Of a stretch of 64,000 nucleotides of DNA, positions 1-64,000 are shown piece by piece. The notes beneath the pieces are model-generated. The model searched no databases. It had not been told where the DNA came from and saw only the letters and a list, made by a program, of their open reading frames with translations. The DNA is from Minisyncoccia bacterium (GTDB taxonomy: Bacteria > Patescibacteriota > Minisyncoccia > Phycocordibacterales > GWA1-40-21), in assembly GCA_049695975.1 (NCBI GenBank), contig JBAVTE010000027.1, forward strand, positions 32,972 through 96,971, read 5' to 3'. How positions within the stretch are numbered: the stretch's first letter is position 1; each line of letters begins with the position of its first letter. The position numbers were made by a program, and so were the translations under genes.

Positions 1-2664
1 AATCATTTTGCCATTGCCGAGGAAGTGACGATCAAAGGCAACCGCACCAAACGGCCGGATATTGTCTTGTATGTGAACGGCATCGCTGTTGGCGTGATTG
101 AACTCAAACGAAGTATTGTGTCCGTGTCCGAAGGTATTCGCCAAAACATCGGTAATCAAAAAGAGGAATTTATCAAAACATTTTTCGGCACGATTCAGTT
201 GGTTATGGCCGGCAACGATACTGAAGGCTTGCGTTATGGTACGACCGAGACTCCCGAACAGCATTATCTGTCTTGGAAAGAGACCGGCCTCGGCAGTGAG
301 TCCAGATTGGACCGAGCTATCTTGCAAATTTGCGATAAGAAGCGACTTTTGGAAATCATCCACGACTTTATTGTCTTTGATAGCGGAATAAAAAAGACCT
401 GCCGACACAATCAGTATTTCGGTGTTAAGGCCGCTCAAGATTATGTAAACCGTCACGAGGGCGGAATTGTTTGGCATACGCAAGGCAGTGGCAAGAGTTT
501 GACGATGGTTTGGCTGGCCAAATGGATTCGCGAAAACATCAACGATGCTCGGGTGCTTTTGCTTACCGATCGCACCGAACTTGATCAGCAAATCAAACAG
601 GTCTTTGACGGCGTTAACGAAGAAATATATCGAGCACCAAGTGCCAGAGATTTATTGGATGAATTAAATAAAAAAGATAAGTGGTTACTTTGTTCGCTCG
701 TGCATAAATTCGGCCGAGTAAACGGGACCGGCGAACTTGATGTTGATGACTATCTTTCTGAGATAAAGAAAAATTTGCCGAAGGACTTTTCTGCTAAAGG
801 TAATTTGTTTGTATTTGTGGATGAATGTCATCGCTCCCATACCGGCAAACTGCATGAAGCCATGAAGGAACTTTTGCCAACGGCTACCTTTCTCGGTTTT
901 ACCGGCACACCGCTTCTCAAGGTTGATAAATCAAACAGCATCGGTGCCTTTGGACCGTATATCCATACTTATAAATATAATGAGGCCGTGGCCGACAAGG
1001 TGGTTTTGGATTTGCGTTATGAAGCTCGCCGAGTTGATCAAAGTATTAGCTCTCAAGATAAGATTGATGAATGGTTTGAGGAACGCACCCAAGGGCTTAC
1101 CGATGTTGCCAAAGCCGAGCTCAAGCGACGCTGGGGTACGATGCAAAGTTTGCTTTCATCCCGATCACGTTTGGAGAAAGTGGTTTTTGATATCTTGGAC
1201 GATTTCTACAAAAAGGATCGTTTAGCCAGTGGCCGTGGCAATGCCATGCTCGTTGCCAGTAGTATCTATGAAGCTTGTCAGTATTACGAGATTTTTCAGA
1301 CGATGGGCTTTACTAAGTGTGCCGTGGTGACTTCTTACGAACCCGGTGCTTTGTCTACCGATACTCGCGAATATGCGGTCTATCAGAAAATGTTAAACGG
1401 TAAAAGCACAGAAGACTTTGAGAAAGAAATCAAAAAGAAATTTATTGAGACTCCGGGTCAGATGCAGTTATTGATTGTGGTAGATAAACTTTTGACTGGT
1501 TTTGACGCACCTCCGGCCACGTATCTCTACATTGATAAGAACATGCAGGATCACGGTCTGTTCCAAGCAATCTGTCGTGTGAACCGATTGGACGGTGAAG
1601 ACAAAGAGTACGGCTACATCGTAGACTATCGGGACCTGTTCAAAAAGCTGGAGAAAGCAGTTGGCGATTATACCGCCGGTGCTCTCGAAGGTTTTGATAA
1701 AGAAGATGTGATGGGGCTTTTGAAGGATCGCATGGATGAAGGCAAAAAGGATTTGGACGAGGCGATGGAGATCGTGAAGGCACTTTGCGAGCCAGTATCT
1801 CCGCCAAAAGATTCGGCGATGTATATCCGCTATTTCTGTGGTGATGTTGAAAATCCTTACTCCCTCAAAGAAAACGAAATCAAGCGAGTGAAGCTTTATA
1901 AATCAGTCAGTCATCTACTTCGAGCTTATGCCGACTTGGCCAATGATATGGCTGGAGCTGGTTATACCAAAGATCAGGCACAAGCGATTGAGCATGAGGT
2001 TAGATATTACGAACAAGTCCGAATGGAAGTTAAACTTGCCAGCGGTGACTATATTGATCTCAAGAAATACGAACCAGCAATGCGAGTTTTGATTGATCGT
2101 TATATTTCAGCTACCGAAAGTGAAAAGTTATCGGCGTTTGATGATATGACTTTGGTGGACTTGATCGTGAAGAAAGGTGAAGACGCCTTGAATGACTTGC
2201 CGGACGCAATTAAGCAAAGTCAGGAAGCTGTTGCTGAAACGATTGAGAACAACGTCCGCAAATTGATCATTGATGAGATGCCGACTAACCCGAAGTATTA
2301 TTTGCGAATGTCTGAACTTTTGGATGAGCTGGTCAAGAAACGCAAACAGGCTGATGTTGAATATAAGGAATATTTGAAGCAGATCGTGGCTTTGTCCAAG
2401 AAGGTTAAAAACCCGATGAACGAGTCGGTTGGTGCGGAAATAAACACTTCCGCCAAGCGAGCCATTTATGACAACCTCGGTCAGGATGTGAACAAGGCTG
2501 TTGCCGTACATGATGCTGTGATCGCTTCGAGGCAAGCCGATTGGCGTGGTAATCGTTTGAAAGAGCGAGCCATTAAGATTGAAATCAAAAACGCTTTGCC
2601 GGAGATCACGGACGAGGAGTTGAAAAACCTCTTTGAGATTATTAAGAATCAAAATGAGTACTAA
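1..2664 (+). CDS. hsdR: Type I restriction enzyme R subunit (HsdR), 5'-truncated by window edge
   Basis: Frame is open from nt 1. N-terminal PD-(D/E)xK-like segment RPDIVLYVNGIAVGVIELKRS. Helicase motifs GSGKS (Walker A), FVDECHRSH (DEAH/DECH box) and FLGFTGTP. Size and order are typical of HsdR. Confidence 0.85.
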   Translation, partial: NHFAIAEEVTIKGNRTKRPDIVLYVNGIAVGVIELKRSIVSVSEGIRQNIGNQKEEFIKTFFGTIQLVMAGNDTEGLRYGTTETPEQHYLSWKETGLGSESRLDRAILQICDKKRLLEIIHDFIVFDSGIKKTCRHNQYFGVKAAQDYVNRHEGGIVWHTQGSGKSLTMVWLAKWIRENINDARVLLLTDRTELDQQIKQVFDGVNEEIYRAPSARDLLDELNKKDKWLLCSLVHKFGRVNGTGELDVDDYLSEIKKNLPKDFSAKGNLFVFVDECHRSHTGKLHEAMKELLPTATFLGFTGTPLLKVDKSNSIGAFGPYIHTYKYNEAVADKVVLDLRYEARRVDQSISSQDKIDEWFEERTQGLTDVAKAELKRRWGTMQSLLSSRSRLEKVVFDILDDFYKKDRLASGRGNAMLVASSIYEACQYYEIFQTMGFTKCAVVTSYEPGALSTDTREYAVYQKMLNGKSTEDFEKEIKKKFIETPGQMQLLIVVDKLLTGFDAPPATYLYIDKNMQDHGLFQAICRVNRLDGEDKEYGYIVDYRDLFKKLEKAVGDYTAGALEGFDKEDVMGLLKDRMDEGKKDLDEAMEIVKALCEPVSPPKDSAMYIRYFCGDVENPYSLKENEIKRVKLYKSVSHLLRAYADLANDMAGAGYTKDQAQAIEHEVRYYEQVRMEVKLASGDYIDLKKYEPAMRVLIDRYISATESEKLSAFDDMTLVDLIVKKGEDALNDLPDAIKQSQEAVAETIENNVRKLIIDEMPTNPKYYLRMSELLDELVKKRKQADVEYKEYLKQIVALSKKVKNPMNESVGAEINTSAKRAIYDNLGQDVNKAVAVHDAVIASRQADWRGNRLKERAIKIEIKNALPEITDEELKNLFEIIKNQNEY

Positions 2665-3379
2665 TTCTTATCTACAACTTGGCAGTGTCGAAGCTTTGGT
2701 CGTCCGCAAGCCGATCAAGAATTTGCATCTTTCGGTTTTACCTCCCAATGGCTGGGTGCGTGTGACCGCACCGGCCAATATGAAAGACGATGCTATCCGC
2801 ACGCTCTTAGCTTTGAGATTGCCGTGGATTAAGAAACAGCAAGCCAAATTTACCGGTCAAGAAAGGCAAACTAAGCGTGACTATTCGTCTGGTGAGAGTC
2901 ATTACTTTTTTGGCAAACGCTATCGCCTTGAAGTGGTTTATAAAGACGAAGCACCGGTTGTTACCTTGAAAGGCAAAAATAAGATTATTTTACAGGTTCG
3001 GCCAAAGAGCCCAGCAATCAAACGTCGAGAAGTGATGATGGATTGGTATCGCAAGGAATTGCATGTGATTGTTGGTGATCTAATTGCTAAGTGGCAAAAG
3101 AAAATAAGCGTAGAGGTTAAATTCTGGGGCATCAAGCAGATGAAGACTCGCTGGGGTACGTGCAATCATAAAAAGGCACGAGTCTTGATAAATTTAGAGC
3201 TGGCCAAAAAGCCGATTGCCTGCGTGGAGTATGTCGTAGTCCACGAGCTATTGCATTTGATTGAGAAAAAACACAGCGACAAATTTGTCGCCTTAATGAC
3301 AAAATATATCCCGAAATGGAAAGGCATAAAAGAAGAACTGAACAGCTTTATTTTGTCGTACGAGGAGTGGAAGTATTAA
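2654..3379 (+). CDS. DUF45/YgjP-like HExxH metal-dependent hydrolase, commonly linked to hsdR
   Basis: HELLHL zinc-binding motif and WGTCN motif. The ATG at 2654 overlaps the hsdR stop (ATGA), suggesting translational coupling. Confidence 0.6.
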   Translation: MSTNSYLQLGSVEALVVRKPIKNLHLSVLPPNGWVRVTAPANMKDDAIRTLLALRLPWIKKQQAKFTGQERQTKRDYSSGESHYFFGKRYRLEVVYKDEAPVVTLKGKNKIILQVRPKSPAIKRREVMMDWYRKELHVIVGDLIAKWQKKISVEVKFWGIKQMKTRWGTCNHKKARVLINLELAKKPIACVEYVVVHELLHLIEKKHSDKFVALMTKYIPKWKGIKEELNSFILSYEEWKY

Positions 3380-3450
3380 CCTTGACTAGTAAAAATAGGC
3401 TGTAATTTGCTATCGAAAAATTTTCGATAAACTGATATAATTATTGTAGT

Positions 3451-4518
3451 ATGAAATCACAATCCTCAAAAATTAAAGTCGTTGATTTATTTTGTGGCAT
3501 TGGTGGACTGACACACGGTCTTATCAAGGAGGGTTTAGATGTGGTCGCAGGAATTGATAACGATTCAAGCTGTAAATTTGGATATGAATACAACAACAAG
3601 GCTCAATTTATTGACAGCGACATTCTTAAGGTAACACCAGACCAAATCAATAAATTATTTGGTACAAAAAAAGGCACGATCCGTGTTCTTGCTGGTTGTG
3701 CCCCTTGCCAGCCATTTTCAAGATTGAATCTAAAAAAAGTTACCGAAAAACAACTTGAACCTTTGGGTAAATTTGCTCAACTTATCGCGGCTATTCAGCC
3801 TGACATTGTCTCGATGGAGAATGTTAGTGGTTTAGCTGATACAAATAAATATCCCGTCTTTGCAAAATTTATAAAGACACTGGATGATAATGGGTATAAA
3901 TATAAATATGAAGTAGTAGATGTCTCAGAATTTGGCGTACCTCAAAAACGAAAACGATTAGTTTTACTGGCTTCAAAGTTTGGTGAAATTGAATTGATAA
4001 AAAGAACTCACAAAGATAAGCGAGTTACTGTTCGTGATGTCATCAAACACCTTGAACCAATCAAAGATGGTCAAACAAGCAAAAAAGACCCTCTTCATAA
4101 GGCAAGAAAACTTGATCAAATAAATCTTTATCGAATCAAGGCGACTCCGCACAATGGTGGAAACTCAGAAAGTTGGAGTGAAGATTTGATGCTTGCTTGC
4201 CACAAAAAAGCATCTGGGAAAACCTATCGGAGTACCGTATATGGCCGAATGAGATGGGATGAACCAGCACCGACTATGACAACGCAATGCATAGGTCTAG
4301 GGAATGGTCGTTTTGGTCACCCAACACAAAATCGTGCTATAAGTTTAAGGGAGGCCGCAATATTTCAAACATTCCCTGAAAATTATAAATTTACCGAGTC
4401 CGAAGACTCTATGGTGGTTACTAAAGTAGCAAAGTTTATTGGAAACGCAGTACCCGTAAGGCTGGGATCAGTCATTGGCAAGAGTATCAAGAATCACGTT
4501 AGACAATATGAAAAATAA
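3451..4518 (+). CDS. dcm: DNA (cytosine-5)-methyltransferase
   Basis: Motif I DLFCGIGG, motif IV GCAPCQPFS, motif VI ENV, motif VIII QKRKR, motif X GNAVPV. Confidence 0.9.
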   Translation: MKSQSSKIKVVDLFCGIGGLTHGLIKEGLDVVAGIDNDSSCKFGYEYNNKAQFIDSDILKVTPDQINKLFGTKKGTIRVLAGCAPCQPFSRLNLKKVTEKQLEPLGKFAQLIAAIQPDIVSMENVSGLADTNKYPVFAKFIKTLDDNGYKYKYEVVDVSEFGVPQKRKRLVLLASKFGEIELIKRTHKDKRVTVRDVIKHLEPIKDGQTSKKDPLHKARKLDQINLYRIKATPHNGGNSESWSEDLMLACHKKASGKTYRSTVYGRMRWDEPAPTMTTQCIGLGNGRFGHPTQNRAISLREAAIFQTFPENYKFTESEDSMVVTKVAKFIGNAVPVRLGSVIGKSIKNHVRQYEK

Positions 4519-6211
4519 TAACACATTCTCATTCGAAATCTCATTAAGTGTTCTGAATCATCTCGGAAGGAACTTGTACAGGAATTTTATTACTGTACTT
4601 GGTGAAGCGATATCTAATTCATGGGATGCAGATGCAAATAATGTTTGGATAGATATTAATAGCGATAATAATTTTTTTATAAAAGATGATGGTTGTGGAA
4701 TGAATAACCACGATTTTCAGAATAAATTTTTGAAAATCGGCTACTCAAAGAGAAAGGGTAACGGAATATCCTCTCCGAATCATCGTCCATATATCGGTGC
4801 AAAGGGAATAGGTAAATTGGCGTTGCTTTCATGTGCTGAAAAAATAAGTGTCATATCCAAAACCAATAACACTGAATATGTCGGAGGTGTTATAGACAAT
4901 TCTGGTCTTACTAAAGCGATTGAACACGATCTGACCCCAGATAAGTATAAATTAGGAAAGGTGGATTTGAAATCATTCACGCAATATACAGCTGGGCATA
5001 AAAAAGGCACTATTATCTATTTTGATCAAACTAAAGAAGATATAAAAGGCACAATCCCGCATTTGAAGAAATTGATTGCATTATATTTTAGATTTTCTTT
5101 GATTGATGAGAGTTTTAAAATTTTTGTAAATAATGAACAAGTGACGTTTGGTGATATAAAGGACCTGTCAGATGCAACGGAATTTTTATGGAATATCAAC
5201 GACCTAAAAGATCCATATACCGACACATTATCCAAGCTCAAGAATGAGTCAATCGGTTTAAGCACTGCGTTGAAAATCAAAGGTTTTATCGCGACTGTTG
5301 AAAAACCGAGAAATTTAAAAATCGCTGGTACTGAGGAAAAAATCGGTATTGATTTATTTGTTAATGGACGATTAAGAGAAAGGGATATTTTAAAATACTT
5401 GCCTGCTTTTTCGACAAGACATATAGCGAGTTACCTTTATGGTCAAGTGCATTTTGATGAATTAGATAAGGATGGAAAAGATAGGTTTACTAGTAGTAGA
5501 GACGGGATCATTCCTGGAGATGAAAAATATAAAGGATTAATCGAAACTTTGAGAAATGAAATCCTAGAAAAAATTAGTAATAAGTGGGATGAACTTCGCT
5601 TGGCCAGAGATGAAGATGGTGATGATGAGAATCCAAGAAAAACCCTAAAAGAACGCAGAGCGCTCAGCTTGTACAACCTTTCATCAAAGGATTATTCAGG
5701 CGTTAAAAACAACAAAGTTGGTTCCTGGGTTAAAGAATTGCAACCAGATGCGGAATTCAATATCCCGTCATATGTCGACTGTTTTATATCGGAAAACCTT
5801 ATACGAAAATTTATCAAGCATAAAAAAATATCTCTTGATACCAAACGTGACACAATTAATCATTGGAAAAAAATTGAGAATACAGGAAAGACCAACGGTA
5901 ATTTGACTATTGATATAAGAGTTTCAAACGATGATATCTATTATTTGGATATGGAAAATCTTGTGAAAGTCACAGAGCCTAGAAGAGGGTTTCCTCCGAA
6001 TACTTTACTTACAGACGAAACACAGTTTACTCCTATAAGAAATGCTGTTATGCATACGGCTATGTTAACTGACCAAGCAAAGCAAAAGTTAACGACCGTC
6101 TATGAAAATATTAAAGGAAAAGTATTGATTCTTTTGGCTGATAAGAAGAAAGCTTCGACTAAAAGTATCAAAAAAACTAAAAAAGGTAGGGCAAATAATC
6201 TACTAAAGTAA
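4508..6211 (+). CDS. GHKL/HATPase_c_3 (paraMORC-like) ATP-binding protein, translationally coupled to dcm
   Basis: Bergerat-fold motifs EAISNSWDA, IKDDGCGM and GAKGIGKLA. The ATG at 4508 overlaps the dcm 3' end by 11 nt (alternative start at 4475). The C-terminal ~300 aa have no recognised domain. Confidence 0.65.
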   Translation: MKNNNTFSFEISLSVLNHLGRNLYRNFITVLGEAISNSWDADANNVWIDINSDNNFFIKDDGCGMNNHDFQNKFLKIGYSKRKGNGISSPNHRPYIGAKGIGKLALLSCAEKISVISKTNNTEYVGGVIDNSGLTKAIEHDLTPDKYKLGKVDLKSFTQYTAGHKKGTIIYFDQTKEDIKGTIPHLKKLIALYFRFSLIDESFKIFVNNEQVTFGDIKDLSDATEFLWNINDLKDPYTDTLSKLKNESIGLSTALKIKGFIATVEKPRNLKIAGTEEKIGIDLFVNGRLRERDILKYLPAFSTRHIASYLYGQVHFDELDKDGKDRFTSSRDGIIPGDEKYKGLIETLRNEILEKISNKWDELRLARDEDGDDENPRKTLKERRALSLYNLSSKDYSGVKNNKVGSWVKELQPDAEFNIPSYVDCFISENLIRKFIKHKKISLDTKRDTINHWKKIENTGKTNGNLTIDIRVSNDDIYYLDMENLVKVTEPRRGFPPNTLLTDETQFTPIRNAVMHTAMLTDQAKQKLTTVYENIKGKVLILLADKKKASTKSIKKTKKGRANNLLK

Positions 6212-6236
6212 AGTTTGGAGTCTTGATTAAAACAAC

Positions 6237-6416
6237 ATGTCCGACACCGACGATCCAATTAAAGACGAGCCAGATGAAGAAGCTCCGGACGAGGAAGTCG
6301 CCGAGCTTATGGAAACCCACGATCTCGATCAGGACACGGCCGAGCGTGTGCAGGAGATTATGGAAGATTTGGGTGTAGACGAGGACGACGCAGTCGAACT
6401 TGAGGAACTTCTTTAA
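6237..6416 (+). CDS. Small hyper-acidic protein (59 aa, about 45% Asp/Glu), absent from the ORF track
   Basis: ATG at 6237 and TAA at 6414-6416. Sequence is MSDTDDPIKDEPDEEAPDEEVAELMETHDLDQDTAERVQEIMEDLGVDEDDAVELEELL. Local GC is high. Confidence 0.45.
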   Translation: MSDTDDPIKDEPDEEAPDEEVAELMETHDLDQDTAERVQEIMEDLGVDEDDAVELEELL

Positions 6417-6426
6417 TTTATAGAAT

Positions 6427-7044
6427 ATGGAAATCTCAAAAGAAAGACTCGAAGAGTTAAGACAAATTTATAAAAAGGATTTTAATGCCGATCTTAGTGA
6501 TCAGGAATTGCACGATGCCGCTTTTAATCTTATTGGGTTTTATGACACGTTGTCAAAAATGGCATTTAAAGATATACAGAATCATCTGCGTTTGGAGAAA
6601 GAGCCGAACGGCTGGCCATTCACCGACAGTAGTGGTGACTGCAAATTTTGTGGTTACTATTTCGAGAAGAACGATTTTTGGTTTGATAAGTTCGGCTTTA
6701 AGTGTAAATTTTGCCAGAGAGCGGTCAATGACGGGATTATTCCCGGCGCAGTTTGTCGAAATAAGGAAAAATGGTTTTCTCTCGAAACTCTCAAGGAAAA
6801 ATTCGGCATTCATTCACAGACAGCTCGATCACTTATCAGAAAGGGAGAACTTAAGGCTCGGGTTATTTTAAACGATGCCGGCAAGCCACATTTTACGGTT
6901 TTTCTACGAGAAGAAAACTATAAATTTCTCAAGATTGGTAAAGACGTGCCGGTTAGCGAGCTTGAAGATTATGACTTGCAGGTGGCCAAATGGGCTGAGG
7001 ATTATAAAAAGAAAATGACCGAAGAACAGAAGTCTGGCAAGTAG
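6427..7044 (+). CDS. Hypothetical protein with Cys4 zinc-finger-like motif and possible HTH
   Basis: CKFCGYY...CKFCQ motif. The segment SLETLKEKFGIHSQTARSLIRKGELKA is helix-turn-helix-like. Higher GC than the host backbone. Confidence 0.5.
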   Translation: MEISKERLEELRQIYKKDFNADLSDQELHDAAFNLIGFYDTLSKMAFKDIQNHLRLEKEPNGWPFTDSSGDCKFCGYYFEKNDFWFDKFGFKCKFCQRAVNDGIIPGAVCRNKEKWFSLETLKEKFGIHSQTARSLIRKGELKARVILNDAGKPHFTVFLREENYKFLKIGKDVPVSELEDYDLQVAKWAEDYKKKMTEEQKSGK

Positions 7045-7573
7045 TCATATTTGCTTAACATTGCTTAACTTAAGCAAATCGTTTTAGGCTCTCAATTTTG
7101 GTCAAACCGGTGGGCTATGGTGAGGATGGTATCAAACGTCTACTCTTGATACAAAGCTCGCCCCAGGGGCAAACACGTGGCAGAAATCGGTGAGTTAAGT
7201 TCGGGCCCGGTTAGTTCCATTCACAAACTCGTAGAAATGGGATAAACTGTCATTATCTGGTAGCAAGCAGTGCTTCGTGAGCGATCTTGAGCTGATTCCA
7301 TTCGGCCAATTCTCGCAATATTTCGTTCCACCGGTTGCTTACCAAGTCCACATAAGTGAATTTCTCCGCGAAAATGAGTCCGCGCTCCGCGCGGTAATGG
7401 GAAGTTCGGCAAGAAAAGAAAAGGGCGTTTTGAAATCCACGGAGAGTGCGCTTGCGTGCAAATATAAGCAAGGACCGAAAAAGTAAGGACAGTCCTTGCT
7501 ACAGGATTATGTATTGCCATTTCTGGATTCTATCCAGAAACCGCCATATGTGTGTGCACATTACCATATAAAT

Positions 7574-7602
7574 TTGACAGAAAAACATACATCGTGTATA
7601 AT
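7574..7602 (+). promoter_or_regulatory. Consensus sigma70-type promoter (TTGACA-17-TATAAT) with strong RBS (AGGAGGTGAGG) ahead of the lipoprotein gene
   Basis: TTGACA at 7574-7579, a 17-nt spacer, and TATAAT at 7597-7602. AGGAGG lies about 8 nt upstream of ATG 7648. Confidence 0.7.
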
Positions 7603-7647
7603 ATTGAAAGACTGTTAAATTAACAAATATATAGGAGGTGAGGAAAA

Positions 7648-8022
7648 ATGAAAAAACTTTTTGTTTTTTCGCCGGTCGTAGTGTTCGTTCTGTGTTTGTC
7701 ACTTTGTGGATGCGAAGGGAGTGGTGATCGTGATGATCATTATTATAATGATCAATCATATGTTTCTGTCGTTATTCGTAACGACTGGATCAGAGATGTG
7801 CAGGTTTTTGTGGGTAATGTAAAATTTAGTCAGATTAAACCTGGTGAAAGCGGTTGGGTTTCGAGAAACCTAATCGGCGATGAACATTTATACATAACTA
7901 TCTGGTTTTGCAACTCGTACGGGTTCCCGATAATCGAAAGTGAGAAGTATAAATTTGATCGGGAGTATAGTGAGTACCACATGAATATTGAGTCACCACC
8001 AAACAATATTGATGTGTATTGA
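7648..8022 (+). CDS. Putative secreted lipoprotein
   Basis: Signal peptide MKKLFVFSPVVVFVLCLSLCGC with an LCGC lipobox-like cysteine. Consensus promoter and RBS upstream. Confidence 0.6.
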   Translation: MKKLFVFSPVVVFVLCLSLCGCEGSGDRDDHYYNDQSYVSVVIRNDWIRDVQVFVGNVKFSQIKPGESGWVSRNLIGDEHLYITIWFCNSYGFPIIESEKYKFDREYSEYHMNIESPPNNIDVY

Positions 8023-8040
8023 GAAACAATAAATAACAAC

Positions 8041-8074
8041 AAAGCGCGTGAGATATTTCTCCGCGCTTTTATTA
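8041..8074 (+). terminator. Rho-independent terminator
   Basis: AAAGCGCG-loop-CGCGCTTTT hairpin followed by a T-run. Confidence 0.6.
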
Positions 8075-8138
8075 TTGAATTAAATAATAAATAATTTATA
8101 AAAATTGCATTATATTTAATAAAAGATAGAATGAGAAA

Positions 8139-8744
8139 ATGGTTTTGTTTTTAATTGGAACTTTATTATTAATTTTTATAATTAATGTCATTCCGGCATT
8201 TATGCCACCGACGTGGATTTTACTTTCTTTGGTAGGTTATAATTTTCATTTAAACAATTACAATTTGGCGATACTGGCGGTTTTGGCTGCAGTAGCTTCA
8301 TCCGGGGGACGAGCTATTTTAGCTATTTTATCAAATAAAATTTTACGTTACAAAATTATTTCAGACGAAACTAAACAAAATTTGGATATCTTGAAAGAAA
8401 ATATCATAAAAAGAAAAAATTTTACGAAGGGTTTCTTTTTATTCTATGCTTTTTCGCCGTTTCCCTCGGGGCAGTTATTTTTAGCTTACGGTATGACTGA
8501 TCTTAAACTAAGTCTGGCAATTATTCCATTTTTTATTGGTCGTTTAAGTAGTTATTTCTTTTGGATTTTTGCTTCTTCCGAGACATCAAAAATAATTGAT
8601 TTAAATTCTTTTAAATTCGGTGCATATTTCGGTGTATATTTTATTTTGGGACAAATTTTTGCTTTATATTTGGTTTATTTAATTGCCAAAATAGATTGGA
8701 AAGTTCTATTTGAAGAATACAAATTAAGAATTATAAATAAATAA
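8139..8744 (+). CDS. Polytopic membrane protein, DedA/VTT-like
   Basis: Multiple TM helices. The PAFMPPTWILLSLVG segment resembles the DedA/YqaA re-entrant motif. Confidence 0.45.
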   Translation: MVLFLIGTLLLIFIINVIPAFMPPTWILLSLVGYNFHLNNYNLAILAVLAAVASSGGRAILAILSNKILRYKIISDETKQNLDILKENIIKRKNFTKGFFLFYAFSPFPSGQLFLAYGMTDLKLSLAIIPFFIGRLSSYFFWIFASSETSKIIDLNSFKFGAYFGVYFILGQIFALYLVYLIAKIDWKVLFEEYKLRIINK

Positions 8745-8942
8745 TTAAAAAACACTTATTTTTTTGACTTTTTTTATTCTAATTTGTTGAATATATATTT
8801 TTTAGCTTGATATATTGTTTTTAATAAAATTCAATTGCAAATTTTACTACTGGGTGATATAAATATATGGTAATTATTGGAAGGGTTAGTCCCTTTTATT
8901 TTTGTGTCAATTTATTAGTAAATTAATTTATTTTTTAAGAAA

Positions 8943-11606
8943 ATGTCAAAGAAAATAAAGTATGTGTATGCGTTTGAGGAAGGAAATAAAAGTATGAAAG
9001 AAATTCTTGGAGGAAAAGGAGCAAACCTCGCAGAGATGAAAAGTTTAGGTATCAATGTTCCACCAGGGTTTACCATTTCTACCGAAACTTGTAGAATTTA
9101 TAATGAAATTGGAAAGAAAATTCTTCCTGAAGTTGACGCACAAATACAGAGTAATCTTGTGAGTCTCGAAAAGAAAATGGGAAAAAAGCTTGGTGATGCT
9201 ACAGACCCTCTTCTTGTTTCTGTACGTTCTGGAGCTGTTGCATCGATGCCTGGAATGATGGATACTATTTTAAATCTTGGACTTAATGATAAGTCTGTCG
9301 TTGGTCTTGCAGAAAAGACGGGTAATGCGAGATTTGCATATGACTCATATAGAAGATTGATTCAAATGTTTGGTTCAGTTGTTCTCGAAGTTGAACATTC
9401 TGCCTTTGAGCATATTTTGGAATCAGTAAAAGATACTTGTGGTGCAAAGTACGATACTGATTTGACTGTGGAAAATTTGAAGGAGATTGTAAAAAAATAC
9501 AAGGAAATGGTGAAGAAAGAAACGAAGGCTGAATTTCCTCAGGATCCAAAAAAACAACTCGAACTTTCTATAAAAGCAGTTTTTAATTCTTGGAATAATT
9601 ACAGAGCTATAAGATATAGAGAAATAAATAATATAAAAGGACTCATCGGAACGGCTGTAAATATTCAGGCAATGGTTTTTGGAAATCTTGGTGATGACTC
9701 CGGAACGGGAGTTTGTTTTACTAGAAATCCGTCTACAGGGGAAGCAAAGTTTTATGGTGAATATCTGATGAATGCGCAAGGTGAAGATGTTGTTGCTGGT
9801 ATCAGAACCCCGCTTCCAGTTTCAGCATTGAAGACTCAGAGTCCGAAAATTTATAAAGAACTTGTAGATGTGTGCAATAGAGTTGAGAAGCATTACAAAG
9901 ATATGCAGGATATGGAATTTACGATTCAGCAAGGAGTACTATATATCTTGCAAGCGAGAAATGGAAAGAGAACAGCTACTGCCGCGGTGAAAATTGCTGT
10001 AGATATGGTGAAAGAAAAACTGATCACAAAAGAACAAGCAATACTTAGAATTGACCCAAATCAGCTTAACCAGCTTCTTCACAAACAGTTTGACCCTATC
10101 GCATTAAACAAGGCAGAAGCCATTGCACAGGGTCTTCCAGCGTCTCCAGGTGCAGCCGTGGGAGAAATAGTCTTTACTGCGACAGATGCATTTGAAAAGA
10201 CGAAGAAAGGCTTGGATGTAATTCTTGTTAGAATAGAAACTTCCCCAGAAGACATTGACGGAATGCACAGTGCAAAAGGAATTTTAACTGCAAGGGGTGG
10301 TATGACTTCCCATGCAGCTGTCGTCGCAAGAGGAATGGGAACTTGCTGTGTTGCTGGATGTTCAGATTTGACTATAAATGAAAAAGCAAAAACCTTGATA
10401 GTAAAAGATAAAGGAATTACTTTGAAGGAGGGAGATTTTATTTCACTTGATGGTTCAACAGGAAAAGTTTATGAAGGCAGACTCACTACAGAAGACCCAG
10501 AACTTTCTGGTGACTTTGGTACTTTGATGGCATGGGCTGATGGTTTCCGAAAAATCGGTGTTAGAACAAACGCAGATACTCCGACAGATGCAAAAATGGC
10601 AAGAAAATTCGGTGCGGAAGGTATTGGTCTTTGCAGAACAGAGCACATGTTTTTTGAAGGTAATAGAATTAAAGCCGTAAGAGAAATGATTCTTTCAAAT
10701 GATGTGGAAAGTAGAAAGAAAGCTTTAGCAAAACTTTTACCATATCAGAGAGAAGATTTTGTTGGCCTATTCCATACTATGGAGGGATTCCCAGTAACTG
10801 TGAGATATTTGGACCCACCACTTCACGAATTTTTACCTACAAAAGAAAAAGATATTGCTGAACTTTCTAAAGAAATGAAAGTTAGTGTTGAAATTCTCAA
10901 AGCAAAAATAGATGATCTTCATGAGTTTAATCCTATGCTTGGTCACAGAGGTTGCCGACTTGCCATTACATTTCCAGAAATTTACGATATGCAGACAAAT
11001 GCTGTGATAGAAGCAGCGATTCTTGTCAGCAAAAAGTGTCCTATTTGCGGAAAGAAACACAAAGTTGTTCCTGAAATAATGATTCCTTTAGTTGCTACCA
11101 CAAAAGAATTTGCTGTTTTGAAAGATAGCGTTGTCAAAATAGTAGAAGCAAGACTCAAAGAAGCAAAGATTAAAATGAATTATAAAATTGGAACAATGAT
11201 AGAAGTTCCGAGAGCAGCTCTCGTCGCAGACAAGATAGTAGAAGCTGGCGCAGAATTTTTCTCTTTTGGAACAAATGATCTCACGCAAATGGGTGCGGGA
11301 CTTTCAAGAGATGATGCAGGAAAATTCCTCAAAGAATATGTTGCACAAAATATTTATGAATTCGATCCATTTGAAGTCCTAGATCAAGAGGGGATCGGTG
11401 AGCTCATAAGAATTGCTATCAAGAAAGGAAGAGGTGTAAAGAAAGATTTGAAAGTCGGAATTTGTGGAGAACATGGTGGTGAACCTAGAACTGTGGAGTT
11501 CTGCCACAGAGAAGGATTTTCTTATGTTTCTTGCTCGCCATTCCGAGTGCCTATCGCACGACTTGCAGCAGCACAGGCGGTAGTAAAAGAAAAAGCAAAA
11601 AAATAG
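8943..11606 (+). CDS. ppdK: Pyruvate, phosphate dikinase
   Basis: 887 aa. N-terminus YAFEEGNKSMKEILGGKGANLAEM. PEP-utilising His motif GGMTSHAAVVARGMG. C-terminal PEP/pyruvate-binding domain present. Confidence 0.92.
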   Translation: MSKKIKYVYAFEEGNKSMKEILGGKGANLAEMKSLGINVPPGFTISTETCRIYNEIGKKILPEVDAQIQSNLVSLEKKMGKKLGDATDPLLVSVRSGAVASMPGMMDTILNLGLNDKSVVGLAEKTGNARFAYDSYRRLIQMFGSVVLEVEHSAFEHILESVKDTCGAKYDTDLTVENLKEIVKKYKEMVKKETKAEFPQDPKKQLELSIKAVFNSWNNYRAIRYREINNIKGLIGTAVNIQAMVFGNLGDDSGTGVCFTRNPSTGEAKFYGEYLMNAQGEDVVAGIRTPLPVSALKTQSPKIYKELVDVCNRVEKHYKDMQDMEFTIQQGVLYILQARNGKRTATAAVKIAVDMVKEKLITKEQAILRIDPNQLNQLLHKQFDPIALNKAEAIAQGLPASPGAAVGEIVFTATDAFEKTKKGLDVILVRIETSPEDIDGMHSAKGILTARGGMTSHAAVVARGMGTCCVAGCSDLTINEKAKTLIVKDKGITLKEGDFISLDGSTGKVYEGRLTTEDPELSGDFGTLMAWADGFRKIGVRTNADTPTDAKMARKFGAEGIGLCRTEHMFFEGNRIKAVREMILSNDVESRKKALAKLLPYQREDFVGLFHTMEGFPVTVRYLDPPLHEFLPTKEKDIAELSKEMKVSVEILKAKIDDLHEFNPMLGHRGCRLAITFPEIYDMQTNAVIEAAILVSKKCPICGKKHKVVPEIMIPLVATTKEFAVLKDSVVKIVEARLKEAKIKMNYKIGTMIEVPRAALVADKIVEAGAEFFSFGTNDLTQMGAGLSRDDAGKFLKEYVAQNIYEFDPFEVLDQEGIGELIRIAIKKGRGVKKDLKVGICGEHGGEPRTVEFCHREGFSYVSCSPFRVPIARLAAAQAVVKEKAKK

Positions 11607-11623
11607 ACTGAAACAGGCTTTTA

Positions 11624-11668
11624 AAACCAGCCCCCGCCAATCAGATTGGCGGGGGCTGGTTTGTTTTA
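11624..11668 (+). terminator. Strong rho-independent terminator after ppdK
   Basis: AAACCAGCCCCCGCCAATCAGATTGGCGGGGGCTGGTTTGTTTT. Confidence 0.8.
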
Positions 11669-11673
11669 CTATT

Positions 11674-11737
11674 ATCGTTGACGATAATTTATTTTGCAGT
11701 ATCATTGTACTAAGGTTTAACAATTAAATAAACAAAA
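11674..11737. repeat. 64-bp direct repeat, copy A, containing a promoter-like element (63/64 identical to 18301-18364)
   Basis: ATCGTTGACGATAATTTATTTTGCAGTATCATTGTACTAAGGTTTAACAATTAAATAAACAAAA. Contains TTGACG and TATCAT boxes and a near-palindrome ATCGTTGACGAT. Confidence 0.85.
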
Positions 11738-11819
11738 TAACAACATATAAGATAAAAGTTGACTGATTTTTTTTAATATTTATTTCATACTACTTTATCG
11801 ACGATTTTATAGAATAAAA

Positions 11820-12785
11820 TTAAGTCAAAAGAAGACCTACCATATTTTGTTTGGCCAAATCAAAGTAATACTTACTTATAGCTAGGTCAAAAATCGCCAT
11901 ACCCATAGGATTAAACATCACATTTCTTTTATTAATAAAGAAATTATTTTTTTCATTTAATATATCTACTATCGTTTTGGTATCATTTTTTTGTAGCCCA
12001 CATTCTTTTTGAAACATTTCAATATCAGTGTTTTCTCTACAAACTTCTTCCCAATCATCTACTACAATATTACCTTTTACATACTCAAATATTTTTGGTT
12101 TAAAATCTCTCAGTGAAACGTTTAGAAGCAAAGATCCTTCTTTGGGTATTTGATCAATATATCTAGAATCTGACACTGTACAAGTTATAACTATATCTGA
12201 ATCTTTATAAGCCTCCTGCCAGCTATCAGTAATTATTATTTTATCTTTATCTGTTTCATCTATATTATCTTGTTCAATCTTTTTTAAATCATATAAACAA
12301 TATTTATTTATTTTATTTCCAAATAGTTTACTACACATTTTATAATGAAATTTTCCGATTGGTCCCCACCCTATTATTCCAACAGTTAAATTTTTTCTAG
12401 CACATTGGTCTATGAAGTTTTTTATTATTAAACCACTGACTGAGGCCGTCCTAATAATACTAATGAGGGAAGTATTTATAGAACTCATAATTTCACCAGT
12501 ATCAGCATTATTAAGAACTATTATACTATTTGCTCTTGGTTTACCAATTTTTATATTTTCTGGAAAGCTTGCAATCCACTTTATGCCAGCGACATTAAAA
12601 TTTCCTCCAAGAAAAGCGGGCATTGCAATAATACGATTTTTTAAATTTTTATAACGCAGATATGGTTTTATTGGTTGAGTATAATCTCCCACAGCATAAC
12701 ATTTTACAGCTTCATTTATTATTTCTATAGTTTTATTCCAATCTATACCAATTTTTAATATATCTTTTTCGTTTAAATAAATCAT
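11820..12785 (-). CDS. Ornithine cyclodeaminase/mu-crystallin family NAD-dependent enzyme, SbnB-like
   Basis: Rossmann motif GIIGWGPIG and OCD-family length. Lies immediately downstream of (co-directional with) the SbnA-like gene, as in sbnAB. Confidence 0.65.
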   Translation of the reverse strand: MIYLNEKDILKIGIDWNKTIEIINEAVKCYAVGDYTQPIKPYLRYKNLKNRIIAMPAFLGGNFNVAGIKWIASFPENIKIGKPRANSIIVLNNADTGEIMSSINTSLISIIRTASVSGLIIKNFIDQCARKNLTVGIIGWGPIGKFHYKMCSKLFGNKINKYCLYDLKKIEQDNIDETDKDKIIITDSWQEAYKDSDIVITCTVSDSRYIDQIPKEGSLLLNVSLRDFKPKIFEYVKGNIVVDDWEEVCRENTDIEMFQKECGLQKNDTKTIVDILNEKNNFFINKRNVMFNPMGMAIFDLAISKYYFDLAKQNMVGLLLT

Positions 12786-12791
12786 AATTAT

Positions 12792-13748
12792 TTAATCTAA
12801 TTTACCAAAAAATTTGTTACACCAATTTTTATTGTAGATTGTATTAATGTATCGTTCTCCCCGATCAGGAAAAATTGTAACAACCGTTACTTTATTTTTA
12901 ATTTGTTTATTAATAAAATATTGTTCTATAGCAGAAAATACTGAACCTGAAGAACCACCAGCAAACAAGGAATGATCTTTTAATAGTTTGTGACAAGATT
13001 TTACTGCATCGTTTTCAGGTATAGTTATTATCTCATCAATTTTTGCATTTTTTAATATATCTGGCACGATACTTGATCCTATACCTGGTATGTAGCGCTT
13101 TTCGGCTTTACCACCGAAGATTACAGATCCCTTTGTGTCGACAGCAATTACTTTACAGTTGGGAAATTGTTCTTTTATTTTTCTCGAAACACCAGTAATG
13201 GTTCCTCCAGATCCAACCCCTATAAATATATAATCAATTTTTTGTAAGCTGTCACATATTTCTTTACCAAGTGTTTCGTAGTATGCTTGTGCATTATCTG
13301 GATTGGCATATTGATTTACCCAATATGAATTTATAACCCTATTTAAAAATTTTTTTACTTTTTTAATCCTGTTTATTAAATATCCTCCGCTTTTGTCTTT
13401 ATCTAATACTTTAATTACTCCAGTACTTAATTGATTAAGAAGATATTCATTAGTTTTTGAAATATTAGGATCTATGACACAATAAAATTTTAATCCATTT
13501 ATTTTGCAATAAGTTGCCAAAGATATTCCAAAATTTCCAGATGAGGATTCTATAATTGCTGTTTCTTTGGATATTTTACCAGATTTAAGTAGTTTATCAA
13601 TAATAAAAATAGCAGGACGGTCTTTTATACTTCCTGTTGGATTAAAAGATTCCAATTTTATAAAAAGATCAATATAATTCAGACTTTTAAGTTTGACTTT
13701 GACTAATGGCGTATGACCAACATTATTTAGAGATTCTACAGGTGGCAT
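12792..13748 (-). CDS. PLP-dependent cysteine synthase-fold enzyme, SbnA-like
   Basis: PLP-lysine motif SIKDR and glycine-rich loop GVGSGGTITG. CysK/CysM/SbnA family. Confidence 0.7.
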   Translation of the reverse strand: MPPVESLNNVGHTPLVKVKLKSLNYIDLFIKLESFNPTGSIKDRPAIFIIDKLLKSGKISKETAIIESSSGNFGISLATYCKINGLKFYCVIDPNISKTNEYLLNQLSTGVIKVLDKDKSGGYLINRIKKVKKFLNRVINSYWVNQYANPDNAQAYYETLGKEICDSLQKIDYIFIGVGSGGTITGVSRKIKEQFPNCKVIAVDTKGSVIFGGKAEKRYIPGIGSSIVPDILKNAKIDEIITIPENDAVKSCHKLLKDHSLFAGGSSGSVFSAIEQYFINKQIKNKVTVVTIFPDRGERYINTIYNKNWCNKFFGKLD

Positions 13749-13926
13749 AACATTTTAATATATAAGATTATAACATTATGACCCATTTGACAATGGCAAC
13801 GCTTTACACTACCATATAGTGAGTTTAGTGTTCTTTGAGATACTCTAAAATACAGTTGAGGAAAAAGCCTGTTTCTACGGAATTTCAGCAAAAACCATCG
13901 AAATCTAACCATGAAAGGAGATGTTT

Positions 13927-14931
13927 ATGAGGATATTAATTCTGTATAATCTCGCCAAGATAGTTAAGAAAGGGATTACTAACGATCTGGTTTGTGAGAA
14001 GGAGATTGAAATCATCGTGCCTTTAATAGTTGATTCATTACTTGCACGAGGACATCAAGTTAAAACACTTGAAACAGATCGAAATGTTTGGGAAAAATTA
14101 AAAAAACTCAAACCTGAGATTGATATTGTTCTTAATTTAGCCGAAGGTTTTGGGGGATGTAACATAAACGAAACATTTGTGCCAGCATTATTAGAGGCAT
14201 TAGAGATTCCGTTTACTGGAGCTTCTTCCCGAAACATGATGTTTACGATGGATAAGGAAAAAACAAATCTTGTTTTAGGTGCTTACAATATACCTACACC
14301 TTGTCGAAAATTATTTAGACAAGGACAAAGTAAATTTATTGAGTTAGGTTTGAATTTTCCCGTCATCGTAAAACCCGTTAGAGAAGAGGCTAGTATCGGT
14401 ATTACTTATGATAGTGTCGTCTCAAATCACAAGGATCTTGTTGATAAAGTAGATCGTGTGTTTAAACTTTATCAACAATCGGCTCTTGTTGAAGAATTCA
14501 TAGAGGGTAGAGAAATCTCTGTAGGAATCATTGGAAATGGCACTAATGTCCATGTTTTTCCACCACTCGAGTTTATATTTGAAGATTCTATTCCTGTTTT
14601 AAAAAGAATTAGATCTTATGAATATAAATGGGATGGTGGAAAAGAAGCTATGACCAAAGCAAAGTTACCCGACGATTTGATTACTAAGTTACAGGAGTAT
14701 ACGAAAGTTGCTTACTTAGTAACGGATTGTCGGGATTATGCAAGGATGGATTATCGGTTGACGGATAAGAACGAAATATTTTTACTTGAAGTCAACTATA
14801 ATCCTGGAATTGGACCAAATACTCATGGTCTAAATAATACATTGACCATGATGGCAAGCTTTGAAGGTCATTCATTTGAGGATCTCATCGAATGGATTAT
14901 TTTCACAGCCAAGGAAAGATATGTTTCTTGA
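13927..14931 (+). CDS. ATP-grasp ligase, D-Ala-D-Ala ligase-like
   Basis: FPVIVKP, EEFIEGREISV and the Mg-binding LEVNYNPG motif. AAGGAG sits upstream. The start could be 13921 or 13927. Confidence 0.7.
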   Translation: MRILILYNLAKIVKKGITNDLVCEKEIEIIVPLIVDSLLARGHQVKTLETDRNVWEKLKKLKPEIDIVLNLAEGFGGCNINETFVPALLEALEIPFTGASSRNMMFTMDKEKTNLVLGAYNIPTPCRKLFRQGQSKFIELGLNFPVIVKPVREEASIGITYDSVVSNHKDLVDKVDRVFKLYQQSALVEEFIEGREISVGIIGNGTNVHVFPPLEFIFEDSIPVLKRIRSYEYKWDGGKEAMTKAKLPDDLITKLQEYTKVAYLVTDCRDYARMDYRLTDKNEIFLLEVNYNPGIGPNTHGLNNTLTMMASFEGHSFEDLIEWIIFTAKERYVS

Positions 14932-14995
14932 TTGTATAATGGGGGAGGTGATTAGAAGATAATCATCCTCCCCCATTTTTTATAAAAATTAAATT

Positions 14996-16357
14996 ATGAT
15001 AAATAAAATTTCAAATATAATAATTGCTAATGAAGCAGAGGCTTTTGATAAAATTCTTTGTAGGATTAAAAATGTTAATCAGCGAACAGTAAGGATTAGG
15101 AACGAACACTATCTTTCAAATAGAGCACTTTTTTGGCAAGATGATGATAAAATTATTATTACTCCATTTCCGATTCAAAAAATATTACTTAGGATTGCAA
15201 ATAACACCTTAAATATGCAAAATGTAGAGAACTGGTATCCAAATAATATTGATATAAGTTTGTCTGCTGCAATTATTAAAGATAAGAAGTTATGGAAAAA
15301 ACTTAAAAATACTATAAAAAATAATCCTCAAGTAACTTTATCCCCCTATTCCTATACTAGTGAATTTAGTAAATTAATCAATCTTTTAAGAAAAGAAAAA
15401 ATACATTTCAATGTTGATCAGGAGTCTATTCCTAAATCTGAGTGGTTAACATCATATCTTGGCTCTAAGGTTGGTTTTAGACTAGAAAGTCTGAAATTGA
15501 GCATATTTAAGAAAAATTTTCCAACCACAAAATTTTTCATTTGTGAAAACAAAACAGAAGTAATAAATGTTGTCGCATGGTTTTATAAGAACAAAATGTC
15601 TTGTGTTATTAAGACATCTTATGGTGAGGGTGGTTGGGGATTAATAATGATTAATAAAAATAAATATAATTCAATCGCAAGATTAAAACAGTACATTAAT
15701 GATTTGATGGAAAAAGATCCTATATGGAGTGCGGGTCAATTTGTAGTTGAGGAATTAATTTTATCATATAATAAAAATTATTTAAATTCACCATCATTAG
15801 AAATCTTTGTTGATAATATTGGTCCGACTATAACATATGTATGTAATCAAATTGTAAATAAATCCGGTGAATTTATTGGCATATTGATGGGAAAAGATTG
15901 TATTGATAATAAAATTAAAAAATCTATGTATAATATCGGAAAAATAATTTCCAACAGATATTGGAGTTTGGGTTACCGGGGTTTTTTTGATATAGATTTT
16001 ATTGTTTCTAAGAATAAAACACTTTTCCCAATTGAGACTAACACAAGAAGAACTGGGGGGACACATGTCTTTGATTTGACTAAAAAAATCTTTGGTAAAT
16101 ATTGGGATAAAAAAATAGTAGTACTTTCTTTTGATTCTTTTAATTATGGAAAAACAATTTTCTCGGCTGAAATAATTATAGAAAAAATGTCAAAAATAAC
16201 CTTTCCAATAAATGGAGAAAACGAAGGTGTCGTAATTACCATTATTAGTCAGTATAAACCAGTGTTTGGTTTTATAATTTTTGCTTCAAATAAACACAAG
16301 GTAATGAAAATATACAAAAAATTGACAACTATTTGGAATAAGGATATTGTTAAATAA
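14996..16357 (+). CDS. Second ATP-grasp-fold protein (PGM1-like peptide ligase-like)
   Basis: VIKTSYGEGGWG glycine-rich loop. VEELILSY and FDIDFIV...ETNTRRTGG resemble ATP-grasp Mg/ATP motifs. Confidence 0.5.
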   Translation: MINKISNIIIANEAEAFDKILCRIKNVNQRTVRIRNEHYLSNRALFWQDDDKIIITPFPIQKILLRIANNTLNMQNVENWYPNNIDISLSAAIIKDKKLWKKLKNTIKNNPQVTLSPYSYTSEFSKLINLLRKEKIHFNVDQESIPKSEWLTSYLGSKVGFRLESLKLSIFKKNFPTTKFFICENKTEVINVVAWFYKNKMSCVIKTSYGEGGWGLIMINKNKYNSIARLKQYINDLMEKDPIWSAGQFVVEELILSYNKNYLNSPSLEIFVDNIGPTITYVCNQIVNKSGEFIGILMGKDCIDNKIKKSMYNIGKIISNRYWSLGYRGFFDIDFIVSKNKTLFPIETNTRRTGGTHVFDLTKKIFGKYWDKKIVVLSFDSFNYGKTIFSAEIIIEKMSKITFPINGENEGVVITIISQYKPVFGFIIFASNKHKVMKIYKKLTTIWNKDIVK

Positions 16358-16359
16358 CT

Positions 16360-16866
16360 ATGAAAAAAATAATTCTTAATGTAAAAGCATTTCAAGAGAC
16401 TTTGCATGCTAGTATGTGCGGACCAGCTTCTCTAAAAATCGTCTTTAGTTATTACGCAATTAATAAAAGTGAAAAAGAATTATCCCTTTTGGCAGGAACA
16501 ACAAGTGAATTGGGAACTGATGATAAAGGTATTGTTCGAGCAGCAAAATCACTCGGTTTTAAATGTGTTGTAAAAAATAGAAGTACTTTTTCTGATATTG
16601 AAAAGTGGCTTAAAAAAGGAGTTCCTGTGATTGTTGATTGGTTTACACGTGGACGTGTCGATTATTCTTCTTCTGAAGTTGCAGATGGGCATTTGTCTGT
16701 TGTTATTGGTCTTGATGATAAACATATTTATATTCAGGATCCAGAAATAGGAGAGATACGAATTATGGCAAGAGATGATTTTATGAAAGTTTGGTTTGAT
16801 TTTTCAGGAGAATTTATTAAGCCAAATGAATTGATTATTAGACAAATTATCGTTATCTATAAATAA
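16360..16866 (+). CDS. Peptidase C39-like (papain-fold) domain protein
   Basis: Catalytic Cys context SMCGPASL and downstream His (DGHLSVVIG). 168 aa, standalone domain. Confidence 0.55.
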   Translation: MKKIILNVKAFQETLHASMCGPASLKIVFSYYAINKSEKELSLLAGTTSELGTDDKGIVRAAKSLGFKCVVKNRSTFSDIEKWLKKGVPVIVDWFTRGRVDYSSSEVADGHLSVVIGLDDKHIYIQDPEIGEIRIMARDDFMKVWFDFSGEFIKPNELIIRQIIVIYK

Positions 16867-18255
16867 ATGTTTGAAAAATATCATTTATCTAATAATGCAC
16901 AAATATTAACTAGTTCTGTCCCTGGACAGGAATCCTTAAAATTATTAATCGACCAAGAAAAATATGAGAGTAATAATCGATCATATCCTAGAGACATTCC
17001 TTTGGCTTTTGATTTAGCTAAAGGATCAATTTTACAAGACATTGATGGAAATAGATATATTGATTTTACTTCTATTTGTGGGGTTTTTAATCTGGGACAC
17101 AATAATGAATATATTTTAGAAAGAATGAAATCTATGGAAGGTAAAATATCTCAATCTGTTGATTATCCTACAACTGTAAAAATTAATTTTTTAAAATCCT
17201 TACTTGAGGCTTTGCCAGAGACTTTAAAGGGAAAGTGTAAAGTAAATTTTGGAGGTCCATCTGGTTCTGATGCTGTAGAAGCTGCAATTAAGTTGGCTAG
17301 AATAAACAAAAAGAGACATTCAGTCATAGCTTTTCATGGAGGATATCATGGAATGACGATGGGGGCCTTAAGCGTAACGAGTAAACTATCTCACAGAAAA
17401 GATGCCTCGCCGTTAATTCCTGGAGTTCATTTCTTACCCTATTGTAGTTCTTATAGATGTCCATTTGCTCATGGAGAAAACGGATGCCAACAAGAGTGTA
17501 TAAAATACTTTAAATATGTTTTAGAAAACCCTCATTCTGGAATAGATAAACCTGCCGCTATCATTATTGAACCAATTCAAGGAGAGGGTGGAACATACAT
17601 TCCTCCTGAGGGATGGTTAGAAGCTATAACAAAAATTGCTCACGATAATGACATTCTTGTTATTTTTGATGAAATTCAGTCTGGTTTTTACAGAACAGGA
17701 AGATTGTTTTCTTTTGAACATACAAAAGCTGTGCCAGATATTATTACTATGTCAAAAGGTATAGGAGGAGTAGGTTTTCCTCTCTCACTAATAATATATA
17801 AGAAAGAACTTGATATTTGGGAACCAGGAACTCACATAGGTACTTTTCGAGGTAGTCAATTAGCCATGGCTGCAGGTACAGCGGCTTTACAGTTTATTAA
17901 AGATTTTAATATTGAAAATTATGTAAGTGATCTAGGAAAGAAAATGCTTGATCGATTAACTATTATTAAAAACGTATCTTCCTATATTGGAGAGGTTAGA
18001 GGTATTGGTATGATGTTTGGAATAGAATATGTAAAAGATAAAAAAAGCAAAGAACCATTTGCTGATATGGCCACTGAAGTTAAGAAAAAGTGTTATGAGA
18101 ATGGTTTAATCGTAGAAAAAGGTGGCTATTATAATAATGTAATTAGGTTTCTTCCTCCTCTTATTACTACTCAAATAATTGCACAAAATGGATTGGATAT
18201 TTTTGAAAAAGCTAATAAATTAGCAGAAGTAATGAATACGAAAAAAGATTATTAA
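16867..18255 (+). CDS. Class-III PLP aminotransferase (diaminobutyrate/omega-amino acid transaminase-like)
   Basis: DEIQSGFYRTG motif and PLP-lysine in TMSKGIGG. Start abuts the preceding stop (TAAATG). Confidence 0.8.
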   Translation: MFEKYHLSNNAQILTSSVPGQESLKLLIDQEKYESNNRSYPRDIPLAFDLAKGSILQDIDGNRYIDFTSICGVFNLGHNNEYILERMKSMEGKISQSVDYPTTVKINFLKSLLEALPETLKGKCKVNFGGPSGSDAVEAAIKLARINKKRHSVIAFHGGYHGMTMGALSVTSKLSHRKDASPLIPGVHFLPYCSSYRCPFAHGENGCQQECIKYFKYVLENPHSGIDKPAAIIIEPIQGEGGTYIPPEGWLEAITKIAHDNDILVIFDEIQSGFYRTGRLFSFEHTKAVPDIITMSKGIGGVGFPLSLIIYKKELDIWEPGTHIGTFRGSQLAMAAGTAALQFIKDFNIENYVSDLGKKMLDRLTIIKNVSSYIGEVRGIGMMFGIEYVKDKKSKEPFADMATEVKKKCYENGLIVEKGGYYNNVIRFLPPLITTQIIAQNGLDIFEKANKLAEVMNTKKDY

Positions 18256-18300
18256 TTTTTTTATAAATGACAAATTTATATAAAGTGATTATTGGATAAA

Positions 18301-18364
18301 ATCGTTGACGATAATTTATTTTGCAGTATCATTATACTAAGGTTTAACAATTAAATAAACAAAA
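18301..18364. repeat. 64-bp direct repeat, copy B, immediately upstream of the CAP-domain gene start
   Basis: 63/64 identical to 11674-11737. Ends 3 nt before ATG 18367. Confidence 0.85.
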
Positions 18365-18366
18365 AT

Positions 18367-19212
18367 ATGATAAATTTTTCTGAACAATTTGAACCAAAAA
18401 ATTCTTCTAAAAGAACGCAGACTTATAGTGCGATTGCTTTTACTTTATTTTTACTCGCGGTCATTATTATCGGTCAGACAAATATATTCCCCAATGTATC
18501 TAATTTTGTTTCTACAAAGGTTTCTACACTTGCCGATGTTATCTCTTCAGTGCTTGTTTTCGAAACAAATAATTTTAGAGCATTAAATAATGAAAATAGA
18601 TTAGTTGTGAGCTCCTTACTTACCCAAGCAGCACAGCTCAAGGCTGATGATATGGCGAGAAAAGGTTATTTTTCGCACATTTCGCCAAATGGTGATGAGC
18701 CATGGATATGGTTTGATAAAATAGGTTACAAATATGATTATGCTGGGGAAAATCTTGCTGTTGATTTTAATGAATCGACCGATGTCACTTCAGCCTGGAT
18801 CAATTCTGCCAAGCATGAAGCAAACTTATTGAATACACATTTTACTGAAATGGGTGTCGGTATTGCAAAAGGTATGTATGAAGGACATGTGACGAACTAT
18901 GTAGTTCAGTTTTTTGCTTCACCTTTGACTGCAAAAATAAACACAGCTGAAGTGAATCAAAAGAGCATAGTTCCATCTGTAGGAAATGAGCCGATCATTT
19001 TACAATTTTCTGCATTTACAAGTCCGACAGTAGCTGTCGCTACTAGATCGACTCCCTCAGACGGGGCCATTCTCGGTGCGGAAACACAAAGCAAAAAGTT
19101 AAATCAAAATACTGATAATCAAATGCAAACATTTGTGATTGCACTTATGGCCATTATTGTCCTTTTTCTCGTAGTTGTAATGACGAAAAAAAGAAAGTTT
19201 AAAAAAAGCTAA
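18367..19212 (+). CDS. Membrane-anchored CAP/SCP/PR-1-like domain protein
   Basis: N- and C-terminal TM helices. CAP motifs GYFSHISPNGDEPW and HEANLLNTHFTEMGVGIA. Confidence 0.6.
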   Translation: MINFSEQFEPKNSSKRTQTYSAIAFTLFLLAVIIIGQTNIFPNVSNFVSTKVSTLADVISSVLVFETNNFRALNNENRLVVSSLLTQAAQLKADDMARKGYFSHISPNGDEPWIWFDKIGYKYDYAGENLAVDFNESTDVTSAWINSAKHEANLLNTHFTEMGVGIAKGMYEGHVTNYVVQFFASPLTAKINTAEVNQKSIVPSVGNEPIILQFSAFTSPTVAVATRSTPSDGAILGAETQSKKLNQNTDNQMQTFVIALMAIIVLFLVVVMTKKRKFKKS

Positions 19213-19214
19213 AA

Positions 19215-28480: not shown

Positions 28481-29578
28481 ATGTCACTAAGTATTGGGAT
28501 AGTCGGATTGCCAAATGTTGGAAAATCAACGCTTTTTAATGCGTTAACTCGTAAGGCCGTACCTTGCGAAAATTATCCTTTTTGTACGATAGATCCATCC
28601 GTGGGCGTGGTTGCTGTGCCTGACGAACGACTGGGTAAACTTTCAACTTTTTCAAAATCAGCGAAAACTGTTCCTGCTGCGATAGAATTTGTAGATATTG
28701 CTGGACTTGTAAAAGGTGCTTCGGCAGGAGAAGGTCTCGGTAATAAATTTCTCACAAATATTCGTGAGACAGATGCTATTGCGGAAATGGTCCGTATTTT
28801 TGAGGATGAAAATATTATTCATGTAGCAAATAAAATTGATCCACTTTCTGATATTGAAGTTATCAATCTTGAACTCATTCTTGCCGATTTACAAACTGTT
28901 ACGAAACGACTCGGAAGTATTGAAACTGATATAAGAAGGGGTAGTAAAGATGCTGTGATAGAGAAAGAAGCTTTGGAAAAAATAAAAATATCTCTGGAAA
29001 ATGGCAAGCTCGGAAAAGTAGCTTCACTTAATGAAAAAGAAATTCCTCTTATAAAAGGGTTATGTCTTTTGACAATGAAGCCAATCCTATATGTTTTGAA
29101 TAAAAAATCTGGCGGAAAAAATCTTGACGATTTAAACGATGAACGGTATCAAAAACTTTTAACATTCTTCAGAGAAACAAACTCAAAATATGTAATCGTA
29201 GATGCAGGAATTGAAAATGAACTAAAAGAATTTGAGGGTGTAGATAAATATGATATGAGGGAAGGTTTGGGGGTCAAAGATGATGGAATAAATGATTTGA
29301 TAAAAGCCGGTTATGACCTCCTCGGACTTATCACTTATTTTACTACCGGAGAAGATGAAACTCGCGCTTGGACTATCAAGAAAGGTTGGACTGCACCTGA
29401 AGCCGGGACGGCTATTCACGGAGATTTCAAAGACAAGTTTATCAGAGCCGAGGTTATTTTCTGGCAAAACCTTTTAGATGCTGGTTCATACGGGAATGCT
29501 CGTGAAAAAGGACTAGTTCGCACAGAAGGGAAGGAATATATAGTTAAAGATGGTGATGTGGTGGAATTTAAAATATAG
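28481..29578 (+). CDS. ychF: Ribosome-binding ATPase YchF
   Basis: G1 motif [12 protein letters not shown] and C-terminal TGS domain (DGDVVEFKI). The internal Met at 28481 fits the family N-terminus. Confidence 0.9.
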
Positions 29579-29640
29579 GACCTGATTTAAATTTTATTTT
29601 GTGGTATTATTGTAGTGTTATTAGTTATTAATTTAAAACT

Positions 29641-30201
29641 ATGGAAAATACACAAACAGAACCGAAAAAATATTCTCCTGTTATCAAGTGGTCACTCGTC
29701 GTAGGAATAGTAATCGTATTAAATTTATTTTTTAATTACTTGATCTCTCTAGTTTACAAAGCCCCAGAATATAATAATTTCTGTAAACAAGAACAAATAA
29801 TGCCAGTAGCAAATACTAGGGACGCTTGTTTGACAGCTGGTGGACAGTGGAGTGAATACAATCAAATAGATCCAAACACTACACCAGCAAAAGTGATTGG
29901 TGTTACTGGAAATTGCAACACACAATACACTTGCGGTAAAAATTTTGATGTTGCAAACAAGAGTTTTGAAAGAAATGTTTTTGTCGTACTTGTTGTTGTT
30001 GGCGTGATTCTTGTCGCATTGAGTTTTATTTTAGTTTTTAATTGGATTGTTTCAGTATCTTTCTCAATGGGAGGAATTTTGTCAATTATTATTGCTTCGA
30101 TGAGATATTGGGGGAATGCAGACAATCTTATTAGGGTTCTAATATTATTCTTTGCACTTGTCGCTCTTATTTATTTTGCAATTAAAAAGTTTACAAATTA
30201 A
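29641..30201 (+). CDS. Hypothetical membrane protein with Cys-rich ectodomain
   Basis: TM helices flank a Cys-containing loop. Confidence 0.5.
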   Translation: MENTQTEPKKYSPVIKWSLVVGIVIVLNLFFNYLISLVYKAPEYNNFCKQEQIMPVANTRDACLTAGGQWSEYNQIDPNTTPAKVIGVTGNCNTQYTCGKNFDVANKSFERNVFVVLVVVGVILVALSFILVFNWIVSVSFSMGGILSIIIASMRYWGNADNLIRVLILFFALVALIYFAIKKFTN

Positions 30202-30253
30202 TTTTCAAAAATAATAAAATGTGGGTCACATTTGCTTATTGCTAGTAGAAATA

Positions 30254-30288
30254 AAAAAGCGAGTCCCGTCGTGGGGCTCGCTTTAAAA
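30254..30288. terminator. Bidirectional rho-independent terminator between convergent genes
   Basis: AAAGCGAGTCCCGTCGTGGGGCTCGCTTT. Confidence 0.65.
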
Positions 30289-30305
30289 TGATCGCATCTA
30301 AACAA

Positions 30306-30506
30306 CTAAATAACGAGTCTACACTCAATGGGAAATTTTGTTTTACATTCATCACAAACTATCCCCACACCTTCAATATGTTCCCAACTATTCTTTGAAA
30401 TGATTAGTTTGATAGGCGTATCTAAAATGTCTCCTTCCAATTCTTTTCCACAGTGGTTTCCACAAATCACAAAATACCTAAGATGTAATTTGCCTATTTC
30501 CATCAT
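30306..30506 (-). CDS. Small zinc-ribbon-like protein (CxxxC ... CxxC)
   Basis: 66 aa with CGNHC and CDEC pairs. Confidence 0.4.
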   Translation of the reverse strand: MMEIGKLHLRYFVICGNHCGKELEGDILDTPIKLIISKNSWEHIEGVGIVCDECKTKFPIECRLVI

Positions 30507-30576
30507 AAAGATCTCCTTATAATTAATTGTTTATGTTCTTCTATTAAAAATTTATCATATATGATATAACTTTGCA

Positions 30577-31800
30577 ATGACAGTTAAACAAAAAAAATCT
30601 CAAAAAGTCTTCGTGGGAATGTCTGGGGGAGTCGACTCTTCCGTTTCTGCAGCACTTTTAAAAAAGGATGGGTATGACGTAACTGGAGTTTTTATAAAAG
30701 TTTGGCAACCTGACTTTGTAGAATGCACTTGGCGAGAAGATAGACTTGACGCGATGAGAGTTTGTGCCAAACTTCACATACCTTTTTTTACACTTGATTT
30801 GGAAAAAGAATATAAAAAAGAAGTCGCTGACTATATGATAGATGAGTACAAAAAAGGAAAAACTCCGAATCCTGATGTAATGTGTAATAAATATGTAAAG
30901 TTCGGCGCTTTTTTTGATTGGGCTATAAAGCAGGGTGCTGATTTTGTGGCGACGGGGCATTATGCACGCGCAAGCAAAGTTCTAGAAGATAGTTCGTCGG
31001 AGTACGGGTTGGCTGCCCAGCGGGAAGTCAACCTCAAGTCTCGGCCTCGCTCGTCCGCTCCAGAAAGCGGACACCTGTGGCCTGTCTCGGCCTGCGAAGC
31101 CTCCAAAAACGAACTATCTTCTAGGACTTTACCTACCCAACTCTTGGCCGGCAAAGACAAGAATAAAGACCAATCATATTTTCTCTGGACTCTTACTCAA
31201 AAGCAATTACAAAAAACACTTTTTCCGATAGGCAACACCGAAAAACCAGAGGTCAGAAAAATTGCCAAAAAGCTCGGACTTTCGACTGCGGAGAAAAAGG
31301 ATAGTCAGGGTGTTTGCTTCCTCGGCAAATTTGATATGAAAGATTTTTTGAATCATTATATAAAAGAATGTCTTGGAAAAGTTTTAAATGAAAAAGGGGA
31401 GGTGGTAGGTAGTCATAATGGAGCAATATTTCTCACAATAGGGCAGAGACATGGTTTTAAAATTATAAAAAAAACAAATTCGAGCAAACCACTTTTTGTG
31501 ATAGCAAAAAATTTACAAAAAAATACAATTACTGTTTCTGAAAATCCAGTACAAGATACAGGTGAGTCCAAAGAAATTGAAATAGAGAAAGTCAGCTGGA
31601 CGGGAGGAGTGGATCCAGATTTATCAAAAAGATATTTTGCCAGAATCCGATATAGACAAACGCTTTTACCGTGTAAAATCAAAAAAAGTGTTGGTAGCGT
31701 TGTCATTTCTTTTGAAGAATCACAAAAAGCAGTTTCCTCGGGACAATCTCTAGTAATATATGATGGGGAAGTATGCCTCGGTGGCGGAATAATAAAATAA
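30577..31800 (+). CDS. mnmA: tRNA-specific 2-thiouridylase MnmA, carrying an in-frame ~50-aa GC-rich insertion
   Basis: PP-loop SGGVDSS, DQSYFLW, and C-terminal beta-barrel domain. A foreign segment lies between GHYARA and LAGKDKNKDQSYF. Confidence 0.88.
   Translation: MTVKQKKSQKVFVGMSGGVDSSVSAALLKKDGYDVTGVFIKVWQPDFVECTWREDRLDAMRVCAKLHIPFFTLDLEKEYKKEVADYMIDEYKKGKTPNPDVMCNKYVKFGAFFDWAIKQGADFVATGHYARASKVLEDSSSEYGLAAQREVNLKSRPRSSAPESGHLWPVSACEASKNELSSRTLPTQLLAGKDKNKDQSYFLWTLTQKQLQKTLFPIGNTEKPEVRKIAKKLGLSTAEKKDSQGVCFLGKFDMKDFLNHYIKECLGKVLNEKGEVVGSHNGAIFLTIGQRHGFKIIKKTNSSKPLFVIAKNLQKNTITVSENPVQDTGESKEIEIEKVSWTGGVDPDLSKRYFARIRYRQTLLPCKIKKSVGSVVISFEESQKAVSSGQSLVIYDGEVCLGGGIIK
30978..31128. mobile_element. 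151-bp GC-rich insertion with 19-bp terminal inverted repeats, in-frame within mnmA (MITE-like)
   Basis: Left end AGTTCTAGAAGATAGTTCG; right end CGAACTATCTTCTAGGACT (18/19 reverse-complementary). Interior is about 62% GC against about 33% in the host gene. Confidence 0.6.
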
Positions 31801-31816
31801 ACGGTATAATCCCTCT

Positions 31817-32668
31817 ATGCCAGAATTTTATATAACGAAATATAATGGAGACAAAGAACTTTTTGATCCACAGAAATTAAAATTATCTCTTTTAAATATC
31901 GGAGCCATACCAGACGTGGCGGATCTTGTAATGGAAGAAGTTTCTAAAAATATTAAAGACGGCTCATCTACTCGTGAGATTTATCGGATGGCTTTTGCTT
32001 TTCTGAAAAAGAGAGAAAGGCCTGTCGCTATAAGATATTCTTTAAAGAAAGCAATAGCTGACCTTGGTCCCACAGGATTTCCTTTTGAAAAATTTGTGGC
32101 AGAAATTTTTAAGGCTCAAGGTTATAATGTAGAAACAGACAAAATTATCAAAGGACATTGTGTTGAGCACGAGATAGATGTTCTGGCATGGAATGAGCAT
32201 GAATTAATTTTAACGGAAGCAAAATTTCACACTGATTTCAGTATGAAATCAGATTTGAAAGTCGCCCTATATATAAAAGCAAGATTTGATGATCTAGCAA
32301 ACACAAAGATTATGATAGGGGGCAAGGAAAGGACGATGACAGAAGGTTGGCTCGTTACAAATACCAAATTCAGCCAAACCGCCATTGAATATGGCCAGTG
32401 TCAAAATCTAAACATGGTCGGATGGAATTACCCTTTTGGAAATAATCTACATAATATGATAGAAAAGGCCGAGCTCATTCCTCTCACAGCACTTACTACA
32501 CTAAATACATCAGAAAAACATATATTTTTATCTCGTGGTATTGTCTTATCTACAAGTTTGTTAGACGAGTCTCTTTTAAAAGAGTTCAATTTTTCCGAAA
32601 CTAGAATCAAAAATATAAAAACAGAAGTAAGCGAGCTTTGCGAACATTGTAAATTACAAATAAAATAA
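31817..32668 (+). CDS. ATP-cone domain fused to a PD-(D/E)xK restriction-endonuclease-like (Mrr-cat-like) domain
   Basis: N-terminal ATP-cone (YITKYNGDKELFDPQKLKLSL). Central HEIDVLAW...LTEAKFH matches D-x(n)-E-x-K. Confidence 0.55.
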   Translation: MPEFYITKYNGDKELFDPQKLKLSLLNIGAIPDVADLVMEEVSKNIKDGSSTREIYRMAFAFLKKRERPVAIRYSLKKAIADLGPTGFPFEKFVAEIFKAQGYNVETDKIIKGHCVEHEIDVLAWNEHELILTEAKFHTDFSMKSDLKVALYIKARFDDLANTKIMIGGKERTMTEGWLVTNTKFSQTAIEYGQCQNLNMVGWNYPFGNNLHNMIEKAELIPLTALTTLNTSEKHIFLSRGIVLSTSLLDESLLKEFNFSETRIKNIKTEVSELCEHCKLQIK

Positions 32669-32669
32669 A

Positions 32670-33479
32670 ATGGCATTTGAATACAAAAAAAGAACAAGAG
32701 GTGTCTACAATCCGAGTGACAAAGAATCATTTCGTCTTTCTCGTTCTAAAATTGATTTATTTGTGCAGTGCCCCCGATGTTTTTATTTAGATATTCGTTT
32801 TGGTACAGGTCGTCCGTCATCTTTCCCATTTACATTAAACAACGCAGTAGATTTACTCATGAAAAAAGAGTTTGACATTCATCGCGTTGCTCAGACCGCA
32901 CATCCCCTTATGAAAAAGTATGGCATAGATGCTGTGCCTTTCAATGATCCACGAATGGAAGAATGGCGAGACGCAATGCGTAGAGGAATATCTTTTTTGC
33001 ACAAACCGACGAATCTCCCGATCAGAGGTGGCATAGATGATGTATGGGTAGATCCAAAAGGTCAGCTTATGATTGTAGATTATAAAGCTACAAGCAAAGA
33101 CGAAGAGATCACTTTAAATGACGAATGGAAAGACGCCTACAAACGCCAAATGGAAATCTATCAATGGCTTTTCAAACAAAACGGTTTCAAAGTATCTGAA
33201 ACAGGATATTTCGTGTATGTAAACGGAAAGACAGACAAAGAAGCTTTTGACGGCAAGCTAGAATTTGATATTTCCATTCTTCCTTACAAAGGCAACACAG
33301 ATTGGATAGAAAAAGTTATTTTTGATATGAAAAAATGTCTAGAGTCAGAAGTTCCTCCAGACCCTGCCGAAAAATGCGAATTTTGTGCATATAGGAAAAT
33401 CACCGGCCAAGTCCTCCTCGATATTTCCAAAACGCAAAAACTTAAAAAACAAGAAAAATCCGACAAAACACTTTTTTAG
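32670..33479 (+). CDS. Cas4/RecB-like PD-(D/E)xK nuclease with Fe-S cluster cysteines (standalone)
   Basis: GGIDDVWVD...IVDYKAT, QxxxY motif (QMEIYQ), N-terminal CPRC and C-terminal C-x12-CEFC. Confidence 0.65.
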   Translation: MAFEYKKRTRGVYNPSDKESFRLSRSKIDLFVQCPRCFYLDIRFGTGRPSSFPFTLNNAVDLLMKKEFDIHRVAQTAHPLMKKYGIDAVPFNDPRMEEWRDAMRRGISFLHKPTNLPIRGGIDDVWVDPKGQLMIVDYKATSKDEEITLNDEWKDAYKRQMEIYQWLFKQNGFKVSETGYFVYVNGKTDKEAFDGKLEFDISILPYKGNTDWIEKVIFDMKKCLESEVPPDPAEKCEFCAYRKITGQVLLDISKTQKLKKQEKSDKTLF

Positions 33480-33487
33480 ACAAAAAA

Positions 33488-34120
33488 ATGTCAAAATTAA
33501 AAATAATTTACAATAAGGATTTCGATGTTAAACGGGTTATAAATACAATTAAAAAAATAGATTGGTTTGTTGAGAATAAATATGAATATAAGAAATTTTC
33601 ATTCCCAAAAGTATTAGACGTAGAAAAACTGAAAGATTATTCAGATGAAGAAATAGAAAATGCTGTTATATCTGAATATGATGAAGAAGTTTATAAAAAG
33701 AATGAAACTTTTTTAATTAATCATTGGTATAAAATATCAGAAGAAATAAAGAACAGTTTTTCAAAAAGCTCTATTCCTGTACAAAATGAATATATAATAT
33801 ATTTTACAAAATATGGTACAGGGGGTAGTTATAACCTACCAAATACTGTAATTATAAATTTAACTAGCCGTTGGGAGGTTGGAATGTTGAGAACGATAAT
33901 CCACGAGATTATTCATCTTGCTATAGAAGAAAATATAATTAAATATAAAATAGGGCAAGCACAAAAGGAAAGAATTGTAGACCTATTTTTCGTCTACAAT
34001 TTTCCAAGAAGAGTATATATGCAAAATGTTTATAATTCTACAAATACAGGAAAAATTGATCAAACATTTGATGATAATTTTCCTGACATGAATGCTGTTA
34101 TTGAAAAATCTTCCCAATAA
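33488..34120 (+). CDS. Hypothetical protein with HExxH motif
   Basis: HEIIHLAIEE. No other recognisable domain. Confidence 0.4.
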   Translation: MSKLKIIYNKDFDVKRVINTIKKIDWFVENKYEYKKFSFPKVLDVEKLKDYSDEEIENAVISEYDEEVYKKNETFLINHWYKISEEIKNSFSKSSIPVQNEYIIYFTKYGTGGSYNLPNTVIINLTSRWEVGMLRTIIHEIIHLAIEENIIKYKIGQAQKERIVDLFFVYNFPRRVYMQNVYNSTNTGKIDQTFDDNFPDMNAVIEKSSQ

Positions 34121-34161
34121 AGTTTGACCGTGCAATTATCAAAAAGAATAAATATATAAAT

Positions 34162-34575
34162 ATGCAAATAAAAGCTCAAGCAATAGTTTATAAAATAATA
34201 AAAGGAGAAATTTACTGTCTATGTTTAAAGAGATGTCTTTCGGATGGTGGTTTTTGGCATGTTATTACAGGTACTTTTGAAGATGCTGAGAACGATAAAT
34301 CATGTCTTCAGAGAGAAATTATGGAAGAACTTGGTGAGCAAAAAATTCTAAATATTTCCCCGAGGTTAAAGGAATGGATATGGAAGAAAAATAATGATGA
34401 TATTGTAATATATGATTATGCTCTTTGTTTGGATGATAATGATATTATTTTAAACGAAGAACATACTGAATTTGTTTGGCTAAAACCAGAAGAAGCCTAT
34501 AATAAATATGAAAAAACTTCCGCAAAAGAAATGATTAGTTTACTGAAAAATTATTTATTTCAAATTAATGAATAA
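34162..34575 (+). CDS. NUDIX hydrolase
   Basis: Nudix box GTFEDAENDKSCLQREIMEELG. Confidence 0.8.
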   Translation: MQIKAQAIVYKIIKGEIYCLCLKRCLSDGGFWHVITGTFEDAENDKSCLQREIMEELGEQKILNISPRLKEWIWKKNNDDIVIYDYALCLDDNDIILNEEHTEFVWLKPEEAYNKYEKTSAKEMISLLKNYLFQINE

Positions 34576-35382
34576 ATGCAAGATAATTACGAGAGATTAG
34601 GTGTATATTATAAAGCTATGAAAAAAAATAAAAAAATACATATTGCCGTTTTATTTGGTGGAAAATCGGCTGAACATGAAGTATCAATTAGGTCGGCACA
34701 AAGCATTTATAATGCTCTTGATAAGCAAAAATATGACATTACTCTTATTGGCATAGATAAAAATGGTGTTTGGATTCCTTTTAATACGGAGAAATTACTT
34801 TCCAGCAAGAGAATACTTTTGAGTGAACAAAATATGAATGTTAGCACAGCTGTAGCCTCTTATGGTACTAATGGAGAATTTTTAGCAAAGAAAGGTAATG
34901 GTGGTATGAAAAAAGTTGACATTGTCTTCCCGGTTCTTCACGGTCCTTTTGGCGAGGACGGCACAATTCAAGGTTTGTTAAAGTTAGCTAATGTCCCTTT
35001 TGTCGGAGCGGGTGTTCTAGGTTCGGCGGTTGGAATGGATAAAGATGTTGCGAAGAGACTTTTACGAGATGCCGGTCTACCGACTGCCCACTTTCATGTT
35101 TATAACGAATATGAGAAAAAAACTATTTCATTTGAAAAAATTAAGGTAAACCTTGGATTACCATTTTTTATTAAACCAGCAAATCTCGGATCTTCTGTTG
35201 GTATCACAAAGGTTCATAATAAAGCTGAATTTTTAAAGGCAATAAATTCTGCATTTCACTATGACAATAAAATCCTTATTGAGGAATATATAAGGGGCAA
35301 GGAAATTGAGTGTTCTGTATTAGGTAATGGAAAGCCAACCGCATCAGTTTGTGGGGAAATTATTCCTCATCAATCCTCCTAG
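34576..35382 (+). pseudogene. ddl: D-alanine-D-alanine ligase, C-terminally truncated (about 95 aa missing)
   Basis: N-terminal and central ATP-grasp domains are intact (VLHGPFGEDGTIQGLL, FIKPANLGSSVGI). It stops just before the expected FYDYEAKY/Mg-binding region, and the truncation coincides with the left edge of the inserted island. Confidence 0.6.
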
Positions 35383-35410
35383 GATAAATAAAGTTAGCAT
35401 CAGTATAGTC

Positions 35411-35476
35411 GGGTCCTTGCGCGTCTGAATTGATATATTTAATATTTCGATTCAGATTGCGCAAGGCCCTTTTTTT
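35411..35476 (+). terminator. Long-stem rho-independent terminator
   Basis: GGGTCCTTGCGCGTCTGAATTGA-loop-TCGATTCAGATTGCGCAAGGCCC followed by TTTTTTT. Confidence 0.7.
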
Positions 35477-35673
35477 ATATTTTTTTATTTTAATTTTTTC
35501 AACTTGGACATGTCATGTCCAAGTCTAATTATCAAGTCTAAACCTTGCTACGCCTTGTAATTCCTGCGGAGGCAGGAATCCATCTTCTCTTCATCCAATC
35601 TTTTTCCGTCTGTTATTGCGAGAAAGTTTCTGACGAAGCAATCAAGTATTTTATCTTCTGACCCTAAAAGTTC

Positions 35674-36270
35674 TTAGCAAGGAATTTCCTTGCTATGTGA
35701 ATTGGAATAGTCTAAAAGATTTTTAATTTCCTTAACATAATTTGGATTTGAAATATCATGGTCTGAGTTTGAAACAATTATTCTCTTTTTCTTACCTTTC
35801 CACAGATCAAAATATTTTTTGTCACCATTTGGAAATAAATCTTTTTCTTCTGAACCACATAAGAATATTGCAGGTGTTTTTGTATTATTAGGAAAATCTT
35901 GTTTTCTAAAAGCAGTAAACCTCCTCCTACCAAGAATTTTTTCTGCTATTTTTGGCAAAAAATTAATATCATTACTGAAATATGGAGATAAAGAACATAA
36001 AATTAGTTTTGAAAAAGTATGATATTTTGTGGACAATACTGCGATATATGCACCGAGAGAAAATGCTAGAATTATAGAGTCATTTTGATAATTTTTATCA
36101 ATAATTTTATTAAAGTCCTCTAGCCATCTTTCTATTGTATTCCATTTCCATTTTGGCTGATAGAATACAACATTATATTTTTTTGATTTTAAATACTCAA
36201 TAAAATCTAAATATGGAGCATCTCTTAAACTTTCACCAAATCCAGGAATGATATAAATTGTTTGTTTCAT
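35674..36270 (-). CDS. Alpha/beta-hydrolase fold protein
   Basis: Nucleophile elbow AFSLGAY and beta-strand start IYIIPGFGES. Start is ATG at 36270 or an upstream TTG at 36342. Confidence 0.65.
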   Translation of the reverse strand: MKQTIYIIPGFGESLRDAPYLDFIEYLKSKKYNVVFYQPKWKWNTIERWLEDFNKIIDKNYQNDSIILAFSLGAYIAVLSTKYHTFSKLILCSLSPYFSNDINFLPKIAEKILGRRRFTAFRKQDFPNNTKTPAIFLCGSEEKDLFPNGDKKYFDLWKGKKKRIIVSNSDHDISNPNYVKEIKNLLDYSNSHSKEIPC

Positions 36271-36370
36271 TGATAGTATTTTATCATATAAATAAAAAAG
36301 AGGTGATACTTTGCCTACTTTTTGAAATTTGAAATAAAACAAGTGTTTTTTCTGTGCATAACACCCCCCA

Positions 36371-36399
36371 TTGACGCTAATTTTACTATTTGTTACAAT
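36371..36399 (+). promoter_or_regulatory. Sigma70-like promoter (TTGACG-17-TACAAT) driving the precursor-peptide operon
   Basis: TTGACG at 36371-36376, 17-nt spacer, TACAAT at 36394-36399. Confidence 0.55.
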
Positions 36400-36472
36400 T
36401 TACAGTAGAAACCTTAGGTGTTCTAAGGTAGAGTAGGTTAGATAAGTTCATTAACAGAGAAAGGAGGTCTTT

Positions 36473-36592
36473 ATGCAGAGCCCAACTAAGAAGATGTTCA
36501 GTAAGAAAACGTTGAAGAACTCGTTTTTGCGGAGGAGGGTGTCTAGGGTCAGGTTGACTCAGGCCCTGAATGCCAGTAAGCCGGGAAGTTAA
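36473..36592 (+). CDS. 39-aa poly-cationic small ORF (candidate RiPP precursor peptide), absent from the ORF track
   Basis: AAAGGAGGT RBS lies 7 nt upstream. Sequence is MQSPTKKMFSKKTLKNSFLRRRVSRVRLTQALNASKPGS (net charge about +11). Directly followed by a hairpin, then the RRE/rSAM genes. Confidence 0.5.
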   Translation: MQSPTKKMFSKKTLKNSFLRRRVSRVRLTQALNASKPGS

Positions 36593-36612
36593 TCCCATAT
36601 TGGTGGTTGTCA

Positions 36613-36651
36613 GGTGGAACGCTCCGTATGAGCGTTCCACCTATTTTTTTT
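36613..36651 (+). terminator. Intrinsic terminator/attenuator between the precursor ORF and maturase genes
   Basis: GGTGGAACGCTC-CGTAT-GAGCGTTCCACC, a perfect 12-bp stem, followed by TATTTTTTTT. Confidence 0.75.
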
Positions 36652-36677
36652 GTTGTTTTTTGAATAAGGAGAATATC

Positions 36678-36887
36678 GTGAATGACAAATATGTAGCTCT
36701 TGTGGAAAACTTTACGTTGAAACAGTCTGTCACTTCTAGTGTCTTGTATTGTCTGAAGAGTGGTGCAATTTATGATCTTTCATTAGATCAAGTCGAGTTC
36801 TACATTTACTTGATGGATCTCAGACTATTGATCAGGTTATTGATAAATACCATAGGAAATCTAGATCCACAGTTGTACAGTTTCTAA
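36678..36887 (+). CDS. PqqD-like RRE (RiPP recognition element) N-terminal fragment, frame-shifted relative to the downstream rSAM
   Basis: GTG start with AAGGAG RBS. YCLKSGAIYDLSLDQVEFYIY matches the PqqD/RRE core. The family continuation (LDGSQTIDQVIDKYHRKSRSTVVQFLNHL) is in the -1 frame, contiguous with ORF 36893. Confidence 0.5.
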   Translation: MNDKYVALVENFTLKQSVTSSVLYCLKSGAIYDLSLDQVEFYIYLMDLRLLIRLLINTIGNLDPQLYSF

Positions 36888-38056
36888 ACCACTTGAAAGG
36901 TATTCAGGCACTGAGACTAATCAACAAACCTGTGCCAAGATTAATGCGACAAAATCTGGTACCTGATAGCCGACTCGAATCAGTTCATTTGGAAGCGAGC
37001 GGTGAATGTAACATGAAGTGTGTTCATTGCTACCAAGCAAAGTATGTCAAATCTGGTGAAAAACTTAATCACCGTGAGATTATACTTCTTCTTGATCAGC
37101 TACAGAATATGCAGGTTAGTAATGTTGGAATCAGTGGTGGTGAACCACTAATGATGCCTGATCTTACGGAAGTTATGAGAGCTATTGAAGCGAGAGATAT
37201 GAGAATCTCAGCTCTCTTTACAAATGGCCTTCTGGTCGACGACAAGTTAATCAAGGAGACGAATGCACTGCGAAGTAAGTTCTCATTCTTCATTAGCCTA
37301 GACTCGATTCCAGGACAGACACTTGCTTTCCGTGGAGTAGGGAAAAGAGCATCTAGGGTGATTCTTGAGCGGATAGTTTCAAAGATTAGGTTGTTAATTT
37401 CCAGCGGTATCAGTGTTGTCATCAATACTGTCGTAAATCTGGAAAATATCAGCTATCTTGATAAGATGTATGATTTGGTTACTGAGCTGAAAGTTGACAG
37501 TTGGAGGCTCGGTTTTCCAAAGATGACACCTGAATTCAAGAAACACAAGAATGGTTTCTATGTTGAATGGAATAGTATTGCTGAACACTGTTTGTCCTTG
37601 CTTCAGCGGCATTTGATAGGAGGCTTACCATTTCATCTGCAGATTGAGTATTTGTTCAGGGAAGAACTCTTTAAACAGGGTATACAAGAGCTATCTGACA
37701 TGGACTTTGTCTGTGATTACGAGGGTCGTCGTTCTGAGTGTTGTGTAAAGCCCAATGGAGATGTCGTCTCTTGTGCGTACTGTTCCGAGTTACCATTGGG
37801 TAACATCAGGAAGTCGTCGATTTGGGATATTTGGTATTCAACTCAAATGAGTGATTTGAAAAAGATCCAGATCAACGACGTGGTAGAGTGCAGGGGATGT
37901 GAGCTTCGTAGTCTTTGCGGAACTGGTTGCCGTGCGAATGCTCACTTTCTTCATGGAGATTTTCACAATGCTAAAGATGATTACGCTTGTTTAGCGGTAG
38001 CTTTCTTTAAGGAGAAAGTGGTCCCTCTTTTGAGGAAGTACAGTATGATTAGTTGA
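36776..38056 (+). CDS. Radical SAM/SPASM-domain peptide-modifying enzyme, with the RRE C-terminal half in-frame upstream of the annotated ATG 36893
   Basis: rSAM cluster CNMKCVHC (CX3CX2C). SPASM cysteines CAYC...CRGCELRSLCGTGC (CX2CX5CX3C). Frame open from 36776. Confidence 0.75.
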   Translation, partial: SFIRSSRVLHLLDGSQTIDQVIDKYHRKSRSTVVQFLNHLKGIQALRLINKPVPRLMRQNLVPDSRLESVHLEASGECNMKCVHCYQAKYVKSGEKLNHREIILLLDQLQNMQVSNVGISGGEPLMMPDLTEVMRAIEARDMRISALFTNGLLVDDKLIKETNALRSKFSFFISLDSIPGQTLAFRGVGKRASRVILERIVSKIRLLISSGISVVINTVVNLENISYLDKMYDLVTELKVDSWRLGFPKMTPEFKKHKNGFYVEWNSIAEHCLSLLQRHLIGGLPFHLQIEYLFREELFKQGIQELSDMDFVCDYEGRRSECCVKPNGDVVSCAYCSELPLGNIRKSSIWDIWYSTQMSDLKKIQINDVVECRGCELRSLCGTGCRANAHFLHGDFHNAKDDYACLAVAFFKEKVVPLLRKYSMIS

Positions 38057-38152
38057 TCTTTTGACACACAAGGTATAATAAAATGCCCACTTTGAAAAAA
38101 GTGGGCATTTATTGTTTGCATTAAGATAAATAATGATTACAATGTACATTAT

Positions 38153-38890
38153 ATGAATAATTATAAAAACTTTTCAAAATATTATGACATGGCTATGGGT
38201 GACAGAACGGCAGAGGGTATATTTATTAAGAAATTAATAAAACAGTATAATTCGAAGGCAAAGACTGTATTAGAATTGGGCTGCGGTACAGGAGCCTTTC
38301 TTAAATATCTCTCAAATCATGGCTATAAAATGGCAGGAATTGATTTATCACAGGAGATGCTAGAAATTGCAAGACAGAAGGTTCCGAATGCTAATCTGTT
38401 ATGTCAAAATATGGCAATTTTTTCCTTGCAATTAAAATTTGATGTTGTTTTGTGTTTATTTGATTCAATAAATCACTTAATTGATTATAATGATTGGGAA
38501 AAGGTTTTTCTCCAGACATATCTACACTTGAATGATAGTGGTTTATTTATCTTTGACATTAATACAAAATCAAAACTAGATATACTTGCAGGGTCCGATC
38601 CAATTGTTAATGAAGTGGATAATAAAATAATTTCTATGAAAGTAATTTTGAAAAATAATATTTATAATTGGAATATTAAAATAGTTGAAAAACAACCAAA
38701 TGATAGCGAAATGATATATTTAGAAAATATTCAAGAACAATCATTTCCAATATCAATGATAGAAAAATCGCTCAAGAAAAATTTTGAAAAGGTTATTAAG
38801 ATTAGTCAAAGTGGTATGCAAGCAACTGAAAATTCTCGACGGGTATACTTCATTTGCCTTAAGAATTTAGAAAATAAATTGAAGAGGTAA
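38153..38890 (+). CDS. Class I SAM-dependent methyltransferase
   Basis: Motif I VLELGCGTGAF and motif II CLFDSINHL. Confidence 0.75.
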   Translation: MNNYKNFSKYYDMAMGDRTAEGIFIKKLIKQYNSKAKTVLELGCGTGAFLKYLSNHGYKMAGIDLSQEMLEIARQKVPNANLLCQNMAIFSLQLKFDVVLCLFDSINHLIDYNDWEKVFLQTYLHLNDSGLFIFDINTKSKLDILAGSDPIVNEVDNKIISMKVILKNNIYNWNIKIVEKQPNDSEMIYLENIQEQSFPISMIEKSLKKNFEKVIKISQSGMQATENSRRVYFICLKNLENKLKR

Positions 38891-38922
38891 TTGGAGTCAG
38901 CCATGCTCTGTAGAAAACACCC

Positions 38923-39258
38923 CTAATAAACAGGCAACACAATCATAATGTTGTGTGTCAAAACCTTTAGAGCCATTTCTCGGCATTGACACCAATATGT
39001 TTTAGAAAGAATTGACTCAGACAGATTCCGTTTCAGCATACTCATCACTGTTTCCGATTGCCATCTCTGACCATATTCCCCCTTGTCGAAATGTTCTACT
39101 ATTTCCCTTCGATATTTTCCGCTAGGCAGTTTCTTTTTTGGACGTCCTATTTTTGGATTAATAATTGAGTGTATCTGCAGTTTTTCTCGTGAATAGACAT
39201 GATTAGATTCACTATCATAACCAGCGTCGGCCGTGATTGTTTTAATGGGAAATTACTA
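38923..39258 (-). pseudogene. IS4/IS5-superfamily DDE transposase, C-terminal fragment only
   Basis: Minus-strand translation gives TITADAGYDSESNHVYSREKLQIHSIINPKIGRPKKKLPSGKYRREIVEHFDKGEYGQRWQSETVMSMLKRNL...VLPVY*. No start codon; stops lie directly upstream. Confidence 0.6.
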
Positions 39259-39263
39259 TATTT

Positions 39264-39295
39264 CATGGCAAGGTCAGACCTTGCCATTTTTTTTA
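39264..39295. repeat. Perfect palindrome CATGGCAAGG-tcaga-CCTTGCCATG plus T8, member of the GCAAGG/CCTTGC hairpin family
   Basis: Related copies at 41523-41545 (TCATGGCAAGGattgtCCTTGAT), 35695-35715 and 7469-7500. Confidence 0.6.
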
Positions 39296-39401
39296 CGACT
39301 GTCATTCCCGCGGAGGCGGGAATCAAGAATAGTTTTATTATTAAGGTTAAGCCTTGCCACGCCTTATTTCTTTTTTTACCATTTATATATATAATAAATA
39401 A

Positions 39402-40310
39402 ATGAAAATAAACAATTCAAATGAAGATGTTTCGATTGGGGTGATTGCTCCAGCACGGCCGATTTATAATATTCAAAAAGAAATCGACGATGGAATTACC
39501 GAAATAAAGAGTTTTGGTTTTAATGTTAAAAAAAGTAACAATTTGAATAAAAAATTGTTTTATTCAGCAGGAACTGTCGAAGAACGCGTGTCCGATATTC
39601 ATGAAATGTTTTCTGATAAAAAAGTCAAAGCTATTATATGTGCTACAGGTGGTGCCAGTTCTAACCAATTAATAGAACATCTAGATTTTGATTTAATAAA
39701 GAAAAATCTTAAAATATTTATGGGATATAGTGATATTACCGCTTTACTGCTTGCAATCAACAAAAAAACTAGCATGCCTACATTTTATGGTCCCATGATT
39801 AGAGACTTTGCTGGTTTAACAGATGAAGCTAAAAAATTTACAGAAGATTTACTGAAAGGAAAGAGTAAAAATTTAAATTATCTACAACCATACAAAACAT
39901 TACGAAAGGGTAAGGTTCGAGGTAAACTAGTCGGCGGAGTACTGACTGTATTTAATAGTTTGTTGGCTACACCATATATGCCAGATTTAAAAGGGAAAAT
40001 TCTTTTTTGGGAAGAGGTTGGCACTTGTCCGGCACAGATTGATTTTTTATTACAGGAATTAAAATTGGCTGGAGTGTTTAAGAAAATTAAAGGAATGGTG
40101 GTTGGATATCTATCAGATTGTACGGATAAGAAATATCCGCAAGACAATCGTTCCATTGATGAAATTATTTTAGGGCGAACTAAAGGTTTTGATTTTCCAA
40201 TAATTAAAGTTGATTATTTTGGTCATGATGTAAAAAACTTTCTTGCTATTCCGATTGGTACAGAAGCAATCATAGATACAAATAAAAAGATTTTTTCTGT
40301 TAAATTATAA
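39402..40310 (+). CDS. S66-family LD-carboxypeptidase (LdcA/MccF-like)
   Basis: IGVIAPARP N-terminus and nucleophile motif GYSDITALL. Confidence 0.75.
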   Translation: MKINNSNEDVSIGVIAPARPIYNIQKEIDDGITEIKSFGFNVKKSNNLNKKLFYSAGTVEERVSDIHEMFSDKKVKAIICATGGASSNQLIEHLDFDLIKKNLKIFMGYSDITALLLAINKKTSMPTFYGPMIRDFAGLTDEAKKFTEDLLKGKSKNLNYLQPYKTLRKGKVRGKLVGGVLTVFNSLLATPYMPDLKGKILFWEEVGTCPAQIDFLLQELKLAGVFKKIKGMVVGYLSDCTDKKYPQDNRSIDEIILGRTKGFDFPIIKVDYFGHDVKNFLAIPIGTEAIIDTNKKIFSVKL

Positions 40311-40459
40311 AAATAGGCTTATTTTTTGTCCGCTCCTGAGTAATATGTAATTATCAAGGCTAAAAAAAGCCTTGCTACGCCTCACCCAATACAAGAAAAA
40401 CACTTTAGTTGACAATTACTTGACAATTGAATACAGATTGGTTTACAATAGAGTAACCT

Positions 40460-41512
40460 ATGAAAAACAAGGAAAAGATATTGGATTTAATAAACAAAAG
40501 TGGAAAGATTACCACTTCGGAAATCACGGCCAAACTGGGCTTTTCTCGCCAGTATGTGAGTTTGATTATTTCTATGCTTGTTACTGAAAAATCTGTAATA
40601 AAATTTGGCGGAACCAACGGTGCTTTTTATGTCTCTTTTTCATACGCAAAAGAGCATCCTGAAGTTTTTCCGTCTTCATTTAAAAAAACATACAAAAATA
40701 TTTCACTTGAGGAGCATAATGTTTTGACTGAGATTGAAGAAAAATTTCCTCAATTAATAGACTCGTCTGAAAATGTTAAGAGCATTTTTGCTTTTGCTTT
40801 TTCTGAAATGTTTAATAATGCTATTGAACACTCACAAACAAAAACAATTTCTATAGAAATAGCGATGAGAAACAAAAAGCTTTCATTTGTTGTTTTGGAT
40901 TCTGGAGTTGGAGTCTTCCGCAATATTATGAAAAAGAAAGGGTTGAATTCCGAGATAGAAGCTATACAAGACTTATTGAAAGGAAAGACTACTACTATGC
41001 CAAAGTCACATTCTGGTGAAGGAATCTTTTTCACATCAAAATCAGCCGATGTATTTATTTTAGATAGTTTTGGCAAACAACTCACAGTAAATACAAAAAC
41101 AGAGGGTGTGTCAATAAATAATACTTCCATTATCAAAAGGGGTACGAAAGTAATATTTGAAATAGATGTGAATTCTGATAAACATCTAAATCAAGTATTT
41201 AAAAAATATACAAATCTAACTAACGAAAGCGACTACGGGTTTGATAAGACAGAAATACGAGTAAAATTATATACCATGGGTGGGGTTCATATATCACGTT
41301 CACAAGCACGCAGGATTCTTTCTGGTCTAGAAAAATTTAAAATAATTTTATTGGATTTTGAAAATGTTCCAGTTGTTGGTCAAGCTTTTGCAGATGAGAT
41401 ATATAGAGTTTTTCAGTATAAATATCCAGATATCAAAATTGAAGAAGAAAATATGTCTGCGGGTGTTCGCTTTATGATTGAAAGGGCAAAAAATGAGGCA
41501 AAGAGTAAATAG
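40460..41512 (+). CDS. Putative regulator: N-terminal wHTH, RsbW-like GHKL ATP-binding domain, C-terminal STAS-like (DUF4325-like) domain
   Basis: HTH ITTSEITAKLGFSRQYVSLII. FSEMFNNAIEHS...VVLDSGVG. C-terminus KIILLDFENVPVVGQAFADEI. Confidence 0.5.
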   Translation: MKNKEKILDLINKSGKITTSEITAKLGFSRQYVSLIISMLVTEKSVIKFGGTNGAFYVSFSYAKEHPEVFPSSFKKTYKNISLEEHNVLTEIEEKFPQLIDSSENVKSIFAFAFSEMFNNAIEHSQTKTISIEIAMRNKKLSFVVLDSGVGVFRNIMKKKGLNSEIEAIQDLLKGKTTTMPKSHSGEGIFFTSKSADVFILDSFGKQLTVNTKTEGVSINNTSIIKRGTKVIFEIDVNSDKHLNQVFKKYTNLTNESDYGFDKTEIRVKLYTMGGVHISRSQARRILSGLEKFKIILLDFENVPVVGQAFADEIYRVFQYKYPDIKIEEENMSAGVRFMIERAKNEAKSK

Positions 41513-41636
41513 CTAGAATAATTCATGGCAAGGATTGTCCTTGATATTTATTACCACAGTTGTCACTTGATTTATATTTTAGACAGAATACAATTGTATA
41601 TGGATTAGATTATTTTAATGCTTTTTTTAAGAAAAG

Positions 41637-42074
41637 ATGGTGAGTGTGAAAACTATCATCAGTCATCATGTTAGAATTAATCTAAAAGGAAACGGCGAAT
41701 TTGAAAAATGGCTTGTTGAAGAAACTTTTGATCTTGGTGCATATATAACAGCCCAAACTGATTGGGCCTTGAAGTGTCCATATAACAGAAATGGAGTTAA
41801 AGAAAGATATGGATGGGATGATGCAAAACTAGATGCAAACCCCAAAATAGCCGTTGCTTACTTCATTGAACAACATGGCAATGACTGGTTTAGGGATAAC
41901 CGAAGATCAAAATTCATTACAACAAAACAAGTTCTGCTTGATTGTTCCGATCAAAATTGTCCTTTTTCTATAATTCAGGATATCTGTAAAAGATGTCCTG
42001 ATTGCAAAGTTGCAAAACTTGGAATTGTACCGGAAAATATTTTAGATTTTTCCGAAATTTCTTGTGCAAAATAA
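41637..42074 (+). CDS. Hypothetical Cys-rich protein
   Basis: ORF with CxxC pairs near the C-terminus. Confidence 0.4.
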   Translation: MVSVKTIISHHVRINLKGNGEFEKWLVEETFDLGAYITAQTDWALKCPYNRNGVKERYGWDDAKLDANPKIAVAYFIEQHGNDWFRDNRRSKFITTKQVLLDCSDQNCPFSIIQDICKRCPDCKVAKLGIVPENILDFSEISCAK

Positions 42075-42088
42075 TAAGAAAGGATGTC

Positions 42089-42125
42089 ACCGCGGGTATC
42101 ATACTATGATACCCGCGTTTTTTTA
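42089..42125 (+). terminator. Rho-independent terminator
   Basis: CACCGCGGGTATCATACTATGATACCCGCGTTTTTTT. Confidence 0.8.
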
Positions 42126-42143
42126 TTATGATATAATTTTTAT

Positions 42144-42737
42144 ATGCCTACAAAAACAGAATTGATGAAAAGAATAGAAAACGAAGTCCTGAATTTAAAA
42201 AAATCTACTCTTTACAAATACAGGACTGAAAATAAATACTTTCCGGTAATAGGAGAGGGAAGTCACAATGCAAAAATATTGTTTGTCGGTGAAGCACCAG
42301 GAAGAAATGAAGCGAAAATTGGGAGACCGTTTTGCGGATCTGCAGGAAAAATACTGGATGAACTTCTGGCTTTTGTAAACATTCCACGAGAAAATATTTA
42401 TATTACAAATATTGTTAAAGACAGGCCTCAGGAAAATAGAGACCCAACGCCTAAAGAAATAGAAATTTATGGGCCATTTTTAGATAGACAAATAAACATA
42501 ATTCAACCCAGCACAATAGTGGCTTTGGGTAGATATTCTATGGGTTACATTATGAAAAAATTTGGACTTCATTCAAAAATCGAGCCGATAGGTAAAATAC
42601 ATGGTAAATCATATGATACAGAAACAAATTATGGAAAAATTAAAATTATCATCTTGTATCACCCATGTGTCGCTGTGTACAATTATTCAAAAATAAACGA
42701 TCTAAAAAAAGATTTTAAAATTTTAAAAAAGATATAA
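42144..42737 (+). CDS. udg: Uracil-DNA glycosylase, family 4
   Basis: GEAPGRNEAKIGRPFCGSAGKILDELL motif. Confidence 0.85.
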   Translation: MPTKTELMKRIENEVLNLKKSTLYKYRTENKYFPVIGEGSHNAKILFVGEAPGRNEAKIGRPFCGSAGKILDELLAFVNIPRENIYITNIVKDRPQENRDPTPKEIEIYGPFLDRQINIIQPSTIVALGRYSMGYIMKKFGLHSKIEPIGKIHGKSYDTETNYGKIKIIILYHPCVAVYNYSKINDLKKDFKILKKI

Positions 42738-42755
42738 ATATGTTATATTCTATTT

Positions 42756-44549
42756 ATGAAATCATCAGAAATTCGTGAAAAATATTTAAAATTTTTTGAA
42801 AAAAAGGGGCATAAAATAATTTCCTCTGCTTCTCTTATTCCAGAAAACTATATAATACCTGACAAAGGATCTCTTTTTACTACTGCTGGTATGCAACCGC
42901 TCATTCCATATTTACTCGGAGAGAAACATCCGGCTGGCACGAGGATTGTCGATGTTCAGAAGTGTGTCAGAACAGGTGATATTGACGATGTAGGCGACAA
43001 TCGCCACCTTACTTTTTTTGAAATGATGGGAAACTGGTCACTCGGTGATTATTTTAAAAAAGAATCTATCGCGTGGAGTATGGAATTTCTGACAGATAAA
43101 AATGAAGGCCTCGGTCTTGATCCAAAAAGACTTTTTGTCACAGTTTTTAAAGGCGAGGAGGGAATACCACTAGATGAAGATTCTATTAAATTTTGGAAAG
43201 AAAATTTTATAAAACACGATATCACCGCGGGTGTCGCTGAAAATGATGGAATTATAAAGAAAGACGTGAGAATTATTCCTCTCGGAAAAGAAGATAATTT
43301 TTGGATTGCTGGTCAAACCGGTCCTTGTGGCGGAGACACTGAGATGTTTTATGATGTGAGATCTGAAGAGGATAAACTTGAAGGAAATTTTTATGATCTT
43401 GTAAAATCCGGCAAAATTATTGAAATTTGGAACAATGTTTTCATGGAGTTCAACAAAACTGCCGATGGAAAATATGAAAAACTAGCAAAACCAAATGTAG
43501 ATACAGGAATGGGGCTCGAAAGAACGACTGTGGTAATACAAGGAAAAAATAATGTATATGAAACAGATATTTTTGAACCTATTATTTCTTATATAAAATC
43601 AAATGCCAAAAAATATGATGAAAAATCATCTCGGATAGTAGCTGACCACATCCGTTCTGCTGTTTTTATAATTTCTGATGGAGTCATTCCTTCAAACACT
43701 GAGGCAGGATATGTCCTTCGAAGAATTTTGAGAAGGGCGATAAGGTTCATAGACATACTTGATCTTTCTAGAGAATCAATTTTTGATTTAGCCAAAATAG
43801 TCATCAATAATTTTTCTTATGCCTATCCTGAATTAAAAAATAAAGAGGTAGAAATTTTGGAAGTGATTAAAAATGAAAATGAAAAATTTAGACTGACGCT
43901 AGAAAAAGGTCTAAAAGAATTTGAAAAAGGTATCGATGTCTTCAATCTGTTTCAAACTTATGGTTTTCCCATTGAAATAACAATAGAATTGGCAAAGGAA
44001 AAGGGGATTGAAATTGATATGAATGATTTTAATGAGAAAATGAAGAAACACCAAGAAATTTCCAAAGCTGGTTCAGAACAGAAATTCAAAGGGGGACTAG
44101 CTGGAACAGGCGAGATGGAGACCCGATATCACACGGCGACACACTTACTACTAGCTTCGCTCAGAAAAGTGCTTGGCGGAGAAATTGTACAAAAGGGAAG
44201 TAATATCACTACAGAAAGAATGCGTTTTGATTTTAATTGGCCAGAAAAAGTGCCTGCAAGCAAACTGAAAGAAATAGAAGATTTGGTCAATCAAAAAATT
44301 CAAGAGAAAATTCCGGTGGAACTGATTGAACTTCCAAAAGAAGAGGCAAAGAAAATCGTCACCACACTTTCATTTGACCTATCTAAATACGGAGATGTCG
44401 TAAAAGTTTATAAAATAGGCGACTTCAGCACCGAATTTTGTGGTGGACCACATGTCGCAAACACCAGTGAACTCGGACATTTTAAAATTACAAAAGAAGA
44501 AGCATCCAGCGCCGGCGTCCGAAGAATAAAAGCAGTTTTGGAGCAATAA
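42756..44549 (+). CDS. alaS: Alanyl-tRNA synthetase, short form lacking the C-Ala domain
   Basis: Catalytic core (FTTAGMQPLIPYLLG, FFEMMGNWSLGDYFK) and editing-domain HxxxH (HTATHLL). 597 aa. Confidence 0.85.
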   Translation: MKSSEIREKYLKFFEKKGHKIISSASLIPENYIIPDKGSLFTTAGMQPLIPYLLGEKHPAGTRIVDVQKCVRTGDIDDVGDNRHLTFFEMMGNWSLGDYFKKESIAWSMEFLTDKNEGLGLDPKRLFVTVFKGEEGIPLDEDSIKFWKENFIKHDITAGVAENDGIIKKDVRIIPLGKEDNFWIAGQTGPCGGDTEMFYDVRSEEDKLEGNFYDLVKSGKIIEIWNNVFMEFNKTADGKYEKLAKPNVDTGMGLERTTVVIQGKNNVYETDIFEPIISYIKSNAKKYDEKSSRIVADHIRSAVFIISDGVIPSNTEAGYVLRRILRRAIRFIDILDLSRESIFDLAKIVINNFSYAYPELKNKEVEILEVIKNENEKFRLTLEKGLKEFEKGIDVFNLFQTYGFPIEITIELAKEKGIEIDMNDFNEKMKKHQEISKAGSEQKFKGGLAGTGEMETRYHTATHLLLASLRKVLGGEIVQKGSNITTERMRFDFNWPEKVPASKLKEIEDLVNQKIQEKIPVELIELPKEEAKKIVTTLSFDLSKYGDVVKVYKIGDFSTEFCGGPHVANTSELGHFKITKEEASSAGVRRIKAVLEQ

Positions 44550-44633
44550 AAGTAAAAAATATTAATTTATTAAAATAAACAACCTATTACATGTATATGT
44601 AATAGGTTGTTGTGAGATTATGTCCGAATACCA

Positions 44634-45440
44634 CTACATCAATCTTCTGATAACTTGAATTCGATGTTCGAGTTTCTTACAAAAGCTTTCAGAAAAACGC
44701 TCTGAGCGAAAAATGGAGTTAACCATTTGTTCGTTTGAAAGATTTTTACTATGCTTTAATGAGTGTTCAACAAACATCGACCATATCGCATTTAATGCTA
44801 ATTTTGTGTTGCAAGAATCAAAAAGTATTTCTGAAGTAAGGAATTTTGTACCAAGGGCACTCAACTTGTCCTTATTTTTTGAAAAAATTCTTGCTTCAAC
44901 AATTAACACATCTGAATTTGCGATTGTACCATAGATATGTGGATAAATAATCTTTACATACTTTCGGTGCTTAAATGACCATTGAGTATCCTTAATAATA
45001 CGAGACTGTCCAATAGCTGCAATGTTTCGTATCGGCTTTACCGAACCATGTTTGGAACAAAGAATTTCAAGAACATCATTACACATTACCCGAAATCCAA
45101 TTTTGACTCCATTTACTTGTCCATACATGCGACAAATTTCATAGCTTCCATCTAATACGGCATAGAGATGATTTTTATCAATCTGAAGTCTAGTAAGAAA
45201 AACTTTTTCGACTTGATTAATAAAATTATCTAGATCGATAGTTCGAGGAATTATAATCATTAAGTCTATATCGTCAAATTTTCCACACCTTTTTCGGTTA
45301 TACCCGTAACATGAACTTCCATATACAAGAATAGAGAAATTTATACAAAACATTCTTGCATTCATTTTGAATAGAGCCACCATTTTCCTTATCAATTGAT
45401 ATCGTTTATATGGTGGAAAGAACAAAAAACCATTATTCAC
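44634..45440 (-). CDS. Nucleotidyltransferase-fold protein (ANT/Lnu-like candidate)
   Basis: GSSCYG...KFDDIDL matches the Pol-beta NTase G[SG]-x(n)-D-x-D motif. A likely internal start (MVALFK) is at 45383. Confidence 0.5.
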   Translation of the reverse strand: MNNGFLFFPPYKRYQLIRKMVALFKMNARMFCINFSILVYGSSCYGYNRKRCGKFDDIDLMIIIPRTIDLDNFINQVEKVFLTRLQIDKNHLYAVLDGSYEICRMYGQVNGVKIGFRVMCNDVLEILCSKHGSVKPIRNIAAIGQSRIIKDTQWSFKHRKYVKIIYPHIYGTIANSDVLIVEARIFSKNKDKLSALGTKFLTSEILFDSCNTKLALNAIWSMFVEHSLKHSKNLSNEQMVNSIFRSERFSESFCKKLEHRIQVIRRLM

Positions 45441-45542
45441 AGTGCACCTCTTTTTTGATTTGTTTAAAGAACACTTGTAAATAATACACTAAAAACATAG
45501 AATGTCAATTGTAAGAGTAGATCTAATTGATATAATTACAAA

Positions 45543-46259
45543 GTGAGAATTAAAATAATTACCCTGATGAGCTTAAATTTATGGCGGTTTTATGATTGGG
45601 AAAAGAGGTTGCCAAATATAATTTCTATCATTAATGAAATTAAACCAGATATTATTTTCACTCAGGAAACACAGCTTAATATTTCCATAGATCAAAGAAA
45701 TCAAGTGGAAATACTGAATGAATTTATAAAATATCCACATACATATTTTGCTCAAGCGTGTGTGAAAACGACTCGTAAAGGCGTGCCTTTGCCAAACCCA
45801 GTGGATCATGGACTCGGAATATTTAGTAAATTTCCGTTTAAACCAGAAATAATAAAATTAAAACAAGCAGTAGATGATAAAGAGAAAAGAATTGTAGTGA
45901 ATTGTGATATGAAAATAGACGGAGAAGATTATACAATCTCTGGAGTTCATTTCTCAAATTCTGATGCTTGGTCAGAAGCACATTTTAAAGAGACACTCGA
46001 GATTTATAAAAAAAGAAACATAAAACCAATTCTTGCAGGAGATTTTAATATCAAAAATTTTGGGCAGTATAAAACCCTGTATGAGAATTCATATCGACTA
46101 TCGAGCGACGAATTTTCTTATCTTTCATATCCGAAAGATGGTGTATCATATGATTATGTTATGATACCGAAACAATATGAGTTTATTGATTTTCAATGTC
46201 GTGATGAATATGTATCTGATCATCGAATGATTACAACAAAAATCAAGTTATTAAAATAA
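45543..46259 (+). CDS. Endonuclease/exonuclease/phosphatase (EEP) family protein
   Basis: N-terminal LNLW...DIIFTQE and C-terminal SDH motifs. Confidence 0.7.
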   Translation: MRIKIITLMSLNLWRFYDWEKRLPNIISIINEIKPDIIFTQETQLNISIDQRNQVEILNEFIKYPHTYFAQACVKTTRKGVPLPNPVDHGLGIFSKFPFKPEIIKLKQAVDDKEKRIVVNCDMKIDGEDYTISGVHFSNSDAWSEAHFKETLEIYKKRNIKPILAGDFNIKNFGQYKTLYENSYRLSSDEFSYLSYPKDGVSYDYVMIPKQYEFIDFQCRDEYVSDHRMITTKIKLLK

Positions 46260-46315
46260 TAATATTCCTGCTTTCATTTTCTCGTCTCAATCTAAAAGGT
46301 GTCTACGCACAACAA

Positions 46316-46352
46316 CGGAGGGTGTTGAGTTCAGTACTCAGCACCCTCTTTT
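46316..46352 (+). terminator. Rho-independent terminator
   Basis: GAGGGTGTTGAGTTCAGTACTCAGCACCCTCTTTTTTTT. Confidence 0.75.
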
Positions 46353-46406
46353 TTTTGTGTCCATAGGTTAAATAACTCCTTTATGTTTTTCTTTGGACTA
46401 AATGTT

Positions 46407-47125
46407 TCATCTATATCTTTGTTCATATGCTTTTGCACATTCATGATAATAGAAAATACGTGCGAGATCGTAATCAGAATCACCCCATTCAGCAAATTCC
46501 CAATCAAGTACTCCAGTCAAATGGTGTTGGTCAGTAAGGAGATTATGTATAATTAAATCACCATGAACAAGAGAAGGTGTTGTTTCACTAAAAACTTTTT
46601 TAGTATTATCTTCGAGTAATATGCTGGATATTTCTTTAATTATATCCTCAACTTCCGTAAATTCTTTAATTTTTAAAATTTTTGTTTCTAAACCATCAAT
46701 CAAGAATTGCCAATATTTATTGTATGAATTTCCATTATTTACAGAATAAAATTCCTTTTCTTTGATTGATTTAATATTAATTAAAAATTTGATAATGTCA
46801 TCAATAATACTATCCTTGTCTTGATTATTAAGAAATTTCCATACTGAATCAATTGTTTGCCCAGATAAACGATTTTCTATCATAACTGGAATATTTTCAA
46901 CTTCTCCCAGCCAAATTATTTGAGGAATAAGTTCCCGTTTAATTTTTGAAGAAGATTAGCTTCTCTTCGTAATAATTCAGGTTCGTCGTCTCTAAAACGG
47001 ACAACATAATTGTCAGAAATAAAAACTTTAAAACGTGTACCGGAAGAAACTGGTAAAAAGTTTTCCTTATTAAACTTTGTCATCAGTGTCTTAATCTTTT
47101 TTAATCTATTAAAATATTTGTCCAT
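46407..47125 (-). pseudogene. APH/choline-kinase-family phosphotransferase split into two ORFs by a frameshift
   Basis: N-lobe ORF 46916-47125 and C-lobe ORF 46407-46883 (LVHGDLIIHNLL, DWEFAEWGDSDYDLA) lie in different frames. Confidence 0.6.
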
Positions 47126-47217
47126 AAGTAAATATTAACATAAAACAGGTAGAAAACTAGAATTATTTTAATAAATATAAAATTGCAATAATTCCTTTAC
47201 TCCACTATAATACAGTT

Positions 47218-48429
47218 ATGTCTTTTTTTAATTTCAATAAAAAGAAAGAGAAAATTTCTTTACTTTTTGAGTTGAGGGGTGATGCTGTGGCATCTTCCAT
47301 TATTAAAACACATACAAATGACAAACCAGAAGTCCTCTATTTTAATAAAAGAGTTATAGCTTTAAGAGAAAAAATTAACCCCGAGAGATATACGCAAATT
47401 ATAATAAAAGAATTGGATAAACTAGCCGAAGAAACATACAAAGTTGGTATTTTGAAAATACTAAAAATTTCTGACAAAAATAATCAGATTTCTGAAATAC
47501 ATGTTATATTGTCTTCTCCTTGGGTATTGTCTCAAATCAAAGATATAAAAATTAAAAAAGATAAATATTTTGAAATTAATCAAGACCTCCTTTCAAATGT
47601 CATTATGAATGAAGAGCATAGCCTTATATTGCCAGAAATTTTTGAAAAAAAAGAAGTAAAACAAGAAGCCATTATAAAAATAATAGAAGAAAAAATAATC
47701 CAATCAAAATTAAATGGATACAAAATAAACTCCATTTTTCAAAAAAGAACAAACAATCTTGATATAAATCTCTTCATATCAATATCAAACAATTTGTTTA
47801 TCGAAAATATTAAAAAAACAATTAGAAAATTATTTATAAAAAAACCGGTTTATTTACATTCATTTGCACTTGTAGGTTTTTCTGTGATAAGGAATATCAT
47901 GCCACAAATTAGTAATTTTATTTTTATCGACATAGGGGCAGAAGTGACAGAGGTTTGCTTTATTACTGACGATGCAATCTACAAAGTATTTACTTATCCA
48001 TTTGGGAAAAATTCTATAATCAGAAAAGTTGCAGAAGAAACAAAAACCACTTACGACACGGCCTTGGCCTTCATAAATATGCAAAATGATGGTAAATCTG
48101 AGGAAAAAACAATGTTATTAAACGAAAATGCTTTTGACAAGAGTGTTTCGGATTGGATAAATGGTCTATATAAAATTTTCATATCTCCCATATCAAGGGA
48201 AAGTTTTTCTAGAGAGATTTTCCTTTTTGCAGACAATGAAATTACTAATCTTATCGGTAAAAAAATTAAAGAAGATGGACTAAAATCTTTTAATATTATA
48301 AATAATGATTTTAATATAACTTTAATTAATAATAAAAAAATATCTAGTTTTATTAGCGAAAAGAAATCATTTGAAGAAGATGCTATATTGAAGGTCTGTT
48401 CTATATTTTTAAATAATTTAAATCATTAA
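47218..48429 (+). CDS. Actin-fold ATPase-like protein (FtsA/PilM-like)
   Basis: DIGAEVTEVCFI...YPFGKNSIIRKVAEE resembles the actin-like phosphate-2/adenosine motifs. Confidence 0.4.
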   Translation: MSFFNFNKKKEKISLLFELRGDAVASSIIKTHTNDKPEVLYFNKRVIALREKINPERYTQIIIKELDKLAEETYKVGILKILKISDKNNQISEIHVILSSPWVLSQIKDIKIKKDKYFEINQDLLSNVIMNEEHSLILPEIFEKKEVKQEAIIKIIEEKIIQSKLNGYKINSIFQKRTNNLDINLFISISNNLFIENIKKTIRKLFIKKPVYLHSFALVGFSVIRNIMPQISNFIFIDIGAEVTEVCFITDDAIYKVFTYPFGKNSIIRKVAEETKTTYDTALAFINMQNDGKSEEKTMLLNENAFDKSVSDWINGLYKIFISPISRESFSREIFLFADNEITNLIGKKIKEDGLKSFNIINNDFNITLINNKKISSFISEKKSFEEDAILKVCSIFLNNLNH

Positions 48430-48430
48430 A

Positions 48431-49786
48431 ATGCCTAAAAAAATAATACAAGACATAATTGTAAGAAAAATAAAGAAAACAAATCTCACAAAAGAACCAA
48501 TGGTGAATATTCCTATTAGAATACAAGAACCTCGAATTTCTCAATTTGAAAAAAAAGACGCTGAAATAATAGAAAAAGTAAGAATATTTGAAACAAGAGT
48601 GCATCACCATGACGAACCAGAAAAAATTCATAAAAATGGTCAAAGGTTTATGTGGATTTTAACAGTAGTTTTTGTGGTTATTTTGATATTTATCACTAGC
48701 TCATATTTTTCTTCAGCTACTGTCCTAGTGACTCCGAAATCGTTTGAGACTTCAGCTTCTTCTACAGTAATCATATCAAGTTCACCACAGCTCGGTCTCA
48801 ATTATCAGCTCGTCACAATAGAAAGTGAAATGTCGGAAACAATTATTGCAGATAGCGAGGCACATGTAGAAAGAAAAGCAAAGGGAACTGTAATTCTCTA
48901 CAATAATTATACTACTGTTACACAAAGACTGATCAGTAATACCCGTCTTGAATCTACAGATGGCAAAATTTACAGAATAAAAAATTCGGTTGATATTCCG
49001 GGATACAAAATAATAAAAGGAGTCAGAACTCCTGGAAGCGCGTCAGCGGATGTAGTTGCAGATGCAGTAGGTGCAGAATACAATATAAAAATATCTGATT
49101 TTAAAGGTGATTTTAAAATTTATGCTTTTAAAGGAACACCGAAATATGATGCATATTATGGAAGAATTTATACTGATATTGTAGGTGGGTTTGTCGGAAC
49201 AGAAAAAATTATTTCAAATGACAAACTTACAAAAGCTCGGGCCCAAATATCAGAAAAATTAAAAATAGATTTAATAAGCAAGGTACAAAGTACCAAGCCA
49301 CTTGGTTTTGATCTTTTGCCCGGATCTTACTTTATTGAAGATCGAATCGAAGACGACGATAATACTGCCGTAGATAGCTATATAGTAAAAACAAAATCTA
49401 TTCTAAGGGCATTTTTATTTAAAAATTCAAATTTAGCAACCTTAATTGCTTCACAAAAGATAAAAGGTTTTTCAAAGACAGATAATGTATATATAAAATG
49501 GGGAGATAATAGTAGTGTATCCATTAAAGGAAAGACTTCTAAACCTTGGGAAGAACAGACGCTAAGTATGAATATTTCTGGGATTGCCCAAATTGTCTGG
49601 AATTATGATGCTGATGATTTGAAAAAGACATTGGTAGGTTTAAACAAAAAAGATGTAGCTGATATTATTAAAAACAAATTTATTAATTCTATATCAAATG
49701 TAAAATTTACAATTAGACCAGAATGGAATTCATCTTTTCCAGACAAAATAGACAAAATAAAGATCGAAAATACAATAATAGAATAA
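48431..49786 (+). CDS. Bitopic membrane protein with large extracytoplasmic domain (possible FtsA/PilM partner)
   Basis: Cytoplasmic N-terminus, single TM (WILTVVFVVILIFITS), 370-aa ectodomain. Confidence 0.45.
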   Translation: MPKKIIQDIIVRKIKKTNLTKEPMVNIPIRIQEPRISQFEKKDAEIIEKVRIFETRVHHHDEPEKIHKNGQRFMWILTVVFVVILIFITSSYFSSATVLVTPKSFETSASSTVIISSSPQLGLNYQLVTIESEMSETIIADSEAHVERKAKGTVILYNNYTTVTQRLISNTRLESTDGKIYRIKNSVDIPGYKIIKGVRTPGSASADVVADAVGAEYNIKISDFKGDFKIYAFKGTPKYDAYYGRIYTDIVGGFVGTEKIISNDKLTKARAQISEKLKIDLISKVQSTKPLGFDLLPGSYFIEDRIEDDDNTAVDSYIVKTKSILRAFLFKNSNLATLIASQKIKGFSKTDNVYIKWGDNSSVSIKGKTSKPWEEQTLSMNISGIAQIVWNYDADDLKKTLVGLNKKDVADIIKNKFINSISNVKFTIRPEWNSSFPDKIDKIKIENTIIE

Positions 49787-49847
49787 TGTTGATAAATAAA
49801 GGTTGACTAATAATCTATTTTTGATACTATAGTGTCTGCAGTTAATA

Positions 49848-50069
49848 ATGTTATCAAATAAAAAAGAAAAAACTTCCGTAGTTGGAATTGTCACAGAAGC
49901 CTTTCCGAACACTCTTTTCAAGGTAAAACCTGAAAATAGTGAAGAAGAAATGCTTACTTTTTTGTCTGGAAAAATGAGATTGCATAGAATAAGGATTCTT
50001 ATCGGAGACAAAGTAGAAGTTGAGATAGATCCATACGGTGGTAAAGGTAAGATAATTAAAAGATTTTAA
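49848..50069 (+). CDS. infA: Translation initiation factor IF-1
   Basis: S1-like fold motifs ([23 protein letters not shown]). Confidence 0.9.
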
Positions 50070-50076
50070 ATTTTAT

Positions 50077-50193
50077 ATGAGAGTAAAAGCATCAGTAAAA
50101 AAAATTTGTGCAAAATGTCAAACAGTACGAAGAAAAGGTCGTGTTTTTATCGTATGTAAGGCCAATCCACGACACAAGCAAAGACAAGGTTAA
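50077..50193 (+). CDS. rpmJ: 50S ribosomal protein L36 (38 aa), absent from the ORF track
   Basis: [38 protein letters not shown], zinc-ribbon CxxC...C...H pattern. Confidence 0.9.
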
Positions 50194-50248
50194 ATACTTG
50201 CTTTTTTTAATAAAAATGCTATCATAGCAAACTAATGTTTTCAAATTT

Positions 50249-50629
50249 ATGCGTATAGTAGGAATAACAATACCGGAAAATAAGAAATTAAAGATAGGAC
50301 TCACAGTTCTTTACGGAATTGGTTTTCCACTTGCCATTCAAATTTTGAAAAAGGCTGGTATAGACATTGATAAAAAGACCAGCGAAATAACTCCAGAAGA
50401 AGAAAACAAAATTAAAAAGATACTGGAGCAACACAAAATAGAAGGAGACCTGAAAAGAGAAGTAGGATCAAATATTAAAAGATTAAAAGATATTAAATGC
50501 TACAGAGGGACTAGACATATTAAGAAGCTTCCAGGAAGAGGACAAAGAACAAAAACAAATTCAAGAACCCTCCGAGGAAATACAAGAAAAACAATGGGTA
50601 CGGGTAGAAAAGTTGCTGAAAAGAAATAA
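50249..50629 (+). CDS. rpsM: 30S ribosomal protein S13
   Basis: MRIVGITIPENKKLKIGLTVLYGIG. Confidence 0.92.
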   Translation: MRIVGITIPENKKLKIGLTVLYGIGFPLAIQILKKAGIDIDKKTSEITPEEENKIKKILEQHKIEGDLKREVGSNIKRLKDIKCYRGTRHIKKLPGRGQRTKTNSRTLRGNTRKTMGTGRKVAEKK

Positions 50630-50640
50630 TTTTAAATAAA

Positions 50641-51069
50641 ATGGGAAAAAAAAGAATAGTAACAACTGGAACAAAAGAAGCAGATAAAAAAGAAACTGCT
50701 GCAAAAGCAAGCTCAAAGAAAAAAATTGAGGTTGGTATTCTTTTTGTACAATCCACATACAACAACACAAAAGTTATGGTGGCCGACACAAAAGGCAACG
50801 CCATCTTATGGTCTTCAAGCGGTTCTCTAGGATTCAAGGGTGCCAAAAAGGGTACTCCTTTTGCAGCAGCAAAAGTTGGAGAGCTTTTGGCAGACAAAGC
50901 AATGGCACTTGGACTTAAGGAAATCTCTGTTATTATAAATGGCGTCGGTTCTGGTAGAGAGTCAGCTGTTAGGGGTTTTACATCAAAAGGTATCAACATT
51001 ACCAGTATCAAAGATGTTACACCTGTGCCACACAATGGTCCAAAACCACCTAAACCAAGAAGAGTATAA
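50641..51069 (+). CDS. rpsK: 30S ribosomal protein S11
   Basis: GILFVQSTYNNT...TPFAAAKVGE...NGVGSGRESAVRG. Confidence 0.92.
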   Translation: MGKKRIVTTGTKEADKKETAAKASSKKKIEVGILFVQSTYNNTKVMVADTKGNAILWSSSGSLGFKGAKKGTPFAAAKVGELLADKAMALGLKEISVIINGVGSGRESAVRGFTSKGINITSIKDVTPVPHNGPKPPKPRRV

Positions 51070-51093
51070 AAATCAACAATTAAATATAAAAAA

Positions 51094-51714
51094 ATGAAAT
51101 TCGGACCAAAATATAAAATAGCAAGAAGACTCGGACCAAATGTTTTTGACAAGACAGAAACACAGAAATTTGCTTTGAAAGCAAAGATGAGAGATATGAA
51201 AAAGTCAAAAGGAAAATCAAGACCAAAAGCCAAATCCGATTTTGGATTACAACTTTTGGAAAAACAAAAAGCAAAAGTCACATATGGAATAAGTGAAAGA
51301 AAGTTTTCCAATTATGTTAAAAATATTCTTTCCAAAAAAGGAGAGAACAATCATGATGTTTTGGTCCAAGATTTGGAAATGAGATTGGACAACGTTATTT
51401 ACAGAATGGGATTTGTAAAATCAAGACAAGCATCAAGACAAATGGTATCACATGGACATATCAATGTTAACGGCAAAAGAGTAAATGTTCCTTCCTTCAA
51501 AGTTTCTATTGGTGATATCATTACTATCAGAGAAAGAAGCAAAACAAAACCTCTTTTTAAAAATTTAGATGAAGAAATAAAAGCACATACTTTACCATCA
51601 TGGATTGGTCTTGATATTCCAAAAAGAGAAGCCAAAATTCAGGGTATACCAAAAATTGCACCCTCTGAATTAAAGTTTGATATTTCCGCAATTTTTCAAT
51701 ATTATAGTAGATAA
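51094..51714 (+). CDS. rpsD: 30S ribosomal protein S4
   Basis: KFGPKYKIARRLG N-terminus and S4 RNA-binding domain (RLDNVIYRMGF). Confidence 0.92.
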   Translation: MKFGPKYKIARRLGPNVFDKTETQKFALKAKMRDMKKSKGKSRPKAKSDFGLQLLEKQKAKVTYGISERKFSNYVKNILSKKGENNHDVLVQDLEMRLDNVIYRMGFVKSRQASRQMVSHGHINVNGKRVNVPSFKVSIGDIITIRERSKTKPLFKNLDEEIKAHTLPSWIGLDIPKREAKIQGIPKIAPSELKFDISAIFQYYSR

Positions 51715-51758
51715 AATTATTTCTTTTATTAGCTTTTATAAATAATTTAAAATTTTTT

Positions 51759-52739
51759 ATGTTCGAAAAAAATAAAATATTATTGCCTTCAAAACCAAGA
51801 ATCGTCAAAGAAGAAGGTTTTTCTGGTGTTTATGAAATAGACGGTCTTTATCCTGGATATGGGCACACGCTTGGTAATTCACTCAGAAGAATTATTTTGT
51901 CATCATTGCCTGGTTCTGCTATTACTTCTGTAAAGATTTCTGGAGTAGAACACGAATTCTCCACACTAAACGGAGTCAAAGAAAGTATCATAAGTATTAT
52001 TCTCAATTTGAAAAAAATCAGAGTGAAAATTTTGACAAGTGAAGCTCAAACAATTGAATTAAAAATAAAAGGTATAAAAGATGTTACAGCTAGTGACATT
52101 ACCGTACCTGGACAAGTTGAAATACTGAACGGAGATCAACATATTGCTACTATTACAGACAAAAACACTGAACTCAAAATAGAAATGATTGTTGAGACAG
52201 GACTTGGATATGTTCCAAAAGAAGAATTACAAAAAGACAGAGTTGAGATCGGTATGATCGCCCTCGATGCTATTTTTTCTCCTATAAGAAGAGTGAGCTA
52301 CGAAGTAGAAAATATGCGTGTTGGTGATAGAACAGATTTCAACAAGCTTAGAATATCCCTAACCACAGATGGCACTATACTACCTCGAGAAGCTATCGAA
52401 GAATCTATCAGAATAATGATTGATCAACTCAAAGCAATTGTGGGATTTGTTGAAAAAGAAGAAATCAAACCAATTTTAAAATCAGAAGAAAGTATAGAAA
52501 AGAAAAAAACAGAAAAAGAATCTGGAGAACTTGATCCAGAATTTTTAAAGACAAGAATAGAATCACTTGAATTGTCTTCAAGAACCGCAAATGCTCTCTC
52601 AAATGCAAATATCAGAACACTCGGAGGTCTTACCAGAAAAAAAGAAGAGGATTTACTTGAAATAGATGGCCTTGGAAATAAAGGTATTCAAGAAATCAAG
52701 AAAATTTTAGGAAATTATGGTATAAACTTAAAAGACTAA
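51759..52739 (+). CDS. rpoA: DNA-directed RNA polymerase subunit alpha
   Basis: N-terminal dimerisation domain ([26 protein letters not shown]) and C-terminal alpha-CTD. Confidence 0.92.
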   Translation: [326 protein letters not shown]

Positions 52740-53086
52740 TGAACCACAGCAATAAAACAAAAGAATTAGGCAGAGAAAAAAATCAAAGAAATGCTTTGAT
52801 CAGATCTTTGATTAGGTCACTTATTATTGAAGGTAAGATTCAAACCACAGAGACAAGGGCAAAAGTCATCAAGCCAAGAGTTGAAAAAATGATCACAAAA
52901 GCAAAAGTTCCTTCAATTTCTGTTGAAAGAATGTTAACCTCAGCAATCGGAGAAGTAAGTGCCCACAAAATCATCAAAGAAATAGCTCCAAAATACCTAG
53001 AAAGAAAAGGAGGATATTTGAGGATTATTAAGATGGCCCCAAGATTGAGTGACAGTGCAAGAATGGCCCAAATAGAATTTGTATAA
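52739..53086 (+). CDS. rplQ: 50S ribosomal protein L17
   Basis: LGREKNQRNALIRSL...TTETRAK. Confidence 0.9.
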   Translation: MNHSNKTKELGREKNQRNALIRSLIRSLIIEGKIQTTETRAKVIKPRVEKMITKAKVPSISVERMLTSAIGEVSAHKIIKEIAPKYLERKGGYLRIIKMAPRLSDSARMAQIEFV

Positions 53087-53097
53087 ATACTATAAAT

Positions 53098-53451
53098 ATG
53101 GAAAACAAAATTTACAAAATAGATGCTAGCGGAGAAAAACTTGGACGTCTTGCAAGCAAGACAGCTGCTATTCTTCTAGGGAAAAATAGAACTGACTTTG
53201 CCAAAAACACCATCGCTCCTGTAAAAGTAGAAATAACAAATGCATCTAAAATGTCTATTTTAGATAAAAAAATAGATACAAAAATTTACACTTCTTACTC
53301 TGGATATCCAGGAGGACTTATTGAAAGAAAAATGAGTAAAGTGATTACAGATAAAGGTTTTGGTGATGCTTTGAAAAGAGCTATTTACAGAATGATTCCT
53401 GGGAATAGATTGCGAGCAAAAATAATGTTAAATTTAAAAATTAGCGAATAA
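53098..53451 (+). CDS. rplM: 50S ribosomal protein L13
   Basis: IDASGEKLGRLAS...SGYPGGL. Confidence 0.88.
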   Translation: MENKIYKIDASGEKLGRLASKTAAILLGKNRTDFAKNTIAPVKVEITNASKMSILDKKIDTKIYTSYSGYPGGLIERKMSKVITDKGFGDALKRAIYRMIPGNRLRAKIMLNLKISE

Positions 53452-53459
53452 ATATATTT

Positions 53460-53879
53460 ATGAGTGAAATAAAAACTGAAAAGGTAAGCAAAAGATACAT
53501 TGAAACCGTTGGAAGAAGAAAAACCTCCATTGCCAGAGTTAGAATTACTCCATCCACAAAGAGTTCTTTTACTGTAAACGGAAAGACACTCGATGAATTT
53601 TTCAAGACAGAAAAATTAAAAATGATAGGTACAGAAGCAATCAAAAAATTCCCATTGACTTCCGATTTTACAATTACAGCAAAGATTATAGGTGGAGGAT
53701 CAAATTCTCAGGCTGAAGCTTTGAGACACGGTCTTGCAAGAGCTATCATTATATATGATGCTACTATGAGAAAAGATCTCAAGAAAGCCGGTTTTCTAAA
53801 AAGAGACCCTCGCTCAAAAGAAAGAAGAAAATTCGGTTTGAAGAAAGCAAGAAAAGCCCCACAGTGGTCAAAAAGATAA
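53460..53879 (+). CDS. rpsI: 30S ribosomal protein S9
   Basis: C-terminal KKARKAPQWSKR. Confidence 0.9.
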   Translation: MSEIKTEKVSKRYIETVGRRKTSIARVRITPSTKSSFTVNGKTLDEFFKTEKLKMIGTEAIKKFPLTSDFTITAKIIGGGSNSQAEALRHGLARAIIIYDATMRKDLKKAGFLKRDPRSKERRKFGLKKARKAPQWSKR

Positions 53880-54022
53880 TATAAGGTATTATCCTTGTGT
53901 TCAGGTATTCTCATTCTCACCTTACTAGTCGGAATAAAAAACACTGACATTTTTTGTCTGGATATTTTTAAATAAATATTTTTGAATTTAAATATTAATA
54001 TGCTAAAATAAATATAATTAAT

Positions 54023-54631
54023 ATGAATAAAGAAGATAAAGACAAAAACGATATTGTTTATGATGAAAAAGCCTTAAAAGACGGATCAAATGTTCGTGAC
54101 ATTGATTCTGATGTGATTTCTGACGAGGGAGATGAATCCACAGAAAATCTTGTAAAAAAACTTCGAGAAAAACTTAAGATTTGTGAAAAGGAAAAGCAAG
54201 AATACATGAATGGTTGGCAAAGAGAGCGAGCTGATTTTATTAACTTCAAAAAACGTTCCGAGGAAGAAAAGAAAGAATACATAAAGTTTGCAAACGAAAA
54301 TCTGCTCGAAGAAATGCTTACTGTTCTTGAAAGTTTCGATATGGCATTTATGAACAAAGAGCAATGGAACTCTGTCCCAGAAAATTGGCGAATAGGAGTA
54401 GAATACATTCATTCTCAATTAGTCAAAATTTTAGAAGAGAATGGTCTAAAGGAATTTATACCAAAAGTCGGCGATACATTTAACCCGACACTCCATATCG
54501 CTGAAGAAACAATTTCTACAGAAAAAAAAGAAGAAGACAATATTATTTTATCTGTAAAAAAGAAAGGATATATGATGAATGGAAAAATTATTATTGCCCC
54601 AAAAGTTTCTGTTGGAGAACTAAAAAATTGA
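54023..54631 (+). CDS. grpE: Nucleotide exchange factor GrpE
   Basis: Long helical region (WQRERADFINFKKRSEEE) and C-terminal beta domain. Adjacent dnaK-dnaJ. Confidence 0.8.
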   Translation: MNKEDKDKNDIVYDEKALKDGSNVRDIDSDVISDEGDESTENLVKKLREKLKICEKEKQEYMNGWQRERADFINFKKRSEEEKKEYIKFANENLLEEMLTVLESFDMAFMNKEQWNSVPENWRIGVEYIHSQLVKILEENGLKEFIPKVGDTFNPTLHIAEETISTEKKEEDNIILSVKKKGYMMNGKIIIAPKVSVGELKN

Positions 54632-54680
54632 AGTCAAAAATATTTTTTTGACTTTTACAAAATTGTGTTATAATAGCTGT

Positions 54681-54980
54681 ATGTTATCCATACAAAGACA
54701 AATAAAATATTTTTCAAGAGTGATGACAATGCCAAACGGCTTATCTGCTTTGGTTTATTTTGAATTGATAGAAAGAAATGGCAACCTTATCGCAAAAGCT
54801 GTTCGTTTCGAGGAGATACAGTCTGAAATACAAAAATATGAAATTATTGCTTTACCAGTTTTTCACGAAAGCTTCTCATTTAAACCACTTATTAAATCAC
54901 CGTTTTCTTATTTAACTTTTTTTGCAAAAGATTTACTATTTTTTACTAGTCAAAGGACTAGAGCTCCATCTATTATCTAA
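54681..54980 (+). CDS. Hypothetical protein, possibly leaderless
   Basis: ATG 54681 lies 6 nt after a TTGACT-N15-TGtTATAAT promoter. No motif in the product. Confidence 0.3.
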   Translation: MLSIQRQIKYFSRVMTMPNGLSALVYFELIERNGNLIAKAVRFEEIQSEIQKYEIIALPVFHESFSFKPLIKSPFSYLTFFAKDLLFFTSQRTRAPSII

Positions 54981-55116
54981 CATCTCTGTTGTTGCAATTG
55001 CAAAGAATGAAGCAATCCAGATTTTTGTAATGTTTTAGATTGTTTATTCGGAATATCTCCTTCGCAAATACGGATGATTCTGGATCCCCGCATTCACGAG
55101 GATGACAGAGAAGAAG

Positions 55117-55170
55117 TGTCACTTAGACATAACATGTCTAAGTGACGAATATCAAGACTTAGTCTTGATA
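55117..55170 (+). promoter_or_regulatory. Tandem perfect palindromes upstream of dnaK (candidate heat-shock operator)
   Basis: GTCACTTAGACAT-aac-ATGTCTAAGTGAC (13-bp arms), then TATCAAGAC-tta-GTCTTGATA (9-bp arms), 50-100 nt upstream of dnaK ATG 55220. Confidence 0.5.
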
Positions 55171-55219
55171 AAAGAATGACAGAGGAAAGAATTTATTAAA
55201 TATTAATTAAAAAATAAAT

Positions 55220-57121
55220 ATGAGTAAAGTAATAGGAATAGATCTTGGAACTACATTTTCCGCCGTCGCAGTGATGGAGGGGAATTCACCAAAGATCATT
55301 GAAAATGCAGAAGGTGCGAGAACTACGCCTTCTATCGTAGCCACTTCAAAGACTGGTGAGCGACTAGCAGGACTCCTTGCAAGACGACAGGCAGTTACAA
55401 ATCCAAAAAGTACTGTCTTTCAAGTCAAAAGATTTATGGGACACCTTTTTGATGACGCTGGAGTTCAAAAAGATAAAACATCTGTTGGCTTCGATGTACT
55501 CAAATCAGCAAACGGTGGAGTTGAACTCGCAATGGGAGGTAAAAATTATAGACCAGAAGAGGTTTCTGCTATGATTTTGCAAAAGTTGAAAAATGATTCA
55601 GAAGCAAGACTTGGAGAAAAGATTACTGATGCAGTTATTACAGTGCCCGCCTACTTCAACGATTCACAAAGGCAAGCTACAAAGGACGCAGGACAGATTG
55701 CAGGTCTAAATGTTTTGAGGATTATAAACGAGCCGACAGCCGCAGCTCTTGCATACGGACTAAATAAAAATAAAAACGAGAAGATTGCAGTTTACGACTT
55801 TGGAGGTGGAACATTTGATATTTCCATTCTTGAAGTTGGAGACAGTGTAGTAGAAGTAAAATCAACAGACGGAGATAGCCACCTTGGTGGTCGTGATATT
55901 GATAAAAGAATTGTGGATTGGCTTGCCGAACAATTTCAAAAAGAAAATGGAATTGATGTTAGGAAAGACCCACTTGCACTTCAGCGCCTAGATGAATCTG
56001 CTGAAAAAGCAAAAATTGAACTTTCAACTGCGATGGAAACAGAAGTAAATATTCCATTCATTACATCAGGAAGCGATGGACCAAAACACTTGCTTATCAA
56101 ATTTACTAGAGCAAATTTAGAAAATCTCGTGAAGGATTTAATTGACCGTTCAATGGAAATTACAAAAAGAGCGATGGACGCTTCACCATTTAAGGTTGGC
56201 GAATTAAATGAAATCATAATGGTCGGAGGACAAACCAGAATGCCTGCAATTCTAAAAGCAGTGAAAGAATATTTTGGTAAAGAGCCTAACCTTTCTGTTA
56301 ATCCTGATGAAGTGGTAGCTCTCGGAGCCGCTGTGCAAGGAGGAATTCTTCGTGGGGATGTGAAAGATGTTCTTTTGCTAGATGTTATTCCACTATCACT
56401 CGGTATTGAAACAATGGGTGGGGTTGCGACACATCTCATAGAAAAAAATACTACAATTCCTACATCAAAAAGTCAGATTTTTTCTACCGCAGTCGACAAT
56501 CAAACATCTGTGGAAATTCATATTGTTCAAGGCGAAAGATCAATGGCAAGCGATAATAAGAGTTTAGGTAAATTTATCTTGGACGGTATTCCACCATCAC
56601 CTAGGGGTATGCCACAAGTAGAAGTAGGTTTTGATGTCGATGCAAACGGTATATTAAATGTGAAAGCAAAGGATAAGGCCACTGGAAAAGAGCAGTCTAT
56701 CAGAATTGAGGCAAAGTCCGGACTTACTGATGAGGATATAAAGAAAATGCAAGCTGATGCTGTCGCTCACGAGGTTGATGATAAAAAGAAGAAAGAAGAA
56801 GTGGAAATAAAAAATATTGCAGAGCAAATGGTTTACACTGCCGAAAAAGCAGTAAAAGATAATGGTTCAAAAATTCCACCCGAAATTGTAAAAGGTGTAG
56901 AGGATAAAATTGCGGATGTTAAAAAAGCAAAAGAGGGGACTGACATTCTTTCAATCAAAAATGCCACCGATGCTCTCTCAACTGAAATGCAAAAAATAGG
57001 CGAAGCAATGGCAAAAGCCCAGAAAGAAAATCCACAAGGCCAGACTGAACCAAAAAAAGAAGGTGGAGAAAATGTAAAGGATGCTGACTTCAAGGAAAAG
57101 GGTGCGGAAGATAAGAAATAG
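55220..57121 (+). CDS. dnaK: Chaperone DnaK (Hsp70)
   Basis: [22 protein letters not shown], and C-terminal substrate-binding and lid domains. Confidence 0.95.
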
Positions 57122-57245
57122 AGACTCGCTTGGGTTTGTCGTTGTGGAACACAAAAATCTGTTACTATAGACTTTCTCTGTACGGCTCCAATCGCACCTT
57201 ACAAGTTTCCATAAAGACAAAATATCACTCACTAACAATTAATCA

Positions 57246-58346
57246 ATGAATAAAGATTATTACAAAACATTAGGAGTTAATAAAAATGCCTCGAAAGACG
57301 ACATAAAAAAGGCATTTTATAAACTTGCTCATGAACATCATCCTGATAAAGCGGGAGGAAATGAAGCTAAGTTTAAAGAAGTAAGCGAAGCTTACAATGT
57401 CCTTTCCAATGATCAAAAACGCTCCCAGTATGACAATTTTGGAAGTGGTTATTCTGGTGGAAACGCTGGCGGACAATATCAAGGTCAAGGTGGCTTTGGT
57501 GGATTCAATGGTGCAGAGGGTTTTGACTTTAGCGGTTTTCAGAACGGTCAAGGATTTGAATTTGACCTGGGTGATATCTTTGGAGACTTTTTTGGTGGTG
57601 GGAGTAGGGGTCGCACAAAAACAAAGAAAGGTAGAGATATTTCTGTGGATTTAAATCTTACCTTTGCCGAATCAATTTTTGGTGTGAAAAAAACAATCTT
57701 TATTACCAAAAGTTCAAAATGTTCTGAATGCAGTGGAAATGGTTCTAAAAAAGGAACCGATCAAGTCAACTGTAGAGCTTGTGATGGTAGAGGAAAAATA
57801 AAAGAAGTAAAGAGGTCAATTTTTGGAACTTTTGCTACAGAAAGAGTATGTGATGAATGTCAGGGTTCTGGAAAAGTACCAAAAGAAAAATGTGTCAAGT
57901 GTCATGGTCACGGTGTCTTGCAAAAAGAAGAAGAAATTGAGGTAAATATTCCGGCAGATGTAAATAGTGGGGAATCAATCAGACTCTCTGGCGCAGGAGA
58001 ATCTGTGAAAGGAGGAACTCCAGGTGATCTCTACATTAAACTCCATATTGAAAAGAGTAATCTTTTTGAGAAAGATGGAAAAAATCTTATTACGGAACTC
58101 AATATAAAAATGACAGATGCTGTACTTGGTGGAAATTATAAAATGGCTACACTTGACGGAGAAATTGAACTCAAAATTCCAGAAGGAACAAATCCCGAAG
58201 ATGTTCTTCGAATCCGTGGCAAAGGTGTGCCAAAAGGAAATGGCGATAGGGGAGACATACTTGTAAATATTAAAGTCAAAACCCCTAGTCGACTTTCCGG
58301 CAAAGCCAAAAAGATTTTTGAGGATTTAAGGAAGGAAGGAATCTAG
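57246..58346 (+). CDS. dnaJ: Chaperone DnaJ
   Basis: J-domain with HPD, G/F-rich linker, four CxxCxGxG zinc-finger repeats. Confidence 0.95.
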   Translation: MNKDYYKTLGVNKNASKDDIKKAFYKLAHEHHPDKAGGNEAKFKEVSEAYNVLSNDQKRSQYDNFGSGYSGGNAGGQYQGQGGFGGFNGAEGFDFSGFQNGQGFEFDLGDIFGDFFGGGSRGRTKTKKGRDISVDLNLTFAESIFGVKKTIFITKSSKCSECSGNGSKKGTDQVNCRACDGRGKIKEVKRSIFGTFATERVCDECQGSGKVPKEKCVKCHGHGVLQKEEEIEVNIPADVNSGESIRLSGAGESVKGGTPGDLYIKLHIEKSNLFEKDGKNLITELNIKMTDAVLGGNYKMATLDGEIELKIPEGTNPEDVLRIRGKGVPKGNGDRGDILVNIKVKTPSRLSGKAKKIFEDLRKEGI

Positions 58347-58356
58347 GAATACAAAA

Positions 58357-58403
58357 ACAAACGGCCCCACGAAATCAAATTTCGTGGGGCCGTTTGTTTT
58401 TGT
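58357..58403 (+). terminator. Rho-independent terminator after dnaJ
   Basis: AAACAAACGGCCCCACGAAATCAAATTTCGTGGGGCCGTTTGTTTTTG. Confidence 0.85.
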
Positions 58404-58427
58404 ATTATTTTTTGTTATTATAGAGAA

Positions 58428-59432
58428 ATGCTAAACAAAAAAATACTTTTATCAGGCGTACAACCCACTGGCCGAGTGCATATCGGAAATTATTTTGGTG
58501 CGATGAAACAGTTTTTGGATTTGCAGGATAAGTTTGAAAGCTACATTTTTATTGCCGATTATCATGCGATGACGACAGTGCAAAACAAGGAAGAGCTTTC
58601 GCAGAAAATTATTGAAGTTGCACTGGACTATTTTGCCATCGGTCTTGATCCAAAAAAAGTGTGCCTTTTCAAACAGTCAGACGTCCCACAAGTCACTGAA
58701 TTAGCTTGGATGTTCAATTGCATAACTACTGTTCCTTACCTCATGCGTGCACACGCCTTCAAAGATGCCGAAGCAAAAAACAAAGAAATAAATGTCGGAC
58801 TTTTTGACTATCCAATTCTGATGGCCTCCGATATTTTGATGCAAGACGCAGATGTCGTGCCCGTCGGTCAGGATCAGAAACAACATGTAGAATATGCTCG
58901 CGACACAGCACAAAAGTTCAACAGAATTTTTGGTGATACATTTAGAATTCCTGAACCATATATTCTTCCAGGCGTTGAAACAGTTCCCGGAACAGACGGA
59001 AAAAAAATGAGCAAAAGTCATGGAAATGTAATTCCACTTTTTGCCACAGATGAAGAAATAAAAAAAGCCGTGATGAGTATTGCGACTGATTCAAAGGGTG
59101 TGGACGAGTCAAAAAATCCAGACGAATGCAATGTATTTCAAATCCACAAATTGCTTTTAGAAGGTCAAAAATTGGCCGATTTGAGAGCTAAATACGAGAA
59201 AGGTGGAATGGGCTACAAAGAGGCAAAAGAGCTTCTGATAGCCGATTTAAAGGCTTTCATAGGCCCTATGAGGGATAGGAGGGAAGCTCTGGCTAAAGAC
59301 CTGGGCTCTGTATTAGAAATACTCAAAAAAGGAGGCGAAAAAGCTCGTTCTCGAGCTGAAGCTAAAATGAAGGAAGTGAGAGAGAAAGTTGGAGTAAATG
59401 TCTATGATGGTCTAATATGTCCAGATAGTTAG
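58428..59432 (+). CDS. trpS: Tryptophanyl-tRNA synthetase
   Basis: HIGH-class motif (PTGRVHIGNYFGA) and KMSKS. Confidence 0.92.
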   Translation: MLNKKILLSGVQPTGRVHIGNYFGAMKQFLDLQDKFESYIFIADYHAMTTVQNKEELSQKIIEVALDYFAIGLDPKKVCLFKQSDVPQVTELAWMFNCITTVPYLMRAHAFKDAEAKNKEINVGLFDYPILMASDILMQDADVVPVGQDQKQHVEYARDTAQKFNRIFGDTFRIPEPYILPGVETVPGTDGKKMSKSHGNVIPLFATDEEIKKAVMSIATDSKGVDESKNPDECNVFQIHKLLLEGQKLADLRAKYEKGGMGYKEAKELLIADLKAFIGPMRDRREALAKDLGSVLEILKKGGEKARSRAEAKMKEVREKVGVNVYDGLICPDS

Positions 59433-59587
59433 GTTCGTGCTTGCGGTCATTCTCATCAAAAATACGGAAGTGTTATTGATAAGAGGATACAGAAAGTATG
59501 GAAATGATCACCGAGTGGCGTGACTATATTTTTTCTAGTGGCTTAGGTCACTACCCCTTTTTGTTAATATAATATATAATTGAATGT

Positions 59588-60271
59588 ATGATTTTTTCAA
59601 TAAAGACTGCTAAAAATAATATCATAGAAGAAGCGTGTCGGGTATCAATGAATGAATTAAACGACTTCTTTGGTATAAATTGGGTAGAAAACACCCCGAA
59701 TATTTTTATAGTTCCGAACCGAGAAGAGTTTGATAATTTGCTTGGGCGTAAAACTGAGGATTGGCTAATAGGCTACGGAGTCAATAAAAGCATATACGTA
59801 TTAAATAAGATAAATTTTGAAAAAAATAGCAATCATCAATATTCAAACTCAAAATATCAGCAACTTATAAAACACGAATTATGCCATCTTTTTCAGGAAG
59901 CTATATCTAGATATTTATGTCCGATATGGTTAAGTGAAGGACTGGCTGTATACCTTTCAGAGGAAATTAAAGATAATAATGGAGAATTTTCATCGTTTCT
60001 GCATAGCTATTTTACTGTAGAAAAATCATCTTATGATGAAGGAGGTTATTTTGTTAAATTTTTAATACAGAAATTTGGCAAAGAAAAGTTTATACAATTT
60101 TTATATAGAATTAATAAATTGAATTATATAACAAGTGACGATAAAAACTTAATCAAAAATCAGGAAAATTTTAGAAAAAATTTCAATAGTTTATTCAAGA
60201 AAGTTTTTAAATTCGATTTAACTTATAAAAAAATCAATGGACAATATATTGATTTTTATAAAGTTACTTAA
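59588..60271 (+). CDS. Hypothetical protein with HExxH (metallopeptidase-like) motif
   Basis: HELCHLFQE...SEGLAVY. Confidence 0.4.
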   Translation: MIFSIKTAKNNIIEEACRVSMNELNDFFGINWVENTPNIFIVPNREEFDNLLGRKTEDWLIGYGVNKSIYVLNKINFEKNSNHQYSNSKYQQLIKHELCHLFQEAISRYLCPIWLSEGLAVYLSEEIKDNNGEFSSFLHSYFTVEKSSYDEGGYFVKFLIQKFGKEKFIQFLYRINKLNYITSDDKNLIKNQENFRKNFNSLFKKVFKFDLTYKKINGQYIDFYKVT

Positions 60272-60384
60272 TAGATATTATATGTAATCAAAACCTGCAA
60301 TAATTAATTAAAAGAAAATGGAAAAAGTAAGAGAAGCAGTAGGTGTGAAGATTATTTAAAATTATTTTTTGTTATTATAAAGTA

Positions 60385-62181
60385 ATGTCAAATAAAAAAA
60401 CAGAAACTAGGAGTGCTATTAGAAATTTTTGGTATTTCAGCAAATTATCCTTCAGAGAATCACCTTGGGCTTTTGGAATACTTATTGTTTCAACAGCTTT
60501 AGATGGTATTTTGCCAGTTATTTCTTCAAAATTCTTTGGTAAATTAATAGATGAAATAGTGAAAGCAATTCAAATTAAAAGCGACTCAACAATCTGGTTA
60601 GCTTTGATTACTTATATAGTAATCAGAACCATACCACCAATCATTGATACCATCAGGAATATGTCCTTTCGTTTTTGGTATTTAAAATTTAGTAATTCAC
60701 TTGAAATTTTTTTACTGGGCAAAAGAGGAGCTTTTGATGTAGCTCATATAGAAGACCCTGTTTTTCAGGACAAGCAGATGCGAGCCTTTAATAATGGAAA
60801 TTCACCAATCCTAAACATGGTTGAAATGGGAGTAAGCAATATTAATAGTATTTTTCTTATTATTACTGCTTCCATTGCAATAATTTTTATTGACTGGAAA
60901 ATATTTTTTATTATTTTAGCTTTTTCTATCCCATCATTTATTGTAGAATCAAAATATGGCCAAAGGCTTTGGTTTGTCGGCCAAGAAAATAGCAGGGAGA
61001 ATAGGGAATATCAGCATTTGAGACAATTTTTTACTTCAAAATATTATCTTATAGAGGCAAAACTTCTAAGTATCCAGGATAATTTTTTAAACATAATCAG
61101 AAACACACTAGAGAAGTTCACCCAAAAACAAACTTCTGAAGAAAAGAAAATTACTAAAAACCGTATTCTGACCGAAATACTATCTGCGGTTGGTATTTTG
61201 ATTTCAATCTTATTAGCTATAAAGGGTTCTACATCCGGAGCTATCAGCGTGGGTTCTATTGTTTTCCTTTTTAGCATAGTTGGCAGTTTGGAATCAGCTA
61301 TATCAAAATTACTGATTAGTAGTGCCAAAATAAGCGAGAGAAATTTATATGTTAGTGATATTTTAGATATAATTGAAACCAAGCCTGCAATTCATAATTC
61401 TAAAAATCCACTAATCATTACAAATTCGACTCCGGAAATTGAATTTAAGAATATCTACTTTAAATATCCCGGAAAAGATAATTGGATTCTCGAAAATGTC
61501 TCATTTAAAATAGTACCTGGACAAAAAATTGGGCTGGTAGGACATAATGGAGCCGGAAAAACAACAATAGTGAGATTGCTTCTTAGAATACATGACCCTA
61601 GCAAGGGAGAAATTCTAATAAATGGAATAAACTTAAAAAATCTTGATTTAAAAGATTGGTGGGAGAAAATTGCTGTTTTACCTCAGGATTTTTCTGCTTT
61701 TCATTTTGCCGCCAAGGAAACTATTGCTTATGGAAATATAAATAATAAATTTGATATGGATTTAGTAAAAGAGTCAGCCAAACTAAGCACCTCTGATGAT
61801 TTTATCGAAAGATGGAAAAACAATTATGATACCACTATTGGAGTAGAATTTGGCGGAGAGGAGCTATCAAAAGGGGAAAGGCAAAAAATGGCTTTAGCTA
61901 GAATATTTTATAGAAATTCAAATTTTACAATCCTTGATGAGCCCACAGCTTCTGTGGATGCCGCTTCAGCTTCAAAAATATTTGAAAATATAAGAAAAAT
62001 GCCTGAAGAAAAATCAGCTTTGCTCATATCACATAACTTTGCAACAATCAAATTAGCTGATAGAATTATTCTTATAGAACACGGCAAGATACTTGAGGAG
62101 GGAACACACACCGAATTAATGAAATTAAACGGAACTTATGCCTGCTTATATAAACAACAAGAAAAAGATTTTACTTGCTAA
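60385..62181 (+). CDS. ABC exporter, fused TMD-NBD (type I exporter)
   Basis: Six-TM N-terminal domain. Walker A GHNGAGKTT, signature ELSKGERQK, Walker B ILDEPT. Confidence 0.88.
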   Translation: MSNKKTETRSAIRNFWYFSKLSFRESPWAFGILIVSTALDGILPVISSKFFGKLIDEIVKAIQIKSDSTIWLALITYIVIRTIPPIIDTIRNMSFRFWYLKFSNSLEIFLLGKRGAFDVAHIEDPVFQDKQMRAFNNGNSPILNMVEMGVSNINSIFLIITASIAIIFIDWKIFFIILAFSIPSFIVESKYGQRLWFVGQENSRENREYQHLRQFFTSKYYLIEAKLLSIQDNFLNIIRNTLEKFTQKQTSEEKKITKNRILTEILSAVGILISILLAIKGSTSGAISVGSIVFLFSIVGSLESAISKLLISSAKISERNLYVSDILDIIETKPAIHNSKNPLIITNSTPEIEFKNIYFKYPGKDNWILENVSFKIVPGQKIGLVGHNGAGKTTIVRLLLRIHDPSKGEILINGINLKNLDLKDWWEKIAVLPQDFSAFHFAAKETIAYGNINNKFDMDLVKESAKLSTSDDFIERWKNNYDTTIGVEFGGEELSKGERQKMALARIFYRNSNFTILDEPTASVDAASASKIFENIRKMPEEKSALLISHNFATIKLADRIILIEHGKILEEGTHTELMKLNGTYACLYKQQEKDFTC

Positions 62182-62362
62182 ATTTACGAATTGACAGAAA
62201 AATAGATATAGTGTATACTTGCAAAGTAAATGAGTCTCTAGATTATGTAATGGAAGCGGGGAATTGTTTATACACTACTTTATAATTAGCCCCGTTCAAG
62301 GTTTAAAGAGTTTTAATTAAAAAATAACAACGGAATTCGCGTAGTTTTTACGCTTTAATAAA

Positions 62363-63625
62363 ATGTTTAGAAGCAATTCAAATGGTCCGCGAAAATCGGG
62401 CACGCCTGCGCATGTAGGCTCAAATAGATTTGGAAATAGCCACAGAAGTGGCGGTTTTCAAGGTTGTAGAAGTGGAGGATTCCGAGGAGGATCTCGCGGT
62501 GGAGGAAATAGAGGGAAAACAGAAAATATAAATTTTTCTAAATTTATAAATAAAGTTCAAGTGACCGAAGAAGCTGTAATTTTTAAGCCCGAACACACAT
62601 TCGCTGATTTTAAAGTTGTTGATGAAATAAAGGATTCTATTAGAAATAAAGGTTATATATTACCAACTCCAATTCAAGATAGAACAATCCCTCAAATACT
62701 TATGGGAAATGATTTAGTCGGTGTCGCAAACACCGGTACAGGAAAAACTGCCGCTTTTCTTATTCCTCTTATAAATAAAATATTATTGAATAGAAAAGAA
62801 CAGGTGATGATCATTGTGCCTACTCGCGAACTCGCTATTCAAATAGATGACGAACTTAGACTATTTACTAAAAATATGAAAATATTTTCTGTTTGTTGCG
62901 TGGGTGGTGCACCGATAGGAAGACAAATTTCACAATTGAGATATCAATACAATTTCATAATTGGAACTCCAGGAAGAATCAAAGACCTTATTGACCGCAA
63001 GATGATTTTCCTCAATGAATTTAAAAGTCTTGTTCTCGATGAAGCGGATAGAATGCTTGATATGGGATTTGTCCATGATATGCGAGCGATAATGAAAGGA
63101 ATGCCAAAGGAAAGACACACGCTTTTCTTTTCAGCTACTATTTCCCCAGACATTGAAAAATTGATTGCAGAATTTTTGAAAAATCCGATTAGGATTTCCA
63201 TCAAAACTCAAGATGTTTCAAAAAATATTGAACAAGATGTTGTACATATTAAAAGAGGTGAAAATAAAACTGATATTCTTTGCGGATTGCTTGGCAATAA
63301 AGAACTTAGTAAGGTTTTGATTTTCGGACGCACCAAACATGGCGTAGAAAAACTTTCTAAAATTCTTTGTCAAAAAGGTTTTAAAGCCGAGTCTATACAC
63401 GGAGACAAAACTCACGGTAGTAGACAGCAAGCACTCAGACTTTTCAAAGACAATCATTCTCAAATTCTCGTGGCAACCGATGTAGCTGCTCGCGGTCTTG
63501 ATATTGCAGATATTAGTCATGTCATCAACTACGATATTCCTGCTACAAACGACGACTATGTGCATCGTATTGGTAGAACAGGCCGTGGTACTAAGAAAGG
63601 AAAGGCGATTACTTTTGTTGAGTAA
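62363..63625 (+). CDS. DEAD-box ATP-dependent RNA helicase with N-terminal Gly/Arg-rich tail
   Basis: Q-motif, AxTGTGKT, DEAD (VLDEADRML), SAT, and HRIGRTGR. Confidence 0.92.
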   Translation: MFRSNSNGPRKSGTPAHVGSNRFGNSHRSGGFQGCRSGGFRGGSRGGGNRGKTENINFSKFINKVQVTEEAVIFKPEHTFADFKVVDEIKDSIRNKGYILPTPIQDRTIPQILMGNDLVGVANTGTGKTAAFLIPLINKILLNRKEQVMIIVPTRELAIQIDDELRLFTKNMKIFSVCCVGGAPIGRQISQLRYQYNFIIGTPGRIKDLIDRKMIFLNEFKSLVLDEADRMLDMGFVHDMRAIMKGMPKERHTLFFSATISPDIEKLIAEFLKNPIRISIKTQDVSKNIEQDVVHIKRGENKTDILCGLLGNKELSKVLIFGRTKHGVEKLSKILCQKGFKAESIHGDKTHGSRQQALRLFKDNHSQILVATDVAARGLDIADISHVINYDIPATNDDYVHRIGRTGRGTKKGKAITFVE

Positions 63626-63639
63626 AAAGCTCGCTCTTA

Positions 63640-63870
63640 TTACAATTTTAAAAATTTCTCGGGGTCCTGTCGACCTATTCCATTTGAAATACGCACATAA
63701 TTTTCTGCTGAAAATTTGTTATTCCTTACAGGAACAGTACACCTTTCACATTTTGAATACAAAATGTTCAAGGTCTTTCATTTGGGTCCCTACCCAAATT
63801 TCAACTCGGCCCGTCGGCCTGCGTAATGTATTTCAAAAGGAACAGGATCGCCACCCCTAACAAAATTTTT
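63640..63870. ncRNA. GC-rich intergenic region with long-range complementarity (candidate structured RNA, class undetermined)
   Basis: About 45% GC against about 30% in flanks. GGGGTCCTGT (63653-63662) can pair with ACAGGATCGCCACCCC (63842-63857). Local hairpin CATTTTG-aataca-CAAAATG. Confidence 0.3.
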
Positions 63871-64000
63871 AAAATTGTAATACTCGCTCGTAAACAGATT
63901 TACTACGCTAACTCGTTCAGAAGCCAGAACTTAACTCACTTGCAGTCAGGAATTTGCATATTTTTATGCAAGTTGTATTATGTAAACACTAGCTAAGAAA

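Follow-up and report, generated by a model that had tools for sequence, protein, structure and literature searches.

The C5-methyltransferase gene dcm and the GHKL ATPase gene that follows it form a self-contained, horizontally mobile two-gene module. The single protein encoded by the second gene joins a GHKL ATPase to an Hsp90/MutL-like middle domain and ends in a HEPN domain. The relevant features of the window, i.e. the whole 64,000-nt stretch of Minisyncoccia DNA analyzed, are as follows:

25–2664, + strand: type I hsdR (context only), 5′ end lost at the window edge
2654–3379, + strand: YgjP/DUF45 HExxH protein (context only, coupled to hsdR; PF01863, 3.4e-58)
3413–3441, + strand: promoter-like site, TCGAAA-17 nt-TATAAT with TG (consensus scan, 10/12 matches)
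3451–4518, + strand: dcm, C5 DNA cytosine methyltransferase, 355 aa, predicted protective partner (PF00145, TIGR00675, PADLOC MTase_II)
4508–6211, + strand: predicted GHKL-HEPN effector protein, 567 aa (ORF and junction; start overlaps the dcm stop)
4526–5614, + strand: GHKL plus middle (transducer) chassis, aa 7–369 (NF050001, PADLOC REase_II models)
4586–4876, + strand: Bergerat-fold ATP-binding domain, aa 27–123, motifs I–III (PF13589, 1e-16)
5006–5011, + strand: GHKL motif IV, G167-T168 (invariant in 26 homologues)
5741–6139, + strand: HEPN domain core, aa 412–544, predicted metal-independent RNase effector
5792–5806, + strand: E429-x3-R433 (SENLIRK), HEPN accessory acidic/basic motif (invariance, translation checked)
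6038–6055, + strand: R511-N-A-V-M-H516, HEPN R-x4-H catalytic motif (invariance, position)

The gene order hsdR, YgjP/DUF45, dcm and 567-aa GHKL ATPase given in the initial annotation was confirmed in all its calls, junctions and coordinates. The truncated hsdR matched TIGR00348 from profile position 116 and PADLOC REase_I at 1241 bits, with further profile matches to SWI2_SNF2, T1R_D3 and HSDR_N, and the YgjP-like protein, whose ATG lies 11 nt inside hsdR, carries HELLH at aa 197. The type I system is a mere neighbour of the module, an hsdR-like gene being found near it at only 7 of the 80 genomic loci surveyed and a YgjP-like gene adjoining it at one (L013). The separateness of the two is further supported by the predicted promoter-like site located 10 nt 5′ of the dcm ATG, which overlaps an inverted repeat read directly from the sequence (3412–3428, ATCGAAAA-A-TTTTCGAT). 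Downstream, the 25-nt gap (6212–6236) and the acidic ORF starting at 6237 were as first described, and the reported lack of a terminator before this ORF was borne out by a scan of the whole 2400–8200 span, which showed no terminator-like site on the + strand. The acidic ORF (6237–6416; 59 aa with 27 D/E and 2 K/R) occurs at 2/80 genomic loci and lies outside the module.

The PF00145 match of dcm spans 1–323 of 324 profile positions (7.8e-59), and a string search identified six methylase motifs (DLFCGIGG, PCQPFS, ENV, QKRKR, REAA and GNAVP). The protein shares 44–52% identity, target-recognition region included, with the methylases of four related systems, namely the partners of the Halobaculum, Burkholderia glumae, Campylobacter coli and Listeria-type proteins; the Halobaculum and B. 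glumae enzymes are BbrUII/HgiDII members above the family cut-off, whereas the Campylobacter coli relative falls below it. In a low-power test, no avoidance of GTCGAC was seen in the window (7 sites observed vs 4 expected).

The GHKL-HEPN gene runs from ATG 4508 to the stop at 6209–6211 and overlaps dcm, which ends with TAA at 4516–4518, by 11 nt. An upstream TTG at 4475 was rejected as a start codon since the N-terminus of homologues fits ATG 4508. The stop of dcm and the start of the GHKL gene overlap in 61/71 related loci, with −11 nt as the commonest spacing (n = 24); this overlap exceeds chance. The GHKL-HEPN gene is translationally coupled to dcm. An identical protein was found in a Minisyncoccia MAG, annotated merely as an “ATP-binding protein”, and a search of 185,579 species, each represented by a single genome, yielded 384 confirmed relatives. 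A C5-methylase gene was present at all 80 genomic loci, directly upstream and on the same strand in about 74 of them, and upstream on the same strand at 9/9 full-length viral-contig loci, in eight cases directly, while a second GHKL gene separates the two in the ninth (L087). Clustering of every flanking ORF left dcm and GHKL-HEPN as the sole conserved genes, and neither a third gene nor a restriction nuclease was conserved with them, so that no separate nuclease would be available to the pair. The module is patchily spread over many phyla, plasmids and viral contigs. The earlier proposal of a methylase-protected defence module stacked behind the type I system stands as regards methylase pairing and separateness, the defence role being a prediction; homologues mostly lacking methylases, or placed in a housekeeping context, would have spoken against it, and the neighbourhood survey encountered neither methylase-free loci nor a housekeeping setting.

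The assignment of the second protein to the GHKL (Bergerat-fold) ATPases was upheld by the PF13589 match, and its sequence points to a superfamily member with motifs I–IV intact, the motif residues (E33/N37, D60-G62-G64, G97/G100/G102 and G167-T168) being invariant in 26 homologues. Weak matches to MutL, Hsp90 and sacsin were also recorded. Over aa 7–369 the protein is homologous to BbrUII/HgiDII type II restriction enzymes: NF050001 gave 295 bits over profile positions 1–366 of 659, and PADLOC REase_II models PDLC03419 and PDLC03485 matched the same residues only. About 250 aa of the middle region belong to a chassis common with these enzymes. In Foldseek searches, the modelled N-terminal and middle parts aligned to Hsp90/TRAP1, including the Hsp90/TRAP1 middle domain, the middle domain being predicted at low confidence (pLDDT 33–57 over aa 270–335). 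In MORC and paraMORC ATPases, which are encoded in restriction-modification neighbourhoods, an S5-fold domain comes after the GHKL domain (Iyer et al. 2008, PMC2292703); the window has the GHKL domain and the neighbourhood, together with a middle domain seen in a low-confidence model. “ParaMORC-like”, as the protein was originally termed, is a loose label, the nearest named family by sequence being BbrUII/HgiDII, with a resemblance of the N-terminal and middle parts to Hsp90/TRAP1 in predicted structure.

The C-terminal 300 or so residues, previously thought to carry no recognisable nuclease motif, contain both R-N-x3-H and E-x3-R; about 250 aa of the middle of the protein fall to the BbrUII/HgiDII chassis, and the last 170 aa or so were assigned to HEPN. 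HEPN motifs have been defined as R-x4-6-H, in which the arginine is followed by a polar residue (N, D or H), and a second acidic motif, E-x3-[KR] (PMC3710099). Across 41 diverse C-terminal domains (full-length representatives of 50%-identity clusters, down to 21% identity), E, N and R of E429-N-L-I-R433 were invariant, as were R511 and H516, with N or D following the arginine in every case (R[ND]xxxH in 41/41). In the model of the domain (pLDDT 89.5), four helices are arranged as an up-and-down bundle in which an insert separates helices 2 and 3, in keeping with the HEPN fold; R511 would lie in the last turn of helix 3 and H516 would be the first loop residue, so that the motif runs from the helix end into the loop as HEPN domains require. 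Weak Pfam matches among members were exclusively to HEPN families (Swt1, Abi_2 and RNase 2-5A). By sequence and model, the last ~170 aa form a HEPN domain retaining all HEPN catalytic motifs, for which RNase activity is predicted.

Members of BbrUII/HgiDII resemble the window protein in having a C5-methylase partner of the same subfamily (46–47% identical, target-recognition region included) encoded directly upstream on the same strand, the methylase gene overlapping the GHKL gene in Halobaculum and ending 9 nt before it in B. glumae, and in their homologous GHKL and middle domains of about 365 aa. They are, however, longer (about 660–680 vs 567 aa), and their tail shows PD-(D/E)xK-like patterns (H-x-WLLDP and D...[DE]LK) where the window protein has HEPN. 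The two members above the cut-off scored 801 and 651 bits over positions 1–659, with a weak HSDR_N match in the tail. Full membership of the window protein in NF050001, an equivalog model with a curated full-length cut-off of 550 bits, was rejected given its 295 bits over only the N-terminal 366/659 positions, and the protein lacks the C-terminal ~290-aa domain of these enzymes, ending ~100 aa earlier in unrelated sequence. R.HgiDII itself has been described as a GHKL domain with an unassigned C-terminal domain (PMC2441816). The BbrII methylase of B. breve is essential, and the authors of that work read this as toxicity of the GHKL partner when the methylase is missing. Fusions of paraMORC with a Ymh-type HEPN domain, such as R.NmeAIP, occur in restriction-modification neighbourhoods (PMC2441816; PMC3710099), with a function predicted in silico only (PMC3710099). 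They share with the window a GHKL ATPase bearing a C-terminal HEPN domain beside a C5-methylase, but the GHKL parts share about 29% identity and the window HEPN is not of the Ymh family: none of the 41 members matched PF09509 at E up to 1, while the C-terminal piece of a decayed Neisseria gonorrhoeae example, retrieved as a positive control, did so at 2.9e-25, and hhalign of the window HEPN against the Neisseria Ymh domain aligned the R-N-x3-H motif only (E = 0.11, 18 columns). GHKL-HEPN fusions beside methylases were predicted in 2013, so that the window module is a variant of an already predicted type.

Sister families on the same dcm-GHKL chassis carry a PD-(D/E)xK-like tail, a Ymh-type HEPN or a Listeria-type tail. 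At two loci (L022 and L087) the order is dcm, another GHKL protein and GHKL-HEPN, and a third (L054) holds a decayed BbrUII-type copy. A vsr gene also adjoins the module in L054, the one such case among the loci examined. The dcm and GHKL lineages reassort (r = 0.22–0.31), and a 97%-identical methylase was found paired with GHKL alleles just 55% identical, a pairing that fits shared specificity and, equally, an ATPase that does not read the site. The arrangement of the three loci and the reassortment suggest that effectors may be interchangeable on one methylase.

How the module might act can be proposed in outline, and our preferred reading, to which we give an even chance, is that it detects DNA methylation status and answers with RNase activity, the trigger, the RNase activity and the recognition site all being inferred. 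The methylase would mark host DNA at a cognate site, perhaps GTCGAC-like because its target-recognition region is conserved with the partners of BbrUII/HgiDII-family enzymes. The GHKL protein, in which no DNA-recognition element was identified, would serve as an ATP-driven dimeric clamp inspecting DNA. Unmethylated cognate sites, present on phage or plasmid DNA entering the cell or arising once the methylase is lost, would then induce an ATP-dependent conformational change that pairs two HEPN domains in an active form, and this pair would cut RNA (tRNA, mRNA or rRNA) and stop growth. Abortive infection or post-segregational killing would follow, and not cleavage of the invader DNA. The search of the protein for a DNA-recognition element, which found none, the lack of GTCGAC avoidance and the 97%/55% pairing are points against this scheme. 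Precedents exist for parts of this scheme. In DARNA (PD-T7-3), single-stranded DNA activates a HEPN tRNase and leads to abortive infection (bioRxiv 10.64898/2026.02.22.705581), a working example of HEPN RNase activation by DNA, although that system lacks a GHKL ATPase and a methylase, responds to SSB-bound single-stranded DNA and has its HEPN domain at the N-terminus. GHKL-Shedu VcSduA/paraMORC3, with demonstrated anti-phage activity (PMC12137116), joins an N-terminal GHKL ATPase to the C-terminal nuclease effector that it controls in one polypeptide, as predicted here, but its effector is a PD-(D/E)xK DNase (DUF4263), it has no HEPN domain and it needs no methylase partner.

An ordinary type II endonuclease like HgiDII or BbrUII, cutting unmethylated DNA at the site of the methylase, with a DNase centre that escaped recognition and a HEPN-like domain used only for DNA binding or dimerisation, would account for the homology of the N-terminal two thirds to BbrUII/HgiDII and the PADLOC REase_II models, the classical methylase-then-nuclease gene order with overlap and the subfamily of dcm. 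This is nevertheless improbable, as the nuclease-like C-terminal part of those enzymes is missing, the NF050001 score of 295 bits falls short of the 550-bit cut-off, the domain content does not predict DNA cleavage, and the invariant tail residues are exactly the HEPN RNase set, for which the proposed chemistry needs a 2′-OH that is absent from DNA (PMC3710099); the conserved middle-domain motifs, being common to sister families with other tails, are a property of the chassis. Still less probable is a non-nucleolytic DNA manager in which a MORC/MutL-like GHKL clamp compacts or silences unmethylated foreign DNA, or aids repair of methylase-made T:G mismatches, with HEPN as a nucleotide-binding or dimerisation module as suggested for sacsin. 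GHKL superfamily membership, the weak MutL/Hsp90/sacsin matches and the vsr gene in L054 are compatible with such a role, but vsr was met at just that locus, the catalytic R, H and E, like the N/D following R, show strict conservation throughout the family, and a patchy occurrence across phyla, on plasmids and on viral contigs typifies conflict systems, not repair.

A guard of the PrrC/RloC type, whose HEPN RNase would be silenced by the bound methylase or type I enzyme and freed when a phage anti-restriction attack strikes the partner, would require no sensing of methylation; such a guard has been suggested for paraMORC-Ymh fusions (PMC3710099). PrrC and RloC likewise fuse an NTPase to a C-terminal HEPN RNase (here predicted), are linked to restriction-modification and have abortive infection as the expected outcome; translational coupling would suit assembly of a stoichiometric complex, and a type I hsdR does lie upstream in the window. 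Their NTPase is nevertheless of the ABC type and not GHKL, and PrrC is embedded in and silenced by a type I system, whereas the methylase is the sole conserved partner here; membership in PrrC/RloC was rejected on these grounds, with hsdR-like genes nearby at only 7/80 loci. We regard a guard as rather unlikely, since no restriction nuclease is conserved with the pair, the methylase keeps its catalytic motifs, and both the reassortment of dcm and GHKL lineages and the 97%/55% pairing would be surprising if the two proteins shared a co-evolving interface.

Returning to the methylation-sensing reading, the HEPN tail takes the place of the nuclease-like tail of the characterised relatives, so that the module may resemble restriction-modification with an RNA-targeting attack arm. 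A wider interpretation, put forward tentatively and with less than even confidence, is that C5-methylation of a DNA site is the self mark of a restriction-modification system with an RNase restriction arm, which would be turned on cellular RNA once the GHKL clamp detects unmethylated sites and would lead to abortive infection or addiction, and that dcm-GHKL is a general methylation-sensing chassis with swappable or stackable effectors. If so, this chassis would bear, as effectors, a DNase of the PD-(D/E)xK type, HEPN domains from two unrelated families and the tail of the Listeria type. More speculatively, GHKL-HEPN conflict proteins could then be prokaryotic antecedents of the Hsp90-like-ATPase plus HEPN architecture of eukaryotic sacsin.

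The methylase gene dcm and the gene for a 567-aa GHKL ATPase lie on the plus strand, downstream of a type I hsdR gene and a gene for a YgjP-like protein, with the following features:

25–2664, plus strand: type I hsdR (TIGR00348; PADLOC REase_I, 1241 bits), its 5' part cut off by the window edge
2654–3379, plus strand: YgjP-like HExxH protein (PF01863, 3.4e-58), starting 11 nt inside hsdR
10 nt 5' of dcm, plus strand: promoter-like site, TCGAAA-17-TATAAT with TG, from a sequence scan
3451–4518, plus strand: dcm, C5 cytosine methylase, matching PF00145 end to end (7.8e-59)
4508–6211, plus strand: GHKL ATPase, with its ATG at 4508, 11 nt ahead of the dcm end

The four open reading frames and their junctions were as described in the initial annotation, as was the absence of a terminator downstream of the ATPase gene (no terminator-like site on the plus strand between 2400 and 8200), and the four Bergerat motifs of the ATPase were present and invariant among its homologues. 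Given the promoter-like site ahead of dcm, the dcm-ATPase pair can form its own transcription unit. The −35 element of this site is overlapped by an inverted repeat at 3412–3428 (ATCGAAAA-A-TTTTCGAT, 8-nt arms with TCGA in each), which may serve as an operator or as a control site sensitive to methylation; it is AT-rich enough that chance may explain it. The 567-aa protein is identical to an “ATP-binding protein” entry from a Minisyncoccia (Patescibacteria/CPR) metagenome-assembled genome, and the higher G+C of the region at 1–7500 (0.37–0.45 versus 0.25–0.33 in the flanks) makes it look acquired.

The distribution of the pair was surveyed in one genome per species (185,579 species), giving 384 confirmed relatives, of which the best 80 loci were analyzed for their neighborhood; more than 4,600 family proteins were retrieved, and plasmids and viral contigs carry the family too. 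These best 80 loci span very many phyla, among them Patescibacteria, Chloroflexota, Proteobacteria, Planctomycetota, Omnitrophota, Bacteroidota, Nitrospirota and Woesearchaeota. The proposed obligatory pairing with a methylase was borne out, with a C5-methylase present in all of the best 80 of the 384 loci and directly upstream on the same strand in about 74; the other six still had one within a few kb and lay within defence islands or beside a transposase. The dcm stop overlapped the ATPase start in 61 of 71 loci, most commonly by 11 nt. In addition, dcm was upstream in 9/9 full-length homologues on IMG/VR viral contigs, and a 20-kb conjugative plasmid from Paracoccus holds one complete module. 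Clustering of the flanking ORFs of the best 80 of the 384 loci identified the ATPase (80) and dcm (78) as the only conserved families, the other clusters being antisense artefacts within these two genes, and no conserved third gene supplying a DNase was found. Since an hsdR-like gene was nearby in just 7/80 loci as against 80/80 for the methylase, the type I system was rejected as a functional partner, in line with the earlier view of the pair as a module apart from it; a YgjP gene was nearby in one locus. The module is a strictly two-gene mobile unit. A decayed counterpart with the order dcm, GHKL and Ymh-HEPN (Ymh being the HEPN family PF09509, known fused to paraMORC) was seen at 2086–4623 of Neisseria gonorrhoeae NZ_CP119142, a 2.17-Mb chromosome filed with plasmids, where dcm is in two ORFs, the GHKL ORF breaks off after 297 aa and an ORF of its own (198 aa) encodes the Ymh piece.

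The C-terminal region of the ATPase had been considered to contain no recognizable nuclease motif, a statement that no longer holds. Residues Y422, E429, N430, R433, R511 and H516 were invariant both in 26 close homologues and in a diverse set of 41 C-terminal domains with identities as low as 21%, making up the motifs SE-N-L-x-R and P-x-R-[ND]-x3-H-T, and all 41 full-length proteins representing clusters at 50% identity contained R[ND]xxxH. The diverse alignment was used to build an AlphaFold model of aa 376–567, which was all-alpha (mean pLDDT 89.5), with Csm6, HepT-type toxins and Cas13b among its lower-ranked matches. Four features define HEPN domains (PMC3710099): helix 3 ends in R-x4-6-H, which extends into the loop; the R is followed by a polar residue (N, D or H); an E-x3-[KR] motif is present; and helices 2 and 3 are separated by an insert. 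In the model, R511 is in the last turn of helix 500–515 and H516 is the first loop residue ahead of helix 522–544; with E429/R433 as the second motif, four of the four features were found, and the C-terminal domain is predicted on this basis to be a HEPN domain. The Lys-rich tail at aa 547–567 (window 6146–6208; KKASTKSIKKTKKGRANNLLK) is missing in almost all homologues and was modeled with low confidence.

Existing family models did not recognize this domain. Searched on its own, the C-terminal part had no significant match in Pfam, PHROGs, PADLOC or NCBIfam, and a PDB-sequence profile search with the C-terminal alignment returned chance matches only (ferritin at 0.07). Among the 41 members, weak Pfam matches (E 0.005–0.05) included three on the HEPN families Swt1, Abi_2 and RNase 2-5A, with unrelated families matching equally weakly. 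A divergent Ymh domain was rejected, PF09509 giving no match and hhalign aligning the motif only (E = 0.11). A phmmer search of 1.8 billion cluster representatives with the domain found 174 proteins, all of the same architecture or fragments, so that stand-alone or differently fused copies are undetectable by sequence.

The preceding part of the protein (aa 7–369), comprising the GHKL and middle domains, aligned with positions 1–366 of 659 of NF050001 (“BbrUII/HgiDII family restriction enzyme”, NCBIfam) at 295 bits, below the cut-off of 550 bits, and two PADLOC type II restriction enzyme models matched the same N-terminal part. R.HgiDII was described as a GHKL domain followed by a C-terminal domain without an assigned fold, alongside four more GHKL-bearing putative restriction enzyme subfamilies with other tails, including R.NmeAIP, which ends in “Hypoth_Ymh” (Orlowski and Bujnicki, PMC2441816). 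Above-cut-off NF050001 members were found on plasmids of Halobaculum (801 bits) and Burkholderia glumae (651 bits), both 668–677 aa with a C5-methylase gene ahead, and a 676-aa Campylobacter coli protein of the same architecture matched NF050001 along its length, below cut-off, at 336 bits. In each of these proteins the tail contains H-x-WLLDP and D...[DE]LK patterns, with a weak HSDR_N match in one. The window protein can be aligned with the three as far as residue ~370, beyond which no similarity is left; its family is a sister of the BbrUII/HgiDII family, with the tail replaced. No list in the Iyer 2008 supplement places the GHKL-HEPN family in any of paraMORC1–5.

The window Dcm shared 44–52% identity with the Dcm partners of other HEPN-type members, of BbrUII/HgiDII enzymes, of the Campylobacter protein and of a 644-aa Listeria GHKL protein, and across these four groups its target-recognition region was kept as well as the catalytic core (43–60%). 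Three loci carried a single dcm followed by two different GHKL genes:

L022, 3011–7644: dcm, GHKL gene of the Listeria 644-aa type, GHKL-HEPN
L087 (viral contig), 1050–5641: dcm, second GHKL protein (type not assigned), GHKL-HEPN
L054, 2377–7671: dcm, frameshifted BbrUII/HgiDII-type gene, Vsr, GHKL-HEPN

This arrangement has the appearance of effectors being stacked, or replaced in situ, on a shared methylase. Pairwise identities of dcm and ATPase were weakly correlated (r = 0.22–0.31), as compared with r = 0.81 between two parts of the ATPase. A mosaic was evident between window 1–7182 and a Magasanikbacteria locus (L013; MFQZ01000008, 1494–8030): DNA identity was 90% over window 1–4866 (hsdR, YgjP, dcm and ~360 nt at the 5' end of the GHKL gene), with the methylases 97% identical, the remaining GHKL gene showed no nucleotide match and a protein identity of roughly 42–54% (55% for the whole ATPase), and identity returned to 89% in the acidic ORF downstream (6250–6418). 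The lower G+C of the GHKL-HEPN gene (0.33–0.34 at 4501–6000 versus 0.41–0.45 for the upstream hsdR and YgjP at 1–3000) fits such a recombinational replacement. Taken together, the conserved Dcm, the stacked loci, the weak dcm-ATPase correlation and the mosaic suggest that the methylases are interchangeable, as expected from shared or similar specificity, and that the effector part (middle and HEPN domains) is exchanged by recombination. HgiDII and BbrII recognize GTCGAC. Avoidance of this site in the window gave no signal, with 7 observed versus 4.0 expected, a count of too low power to inform.

Downstream of the GHKL gene, the acidic ORF (6237–6416, plus strand, 25 nt 3' of it) encodes 59 aa with 46% Asp+Glu and two basic residues, and has no significant family match. 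It showed 85–86% protein conservation in two Magasanikbacteria loci (L013 and L016), both with a divergent GHKL allele, and was missing from the other 78 of the best 80 loci; it was rejected as a module member, and it might act as a DNA-mimic-like regulator or in anti-restriction. The ORF at 6427–7044 (plus strand; 205 aa, two CxxC pairs, weak HTH_17 match, E = 0.003) was likewise rejected (0/80 loci). It is missing from the otherwise collinear L013, in which similarity resumes at window 7049–7182 (79%), so that either the window gained it by insertion or L013 lost it by deletion. The following ~600 nt (7045–7647; G+C about 0.44) contain no convincing ORF, two minus-strand terminator-like hairpins (7394–7380 and 7174–7156) and a perfect sigma-70 consensus promoter (7574–7602) ahead of a small lipoprotein-like ORF at 7648; Rfam families in this interval all scored below gathering.

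The pair is a conserved, coupled methylase and effector with intact ATPase motifs, and its HEPN domain has a complete catalytic signature. We propose that the GHKL part would act as an ATP-driven dimeric clamp that senses whether cognate DNA sites are methylated, and that this clamp would gate dimerization of the HEPN domains, HEPN RNases generally needing a composite active site built from two domains; RNA cleavage would then stop the cell. A conventional DNA-cutting restriction enzyme would be a rival explanation for a protein whose N-terminal part matches type II models; the pair contains neither a DNase domain nor a third gene. A non-nucleolytic MORC/MutL-like role would draw on the GHKL part, and is to be set beside the catalytic signature of the HEPN domain.

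A protein-level guard is a further rival, although no restriction nuclease that could be guarded is conserved with the pair. Anantharaman et al. (PMC3710099) compared paraMORC-Ymh proteins to PrrC/RloC, the NTPase-HEPN anticodon nucleases tied to restriction-modification, and the RNase reading proposed here extends that proposal to a module without a conserved restriction nuclease to be “guarded”, for which methylation itself would be the more economical control. Tn-seq in B. breve showed the BbrII methylase to be essential, and BbrII endonuclease activity could earlier not be demonstrated; the authors took the essentiality to mean that the GHKL partner is active, and hence does harm where its methylase is missing (PMC5514069). 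This result is compatible with GHKL partners being toxic in general and separates none of the models.

Predictions of GHKL-HEPN fusions next to methylases date from 2008 (PMC2441816) and 2013 (PMC3710099), and the literature searched contained just three papers naming GHKL together with HEPN, none of them experimental. What is new is that a large family joins this kind through a predicted HEPN domain matched by no Pfam, NCBIfam, PADLOC or PHROGs model, that it is a sister of a named type II restriction enzyme family with its tail replaced, traveling as the two-gene unit, and that effectors are stacked and swapped on a single methylase. Among the source names and plasmid records examined, most annotations of the family read just “ATP-binding protein”, and defence-system finders, if they detected it, would class it with type II restriction enzymes via its N-terminal part. 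The natural series of effector swaps on a methylase-ATPase chassis offers a clean experimental system for asking how DNA methylation is read by a GHKL clamp and the signal relayed to a nuclease, the same question being posed by eukaryotic MORC proteins. Should the effector prove to be an RNase, telling self from non-self by methylation would not be bound to DNA cleavage, and genome tallies of “restriction enzymes” would include abortive-infection devices.

Follow-up and report, generated by a model that had tools for sequence, protein, structure and literature searches.

A putative ATP-grasp peptide-ligase cassette of Patescibacteria lies between near-identical 64-bp repeats in a Minisyncoccia genome

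The ATP-grasp ligase PGM1 couples a ribosomal peptide with a non-proteinogenic acid (PMC8939145). A putative ligase of the same type is encoded in the 64-kb stretch of Minisyncoccia DNA analyzed here (the window; positions 32,972 to 96,971 of contig JBAVTE010000027.1), in a cassette that also contains genes for relatives of Staphylococcus aureus SbnA and SbnB, a Ddl-like ligase, a C39-like enzyme, and a class-III aminotransferase. The cassette is laid out as a pair of divergent operons. Its six-gene content between two direct repeats is exactly as described in an earlier, sequence-only reading of the locus, and all six domain calls hold. This content is most reasonably read as an NRPS-independent ATP-grasp peptide pathway. 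The complete interpretation, in which the divergent operons belong to a Patescibacteria cassette family for an NRPS-independent amide-ligase pathway, with a diamino-acid peptide as the product and recombination as the origin of the repeat, is in our view moderately probable.

The SbnA-like PLP enzyme (PALP; 12792–13748, minus strand) scores 403.5 bits against TIGR03945, above the NCBIfam equivalog cutoff of 349.95, and matches S. aureus SbnA (5d84–5d87) with 286 bits, versus 178 bits for the best CysK/CBS structure. The equivalents of SbnA residues R132 and Y152 are retained. Judged from its sequence, the enzyme probably condenses O-phospho-L-serine with L-Glu in the first step of L-2,3-diaminopropionate (L-Dap) synthesis. 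The SbnB-like NAD-dependent dehydrogenase of the OCD/mu-crystallin fold (11820–12785, minus strand) is the predicted enzyme of the second step. Its score of 312 bits against TIGR03944 is 15 bits short of the equivalog cutoff of 326.9 but far above that of the next family (107 bits), and it matches S. aureus SbnB (4m54) with 138 bits, versus 68 bits for alanine dehydrogenase. These scores uphold the assignment of the pair to SbnA/SbnB rather than to CysK/OCD. The class-III aminotransferase (Aminotran_3; 16867–18255, plus strand) exceeds the cutoff of TIGR00709 (429.3 versus 401.6), scores 475 bits against PRK06938, and belongs to the diaminobutyrate–2-oxoglutarate transaminase family. Its start codon directly abuts the stop codon of the C39-like gene (16866/16867). 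In the 172-bp intergenic region between the divergent operons (13749–13920), a TTGACA-17-TACCAT match resembles a promoter, and the Ddl-like gene is preceded by an AAAGGAG ribosome-binding site; the region has no Rfam match. In the closest cassettes (loci L167, L017, and L002), the corresponding interval is instead occupied by a KamA-type radical-SAM gene.

The remaining three genes form the core of the cassette. The Ddl-type ATP-grasp ligase ddlL (13921–14931, plus strand; Dala_Dala_lig_C, 1.4e-30) is a paralog, since the window contains a separate canonical ddl, which is 3'-truncated, at 34576–35382. The ddlL product scores under every Ddl cutoff (144 versus 243). It keeps the catalytic and ATP/Mg residues of EcDdlB (E15, K97, K144, E180, K215, R255, D257, E270, and N272), and the substitutions Y216W, S150A, S281G, and H63G are invariant in its family. 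The catalytic set is intact, and the second-substrate pocket is unlike that of every true D-Ala-D-Ala ligase. Members of the family are routinely mis-annotated as D-alanine–D-alanine ligase. The second ligase, AG2 (14996–16357, plus strand), contains a pre-ATP-grasp domain and has profile matches to 8ynd, BesA, and PGM1. Its AlphaFold model (pLDDT 91.2), which Foldseek aligned to 8ynd, 3wvq, and 8yi6 with TM-scores of 0.70–0.81, shows a PGM1/BesA peptide-ligase fold, and the ATP-grasp residues are invariant. Two nucleotides downstream of AG2 begins the gene for a papain-fold Cys-His enzyme (16360–16866, plus strand), which scores above the cutoffs of both Peptidase_C39_2 and C39. The 168-residue protein is stand-alone and cytoplasmic, without a signal peptide or ABC transporter part, and residues Q12, C20, H111, and D127 are invariant in its family. 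Its best match in the PDB is the pseudomurein endoisopeptidase PeiR. In structural comparisons, PeiR and C39 rank highest, and the fold is also similar to that of Alr0975 and CtaG, relatives that transfer acyl groups. The family is also found without ligases, as in the case of an 82%-identical homolog in a Fic/NUDIX/kinase/methylase neighbourhood, and the role of the enzyme may therefore be unconnected to the ligase product. Two loci, L022 and L029, have kept the C39-like gene next to a truncated AG2.

The cassette had been considered unusual for a reduced, CPR-like genome, which was not borne out: the triad of Ddl-like ligase, PGM1-like ligase, and C39-like enzyme is present in approximately thirty Patescibacteria species of the sample. 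The component families comprise 1,050 to >1,700 sequence clusters each (>1,000 each for the Ddl-like and C39-like families), almost exclusively from CPR MAGs. Across CPR classes, the identity is 65–89% for the C39-like enzyme and 59–69% for the Ddl-like ligase. The supply modules (SbnAB, the aminotransferase, and elsewhere a KamA-type aminomutase) differ in their presence, order, and orientation. Conservation thus centres on the ligase-ligase-C39 triad, to which genes for the supply of diamino or beta-amino acids are attached in varying combinations.

The two 64-bp direct repeats that bracket the cassette are 63/64 identical, as had been described, and the sole mismatch is at repeat position 34, which is G in copy A (11674–11737, plus strand) and A in copy B (18301–18364, plus strand). 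Copy A is located after the ppdK terminator and before the 3' end of sbnB, and is not followed by an ORF. It starts 11 nt past the strong ppdK terminator hairpin (11624–11662, plus strand), which was found by a terminator scan and has an 18-bp stem with 11 G-C pairs. The hairpin has T/A runs on both sides, is potentially bidirectional, and might terminate the sbnA-sbnB transcript as well. Copy B stops 2 nt short of the ATG of the flanking gene for a membrane-anchored CAP/YkwD-domain protein (18367–19212, plus strand; PF00188, 1.1e-14; TIGR02909, 4.6e-27), which is outside the pathway. By its position, copy B is the promoter and 5' leader of the CAP gene. A TTGACG-16-TATCAT match is common to both copies. 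However, promoter-consensus matches in the AT-rich region occur at chance frequency (41 found versus 38.6 expected), and therefore the promoter label derives from position, not statistics. The window contains two copies only, with up to three mismatches allowed, which distinguishes the element from a generic multi-copy promoter, and 100 dinucleotide-preserving shuffles gave no match to it. The similarity breaks off sharply at the repeat boundaries, nothing past the 64 bp is convincingly homologous, and no comparable short repeats were found at other cassettes.

We propose that the window cassette is mosaic in composition, that it arrived at, or was shifted to, the ppdK/CAP intergenic site by recombination, and that the event would have left the CAP promoter/leader on both sides. 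Since the repeat copies are nearly identical, the event was probably recent. The sequence-only reading had proposed horizontal insertion with duplication of the promoter, and mobility of the cassette is supported indirectly. The closest matches differ between modules: sbnAB to L017 (73–76%), the triad to L167 (69/57/78%), and the aminotransferase to L008 (71%). The GC3 of the cassette is 0.195, versus 0.267 in the rest of the window (Mann-Whitney p = 0.005–0.008). No flanking genes are shared between the window cassette and any other cassette locus, and no flank is shared with the closest ppdK relative (76%). The cassette at L013 is flanked by two same-orientation ISNCY copies (transposase 352.9 bits, above 250). 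On the other side, the 64-kb window contains no integrase or transposase, a search for a relative with ppdK directly beside the CAP gene and a single 64-bp copy found no such empty site, and the nearest sampled relatives, L029 and L022, carry a decayed cassette by a CAP-like gene. The arrangement in these relatives is also compatible with a local rearrangement of an older resident. It is possible, if somewhat improbable, that the cassette has long been inherited vertically in this neighbourhood and that the repeat was left behind by a local event, such as tandem duplication of a block of CAP promoter, CAP gene, and cassette followed by reciprocal deletions. In L029 and L022, the YchF-type GTPase flank gene is 69–76% identical, and the interval between the CAP-like and GTPase genes contains an intact C39-like gene together with an AG2 remnant, so that cassette, CAP, and GTPase genes are neighbours there as in the window lineage. 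In L029, approximately 0.6 kb separates the AG2 remnant from the CAP-like gene upstream of it, a sign that the cassette may be an old CAP neighbour and not a new arrival. Furthermore, the window AG2 has some of its closest matches (56–57%) in the AG2 remnants, and the lack of a mobility gene is consistent with long residence. The mosaic of best matches and the significantly lower GC3 argue against it, as do the spacers adjoining the repeats, in which no remnant of CAP or other window sequence was found, and the gene order relative to CAP, which is unlike between the window and L029.

In the peptide pathway that we favor, SbnAB and the aminotransferase would supply L-Dap and L-Dab, and the building block in KamA-bearing genomes would be beta-lysine or a similar beta-amino acid. 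The Ddl-like enzyme would couple two building blocks through an acyl-phosphate, and the PGM1-like ligase would append a further residue, so that the product would be a di- or tripeptide, short and cationic. The C39-like enzyme would hydrolyse or transfer an (iso)peptide bond of the product, which would serve either turnover or delivery to an acceptor. From the enzyme sequences, the product is likely a short cationic Dap/Dab peptide; the ligation order and the third building block are guesses. Supply of Dab by the aminotransferase requires that this genome makes aspartate semialdehyde, which counts against the peptide model. The earlier label "siderophore-like" lacks support, as the cassette has no IucA/IucC-type synthetases, receptor, or exporter.

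We consider it unlikely that the triad and the diamino-acid modules instead act in the cytoplasm to make or alter a peptidoglycan-type precursor, for example by giving it a non-canonical terminal dipeptide or by attaching a Dap, Dab, or beta-Lys side-chain or cross-bridge to the stem peptide. In this scheme, the dipeptide would come from the Ddl-like ligase, AG2 would work in the manner of the ATP-grasp D-aspartate ligase, which decorates UDP-MurNAc-pentapeptide, and an isopeptide bond would be trimmed by the C39/PeiR-like enzyme. Diamino acids are classic cross-linking residues in peptidoglycan, the Ddl fold has first-site Glu15 and its catalytic set intact, and, among solved structures, the one closest to the C39-like protein is a cell-wall (pseudomurein) endoisopeptidase. 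The canonical ddl in the window is truncated, and the very high conservation without an exporter or immunity gene suits a housekeeping function better than an antibiotic. However, no mur, fem, or fts genes are recurrent beside the triad in approximately thirty loci, every one of the D-Ala-specific residues in the pocket (S150, Y216, and S281) is substituted, and the cassette is patchy and decaying in close relatives (L022 and L029), which would be surprising if its wall function were essential.

A hybrid ribosomal/non-ribosomal peptide similar to pheganomycin is a doubtful alternative. The C39-like enzyme would cut a double-glycine leader off a ribosomal peptide encoded elsewhere, and AG2 would cap the new N-terminus with a Dap/Dab unit from the Ddl-like ligase. 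The PGM1 fold of AG2, the intact catalytic set of a C39 family that includes leader peptidases, and the adjacency of the two genes in nearly every complete triad locus, with a gap of just 2 nt in the window, are consistent with such a pathway. Nevertheless, the cassette contains no plausible small ORF, no small-ORF family within 3 kb of the triad is common to any two of approximately 33 loci, no ABC exporter is fused or adjacent to the C39 domain, and the described CPR graspetide loci differ in gene content.

All four junction sequences were recovered at 100% identity in an independent Logan assembly of the same strain (SRR28012095), whose k=31 contigs break within the 33-bp perfectly shared segment and hence do not phase the junctions. 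Any assembler at k≥35 ties each flank to its own G/A variant, and therefore we take the integrated arrangement to be real. It is extremely improbable that the true chromosome has an empty ppdK-repeat-CAP site and that the assembler threaded the 6,627-bp segment of a separate circle or a co-occurring strain through the shared repeat: the two-in/two-out node of the k=31 graph is equally compatible with both configurations and the cassette composition is mildly atypical, but the position-34 difference, at most 35 nt from either flank, should be phased by any k≥35 or any read, the public MAG contig bearing these proteins spans 126.5 kb, and no replication gene would be present on a circle of 6.6 kb.

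The cassette lacks an exporter, regulator, or immunity gene, and the product therefore presumably stays in or on the cell. The near-identical repeats would permit precise loss of the cassette through homologous recombination. The cassette belongs to a large, widespread, uncharacterised, and probably movable family of gene cassettes characteristic of Patescibacteria.

The six genes bracketed by the two copies of a 64-bp direct repeat encode SbnB-like and SbnA-like proteins on the minus strand and, on the plus strand, a Ddl-type ATP-grasp ligase (ddlL, 13921-14931), a second ATP-grasp ligase (AG2, 14996-16357), a C39-like protein (16360-16866), and a class-III aminotransferase. All the domain assignments of the sequence-only reading were confirmed by Pfam and NCBIfam models. 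The SbnA-like protein scored 403.5 bits with the equivalog model TIGR03945 (cutoff 349.95), compared with 234.7 bits for cysKM and 219.4 bits for cysK, and matched the structure of S. aureus SbnA with 286 bits, against 178 bits for the best CBS or CysK structure. As had been proposed, the protein is an SbnA rather than a CysK, because it exceeds the equivalog cutoff and outscores the CysK, CysM, and CBS models and structures. It shares about 50% of its residues with S. aureus SbnA and has kept the equivalents of R132 and Y152; S185 aligns to a glycine, with a serine one residue later, in the comparison to a reference PDB entry that is itself the Y152F/S185G variant. The SbnB-like protein reached 312.0 bits with TIGR03944, 15 bits short of the cutoff of 326.9, yet the next family scored 107 bits, which is 205 bits lower, and SbnB was the best match in the PDB. 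Therefore, the protein is referred to as SbnB-like. The aminotransferase belongs to the diaminobutyrate--2-oxoglutarate transaminase family TIGR00709 (429.3 bits, cutoff 401.6). It failed the EctB equivalog (378 bits, cutoff 552) and is thus not an ectoine enzyme.

The adjacent PLP enzyme and OCD-fold NAD enzyme of the cassette resemble the SbnA/SbnB module of staphyloferrin B synthesis in S. aureus. However, the cassette contains no NIS synthetases of the SbnC/E/F type, decarboxylase, aldolase, receptor, or exporter, and the partners of the pair are two ATP-grasp ligases. The earlier suggestion of a siderophore-like product is rejected, because there is no IucA/IucC-type synthetase, receptor, or exporter in or beside the cassette.

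The ddlL protein is predicted to be a catalytically intact ATP-grasp ligase in which the D-Ala pocket has been replaced. It falls below every Ddl and Van cutoff, with best scores of 143.9 bits for PRK01372 (cutoff 243) and 133.3 bits for TIGR01205 (cutoff 245.65). Alignment of 25 family members to E. coli DdlB, which served as the numbering reference, showed that ddlL shares with the Ddl/Van family, in addition to the fold, Glu15 and all ATP, Mg, and catalytic residues (K97, K144, E180, K215, R255, D257, E270, and N272). In contrast, the residues of the D-Ala site are swapped (S150A, Y216W, S281G, and H63G), and the replacements are essentially invariant in the 25 members. The A/W/G set at positions 150, 216, and 281 and the pairing with a second ligase instead of mur genes set ddlL apart from Ddl and Van enzymes. 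The family comprises at least 1,050 sequence clusters with 59-69% identity, and its members in many CPR metagenome-assembled genomes (protein records P0245-P0360) carry the NCBI or JGI label "D-alanine--D-alanine ligase". Since these relatives are labeled Ddl despite sub-cutoff scores and the missing D-Ala pocket, metabolic reconstructions can be distorted. A few of the records come from bins labeled Aminicenantes, Victivallales, Nanoarchaeota, or Smithella, most likely as a result of mis-binning.

A canonical ddl gene, which passes the Ddl cutoff (301.7 bits, cutoff 262), is located in the same window (34576-35382, plus strand), and ddlL is therefore a paralog. The canonical gene is truncated at its 3′ end. 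Its 268-residue product covers positions 2-257 of the 366 in the Ddl profile and residues 5-195 of E. coli DdlB, the region containing K215, R255, D257, E270, and N272 is missing, and no continuation was found downstream in any frame. The truncated gene could be a pseudogene, the outcome of a deletion, or an assembly join.

The domain profiles of AG2 provided only weak matches to ATP-grasp_4, pre-ATP-grasp, BesA, and LdmS. Foldseek aligned the AlphaFold model of AG2 (pLDDT 91.2) over its full length, including the N-terminal pre-ATP-grasp domain, to Streptomyces 8ynd, PGM1, and BesA (TM 0.70-0.81, E = 1e-18 to 3e-23), with biotin-carboxylase and PurK folds ranking far lower. The sequence profile matched the same three families (E = 1e-7 to 3e-11). 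Residues K206, E252/E253, D332/D334, E347, N349, and R351 are invariant. PGM1, which acts in pheganomycin synthesis, BesA, a gamma-glutamyl ligase from the biosynthesis of terminal-alkyne amino acids, and 8ynd all couple a carboxylate to an amino acid or peptide, through the amino group of the latter. However, AG2 is only 12-16% identical to these ligases, fails the BesA equivalog NF042917 (27.5 bits, cutoff 750), and belongs to a CPR-specific clade, and the cassette is devoid of the precursor peptide, halogenase, and alkyne genes of the PGM1 and BesA systems. The exact-protein look-up returned no record of AG2. Distant paralogs of AG2 (23-28% identity; loci L034-L081) offered no hint of a function; they reside in conserved housekeeping neighborhoods without the partner genes.

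The C39-like protein passes both Pfam models of its fold (PF03412, 47.9 bits, cutoff 22; PF13529, 51.7 bits, cutoff 24), and Q12, C20, H111, and D127 do not vary among 20 homologs. The nearest structures to its AlphaFold model (pLDDT 84.9) are the pseudomurein endoisopeptidase PeiR, which is the best match by both sequence and structure, and the peptidase domains of PCAT1 and ComA. The acyl-transferring relatives Alr0975 (phytochelatin-synthase-like), CtaG, and BtrH-like match almost equally well. The papain-like fold and the Gln/Cys/His/Asp residues are common to the C39-like protein, PeiR, and the bacteriocin-leader peptidases PCAT1 and ComA. In contrast to them, the C39-like protein lacks an ABC transporter, wall-binding repeats, a signal peptide, and a nearby substrate with a GG leader. 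It is a stand-alone cytoplasmic protein of 168 residues, too short for a signal peptide or transporter domain, and models of ABC transporters align to it over the peptidase domain only. The family contains at least 1,725 clusters, the best 120 of which are 65-89% identical. One relative, P0124 on an 18.8-kb contig (ENA ERZ1426827), is 82% identical and has no ATP-grasp gene beside it, which demonstrates that the family also exists outside the cassette. It is part of a seemingly tandemly duplicated block of Fic, NUDIX, AAA_18/CPT-like kinase, C39-like, 255-residue protein, and N6_N4 methyltransferase genes.

The window copy is one mosaic example of a lineage-wide, modular, and occasionally mobile cassette of Patescibacteria. 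Homologs of AG2 (35-57% identical) come almost entirely from Patescibacteria metagenome-assembled genomes, including those of Berkelbacteria, Paceibacterota, Moranbacteria, Yanofskybacteria, Daviesbacteria, and Taylorbacteria, and none of these homologs is named. From species-representative genomes, one scan retrieved 80 loci, and in about 30 of them the triad of ddlL, AG2, and C39-like genes is adjacent and co-directional. Three further modules are joined to the triad in variable order and orientation: the sbnA-sbnB pair (10 loci), the aminotransferase (11 loci), and a radical-SAM aminomutase of the KamA family (11 loci), which is absent from the window and scored 222 bits with TIGR03822 and 190.5 bits with TIGR00238 (cutoff 199). 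All three modules make diamino or beta-amino acids, which is the main reason for thinking that the ligases use such substrates. The cassette had been regarded as unusual for a CPR genome, which is wrong considering this frequency and the almost exclusive restriction of its families to Patescibacteria. The picture of a foreign antibiotic or siderophore island in a minimal genome gives way to that of a lineage-wide cassette. Our searches of the literature found no paper linking Patescibacteria to SbnA and no published description of the cassette. The graspetide loci described from CPR genomes (PMC8939145) are a different system. None of the six cassette proteins matched the PADLOC models of defense systems, and comparison of the cassette with known defense systems, riboswitches, and published CPR graspetide loci identified no counterpart.

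Elsewhere in the window, genes of an HlyD-like adaptor, ABC ATPase, and MacB/FtsX-type permease form a tripartite exporter operon (22530-26066) 4.3 kb downstream of the cassette, and homologs of the same three genes are positioned 2.5-6.5 kb from the triad in locus L010. This proximity could be a coincidence, or the product could be exported by the proteins of this distant operon. A radical SAM/SPASM-type maturase-like gene (36893-38056) has a GC3 of 0.41, unusually high for the window, and near it is an LD-carboxypeptidase (Peptidase_S66) gene (39402-40310), a 50%-identical homolog of which is found about 5 kb from the triad of locus L033.

The modules of the window cassette have different closest relatives. 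The sbnB and sbnA genes are 73% and 76% identical to those of locus L017 and 58-63% identical to those of other loci. The triad is closest to that of locus L167 (69/57/78%), yet the sbnAB genes of L167 are only 58-59% identical, and the aminotransferase is closest to that of L008 (71%). Five of the six cassette genes have a GC3 of 0.16-0.21, which is lower than the window mean of 0.267 (Mann-Whitney p = 0.005), the difference remaining significant when a GC-rich restriction island is left out (p = 0.008), and the tetranucleotide deviation peaks locally over the cassette. The restriction-modification island (25-6211; GC 38-45%, clearly above the rest of the window) has the greatest tetranucleotide deviation of the window and encodes a type I HsdR-like helicase, a YgjP-like metallopeptidase, a C-5 cytosine methylase, and an HATPase_c_3 protein matching PADLOC models of type II restriction enzymes. 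No flanking gene is common to the window and any other cassette locus. The closest relative of ppdK, the upstream flank, in metagenomes (76% identity) has no neighbors in common with it. Further, indirect evidence of mobility comes from locus L013 (JBAZHE010000011.1, a Patescibacteria metagenome-assembled genome), in which the cassette has a complete ISNCY element on one side and, on the other, the terminal ~130-150 bp of another copy with the same orientation. Terminal inverted repeats are visible in the two copies (1-153 and 8380-9841), the incomplete one being cut off by the end of the contig, and the transposase scored 352.9 bits (cutoff 250). The arrangement is composite-transposon-like, with a cargo of KamA, sbnA, sbnB, ddlL, AG2, C39, and aminotransferase genes and one small gene.

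The 64-bp repeats bracketing the window cassette are real. Copy A (11674-11737) and copy B (18301-18364) are identical in 63 of 64 positions and form the single repeat family of the window; when up to 3 mismatches were allowed, no further copy appeared in the 64 kb, and 100 shuffled sequences contained none. The repeat has sharp limits, since a global alignment that included 60 nt of flanking sequence to either side of each copy provided no convincing homology beyond the 64 bp. Copy A begins 11 nt past a strong hairpin terminator (11624-11662, 18-bp stem) that follows ppdK and is separated by 82 nt from the stop codon of sbnB. Between the aminotransferase gene, counted to its stop codon, and copy B there are 45 nt, and copy B ends 2 nt ahead of the start codon of the downstream flank, a CAP/YkwD-domain gene (18367 on). 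The repeat had been read as carrying a promoter-like element, and TTGACG-16-TATCAT is indeed present in both copies. Nevertheless, matches to the consensus promoter occur in this DNA near chance frequency (41, compared with 38.6 in shuffled sequence), so the promoter reading depends on the position of copy B ahead of the CAP gene. Rfam models of riboswitches and small RNAs did not come close to their gathering scores in the intergenic regions and the repeat, and the 82-bp and 45-bp spacers contain only AT-rich, chance-level matches to the CAP gene or other parts of the window. A palindrome-like short motif, ATCGTTGACGAT, opens the repeat (11674-11685), and the related ATCGACGAT (11796-11806) occurs in the spacer leading to sbnB, 60 nt past copy A; the motif may be a protein-binding site or a chance occurrence in AT-rich DNA.

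Direct repeats flanking an insert in attL/attR-like positions are a hallmark of integrative islands, and the claim that the cassette was inserted horizontally is indirectly supported by the mosaic matches, low GC3, absence of common flanks, and IS-flanked L013. The claim lacks the expected machinery: no integrase or recombinase is encoded in the cassette or ~12 kb to either side, and no transposase was found in the window. Four tRNA genes (21891-22428; Val-CAC on the plus strand, Pro-CGG, Ala-CGC, and Ala-GGC on the minus strand) are located just downstream of pyrG, 3.5 kb from copy B. They do not adjoin the repeat and are thus not an obvious integration target. Exact-protein look-ups of the CAP, ppdK, SbnB, aminotransferase, and C39-like proteins returned only same-strain Logan contigs, and neither they nor one ppdK-anchored metagenome scan identified an empty site. 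The 64-bp sequence is absent from all the other fetched loci, and among about 33 other cassette loci only L013 has bracketing repeats, whereas short ones occur at none of them. In the nearest sampled relatives, L022 (6082-7316) and L029 (8164-9113), a 5′-truncated AG2 gene (242 and 147 residues) precedes an intact C39-like gene and there is no Ddl-like gene, showing that the cassette is decaying while the C39-like gene is kept. The remnant in L029 is located between a CAP-like gene, ~0.6 kb upstream, and a homolog of the YchF-type GTPase gene of the window. The cassette may therefore be an old neighbor of the CAP gene rather than a newcomer, and the repeat may be a scar of local duplication or rearrangement. 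The missing recombinases, the lack of short bracketing repeats in other loci, and the failure to find an empty site also argue against a simple, recent horizontal insertion. The differing best matches of the modules, the low GC3, the unshared flanks, and the IS elements of L013 point to movement. On balance, recombination that inserted or re-inserted the cassette seems to us somewhat more probable than a purely local rearrangement. The 64-bp bracket and the IS-flanked homolog suggest that the module is moved or rearranged in one piece. The repeat itself is a minor structural detail. Its two direct copies, with perfect segments of 33 and 30 nt, would make occasional precise loss of the cassette possible.

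The repeat also raises the possibility of an assembly artifact, in which the chromosome would carry the empty site and the cassette would be a separate 6,627-bp circle. Run SRR28012095 has been assembled independently with k=31, and four of the contigs, identified by exact-protein look-ups, match the window at 100% identity. They span ppdK to 11703, 11677-15785, 15878-18330, and 18304-19765. All four repeat junctions are therefore present in that sample. The contigs end within the 33-bp perfectly shared stretch of the repeat, so that by themselves they fit both the integrated form and the empty site with a circle. However, the copies differ by a single base (G/A), 34 nt into the repeat when counted from the left and 31 nt when counted from the right, and any read, or k of at least 35, ties each flank to its own variant. 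Furthermore, these proteins are encoded on a public contig of 126.5 kb, and the 6.6-kb circle would be without a replication gene. We consider the artifact very improbable.

Based on the enzyme families of the cassette, a route to its product can be proposed. SbnA and SbnB would convert O-phosphoserine and glutamate to L-Dap, and the aminotransferase would form L-Dab from aspartate semialdehyde. The ddlL ligase would couple two building blocks via an acyl-phosphate, and the PGM1-like AG2 would add one more, resulting in a short cationic peptide. The C39/PeiR-like enzyme might subsequently hydrolyze or transfer an (iso)peptide bond of the product. The cassette is a putative new form of NRPS-independent ATP-grasp peptide assembly. 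It contains no exporter, regulator, or immunity gene, which, together with the very high conservation of the proteins, speaks against a classical antibiotic and in favor of a metabolite with a physiological role or a component of the envelope.

Alternatively, the cassette may encode an envelope-precursor pathway. The Ddl fold of ddlL, the resemblance of the C39-like enzyme to PeiR, the part that diamino acids play in peptidoglycan, and the truncation of the canonical ddl are in favor of this possibility, but the genes are not linked to mur genes and their distribution is patchy and decaying. In one version of this reading, the triad and the Dap, Dab, and beta-amino-acid modules would constitute a Patescibacteria-specific route to a non-canonical cell-envelope peptide, such as a stem-peptide terminus or cross-bridge consisting of diamino acids, and lineages would exchange the route in the form of a mobile cassette. 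We regard this proposal as unlikely; if it is true, many CPR "Ddl" annotations, and hence many reconstructions of peptidoglycan synthesis, would describe a different chemistry. A second alternative, pheganomycin-like capping of a ribosomal peptide, would explain why a PGM1 fold adjoins a C39 peptidase. It would call for a conserved small ORF, and we found neither a plausible precursor-peptide ORF in the cassette nor a small ORF recurring across the triad loci.

Several known systems share parts of the proposed assembly logic. Dapdiamide from Pantoea, bacilysin, made by BacD, and rhizocticin, made by RizA/B, are dipeptide antibiotics formed by ATP-grasp ligases, and the cassette, in which a Dap supply pair and ATP-grasp ligases would form a short peptide without NRPS, follows the same logic. 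In contrast to these pathways, the cassette has no warhead genes (fumaramoyl, epoxide, or phosphonate), exporter, or resistance gene, and its distribution extends across the CPR lineage, whereas theirs is sporadic. Glutathionylspermidine synthetase/amidase is a precedent for an ATP-dependent amide synthetase and a Cys-His amidase acting on one product, and mycosporine synthesis by MysC and MysD for the consecutive action of an ATP-grasp ligase and a Ddl-like ligase. However, the folds and families of the partners differ, and there are no glutathione, polyamine, or cyclohexenone genes in the cassette.

Bacteria of the CPR/Patescibacteria are usually pictured as having almost no biosynthetic capacity and depending on their hosts for amino acids. 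The cassette is a compact exception, highly conserved across classes (C39-like proteins 65-89% and ddlL 59-69% identical), which appears to invest in non-proteinogenic diamino acids joined by two ATP-grasp ligases. Heterologous expression of its six genes could uncover a small peptide, or a component of the envelope, that is new and relevant to the episymbiotic lifestyle.

Follow-up and report, generated by a model that had tools for sequence, protein, structure and literature searches.

The GC clusters and byp elements of yeast mitochondria are GC-rich palindromes that lie in AT-rich genomes. The intervening sequences and expansion hairpins of bacterial rRNA occupy a fixed, tolerant tip, are patchily distributed, have unrelated sequences in different lineages, and are held by a long closing stem. 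Within protein-coding genes, Rickettsia palindromic elements (RPEs) are palindromes of ~100-150 bp found in frame in conserved, unrelated housekeeping and metabolic genes of a small AT-rich genome, and are translated as an extra peptide where the protein fold tolerates it (PMC10969869). Bacterial MITEs (Correia/NEMIS, ERIC, RUP and BOX) measure 100-200 bp, carry terminal inverted repeats (TIRs), form a long RNA hairpin, and are occasionally fused in frame within genes (PMC10969869). In the mitochondria of Nematomorpha, long inverted repeats are found in expressed protein-coding genes, where structure and coding coexist (PMC6649704). Replication template switching is reported to make long perfect stems and keep them complementary, leaving clustered compensatory changes (PMC8794818).

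The genomes of CPR/Patescibacteria are tiny and tightly packed, and a 155-nt GC-rich structure that is kept in an important tRNA-modification gene therefore needs explaining. We characterized such a structure in mnmA of a Minisyncoccia bacterium. It shares with RPEs the form of a palindromic, in-frame ORF insert of roughly that size class (155 nt versus ~100-150 bp; open in the mnmA frame), and with MITEs the presence of terminal inverted repeats (22-nt arms, complementary at 21 of 22 positions). The explanation we prefer, to which we give about even chances, is that a palindromic insertion in a permissive loop has been kept at the nucleic-acid level, with a putative role for its fold.

A hairpin-forming segment in the mnmA reading frame

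We use "the window" for the whole stretch of DNA that was analysed, 64,000 nucleotides in length. Its mnmA ORF (Table 1) has a 407-aa product in the ORF list, 100% identical to a protein annotated as MnmA in an NCBI MAG of a Minisyncoccia bacterium (Patescibacteria/CPR; 126.5-kb contig). Matches to the solved MnmA structures 2hma, 9hlv and 2der (E = 1e-93 to 1e-88) run from end to end except for query residues 135-187, which have no structural counterpart; the alignment jumps from query 134/chain 137 to query 188/chain 144. The GHYAR..KDQSYF span measures 76 aa in the window MnmA versus a modal 28 aa among 120 homologues, and the net insertion is ~48 codons, through which the mnmA frame is open and in phase. 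A preliminary description, made from the sequence alone, had proposed an in-frame GC-rich insertion in mnmA, to be checked by orthologue alignment and structure mapping. The insertion is seen against both the 120 homologues and the three structures, and is borne out by direct reading of the sequence, the ORF and the GC peak. Because 56 of the 120 homologues have at least six extra residues at the insert site, we regard it as the main indel hotspot of MnmA. The Pfam record for P0001 holds only MnmA domains and no further domain.

Nowhere in the window is GC content higher than in the element, where it peaks at 0.67 (per 100 nt) versus 0.344 overall (34.4% GC); the GC content of its core is 62-67%. 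Its arms are 22 nt each, complementary at 21 of 22 positions (95%), and are separated by a spacer of 111 nt. These arms support the palindromic nature of the insertion that had been suggested; the 19-bp, 18/19 terminal repeats given in the preliminary description are real but form the inner part of the full arms, and the length of 151 bp given there is corrected to 155 nt, as delimited by the inverted repeat. The outer stem overlaps host codons, so the exact insertion edges cannot be fixed. The 64 kb contain just three inverted repeats that are 20 nt or longer, lie within 300 nt and have no more than about one mismatch, and none of comparable quality was found in 30 first-order Markov shuffles of the window.

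For the + strand of the element, the predicted folding energy is -81 kcal/mol (z = -7.2); for the - strand, it is -90 kcal/mol (z = -7.0). None of 200 shuffles folded as stably. The predicted shape is a long closing helix that encloses three GC-rich hairpins. The antisense strand of the element pairs slightly better than the sense strand.

In the protein, the insert maps to a predicted surface loop. An AlphaFold2 model (m1dc952ab84fe; 55 homologues used, mean pLDDT 79.9; strands assigned by DSSP) gives pLDDT below 50 at residues 139-176 and 178-181, and since residues 139-181 fall between strands 130-134 and 187-191, the insert would occupy the tip of a beta-hairpin. The surface-loop position that the preliminary description had proposed is thus borne out by the model and by the gap in the alignment to solved MnmA structures. 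As with RPEs, the insert appears to be located at the surface and to be compatible with the fold, judging from the AlphaFold model and from its absence in solved MnmA. One example of a tryptic peptide from the loop is SSAPESGHLWPVSACEASK.

Table 1. Positions in the window of mnmA, of the hairpin-forming element and of the parts of each
Feature	Position	Strand	Basis
mnmA CDS (tRNA 2-thiouridine(34) synthase), host of the insert	30577..31800	+	ORF list; PDB matches; NCBI MAG match
Codons for host beta-strand 130-134, the N-terminal one of the insert-bearing beta-hairpin	30964..30978	+	DSSP on AlphaFold model
Whole hairpin-forming element (closing helix and core), 155 nt, in frame, ~residues 134-185	30976..31130	+	inverted repeat I4; fold z; covariance-model match, 165 bits
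5' arm of closing helix (AAAGTTCTAGAAGATAGTTCGT), codes K-V-L-E-D-S-S	30976..30997	+	inverted-repeat search; pairing kept, sequence changed in L001 and L002
Codons for the loop of residues 139-181, predicted to be disordered	30991..31119	+	AlphaFold2 pLDDT
Inner 5-bp extension of closing helix	30997-31001 with 31102-31106	+	consensus structure
GC-rich conserved core	30998..31108	+	consensus structure; nucleotide and third-position identity; dS; Fisher p
Core hairpin	31006-31033	+	consensus structure
Core helix	31043-31050 with 31094-31101	+	consensus structure
Core hairpin	31053-31072	+	consensus structure
Small core hairpin	31081-31091	+	consensus structure
3' arm of closing helix (ACGAACTATCTTCTAGGACTTT), codes N-E-L-S-S-R-T-L	31109..31130	+	inverted-repeat search; helix pairing counts
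Codons for host beta-strand 187-191, the C-terminal one of the same beta-hairpin	31135..31149	+	DSSP on AlphaFold model

Several other identities were considered for the segment. No relevant Rfam family was found at the gathering threshold over the whole window, or at E up to 10 over positions 30900-31220, where the noise match PART1_2 (10.9 bits) was the only one returned. A self-splicing intron (group I or II) or known ribozyme was rejected for want of an Rfam match, and an intein was rejected given an insert of ~48 aa versus at least ~130 aa and no Pfam domain beyond MnmA. Mimicry of an anticodon stem-loop by the core hairpins was rejected by eye, as they have loops of 3-6 nt in which the U33/purine-37 pattern is missing. 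A promoter/terminator scan gave results at chance level.

Pairing and sequence conservation among orthologous copies

The identical codon site holds the same element in two further Patescibacteria lineages. One copy, L001 (protein P0011), is on a JGI contig of 428 kb (Ga0376277_0000148). The other, in protein P0002, is present in L002 and L003 (ENA) and in L028 (JGI), the last of which is the mnmA of the L002 species. The gene order ychF - hypothetical - mnmA - ATP-cone is common to all of these loci. The same site is occupied in independent assemblies, and the element is neither an assembly artefact nor a one-off. Three full copies (window, L001 and L002) were compared; the three indels between them are each a multiple of 3, and no in-frame stop is found in any of the three.

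In the closing helix, pairing has been kept while the sequence has changed. Orthologous copies agree at 36-62% of positions in the stem regions, and 15 of 28 pairs on the + strand (16 of 34 on the - strand) are changed on both sides. Paired cells nevertheless make up 92.6% of the closing helix in the sense orientation and 99% in the antisense orientation, versus ~40% in slid controls, and none of 500 shuffles reached the observed values. Compensatory changes that preserve a helix, a feature looked for in structured RNAs, are thus present for the closing helix; in the core, covariation comes down to one or two pairs because there are just three full copies. The double-changed pairs come in runs, for example at closing-helix columns 5-10.

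With respect to strand, six A.C mismatches on the + strand become G.U on the - strand versus one the opposite way, a difference that is not significant. With more A.C mismatches on the sense strand, the sense-mRNA structure is not clearly the selected form. The mismatch asymmetry between the strands may stem from a purine bias in the coding strand. An antisense ORF (30960-31160; 66 aa) is interrupted by stops in L002 and was rejected on that ground.

The core is conserved in a manner that differs from the rest of the gene. Its nucleotide identity among the three genomes is 84-86%, and its third-position identity is 84-89% versus 49-57% in the rest of mnmA, while amino-acid identity in the core (68-74%) is not above that of the rest of MnmA. 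Nei-Gojobori dS is 0.15-0.25 in the core versus 1.34-2.35 in the rest of mnmA, 6-10 times lower, and dN/dS is 0.52-1.11 versus 0.09-0.12 (Fisher p for core versus rest, 6e-4 to 6e-7). The depression of dS is seen again in a second, unrelated family of hairpins that occupies this site (family C, described below), with core dS of 0.10-0.68 versus 1.4-5.0. Conservation in the core, with its repeat in family C, therefore exceeds what the coding frame needs, as is expected of structured RNA. Because this constraint acts on the nucleotides rather than on the amino acids, the segment does not look like an ordinary lineage-specific protein domain. Judged by sequence comparison, the element evolves like a structured RNA rather than like a protein segment, and the combination of a conserved core with free termini appears as the pattern of a structured RNA, the reverse of that in TIR transposons.

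Copy number, decay and other hairpins at the mnmA site

No second copy was found in the 64-kb window with the TIR pattern (3 mismatches), blastn-short, nhmmer or a covariance model with filters off, and none was found in 127 kb of related loci. The window searches returned the element itself and short, unrelated terminator-like hairpins; the covariance model scored the element at 165 bits and gave no second full-length match. Exact-pattern scans were run on collections without the window's own genome and without the L001 genome or its JGI sample. In GTDB species representatives, they gave 23 matches, all of them chance matches in GC-rich genomes; the sole Patescibacteria match, L011, was checked and is unrelated. 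In JGI metagenome contigs, they gave the L028 mnmA plus 2 chance matches and nothing else. Nothing real was found in viral contigs, phages or plasmids.

At the protein level, a HMMER search with the insert peptide against 1.84 billion representative proteins, which are clustered at 50% identity such that a representative may lack an insert that cluster members have, returned only two spurious tandem-repeat proteins. A chimeric peptide query built from six frames and run against 5.8 billion proteins gave P0001 only and missed known relatives, so was insensitive, and a profile of three insert peptides gave 12 word candidates, none of which scored, and was uninformative. A dispersed family with a conserved peptide in unrelated genes, as described for RPEs, was not seen.

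The ends of the element bear on the MITE-like identity put forward in the preliminary description. There is no target-site duplication (TSD), the flanks (GCAAGC / element / ACCTAC) being without a direct repeat. The sequence of the TIRs is not conserved among copies (stems 36-62% versus core 84-86%), and since the arms differ completely and the interior is conserved, the arrangement is the opposite of that in an element whose TIRs are recognised by a transposase. With no second copy in the window or in 127 kb of related loci, no TSD and no conservation of arm sequence, a MITE-like identity is not supported. The search for further copies of the TIR or element that had been suggested was run, and none were found in the window and 127 kb of relatives. 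Orthologues that have the segment, together with no other TIR copies found, are what that description had itself set against its proposal.

In a rough NJ tree, the window MnmA groups with P0002, P0003/4, P0005/9 and P0006-8/10. Across the loci of this group, the element can be followed through a decay series, from the full element (window, L002) to L031, where an AT-rich hairpin replaces the centre and the GGAGCACGG and CAAGTCTC ends are kept, to L004, where the stem is left, the core is deleted and GC is 38%, to L037, which has the outermost stem alone (GCAAAAC../..GTTCTTTTGC), and to L036, where no element remains. The decayed remnants remain in frame. This series suggests that the element was ancestral in the clade, is dispensable, and was lost from the inside out; the core in particular is dispensable, given several relatives that have lost it and have an intact mnmA. 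Inner-stem sequence common to the window, L002, L004 and L031 points to vertical descent within the clade, and with such descent the low core dS between the window and L002 needs constraint.

The L001 MnmA is found in a different clade of the rough NJ tree. Either the element would be older and have been lost many times, or it would have moved, the tree being too weak to decide. The placement of L001 in another clade leaves room for horizontal spread, and not selection, behind the similarity of the cores.

Other Paceibacteria have unrelated inserts at the same mnmA site, and every insert that is readable as DNA is a long hairpin. The L031 insert has 31-nt arms, the L033 insert a perfect 22-bp stem, and the L045 insert an AT-rich 16-bp stem. 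In family C (L032, L034 and L035), the closing stems GACGGCAGAAAC, GCAAGCAGAAAA and GTCCGAAGAAAA are all different and each is self-complementary. No similarity of the core of the window's element (family A) to the family C core was detected with nhmmer or a covariance model. In L045, one mnmA gene has the same ~30-nt sequence at two sites, which shows duplication at work in this gene. In the related loci, no strong inverted repeat other than the mnmA hairpin lies within a coding region. A peptide-level test for hidden palindromes in 58 other inserted homologues had low power, the known hairpin itself not being significant. Loops of the 'VESKKLKVESK' type are mostly non-palindromic by the peptide-level test, and that of P0039 is palindromic at the DNA level.

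Explanations for a retained hairpin and comparison with known systems

In the preferred explanation, palindromic hairpin-forming DNA would have entered the tip of the MnmA beta-hairpin in the ancestor of a Paceibacteria/Minisyncoccia lineage, its source being either selfish DNA or the product of a template switch. The ribosome most likely reads through the element, which would yield a disordered loop of ~48 residues that the enzyme tolerates, and evolution would keep the nucleic-acid fold and not the peptide. In the closing helix of 22-30 bp, the sequence would be free and the pairing preserved; compensatory selection could achieve this, as could copying templated by the hairpin (replication template switching). 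In the GC-rich, multi-hairpin core, the sequence itself would be conserved, synonymous sites included, despite the AT pressure in a genome of 34% GC. Such maintenance would need either purifying selection at the nucleotide level or recent spread; since descent looks vertical in the clade of the window and L002, selection on the nucleic-acid fold is favoured. We suggest that the element could be a module of structured RNA (or of single-stranded DNA) that lies within the coding region of mnmA, that it can be lost by deletion from the inside out, and that its likeliest role would be as a cis-acting structure in the mnmA transcript, with an effect on transcript stability, on processing or on pausing of the ribosome.

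A selfish palindrome similar to RPEs or MITEs, multi-copy or spreading horizontally, translated, without a host function, and with similar cores because it is young, is in our view unlikely though far from negligible. The size, the palindrome and the in-frame position in a housekeeping gene of a small AT-rich genome fit the RPE description (PMC10969869), and the patchy distribution on the MnmA tree, the several unrelated hairpin families at one site, the frequent decay and loss, and the ~30-nt duplication within the L045 gene would all be in keeping with such an origin. Such a palindrome is harder to reconcile with the lack of a second copy in the 64-kb window or 127 kb of relatives, with GTDB and JGI pattern scans that gave mnmA copies plus chance matches and with viral contigs, phages and plasmids that gave nothing, with the missing target-site duplication, with terminal repeats that are the least conserved part (36-62%) and an interior that is the most conserved, and with an inner-stem sequence common to the window, L002, L004 and L031 that points to vertical descent. 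Selection could also be dispensed with altogether, if template switching at a small native palindrome had grown a hairpin and re-paired it in a tolerant loop as a neutral by-product. Template switching is reported to create hairpins and, in one step, apparent multi-base compensatory changes (PMC8794818), and the double-sided pair changes are clustered in runs here. In addition, the outermost pairs overlap the host codons K-V, K-T or Y-V, the 3' arm mirrors the codons of each lineage, and the site is the main indel hotspot of MnmA. We nevertheless consider this neutral origin improbable, as it leaves unexplained a non-palindromic core of 62-67% GC that is 85% identical despite saturated synonymous sites in the host gene, as well as the same pattern in family C, and AT-biased mutation should erode the core, as in the remnants L004 and L031.

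Selection for the function of a peptide, in a lineage-specific protein loop or domain, would be consistent with an open, in-frame segment of similar length and composition in several orthologues. It is very improbable given the core dN/dS of 0.5-1.1 versus ~0.1 in the rest of MnmA, pLDDT below 50 throughout in the AlphaFold model, close relatives without the segment or with unrelated sequence, and a P0001 with no Pfam domain beyond MnmA. We give still less credence to an intervening sequence that is removed after transcription, for example by RNase III cutting and ligation, or that is bypassed by the ribosome, leaving a protein without the loop. A perfect stem of 22-30 bp draws the flanks together and would suit RNase III, as in rRNA intervening sequences, but the frame is open and without stops in three copies and in the decayed remnants, every indel between copies is a multiple of 3, and no Rfam intron or ribozyme family was matched. 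We know of no mRNA splicing of this cut-and-ligate kind in bacteria. The open frame, the absence of stops and the indels in multiples of 3 argue for translation.

Returning to the preferred explanation, of an insertion kept for its fold, a bolder form of it can be offered as a tentative possibility: a fixed codon position in mnmA of Paceibacteria could host a class of RNA modules, each with a covarying helix and a conserved core, under purifying selection as RNA and translated as a throw-away loop. One family of these modules would be represented by the window element, which may be cis-acting or may be set free as a small RNA. Selection on the fold, if real, would mean that the same nucleotides serve both an RNA element and a protein, with the protein paying through a disordered loop, and this would hint at unexplored post-transcriptional control in unculturable organisms; if the wider class of modules is real, it would represent a new kind of dual-use coding region in minimal-genome bacteria. 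If the element is instead a selfish palindrome, the RPE phenomenon, in which in-frame selfish DNA shapes proteins, would extend to a very different bacterial radiation, and one loop would be a site of recurrent landing and decay. With either reading, the series of full, half-decayed, stem-only and empty sites is a clean natural one in which the birth and death of hairpins within genes can be studied.

Among known systems, RPEs come nearest to the mnmA element, and the coding palindromes of Nematomorpha mitochondria are also close. The mnmA element is like RPEs in its size, palindrome, in-frame position in a housekeeping gene and fold-compatible site. RPEs, however, form dispersed families with a conserved peptide, R. 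conorii having 44 insertions, while the mnmA element was found at one locus with no other copy in the sequences searched. It also differs from RPEs in being strongly GC-enriched relative to its host, in having ends that are not conserved in sequence, and in having a core that is more conserved than synonymous sites would lead one to expect, although the peptide it encodes is unconstrained. The likeness to MITEs consists of size, terminal inverted repeats and a long hairpin fold; unlike MITEs, the mnmA element was found without a TSD, multiple copies, a conserved TIR or a partner transposase, and its centre is conserved and not its ends. The long inverted repeat inside a coding gene recalls the Nematomorpha, where each genome has many such repeats and both arms code for conserved parts of proteins, in contrast to mnmA, where there is one site and the arms code for a loop that is not constrained.

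In yeast mitochondria, byp elements break the frame and are bypassed, whereas the mnmA element keeps the frame. The mnmA hairpins are similar to rRNA intervening sequences in that they are located at a fixed tip, are patchy, are unrelated between lineages and have a long closing stem, but rRNA intervening sequences are cut by RNase III without religation, and the mnmA element is in the coding region of an mRNA and appears to be translated. Template switching could account for the closing helix but not for the conserved, non-palindromic, GC-rich core. The mnmA element differs from known in-frame palindromes in the single site at which it was found, its GC-richness relative to the host, its free ends and the RNA-like signature of its core.

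Structured intergenic regions

Three kinds of structured or GC-enriched sequence were found between genes of the window, and their positions, together with that of a small ORF beside mnmA, are collected in the table.

Features of the window outside the mnmA insert
Feature	Position	Strand	Location or basis
Nested inverted repeat, 245 nt	63638-63882	+	Intergenic, 3´ of the ORF at 62363-63625
Structured region	21950-22175		Between tRNA-Val (21891-21965, +) and tRNA-Pro (22187-22259, -)
GC-enriched intergenic stretches	6212-6426, 7045-7647, 36343-36892		GC scan
Small ORF, 66 aa, CxxC...CxxC pattern	30306-30506	-	Just upstream of mnmA, on the opposite strand

The nested inverted repeat is closed by a perfect stem of 20 bp (TATTACAATTTTAAAAATTT / AAATTTTTAAAATTGTAATA), inside which lie a second stem (63674-63692 / 63828-63846) and a multi-hairpin core. 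Its folding energy is -85 kcal/mol (z = -9.6), and an Rfam search of the repeat returned no matching family. Possible readings are an ncRNA missing from the annotation and a palindromic element. The repeat is built in the same way as the GC-rich hairpin insert of mnmA, and the same architecture is seen in an intergenic nested inverted repeat of a relative's mnmA locus (L037, 5006-5171), where perfect 26-nt arms are separated by 114 nt.

The region between the two tRNA genes contains a direct repeat, with 40-nt copies at 21956-21995 and 22127-22166 (spacing 171 nt) that each contain a perfect 18-bp hairpin (TATCGCCCACATTAAAAT..ATTTTAATGTGGGCGATA); the direct repeat is visibly longer by a few bases on both sides. 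Between the copies lies a structured segment of ~130 nt, ~95 nt of it GC-rich. For the entire region the folding energy is -113 kcal/mol (z = -12). Its appearance is that of an ncRNA or a small insertion adjoining a tRNA gene.

GC content in the GC-enriched stretches reaches 0.58 per 100 nt, compared with 34% window-wide. These stretches are candidate divergent ncRNAs; an Rfam scan of 6150-7700 gave zero matches, even at E values up to 1.

Genes neighbouring mnmA

The gene calls of three relatives (L031, L036 and L037) each include one of 66-77 aa in the position and on the strand of the small ORF. The ORF encodes a conserved small protein, possibly of the zinc-ribbon type. Directly upstream of ychF, L031, the relative with a half-decayed mnmA insert, carries a large serine recombinase (1-1019; 555 aa, Resolvase/Recombinase Pfam domains); this gene is absent from the matching position of the window.

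Inserts and repeats at other sites in MnmA

The mnmA of L002, a relative with the full element, also carries a small GC-rich hairpin insert between FVE and CTW (~487-513, codons 49-57; CCTGCCCGA..TCAGGCGGG, encoding PAR...SGG). Three homologues that are not closely related carry this insert (L002's MnmA, P0060 and P0107), with differing loop sequences, and the window's mnmA is without it.

The mnmA of L045 (protein P0039) holds a near-identical 33-nt sequence, AAAGTCAAAAGTC[T/C]ATAAAGTCAAAAGA.AAT (peptide KSIKSK), at two separate sites, 10398-10430 and 11016-11048. The copy at the main hotspot, the indel-prone GHYAR..KDQSYF loop, makes up the 5´ side of a 16-bp hairpin; that near residue 342 has no partner arm. 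Several homologues likewise have a 'KSIKSKE / KLKVESK' motif at each of the two sites. This pattern suggests that sequence was copied intragenically between loops.

Follow-up and report, generated by a model that had tools for sequence, protein, structure and literature searches.

On balance, we lean towards the view that ORF1 and ORF2, two adjacent genes in a 64 kb window of Minisyncoccia DNA (the window being the whole stretch that was analysed), encode separate housekeeping nucleases, each inherited vertically on the Patescibacteria (Minisyncoccia/Paceibacteria) chromosome, ORF1 being gated by nucleotides, with roles in DNA repair or turnover and in recycling. A previous sequence-only reading of this DNA had proposed a nucleotide-regulated nuclease pair acting as a defence or DNA-repair module. 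Below we present the domain content and conservation of the two proteins, followed by their genomic context in the Patescibacteria and in other phyla.

Gene layout of the window

Both open reading frames were confirmed on the + strand (Table 1). They are separated by a gap of 1 nt, and the start of ORF1 lies 16 nt from the stop of the MnmA gene. The genes are tightly packed and co-directional. Terminator-like sites were absent from the coding strand between them, and the scans for promoter-like and terminator-like sites gave results at chance level. No tandem or CRISPR-like direct repeats were present in the 64 kb window and none of the 37 ORFs covered by a Pfam scan was recognised as a cas gene (a further ~20 ORFs, each of ≥120 aa, lay outside it), in agreement with the previous statement that the window holds neither a CRISPR array nor other cas genes. 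Both proteins already have entries in public databases. An NCBI "restriction endonuclease" from a Minisyncoccia MAG matches ORF1 at 100% identity, and an NCBI entry called "PD-(D/E)XK nuclease family protein" matches ORF2 at 100% identity.

Table 1. Positions of ORF1, its domains, ORF2 and the genes of the conserved backbone in the window.
Feature	Position	Strand	Residues or length	Remarks
YchF GTPase	28454..29578	+		Member of the conserved backbone upstream
MnmA (tRNA 2-thiouridylase)	30577..31800	+		Conserved neighbour upstream of ORF1
ORF1	31817..32668	+	283 aa	ATP-cone + AF1548/Mrr-type PD-(D/E)xK nuclease + AF1548-like C-terminal domain
ATP-cone of ORF1	31829..32041	+	5-75	K8, G11, F16, K20 90-98% conserved (n=151 representatives)
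PD-(D/E)xK core of ORF1	32075..32410	+	87-198	E91, D121, E134, K136 99-100% conserved
AF1548-like C-terminal helical domain of ORF1	32411..32638	+	~199-274
ORF2	32670..33479	+	269 aa	Stand-alone Cas4/RecB-family (PDDEXK_1) nuclease; invariant C34, C37, C223, C236, C239
Uracil-DNA glycosylase (UDG) superfamily gene	42144..42737	+		Commonest downstream neighbour of ORF1 homologues
Alanyl-tRNA synthetase (AlaRS)	42756..44549	+		Downstream end of the backbone

ORF1 joins an ATP-cone to a PD-(D/E)xK nuclease

The nuclease core of ORF1 matched Pfam Mrr_cat (PF04471) with 26.2 bits against a cut-off of 21; a match to NA-iREase1 was weak. The active-site motif consists of E91 followed by D121...E134-A-K136, in which D121, E134 and K136 have the same spacing as D38/E51/K53 of PDB 1y88 (PMC1874628), the corresponding residues of that protein (PMC1874628, PMC1821046). 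The core also contains a TNTKF(S/T) motif at 181-186. ORF1 itself scored 19.2 bits against the Pfam ATP-cone (PF03477), for which the cut-off is 25.8, and all 18 aligned homologues matched at E≤0.01 (best 1.6e-9). Its N-terminus has the short β-hairpin followed by a helical bundle that defines the ATP-cone fold, and is nearest in structure to the cones of NrdR and NrdB. The fusion of an N-terminal ATP-cone to an Mrr-cat-like D...E-x-K domain, as previously claimed, is thus borne out by the Mrr_cat score and by the conservation of the cone signature and the catalytic residues. That description had overlooked a third domain, which matches the C-terminal domain of 1y88 (Pfam AF1548-like_C) and is possibly HhH-like and DNA-binding.

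Conservation was assessed in 151 divergent representatives clustered at 50% identity. The catalytic residues E91, D121, E134 and K136 were conserved at 100%, 100%, 99% and 100%, respectively, and the ATP-cone signature (K-x-x-G ... F ... K-L) at 97% for K8, 98% for G11, 90% for F16 and 93% for K20. Residue conservation of this kind indicates that cone and nuclease are both under strong purifying selection, which makes it reasonable and plausible to propose that the nuclease is nucleotide-gated. A four-cysteine metal site (C115, C195, C275 and C278) was considered and rejected, since all four residues are kept in the close subfamily but not in the wider family. C115 and C195 were conserved as a pair (97% and 95%), while the C275 column held Cys in only 78 of the 151 representatives and the C278 column mostly gaps or other residues. 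The poor retention of the latter two means that the site is no family-wide feature.

A sequence search placed ORF1 in a family of 1118 clusters (E≤1e-3). Among the best 150 of these, nearly all were ~270-300 aa long and matched nearly the whole query. ORF1 is therefore one of a widespread family of ~280-aa proteins that, as far as we found, is biochemically uncharacterised. We found no report on the biochemistry of any member, only fold-level predictions for AF1548/1y88 and COG1787, and no paper describing an ATP-cone-regulated nuclease or a fusion of an ATP-cone with a nuclease.

Comparison with known systems

AF1548 of Archaeoglobus fulgidus (PDB 1y88; COG1787; Mrr_cat + AF1548-like_C) has the nuclease core and the C-terminal domain in common with ORF1. 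Unlike ORF1, it leaves no room for an ATP-cone, as the matched part begins with the nuclease core, at residue ~22 of the chain. The match stops five residues short of the end of the 1y88 chain, so AF1548 probably lacks the C275-x2-C278 motif that is added after the C-terminal domain in the Paceibacteria subfamily to which ORF1 belongs. As a structural-genomics protein that is only a predicted nuclease, AF1548 gives the fold but no mechanism.

In ribonucleotide reductases and in the repressor NrdR, ATP-cones serve as allosteric switches. ORF1 shares the cone with NrdR and with the reductases (NrdA, NrdB of Leeuwenhoekiella, NrdD), but its output domain is a PD-(D/E)xK nuclease in place of a reductase or of a DNA-binding Zn-ribbon. 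NrdR consists of an N-terminal Zn-ribbon followed by the ATP-cone in ~150 aa. In contrast, ORF1 has 283 aa with the cone at the extreme N-terminus, its cysteines (115, 195, 275, 278) do not form N-terminal CxxC pairs, and it had no NCBIfam match, to NrdR or otherwise. An NrdR-like protein over its full length, which the sequence-only reading had named as a possible objection, is not what was found, as NrdR matched only ~82 residues of ORF1. Sensor-gated PD-(D/E)xK nucleases are also represented by Can2, Card1, Cdn1 and NucC of type III CRISPR and CBASS. Their sensors are CARF/SAVED domains that bind cyclic oligoadenylates, whereas that of ORF1 is an ATP-cone, and they reside in defence loci, whereas ORF1 resides in a housekeeping array.

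ORF2 is a solo Cas4-like nuclease

ORF2 matched Pfam PDDEXK_1 with 55.8 bits and Cas_Cas4 (PF01930) with 28.2 bits against a cut-off of 22.7. PADLOC Cas4 models also matched, down to E 1.9e-11, and the Cas4 equivalog TIGR00372 (NCBIfam) gave 37.2 bits, under its cut-off of 65. The motifs GGxDD (D123/D124), D137-Y-K139 and Q160-x3-Y164 were invariant in 19 sequences, in line with the RecB/Cas4 motifs (DYK, QxxxY) previously assigned to this gene. Five cysteines were likewise invariant in these sequences (C34, C37 and C223, C236, C239). A 1+3 arrangement for an Fe-S cluster had been described; four cluster ligands are indeed on hand, but the pattern is 2+3. The spacing in ORF2 is C-x2-C ... C-x12-C-x2-C, a variant of the canonical Cas4 C ... 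C-x2-C-x5-C. ORF2 probably binds an Fe-S cluster.

The closest folds to ORF2 were the AdnA/AddB nuclease domains, the Cas4 proteins SSO0001 and Pcal_0546, RecE, MGME1 and Exo5, the TM-scores to solved Cas4 structures being modest (0.32-0.48). The AdnA/AddB matches spanned the nuclease domains only (target TM ≤0.2). ORF2 contains no helicase domain or other extra domain, and there was no helicase-type cluster among the recurrent neighbours (labelled neighbour clusters, with rare singletons outside the scan). The alternative that ORF2 is an AddB/RecB housekeeping helicase-nuclease, also raised beforehand, is not borne out by these matches. No cas1/cas2 or CRISPR array lay beside ORF2, as judged from the window repeats and the 37 Pfam-scanned ORFs.

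ORF2 corresponds to the solo Cas4 (pfam12705) nucleases described by Hudaiberdiev et al. 2017 (PMC5704561) in that it is a Cas4-like domain standing alone, with RecB motifs and conserved cysteines, outside CRISPR-cas loci and vertically inherited. At least 7999 relatives were found, mostly from Paceibacterota, the best 120 being 58-83% identical. Seven viral-labelled contigs also carry relatives of ORF2. The literature already describes solo Cas4 in CPR bacteria, the proteins of Parcubacteria and others being vertically inherited and of unknown role in repair or defence (PMC5704561). The Solo-Cas4 of M. mazei coordinates a [4Fe-4S] cluster and cleaves dsDNA (PMC12501428).

ORF1 and ORF2 share a conserved gene array but are not an obligate pair

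Neighbourhoods were examined in 80 species-level genome loci collected from ORF1 (78 for slot counts) and in 67 metagenomic loci collected from ORF2. The ORF1 loci have a conserved backbone of YchF, MnmA, ORF1, a variable set of Cas4-like, MGMT, HD-nucleotidase, UDG and SOD genes, and AlaRS. The same backbone is present in the window, with UDG shifted ~8.6 kb from ORF1/ORF2 by the genes in between (33488-42074). Of the 78 species loci, 59 had MnmA at position -1. The slot directly 3′ of ORF1 was occupied by UDG in 22 of the 78, by a Cas4-like gene in 13 and by an HD 5′-deoxynucleotidase-like gene in 9. Within three genes downstream, the counts were 43 for UDG, 32 for AlaRS, 16 for Cas4-like, 11 for HD/YfbR-like, 7 for SOD and 6 for MGMT. 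A Cas4-like gene was within 6 kb of the ORF1 homologue in only 17/80 species loci, and an ORF1 homologue was directly upstream of the Cas4-like gene in only 9/67 metagenomic loci (within 5 kb in 14/67). ORF1 and ORF2 are thus not an obligate pair and probably not a dedicated two-gene system. The check on neighbourhood conservation that had been suggested for the pair goes against it, adjacency being found in a minority of loci and UDG being commoner than the Cas4-like gene downstream. Of the nucleotide-regulated pair originally envisaged, the regulation is plausible, as both halves of ORF1 are conserved, but the pairing is not upheld. The two genes are probably adjacent because both lie within an old conserved gene array.

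We therefore consider it unlikely that the two proteins form a DNA-repair pair, co-transcribed and translationally coupled, in which the ATP-cone nuclease nicks or breaks DNA or cuts a branched intermediate and the Cas4-like Fe-S exonuclease resects the end. Order and strand do not vary among the 17 neighbour loci, 12 of which have a short gap like that in the window (-16 to +15 nt), and this tight spacing means that the two may be functionally coupled in those lineages. The ATP-cone nuclease is also the most frequent single neighbour of the Cas4-like gene (13/80 loci), and the repair genes UDG and MGMT occur in the same slot. Nevertheless, whichever of the two genes is taken as the starting point, only ~13-21% of loci have them adjacent. 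The pairwise identities of ORF1 and ORF2 correlate (r=0.67), but this is expected from vertical descent alone. Likewise, synteny within one class may stem from shared descent, which makes the association with UDG, MGMT and Cas4 weak evidence for repair.

Context of ORF1 homologues in other phyla

Homologues of ORF1 with the same three-domain architecture are found outside the Patescibacteria. Six non-CPR loci were sampled, from Bacteroidota and one Acidobacteriota-labelled MAG. An aCPSF1/Cas14-like β-CASP nuclease gene follows the ORF1 homologue in five of the six, directly or past one small ORF. Genes for an archaeal-type thymidine/AMP phosphorylase and for a PRPP-synthetase-like protein are nearby in three, and PPK2 in one. 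These neighbours indicate nucleic-acid and nucleotide turnover. None of the six had a Cas4-like gene near the ORF1 homologue, which argues further against the repair pair. Conversely, no β-CASP, AMP/thymidine phosphorylase, Prs or PPK2 gene was found in the window or in 86 Patescibacteria loci, and the role may therefore differ between lineages. The idea that the stress-island context in Bacteroidota corresponds to the Burkholderia lxa low-oxygen locus was dropped, as the lxa paper names no phosphorylase, nuclease or ATP-cone gene.

Tentatively, the ORF1 family may represent a novel class of enzyme that is under ATP-cone control but has no part in ribonucleotide reduction, a nuclease set by the ATP/dATP state that would feed nucleotide salvage or catabolism. 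Its partners in Bacteroidota would be the β-CASP nuclease, the archaeal-type phosphorylase and the PRPP-synthetase-like enzyme, and in the nucleotide-auxotrophic Patescibacteria it would act alone or with repair enzymes.

ORF1 is conserved at the level of a housekeeping gene

The position of ORF1 between MnmA and AlaRS is fixed across 78 species. The mean pairwise identity of ORF1 (55%) is close to that of MnmA (58%), and the divergence of the two proteins is correlated (r=0.55, a value reached in 0 of 999 permutations). The patchy, horizontally mobile distribution in defence contexts that marks Mrr-type (type IV, modification-dependent) nucleases is thus not seen for ORF1. E. coli Mrr has an N-terminal winged-helix DNA-recognition domain of the Mrr_N type. 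No such domain was detected in ORF1 by Pfam, its N-terminus being the ATP-cone. Neither methyltransferase nor other defence genes were found as neighbours of ORF1, and the defence genes of the window (an HsdR fragment, Dcm and HATPase_c_3) are >25 kb away. Together with this conservation, the fixed locus makes an anti-phage module improbable, that is, an Mrr-like (type IV-like) restriction nuclease held or triggered by a phage-perturbed ATP/dATP pool, with the Cas4-like nuclease degrading the cut DNA. The Mrr_cat match would fit such a module, as would the employment of Cas4-family proteins by some defence systems (PMC5704561, PMC12094033), but the evolution of solo Cas4 genes resembles that of ordinary cellular genes (PMC5704561). 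The PADLOC matches of ORF1 were marginal only (CARF_PDDEXK, E 8e-4). A phage origin of ORF1 was also rejected, as a pattern-limited IMG/VR scan returned no relatives. Overall, nothing speaks for a defence role of ORF1 or ORF2, and repair or nucleotide housekeeping is the better half of the "defence or repair" alternative first suggested.

It is very improbable that ORF1 is an NrdR analogue whose nuclease-fold and C-terminal domains only bind DNA, with ATP/dATP loading controlling repression: its cone resembles that of NrdR, the combination of a cone and a DNA-binding part parallels the NrdR layout and inactive restriction-endonuclease folds bind DNA in other proteins (e.g. NA-iREase1), but the near-invariant catalytic residues are hard to square with a protein that binds without catalysis, none of the loci examined had a ribonucleotide reductase gene beside the ORF1 homologue, and ORF1 has no Zn-ribbon.

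Proposed function and implications

For the two housekeeping nucleases that we favour, we propose that ATP or dATP on the N-terminal cone would alter the oligomeric state of ORF1, as in ribonucleotide reductases and NrdR. This change of oligomer would turn the activity of the Mg-dependent PD-(D/E)xK nuclease (AF1548/Mrr type) on or off, with nucleic acid gripped by the C-terminal helical domain, and nucleic-acid cleavage would thereby be tied to the state of the nucleotide pool. CPR bacteria are without de novo nucleotide synthesis and their nucleases are thought to serve salvage (PMC7786006). In such hosts, the most likely roles of ORF1 would be DNA repair or turnover and the return of nucleic acid to nucleotides. 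As a solo Cas4-family nuclease, ORF2 would probably act on DNA ends or nicks during repair or recombination.

For the window itself the import is lesser, as both genes were already annotated publicly and a two-gene module is not upheld. The wider interest lies in a fusion of ATP-cone and nuclease that extends over at least 1118 sequence clusters and, in reduced genomes, is as tightly conserved as a tRNA-modification enzyme. Orthologues of ORF1 are present in cultured Bacteroidota (Sphingobacterium, Euzebyella and Croceitalea), which makes the idea of nucleotide gating directly testable. If it is true, ATP/dATP sensing extends to nucleic-acid cleavage, and Patescibacteria could balance DNA upkeep against nucleotide recycling partly through such a nuclease.

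Domain architecture of ORF1

Both ORFs described by the sequence-only reading are present exactly where it placed them (table), with 16 nt between the MnmA stop and the ORF1 start and 1 nt between the ORF1 stop and the ORF2 start. No terminator-like site was found on the coding strand between ORF1 and ORF2, and promoter-like sites did not exceed their level in shuffled sequence. The proteins are already deposited and annotated, each being 100% identical to an NCBI entry on a 126.5-kb contig of a Minisyncoccia (Patescibacteria/CPR) MAG, where ORF1 is named 'restriction endonuclease' and ORF2 'PD-(D/E)XK nuclease family protein'.

ORF1 had been read as an ATP-cone fused to an Mrr-cat-like D...E-x-K domain, and this assignment holds. 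Residues 87-198 match Pfam Mrr_cat (26.2 bits, cut-off 21). Residues 5-75 score 19.2 bits against Pfam ATP-cone, under the cut-off of 25.8, but this model was matched by 18 of 18 aligned homologues (best E 1.6e-9), and on sequence grounds the ATP-cone is judged real despite its low score. Existing Pfam models cover this architecture. The catalytic set comprises E91, D121 and E134-x-K136, with the same D-x12-E-x-K spacing as D38/E51/K53, the predicted active site of AF1548 from Archaeoglobus fulgidus (PDB 1y88; PMC1874628, PMC1821046); in the literature AF1548 is a predicted nuclease only.

An exhaustive family search returned 1118 clusters (50% identity, E<=1e-3), and nearly all of the best 150 were ~270-300 aa and matched nearly the whole query. 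In an alignment of these 150 with the query, E91, D121 and K136 were conserved at 100%, E134 at 99%, and the ATP-cone residues K8, G11, F16 and K20 at 90-98%. Since nuclease and ATP-cone residues are conserved in this alignment, both halves of ORF1 are under selection. Such conservation speaks for a functional nuclease joined to a functional nucleotide sensor.

Two cysteines, C115 (97%; just ahead of the HExD strand) and C195 (95%; past the nuclease core), were also conserved in 151 divergent family members, and AF1548 has both. The C-terminal C-x2-C (C275, C278) is an addition of the Paceibacteria subfamily. These cysteines are candidates for either a metal site or a disulfide.

ORF2 is a solo Cas4-family nuclease

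ORF2 matched PDDEXK_1 (55.8 bits), Cas_Cas4 (28.2 bits, cut-off 22.7) and PADLOC Cas4 models (E down to 1.9e-11), and reached only 37.2 bits on the NCBIfam Cas4 equivalog (cut-off 65). The RecB/Cas4 motifs noticed earlier (D-Y-K and Q-x3-Y) were borne out and, together with GGxDD, are invariant in 19 sequences. The proposed 1+3 arrangement of Fe-S cysteines was not: five cysteines (C34, C37, C223, C236 and C239), likewise invariant in the 19, are spaced C-x2-C ... C-x12-C-x2-C, unlike the canonical Cas4 pattern. The predicted model (pLDDT 82) was nearest, with modest TM-scores, to AdnA/AddB nuclease domains, to the Cas4 proteins SSO0001 and Pcal_0546, and to RecE, MGME1 and Exo5. ORF2 has no helicase part, and despite its likeness to AdnA/AddB nuclease domains it is not an AddB/RecB helicase-nuclease. 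As the sequence-only reading had stated, the window holds no CRISPR-like repeats, and no cas genes were found among 37 window ORFs scanned with Pfam. Solo Cas4 in CPR is already published: such nucleases, over-represented in CPR genomes, pass down there by vertical descent (PMC5704561), and one archaeal solo Cas4 binds a [4Fe-4S] cluster and cuts dsDNA (PMC12501428). [quoted passage not shown]

Features of the window
Feature	Position	Strand	Remarks
HsdR (type I restriction R-subunit) fragment	25-2664	+	runs off window start
YgjP-like metallopeptidase	2633-3379	+	
C5 cytosine methyltransferase (Dcm)	3451-4518	+	
HATPase_c_3 protein	4475-6211	+	578 aa
Second Ddl-like ATP-grasp gene	13921-14931	+	336 aa
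Four tRNA genes	21891-22428	one +, three -	between CTP synthase and ABC/MacB transporter genes
YchF	28454		backbone
MnmA	30577		backbone, upstream of ORF1
ORF1	31817-32668	co-directional with ORF2	283 aa
ORF2	32670-33479	co-directional with ORF1	269 aa
210-aa ORF	33488-34120	+	starts 8 nt past ORF2; HExxH motif (HEIIH, residue 139)
NUDIX gene	34162		within 33488-42074
D-Ala-D-Ala ligase (Ddl) gene	34576-35382	+	stops after 268 aa, at position 108/204 of C-terminal Pfam domain
222-aa ORF		-	within 33488-42074
Radical SAM/SPASM enzyme	36893		within 33488-42074
SAM methyltransferase	38153		within 33488-42074
LD-carboxypeptidase	39402		within 33488-42074
HATPase_c + DUF4325 (STAS-like) protein	40460		within 33488-42074
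UDG	42144		backbone, past ~8.6 kb of other genes after ORF2
AlaRS	42756		backbone

ORF1 and ORF2 are not an obligate pair

The sequence-only reading proposed a nucleotide-regulated nuclease pair and suggested examining its neighbourhood conservation. We surveyed one genome per species, keeping 80 loci from 388 stretches encoding ORF1 relatives. A Cas4-like gene lay within 6 kb of the ORF1 homologue in 17 of the 80 (by HMM). It was co-oriented and downstream in every case, with a gap of -16 to +15 nt in 12 of these 17. Among 78 non-redundant loci, MnmA was directly upstream in 59, and the gene directly downstream was UDG in 22, Cas4-like in 13, an HD/YfbR-like 5'-deoxynucleotidase type in nine and other in the rest. 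Within three genes downstream, the counts were UDG 43, AlaRS 32, Cas4-like 16, HD 11, SOD 7 and MGMT 6. From the ORF2 side, 67 metagenomic loci offered 700 nt or more of upstream sequence. The ATP-cone nuclease gene immediately preceded the Cas4-like gene in 9 of them and lay no more than 5 kb away in 14; the Cas4-like gene had no other recurrent neighbour. The adjacency of ORF1 and ORF2 represents one state of a conserved array of long standing, and the data do not support a two-gene nucleotide-regulated module in this window. That the two form a true repair pair is unlikely; the tight spacing where the genes adjoin speaks for it.

The window retains the backbone of its relatives: YchF, MnmA, ORF1, ORF2, ~8.6 kb of other genes, UDG and AlaRS. 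The ~8.6 kb (33488-42074) separates ORF2 from UDG-AlaRS, and the backbone is contiguous in most relatives. This segment, which does not stand out in GC content, may be an insertion specific to the lineage. Its 210-aa ORF, to which Pfam, NCBIfam and PADLOC assign no family, may encode a small metallopeptidase, and its Ddl gene, with no continuation in another frame, looks truncated or like a pseudogene.

A defence module, the other role proposed, is very unlikely. Across 72 species, mean pairwise identity was 55% for the ATP-cone nuclease and 58% for MnmA, and their identity matrices were correlated (r=0.55, reached by 0 of 999 permutations); the figure for the Cas4-like protein was 61%. In these species the ATP-cone nuclease gene is inherited vertically, under housekeeping-level constraint and in a fixed chromosomal place, contrary to how a mobile defence island behaves. 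No ORF1 relatives were found in a pattern-limited scan of IMG/VR, and PADLOC gave marginal matches only. The defence-type cluster of the window, at its 5' end (25-6211), is more than 25 kb from ORF1 and ORF2 and unrelated to them.

Homologues outside Patescibacteria

With a profile of distant family members, this three-domain ~280-aa protein was also detected in Bacteroidota (Saprospiraceae, Sediminibacterium, Sphingobacterium spiritivorum, Croceitalea, Muricauda, Lutibacter and Euzebyella marina), named in the sources 'restriction endonuclease', 'ATP cone domain-containing protein', 'ATPase' or 'Holliday junction resolvase'. Context was sampled at six loci, from Bacteroidota and one Acidobacteriota-labelled MAG. 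In five, a ~460-aa beta-CASP metallo-beta-lactamase nuclease was encoded downstream, directly or past one small ORF, and in four of these five the genes were adjacent or overlapping. Of these beta-CASP proteins, two were scanned with NCBIfam, and their top scores were to aCPSF1 and Cas14-type beta-CASP RNases. Three of the six loci, the Acidobacteriota-labelled MAG among them, have an archaeal-type thymidine/AMP phosphorylase (~500 aa) and a PRPP-synthetase-like gene nearby, and one has PPK2. All of these partners are absent from the window and from the Patescibacteria loci. The clusters are surrounded by Usp, cation/P-type ATPase, metal efflux (RND/Cus), PPK2 and MgtC genes. As independent evidence, this context suggests turnover of nucleic acids and nucleotides rather than restriction. 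The Sphingobacterium and Sediminibacterium loci share three full-length upstream genes at identical coordinates, which suggests a transferred island.

Discussion

Collectively, these comparisons establish that ORF1 fuses a sensor to a nuclease, that both parts are conserved, that its synteny is of a housekeeping kind and that its pairing with ORF2 is not obligate. In RNR and NrdR, binding of ATP or dATP to the ATP-cone alters oligomeric state. By analogy, ATP or dATP on the ORF1 cone would change its oligomeric state and so may switch its Mg-dependent PD-(D/E)xK nuclease, while the C-terminal domain would hold the nucleic acid. That ORF1 is instead a regulator of the NrdR kind, its nuclease fold inactive, is highly improbable given its invariant catalytic residues.

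CPR bacteria cannot synthesise nucleotides de novo, and their nucleases are thought to serve salvage (PMC7786006). The Patescibacteria neighbours of ORF1 belong to repair and nucleotide housecleaning (UDG, MGMT, HD nucleotidase and, in the window, NUDIX). On these two grounds we favour a nucleotide-pool-gated role for ORF1, which may act in DNA maintenance or recycling, with ORF2 as a separate nuclease that would process ends or nicks. We lean only slightly towards this general picture, and a specific salvage role is less certain. ORF1 belongs to a known yet uncharacterised kind, and our literature search found no published description or test of an ATP-cone-regulated nuclease. The question of what the ATP-cone nuclease does is of moderate interest at the level of the family and is testable in cultured Bacteroidota.

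Follow-up and report, generated by a model that had tools for sequence, protein, structure and literature searches.

The region between positions 34576 and 41560 of the window (the entire 64-kb stretch of DNA analyzed here) most likely belongs to a variable part of a Minisyncoccia (CPR) chromosome that is undergoing decay, and does not make up a working system or a single mobile element of its own. It appears to reflect ordinary genome decay and to contain no new system. Three lesions are found here, namely, the truncation of a ddl gene, a frameshift in a radical SAM gene and a stump of an insertion sequence (IS), all of them reproduced in a second assembly, and there is no conserved synteny among the relatives. 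All the features listed in a preliminary description of this DNA are present at or near the positions assigned to them, and the genes called in the region cannot be ascribed to chance.

The ddl gene, of the DdlA type, is a 5' fragment of 254 codons (34618..35382, + strand) recognized with Pfam, NCBIfam and alignment of homologues. The open reading frame spans positions 34576-35382, with the start at 34618 indicated by the homologues and by the NCBI annotation, and begins exactly at the end of a Nudix-family gene (34162..34575, + strand; Pfam NUDIX); a Nudix gene also adjoins ddl in the related loci L007/L008 and L013, the proteins being alike in the Nudix box only. Homology to other Ddl proteins stops at 35372-35375 and is followed by three foreign codons and a stop, and the DNA similarity to L001, L008 and L010 ends at 35372. 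The homologues consist of 356-369 amino acids, and the alignment halts after '...GEIIPH', where the fragment terminates with QSS and a stop codon and the homologues go on with 'HEFYSYEAKY...'. The previously noticed premature end at 35382, with the loss of catalytic residues, is therefore borne out, and the number of missing residues, put at about 95 in the preliminary description, becomes about 114-115 by alignment. The N-terminal domain is complete (Dala_Dala_lig_N, PF01820, 1-121/121, E 1.4e-37), the C-terminal ATP-grasp domain is incomplete (Dala_Dala_lig_C, PF07478, 1-108/204), and the match to NCBIfam NF002525 covers positions 2-251/364, with a score of 304.6 against the equivalog cut-off of 457. 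In the alignment, the fragment lacks the omega-loop (xEFYxYxAKY) and the Mg/ATP-binding Asp, Glu and Asn (RVDFF...NEINTxPG), so that the 254-codon product is predicted to be unable to make D-Ala-D-Ala. The closest Ddl homologue (P0002, full-length, 85% identical) aligns end to end with the DdlA structures 7U56, 3Q1K and 3I12 (E about 1e-118 to 1e-120), which implies that the missing part includes 'EFYSYEAKY' and 'ARVDFF...INEINTIPG'. These comparisons support the view of ddl as a 3'-truncated, presumably catalytically dead fragment.

No remnant of the ddl 3' part is detectable in the whole 64 kb, even with tblastn at E<=50 or blastn with word size 7, and the omega-loop and Mg/ATP-binding motifs are not found elsewhere in the window, with the exception of a divergent paralogue (13921..14931, + strand). 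The latter, the sole other Ddl relative in the window, located outside the 34576-41560 region, encodes a Ddl-like ATP-grasp ligase that falls below the family cut-offs (143.9 vs 243 for NF002378 and 133.3 vs 245.65 for TIGR01205), shows no match to PF01820, keeps the Mg-binding region ARMDY...LEVNYNPG and does not contain the GGxSxEHEVS N-terminal substrate-binding motif, its N-terminus being MFMRILILYNLAKIV... The genes around it encode small-molecule ligases, in a cluster unrelated to ddl. A search for a second ddl, suggested in the preliminary description for the rest of the genome, yields within the window a Ddl-like gene, but a divergent one, and no canonical replacement for Ddl is visible in the 64 kb.

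There are no internal stops in the ddl fragment, and its dN/dS relative to L001 (0.077/1.32) equals that of intact-versus-intact pairs; the 3' part thus appears to have been lost recently, as measured against the nearest relative sampled, although such values do not separate a recent pseudogene from a fragment that is still under selection. Conceivably, the 254-residue product functions in its short form, with the N-terminal and central domains retained for binding or regulation, or as one half of a split enzyme, the C-terminal half of which is encoded elsewhere in the genome. The clean open reading frame and low dN/dS are compatible with this possibility, as are the terminator right after the open reading frame, the NCBI annotation, where it is entered not as a pseudogene but as a 254-aa 'D-alanine--D-alanine ligase family protein', and a homologue, P0115 (249 aa, 60% identical), the end of which lies no more than three residues from the same position. 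Nevertheless, the break falls inside the C-terminal ATP-grasp domain (108/204 of the Pfam domain) and not at a domain boundary, the C-terminal half is absent from the 64 kb, and every other member of the 120 best homologues for which a contig is known has a length of 321-411 aa. P0115 itself is a read-assembly fragment without a contig record, and probably stops where its contig stopped. A functional short Ddl is therefore extremely unlikely.

Downstream of ddl and the small hydrolase gene described below lies a cassette of three genes that encode a 39-aa precursor, a radical SAM/SPASM protein and a methyltransferase. It is preceded by a promoter-like sequence (TTGACG-17-TACAAT, 36371..36399, + strand; a consensus match only). 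The precursor-like open reading frame (MQSPTKKMFSKKTLKNSFLRRRVSRVRLTQALNASKPGS, 36473..36592, + strand), preceded by AAAGGAGG, is conserved upstream of the radical SAM gene in L017/L018 and L103-L105, and in three lineages ends with ...VRLTQALNASxPG(S/E) and a stop codon; the differences between lineages are synonymous. Between the precursor and the radical SAM gene, there is a 13-bp GC-rich hairpin followed by T8 (36612..36650, + strand; -24.2 kcal/mol, z -6.0) that resembles an attenuator or terminator, and L017 has a hairpin at the same place. The radical SAM/SPASM gene (36678..38056, + strand), the product of which has a conserved extension at the N-terminus, contains a 1-nt deletion at 36798-36802 and reads as two open reading frames, 36678-36887 and 36893-38056, the second with a TTG start. 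Restoration of one base at 36798-36802 gives a 460-aa protein that aligns over 100% of its length, without gaps and with 64-67% identity, to the intact homologues of 457-466 aa; it matches Radical_SAM (PF04055, 62.9 bits) and SPASM (PF13186, 35.3 bits), and the CxxxCxxC core reads CNMKCVHC in the translation. This newly found frameshift is predicted to disable the gene. A Pfam search for PqqD gave no match in the N-terminus of the repaired protein or in the homologues P0122 and P0136, and PF05402 was detected only in distant homologues. The third gene, for an intact class I SAM methyltransferase (38153..38890, + strand; Pfam), encodes a protein with 53% and 50% full-length identity to the methyltransferases that follow the radical SAM gene in L017 and L103, respectively. 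The same succession of a small open reading frame, a ~460-aa radical SAM protein and a ~238-aa methyltransferase recurs in other CPR genomes, in unrelated neighborhoods (L017/L018, a JGI contig and L103-L105).

The GC-richer, RiPP-like block recognized earlier is indeed richer in GC, with 40-44% against the window average of 34%. The GC3 values are atypical for the precursor (z-score 6.4), the radical SAM gene (2.2) and the IS stump, and host-like for ddl, the hydrolase and the methyltransferase; given that the methyltransferase belongs to the cassette and is nevertheless host-like, little can be concluded on origin from composition.

The IS5-family remnant (38894..39250, - strand) comprises an outer inverted repeat, at about 38894-38922, together with the final ~107 transposase codons (38923-39245), so that about 357 of ~1000 bp are left; the other inverted repeat is among the ~640 bp that have been lost. 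In agreement with the preliminary description, only the C-terminal part of the transposase is represented, with matches to DDE_Tnp_1 (78-198/200) in Pfam and to the IS5 family NF033579 (182-288/289) in NCBIfam. The full-length relatives, L023-L025, which come from groundwater metagenome contigs, encode a 305-aa transposase and have inverted repeats of 17-35 nt (TGCTCTGTAGAAAACAC); the stump retains codons ~199-305 and one repeat that matches those of L023-L025. The missing parts, the recovery of which had been proposed as a check, are not in the window: the N-terminal two thirds of the transposase (~198 codons) are absent from its entire length, and there is no second inverted repeat at up to 3 mismatches. 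As judged from what is left, the element should be unable to transpose.

The small alpha/beta-hydrolase-like gene on the minus strand (35674..36270, 198 aa), recognized already in the preliminary description, is intact, shows a weak match to Hydrolase_4 in Pfam, carries a nucleophile-elbow-like AFSLG in its translation, has a host-like composition (GC3 0.17) and aligns end to end with a family of proteins of about 185-195 aa. The S66-family LD-carboxypeptidase-like gene (39402..40310, + strand) is intact, with 302 aa as in its homologues, and both its domains, Peptidase_S66 (PF02016, 1-121/121) and S66C (PF17676, 1-118/120), are complete; the score against the LdcA equivalog is 125.9, with a cut-off of 378, so that an LD-carboxypeptidase substrate is only putative. 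It is followed by a gene (40460..41512, + strand; Pfam) that combines a wHTH domain, a GHKL ATPase (HATPase_c) and the STAS-like DUF4325, the regulator noticed earlier.

The spacers contain numerous hairpins. Directly 3' of the truncated ddl, there is a long terminator-like hairpin with a T-run (35411..35475, + strand), in which the segment 35411-35469 has a folding energy of -36.4 kcal/mol (z -7.6) and precedes T7; this terminator and the further palindromes, too, had been correctly described. A cluster of short palindromic, REP-like sequences (35502..35645) comprises a palindrome (35502-35524), element A (35540-35555), element B (35556-35580) and an imperfect palindrome (35609-35645). Beyond the IS stump (39265..39364), the previously reported palindrome with T8 (39265-39287) is followed by the REP-like element B' (39300-39324) and element A' (39349-39364). 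A CAAGG...CCTTG hairpin with a third copy of element A occupies 40355..40382, and another CAAGG...CCTTG hairpin (41529..41543, + strand) lies 3' of the wHTH-GHKL-DUF4325 gene. A compensatory pair of differences distinguishes element B from B' and preserves the 8-bp stem, and each of the short repeat families is absent from or rare in shuffled sequence. Of the 19 perfect GC-rich hairpins in the window, 7 fall within the 9.8% represented by this region, which was picked post hoc.

The lesions might have been produced by assembly or consensus errors, that is, different strains joined into a chimera at the junction past ddl codon 254 or a sequencing error at the radical SAM frameshift, with the real genes intact. 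The source is a metagenome-assembled genome, the ddl fragment shows no further decay, and the frameshift involves a single base, all of which fits such an origin. However, the independently produced Logan contig SRR28012095_209799 is 100% identical to the window over 24576-43340 (18,765 bp), including all three lesions, which indicates that the junctions are not the product of one assembler alone; furthermore, there is no repeat at the ddl junction that could mislead an assembler, and the frameshift lies within GAGTTCTAC, where there is no homopolymer run. Artefacts are thus very unlikely to account for these lesions. The NCBI and Logan assemblies probably share reads, so that the 1-nt frameshift might conceivably be a consensus error of a systematic kind.

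A different history, a strict reading of the preliminary description, is that a ddl-ldc peptidoglycan operon received a composite accessory element, or a nested series of such elements, which split ddl and moved the LD-carboxypeptidase gene 4 kb away. The ddl and S66 genes do border the block, the IS stump and GC-atypical genes lie between them, and L007/L008 has an S66-like gene 2.7 kb 3' of an intact ddl. However, this is the only such case among the relatives, the S66-like protein is merely 22% identical to that of the window, and APH and ProRS genes intervene in L007. The orthologues of the window S66 gene (78% and 64% identical) lie beside a gene for an M20 peptidase or for a class II aminoacyl-tRNA synthetase (Pfam tRNA-synt_2) and not beside ddl, and the genes 3' of intact ddl differ in every relative examined. 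Thus, a conserved ddl-LD-carboxypeptidase arrangement, the proposed uninterrupted ancestor, is found in none of the relatives examined, a set that includes no intact locus with >85% Ddl identity and accordingly does not fix the ancestral order. The ddl 3' part is found neither beyond the block nor anywhere in the 64 kb, which points to a deletion or replacement and not a simple insertion. The block is not bounded by direct repeats other than the REP-like hairpins, there is no integrase or recombinase gene in 35383-41636 (Pfam, NCBIfam), no tRNA nearby and no match to a plasmid or phage, and the IS has no second inverted repeat; judging by its gene content and borders, the block does not look like a classical genomic island or integrative element. 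The genes of the block also vary in composition and state of decay. Hence the mixed composition and history and the IS5 remnant of the original mosaic reading hold, whereas an insertion that separated ddl from an LD-carboxypeptidase gene at a ddl-ldc locus is unlikely.

Under the preferred scenario of piecemeal decay, the ddl gene, presumably once intact in this lineage with about 356-369 codons, would have lost the last ~115 by deletion or replacement, with the left breakpoint at 35372-35375. The DNA to the right would have been built by separate events, presumably independent of one another, one component being the small hydrolase gene, which is intact, of host-like composition and oriented oppositely. 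The cassette, with its own putative promoter, the 39-aa precursor, the hairpin, the radical SAM/SPASM gene and the methyltransferase, was probably shared horizontally, and a single-base deletion would later have broken the radical SAM gene in its N-terminal, presumed peptide-recognition part. An IS5-family element of ~1 kb would have landed 3-5 bp past the methyltransferase stop codon, later shedding about 640 bp together with the transposase N-terminus and the second inverted repeat, and several short GC-rich palindromic (REP-like) elements may have entered the spacers.

Among known systems, the ddl fragment resembles enterobacterial DdlA (PDB 7U56, 3Q1K, 3I12) in the N-terminal domain and the first half of the ATP-grasp domain but lacks the last ~115 residues, among them the omega-loop and the Asp, Glu and Asn that bind Mg/ATP, and so appears to be a gene fragment rather than an enzyme. 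The cassette shares with the RiPP radical SAM/SPASM cassettes (PqqE, MftC, ScmE) the radical SAM core with SPASM, the short upstream precursor, the intervening hairpin and the tailoring methyltransferase. Unlike in these systems, the radical SAM protein reaches no named NCBIfam family (the best is ScmE, with 101 bits against a cut-off of 400), its gene is frameshifted, the N-terminal extension has no Pfam match to PqqD, and the precursor contains no Cys, Trp or Tyr. The IS stump, 82% identical in amino acid sequence to the L023 transposase over the part kept, has the ADAGYDSE and Y-x2-R-x3-E-x6-K motifs and the terminal inverted repeat of IS5-family elements but not the region of the first catalytic Asp, the N-terminal ~198 codons or the second repeat. 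Finally, apart from damage to a gene that is normally essential for peptidoglycan synthesis, the region resembles the plastic regions of reduced or symbiont genomes, with their pseudogenes and IS scars, in that its neighborhood varies between relatives and three apparently independent lesions, a truncation, a frameshift and an IS stump, lie within 4 kb.

The locus is an ordinary case of genes decaying in a plastic region, and no insertion into a ddl-ldc locus can be demonstrated. What the preliminary description noticed is confirmed, with corrected numbers and one further lesion; its interpretation is partly right, in that the stretch is mosaic, accessory and decaying and contains a dead ddl gene and an IS scar. 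The window lies in a metagenome-assembled Minisyncoccia (CPR/Patescibacteria) genome, on a contig of 126,553 bp, and has a G+C content of 34%. The locus is flanked by housekeeping genes, with ProRS, YchF and MnmA upstream, and UDG, AlaRS, ribosomal proteins, RpoA and DnaK/DnaJ/GrpE downstream.

The ddl ORF occupies positions 34576-35382, with the start placed at 34618 in homologues and in the NCBI record (MGB8816172.1, ‘MAG: D-alanine--D-alanine ligase family protein [Minisyncoccia bacterium]', 254 aa). In Pfam, the N-terminal domain is whole (1-121/121) and the ATP-grasp C-terminal domain is represented by positions 1-108/204 only; the match to NCBIfam NF002525 covers positions 2-251/364. The best 120 Ddl relatives in the database are 321-411 aa long where the contig is known, the closest (P0002, 369 aa) being 85% identical and several others, of 356-369 aa, 73-75% identical. 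The protein alignment stops at ‘...ASVCGEIIPH', after which the relatives continue with ‘HEFYSYEAKYLDD...' and the window with QSS and a stop codon, and the DNA homology to three independent relatives ends at 35372. The early end and the loss of C-terminal residues thus stand as first described, but the number of missing residues, put at about 95, is about 114-115 according to the alignment. P0002 aligns end to end with the solved DdlA structures 7U56, 3Q1K and 3I12 (E about 1e-118 to 1e-120), and in this alignment the omega-loop and the Mg/ATP-binding segment ‘ARVDFF...INEINTIPG' fall within the lost part; by what is established about Ddl enzymes, what remains of the protein cannot act as a ligase. 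A literature search on ddl pseudogenes in Patescibacteria returned nothing specific. A 249-aa Ddl fragment from another organism (P0115; SRC, SRR3989344_6591719; 60% identical) has an end, ‘...PGEITT', within three residues of the break point in the window, an unexplained coincidence; as a read-assembly fragment without a contig on record, it is probably a contig-end fragment, and no inference is drawn from it as a parallel case.

An assembly artefact is a highly improbable source of the ddl truncation, the rSAM frameshift and the IS stump described below. A 21-kb contig of the Logan assembly of run SRR28012095, in which the 268-aa ddl ORF is also on record, is 100% identical to window positions 24576-43340 (18,765 bases without a single mismatch or gap) and covers all three lesions, and the ddl junction has no repeat that could mislead an assembler, although the two assemblies probably share reads. 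The lesion in ddl is, by sequence comparison, recent relative to the nearest sampled relative. Over the 252 retained codons, dN/dS against the intact gene of L001, a related locus, is 0.077/1.32, the same as between intact genes (0.112/1.78 for L001 and L007, for example), and the fragment contains no internal stops, so that most of the divergence accrued while ddl was under selection. With the break located within a domain, it is unlikely that the fragment itself is still selected.

The missing 3' part of ddl has left no trace in the 64 kb (tblastn to E 50; blastn with word size 7) except for a paralogue at 14.6 kb, and the segment 35373-35673 next to the break is free of IS ends, repeats and recognisable remnants of genes. 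The proposal that insertions had split an ancestral peptidoglycan locus, ddl followed by an LD-carboxypeptidase gene, is not borne out: with no ddl 3' end beyond the block, the lesion is not an insertion but a deletion or replacement, and synteny is not conserved, whether followed through the Ddl or the S66 homologues. The window ddl has the Nudix setting seen in L007/L008 and L013, where a Nudix gene directly precedes the intact ddl, with the Nudix proteins sharing the Nudix box only; in the other setting of intact relatives (L001-L005 and L014/L015), an M15/VanY-like peptidase gene is followed by ddl, SHMT and methyltransferase, with a second ddl and rve transposases nearby in some. The genes that follow ddl differ in every relative examined. 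An S66-like gene is found downstream of ddl in L007/L008 only, past APH and ProRS genes, and its product is 22% identical to that of the window, where ProRS sits 6.4 kb upstream of ddl. The window S66 gene (39402-40310) has orthologues, 78% and 64% identical, that come after an M20 peptidase gene or after a gene for a class II aminoacyl-tRNA synthetase (Pfam tRNA-synt_2). With ddl neighbours varying and S66 orthologues located elsewhere, there is no evidence of a former ddl-ldc pair. The protein database holds no Ddl relative that is more than 85% identical (74% for the best in the searched genome collection), so that an uninterrupted locus of the same species could not be found.

The closest intact ddl relatives (85% and 73% identical) lie in L001 (215-6588), L002 (101-7304) and L014 (1400-5003). 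All three have the arrangement of M15/VanY-like peptidase, Ddl, SHMT and methyltransferase, sometimes with a second Ddl, and in L001/L002 rve-type transposase genes flank it. It is a cell-wall module of CPR genomes that resembles van and may be mobile.

To the right of the ddl break, a terminator-like hairpin (35411-35469; 25-bp stem, -36.4 kcal/mol, z -7.6, followed by T7) and short palindromes precede an alpha/beta-hydrolase-like gene on the minus strand (35674-36270; 198 aa, full length against a family of ~185-195 aa, with host-like composition). Then comes a compact cassette (36371-38890) that consists of a promoter-like site (TTGACG-17-TACAAT), a 39-codon putative precursor ORF (36473-36592) preceded by AAAGGAGG, a 13-bp hairpin with T8, a radical SAM (rSAM)/SPASM gene (36678-38056) and a methyltransferase gene (38153-38890). 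The listed rSAM ORF begins at a TTG (36893), with an upstream ORF (36570-36887) in another frame; joined, the two yield 460 aa with 64-67% identity over 100% of the length to intact 457-466-aa proteins, of which the named ones belong to Nomurabacteria, Kaiserbacteria, Kuenenbacteria and Parcubacteria and one is labelled Nanoarchaeota. When every possible single-base insertion is tried, a T or C added at 36798-36802 (context GAGTTCTAC) restores ‘...DQVEFLHLLDGSQT...', a gap-free match to ‘DQVEFLQLLNG' of the homologues, so that the gene has lost 1 nt within its conserved N-terminal extension. This frameshift is a lesion that the preliminary description had not included. The extension is probably the peptide-recognition part, an assignment by inference since Pfam detects no PqqD there.

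The small ORF, the ~460-aa rSAM protein and a ~238-aa methyltransferase (50-53% identical over the full length) recur in three other lineages in unrelated neighbourhoods; the cassette exists as a unit outside the window, and the copy in the window is broken by the frameshift. The small ORFs encode 31-39 aa and all end with ...VRLTQALNASxPG(S/E) and a stop codon. In their conserved part the differences are synonymous third-position changes, which favours a peptide over an RNA element. Copies of the cassette in several CPR lineages include those in L017 (5780-8183) and L103 (4838-7289), in addition to that of the window (36473-38890). The GC-rich piece 36386-36650, considered as a known structured RNA, is better explained by the conserved peptide ORF and the hairpin; Rfam gives nothing at gathering thresholds over the window and sub-threshold noise only in 35300-39500. 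PADLOC defence-system models yield generic rSAM, methyltransferase and Cas4-like matches only, and a literature search on CPR RiPPs found nothing specific.

The IS5-family stump (38894-39250, minus strand) matches positions 182-288/289 of NCBIfam NF033579 and 78-198/200 of Pfam DDE_Tnp_1. Among the 248 relatives found in a metagenome scan, the best is 82% identical and has a 305-aa transposase encoded between perfect 17-nt inverted repeats (TGCTCTGTAGAAAACAC); two other relatives have 34-35-nt repeats about 1 kb apart. Alignment to the full-length relatives shows that codons ~199-305 are kept in the window together with the outer repeat (...ATGCTCTGTAGAAAACACCC at 38903-38922, reaching about 38894), and the homology ends near 39250, beside a hairpin at 39265-39287. 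The second inverted repeat is absent, the repeat sequence occurring only once in the window. The element had been inserted 3-5 bp past the methyltransferase stop codon and afterwards lost about 640 bp.

The gene-to-gene variation of GC3 bears out the term ‘mosaic' in the first account of this stretch; a single imported block is not marked by composition. Against 0.26 ± 0.07 for the 51 other genes of the window, GC3 is 0.70 in the precursor ORF (z 6.4), 0.41 in the rSAM gene (z 2.2) and 0.45 in the IS stump (z 2.7), compared with 0.26 in both ddl and the methyltransferase gene (z about 0) and 0.17 in the hydrolase gene (z about -1.3). Plasmid and phage collections gave no match to 35373-39400.

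A hairpin with T8 and two REP-like elements occupy 39265-39364 and are followed by the S66 peptidase gene, a hairpin with an element, a wHTH-GHKL-DUF4325 gene and a last hairpin. Element B (ATTCCYGCGGAGGCRGGAAT; two copies) and element A (AARCCTTGCYACGCCT; three copies) occur only in this stretch of the window. Between the copies of B, a compensatory pair of changes leaves the 8-bp stem intact, a pattern usual for REP-like hairpins but not for a target duplication. CAAGG...CCTTG hairpins number six against about one expected, with four of the six in this stretch, and perfect GC-rich hairpins 7/19 in this 9.8% of the window (binomial 0.0015, for a region chosen after looking). These short GC-rich hairpin families are confined to one 6-kb stretch (35540-35580, 39300-39364, 40355-40382 and 41529-41543). 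REP-like elements are absent from the related loci fetched, and spacer homology elsewhere is limited to one marginal 28-bp match to L021/L022 (E 0.009).

Several other parts of the window carry features of their own. At 25-3379 and 6427-7044, the genes for a type I restriction R subunit and a YgjP-like protein, together with an unknown ORF, have GC3 values of 0.42-0.49 (z 2.4-3.3), more atypical than that of the rSAM gene, which suggests a second imported region at the window start. An exact 55-nt direct repeat (21951-22005 and 22122-22176), made of the tRNA-Val(cac) 3' end and a hairpin, with the copy 171 bp downstream and adjoining a tRNA-Pro/Ala/Ala cluster, may be the att-site scar of a lost integrative element. 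A 158-aa APH-family ORF on the minus strand (46407-46883) spans only profile positions 77-212/239 and may be another truncated gene.

The other Ddl relative in the window (13921-14931; 336 aa, 28% identical) keeps the Mg-binding region (ARMDY...LEVNYNPG), lacks the PF01820 domain and the GGxSxEHEVS motif, and scores far below the NCBIfam cut-offs (144 versus 243; 133 versus 246). The genes around it encode a PALP enzyme, an ornithine-cyclodeaminase-like enzyme, a second ATP-grasp ligase, a C39-like peptidase and a class III aminotransferase, so that the group has the look of a ligase cluster for small molecules or peptides and not of the cell-wall pathway. A 64-nt direct repeat (98% identical; 11674-11737 and 18301-18364), a promoter-like spacer, brackets this block, possibly a cluster for the biosynthesis of a small molecule or peptide.

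There are consequences for annotation: the 254-aa ‘ligase family protein' cannot have the activity its name implies, the recorded rSAM ORF covers only the rear of a gene with a frameshift, and metabolic reconstructions that count ddl as present in this MAG would be wrong. The locus shows that IS scars, REP-like hairpins and accessory DNA in decay are present even in very small CPR genomes. It is rather doubtful that two further propositions hold jointly, namely that the loss is real and leaves the lineage without a canonical D-Ala-D-Ala ligase, and that the CPR cassette encodes a peptide family with new rSAM chemistry. If the ligase is lost, this would be a CPR episymbiont caught giving up the synthesis of peptidoglycan precursors, and it would rely on the divergent Ddl-like ATP-grasp ligase or on dipeptide or precursors from a host; whether the organism still makes its own D-Ala-D-Ala is a testable question. 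The locus is of modest interest, for the way in which the organism obtains D-Ala-D-Ala and for a CPR peptide cassette that is conserved and uncharacterised; the cassette, broken here, may merit study in an intact copy, such as those of L017 and L103, and not in that of the window. Compared with the named NCBIfam families, the rSAM protein reaches none, the best match being ScmE (101 bits against a cut-off of 400). On the second proposition, the peptides would form an uncharacterised family, mostly of CPR bacteria apart from one homologue labelled Nanoarchaeota; the invariant ...VRLTQALNASxPG core contains no Cys, Trp or Tyr, so that the rSAM chemistry would be new.
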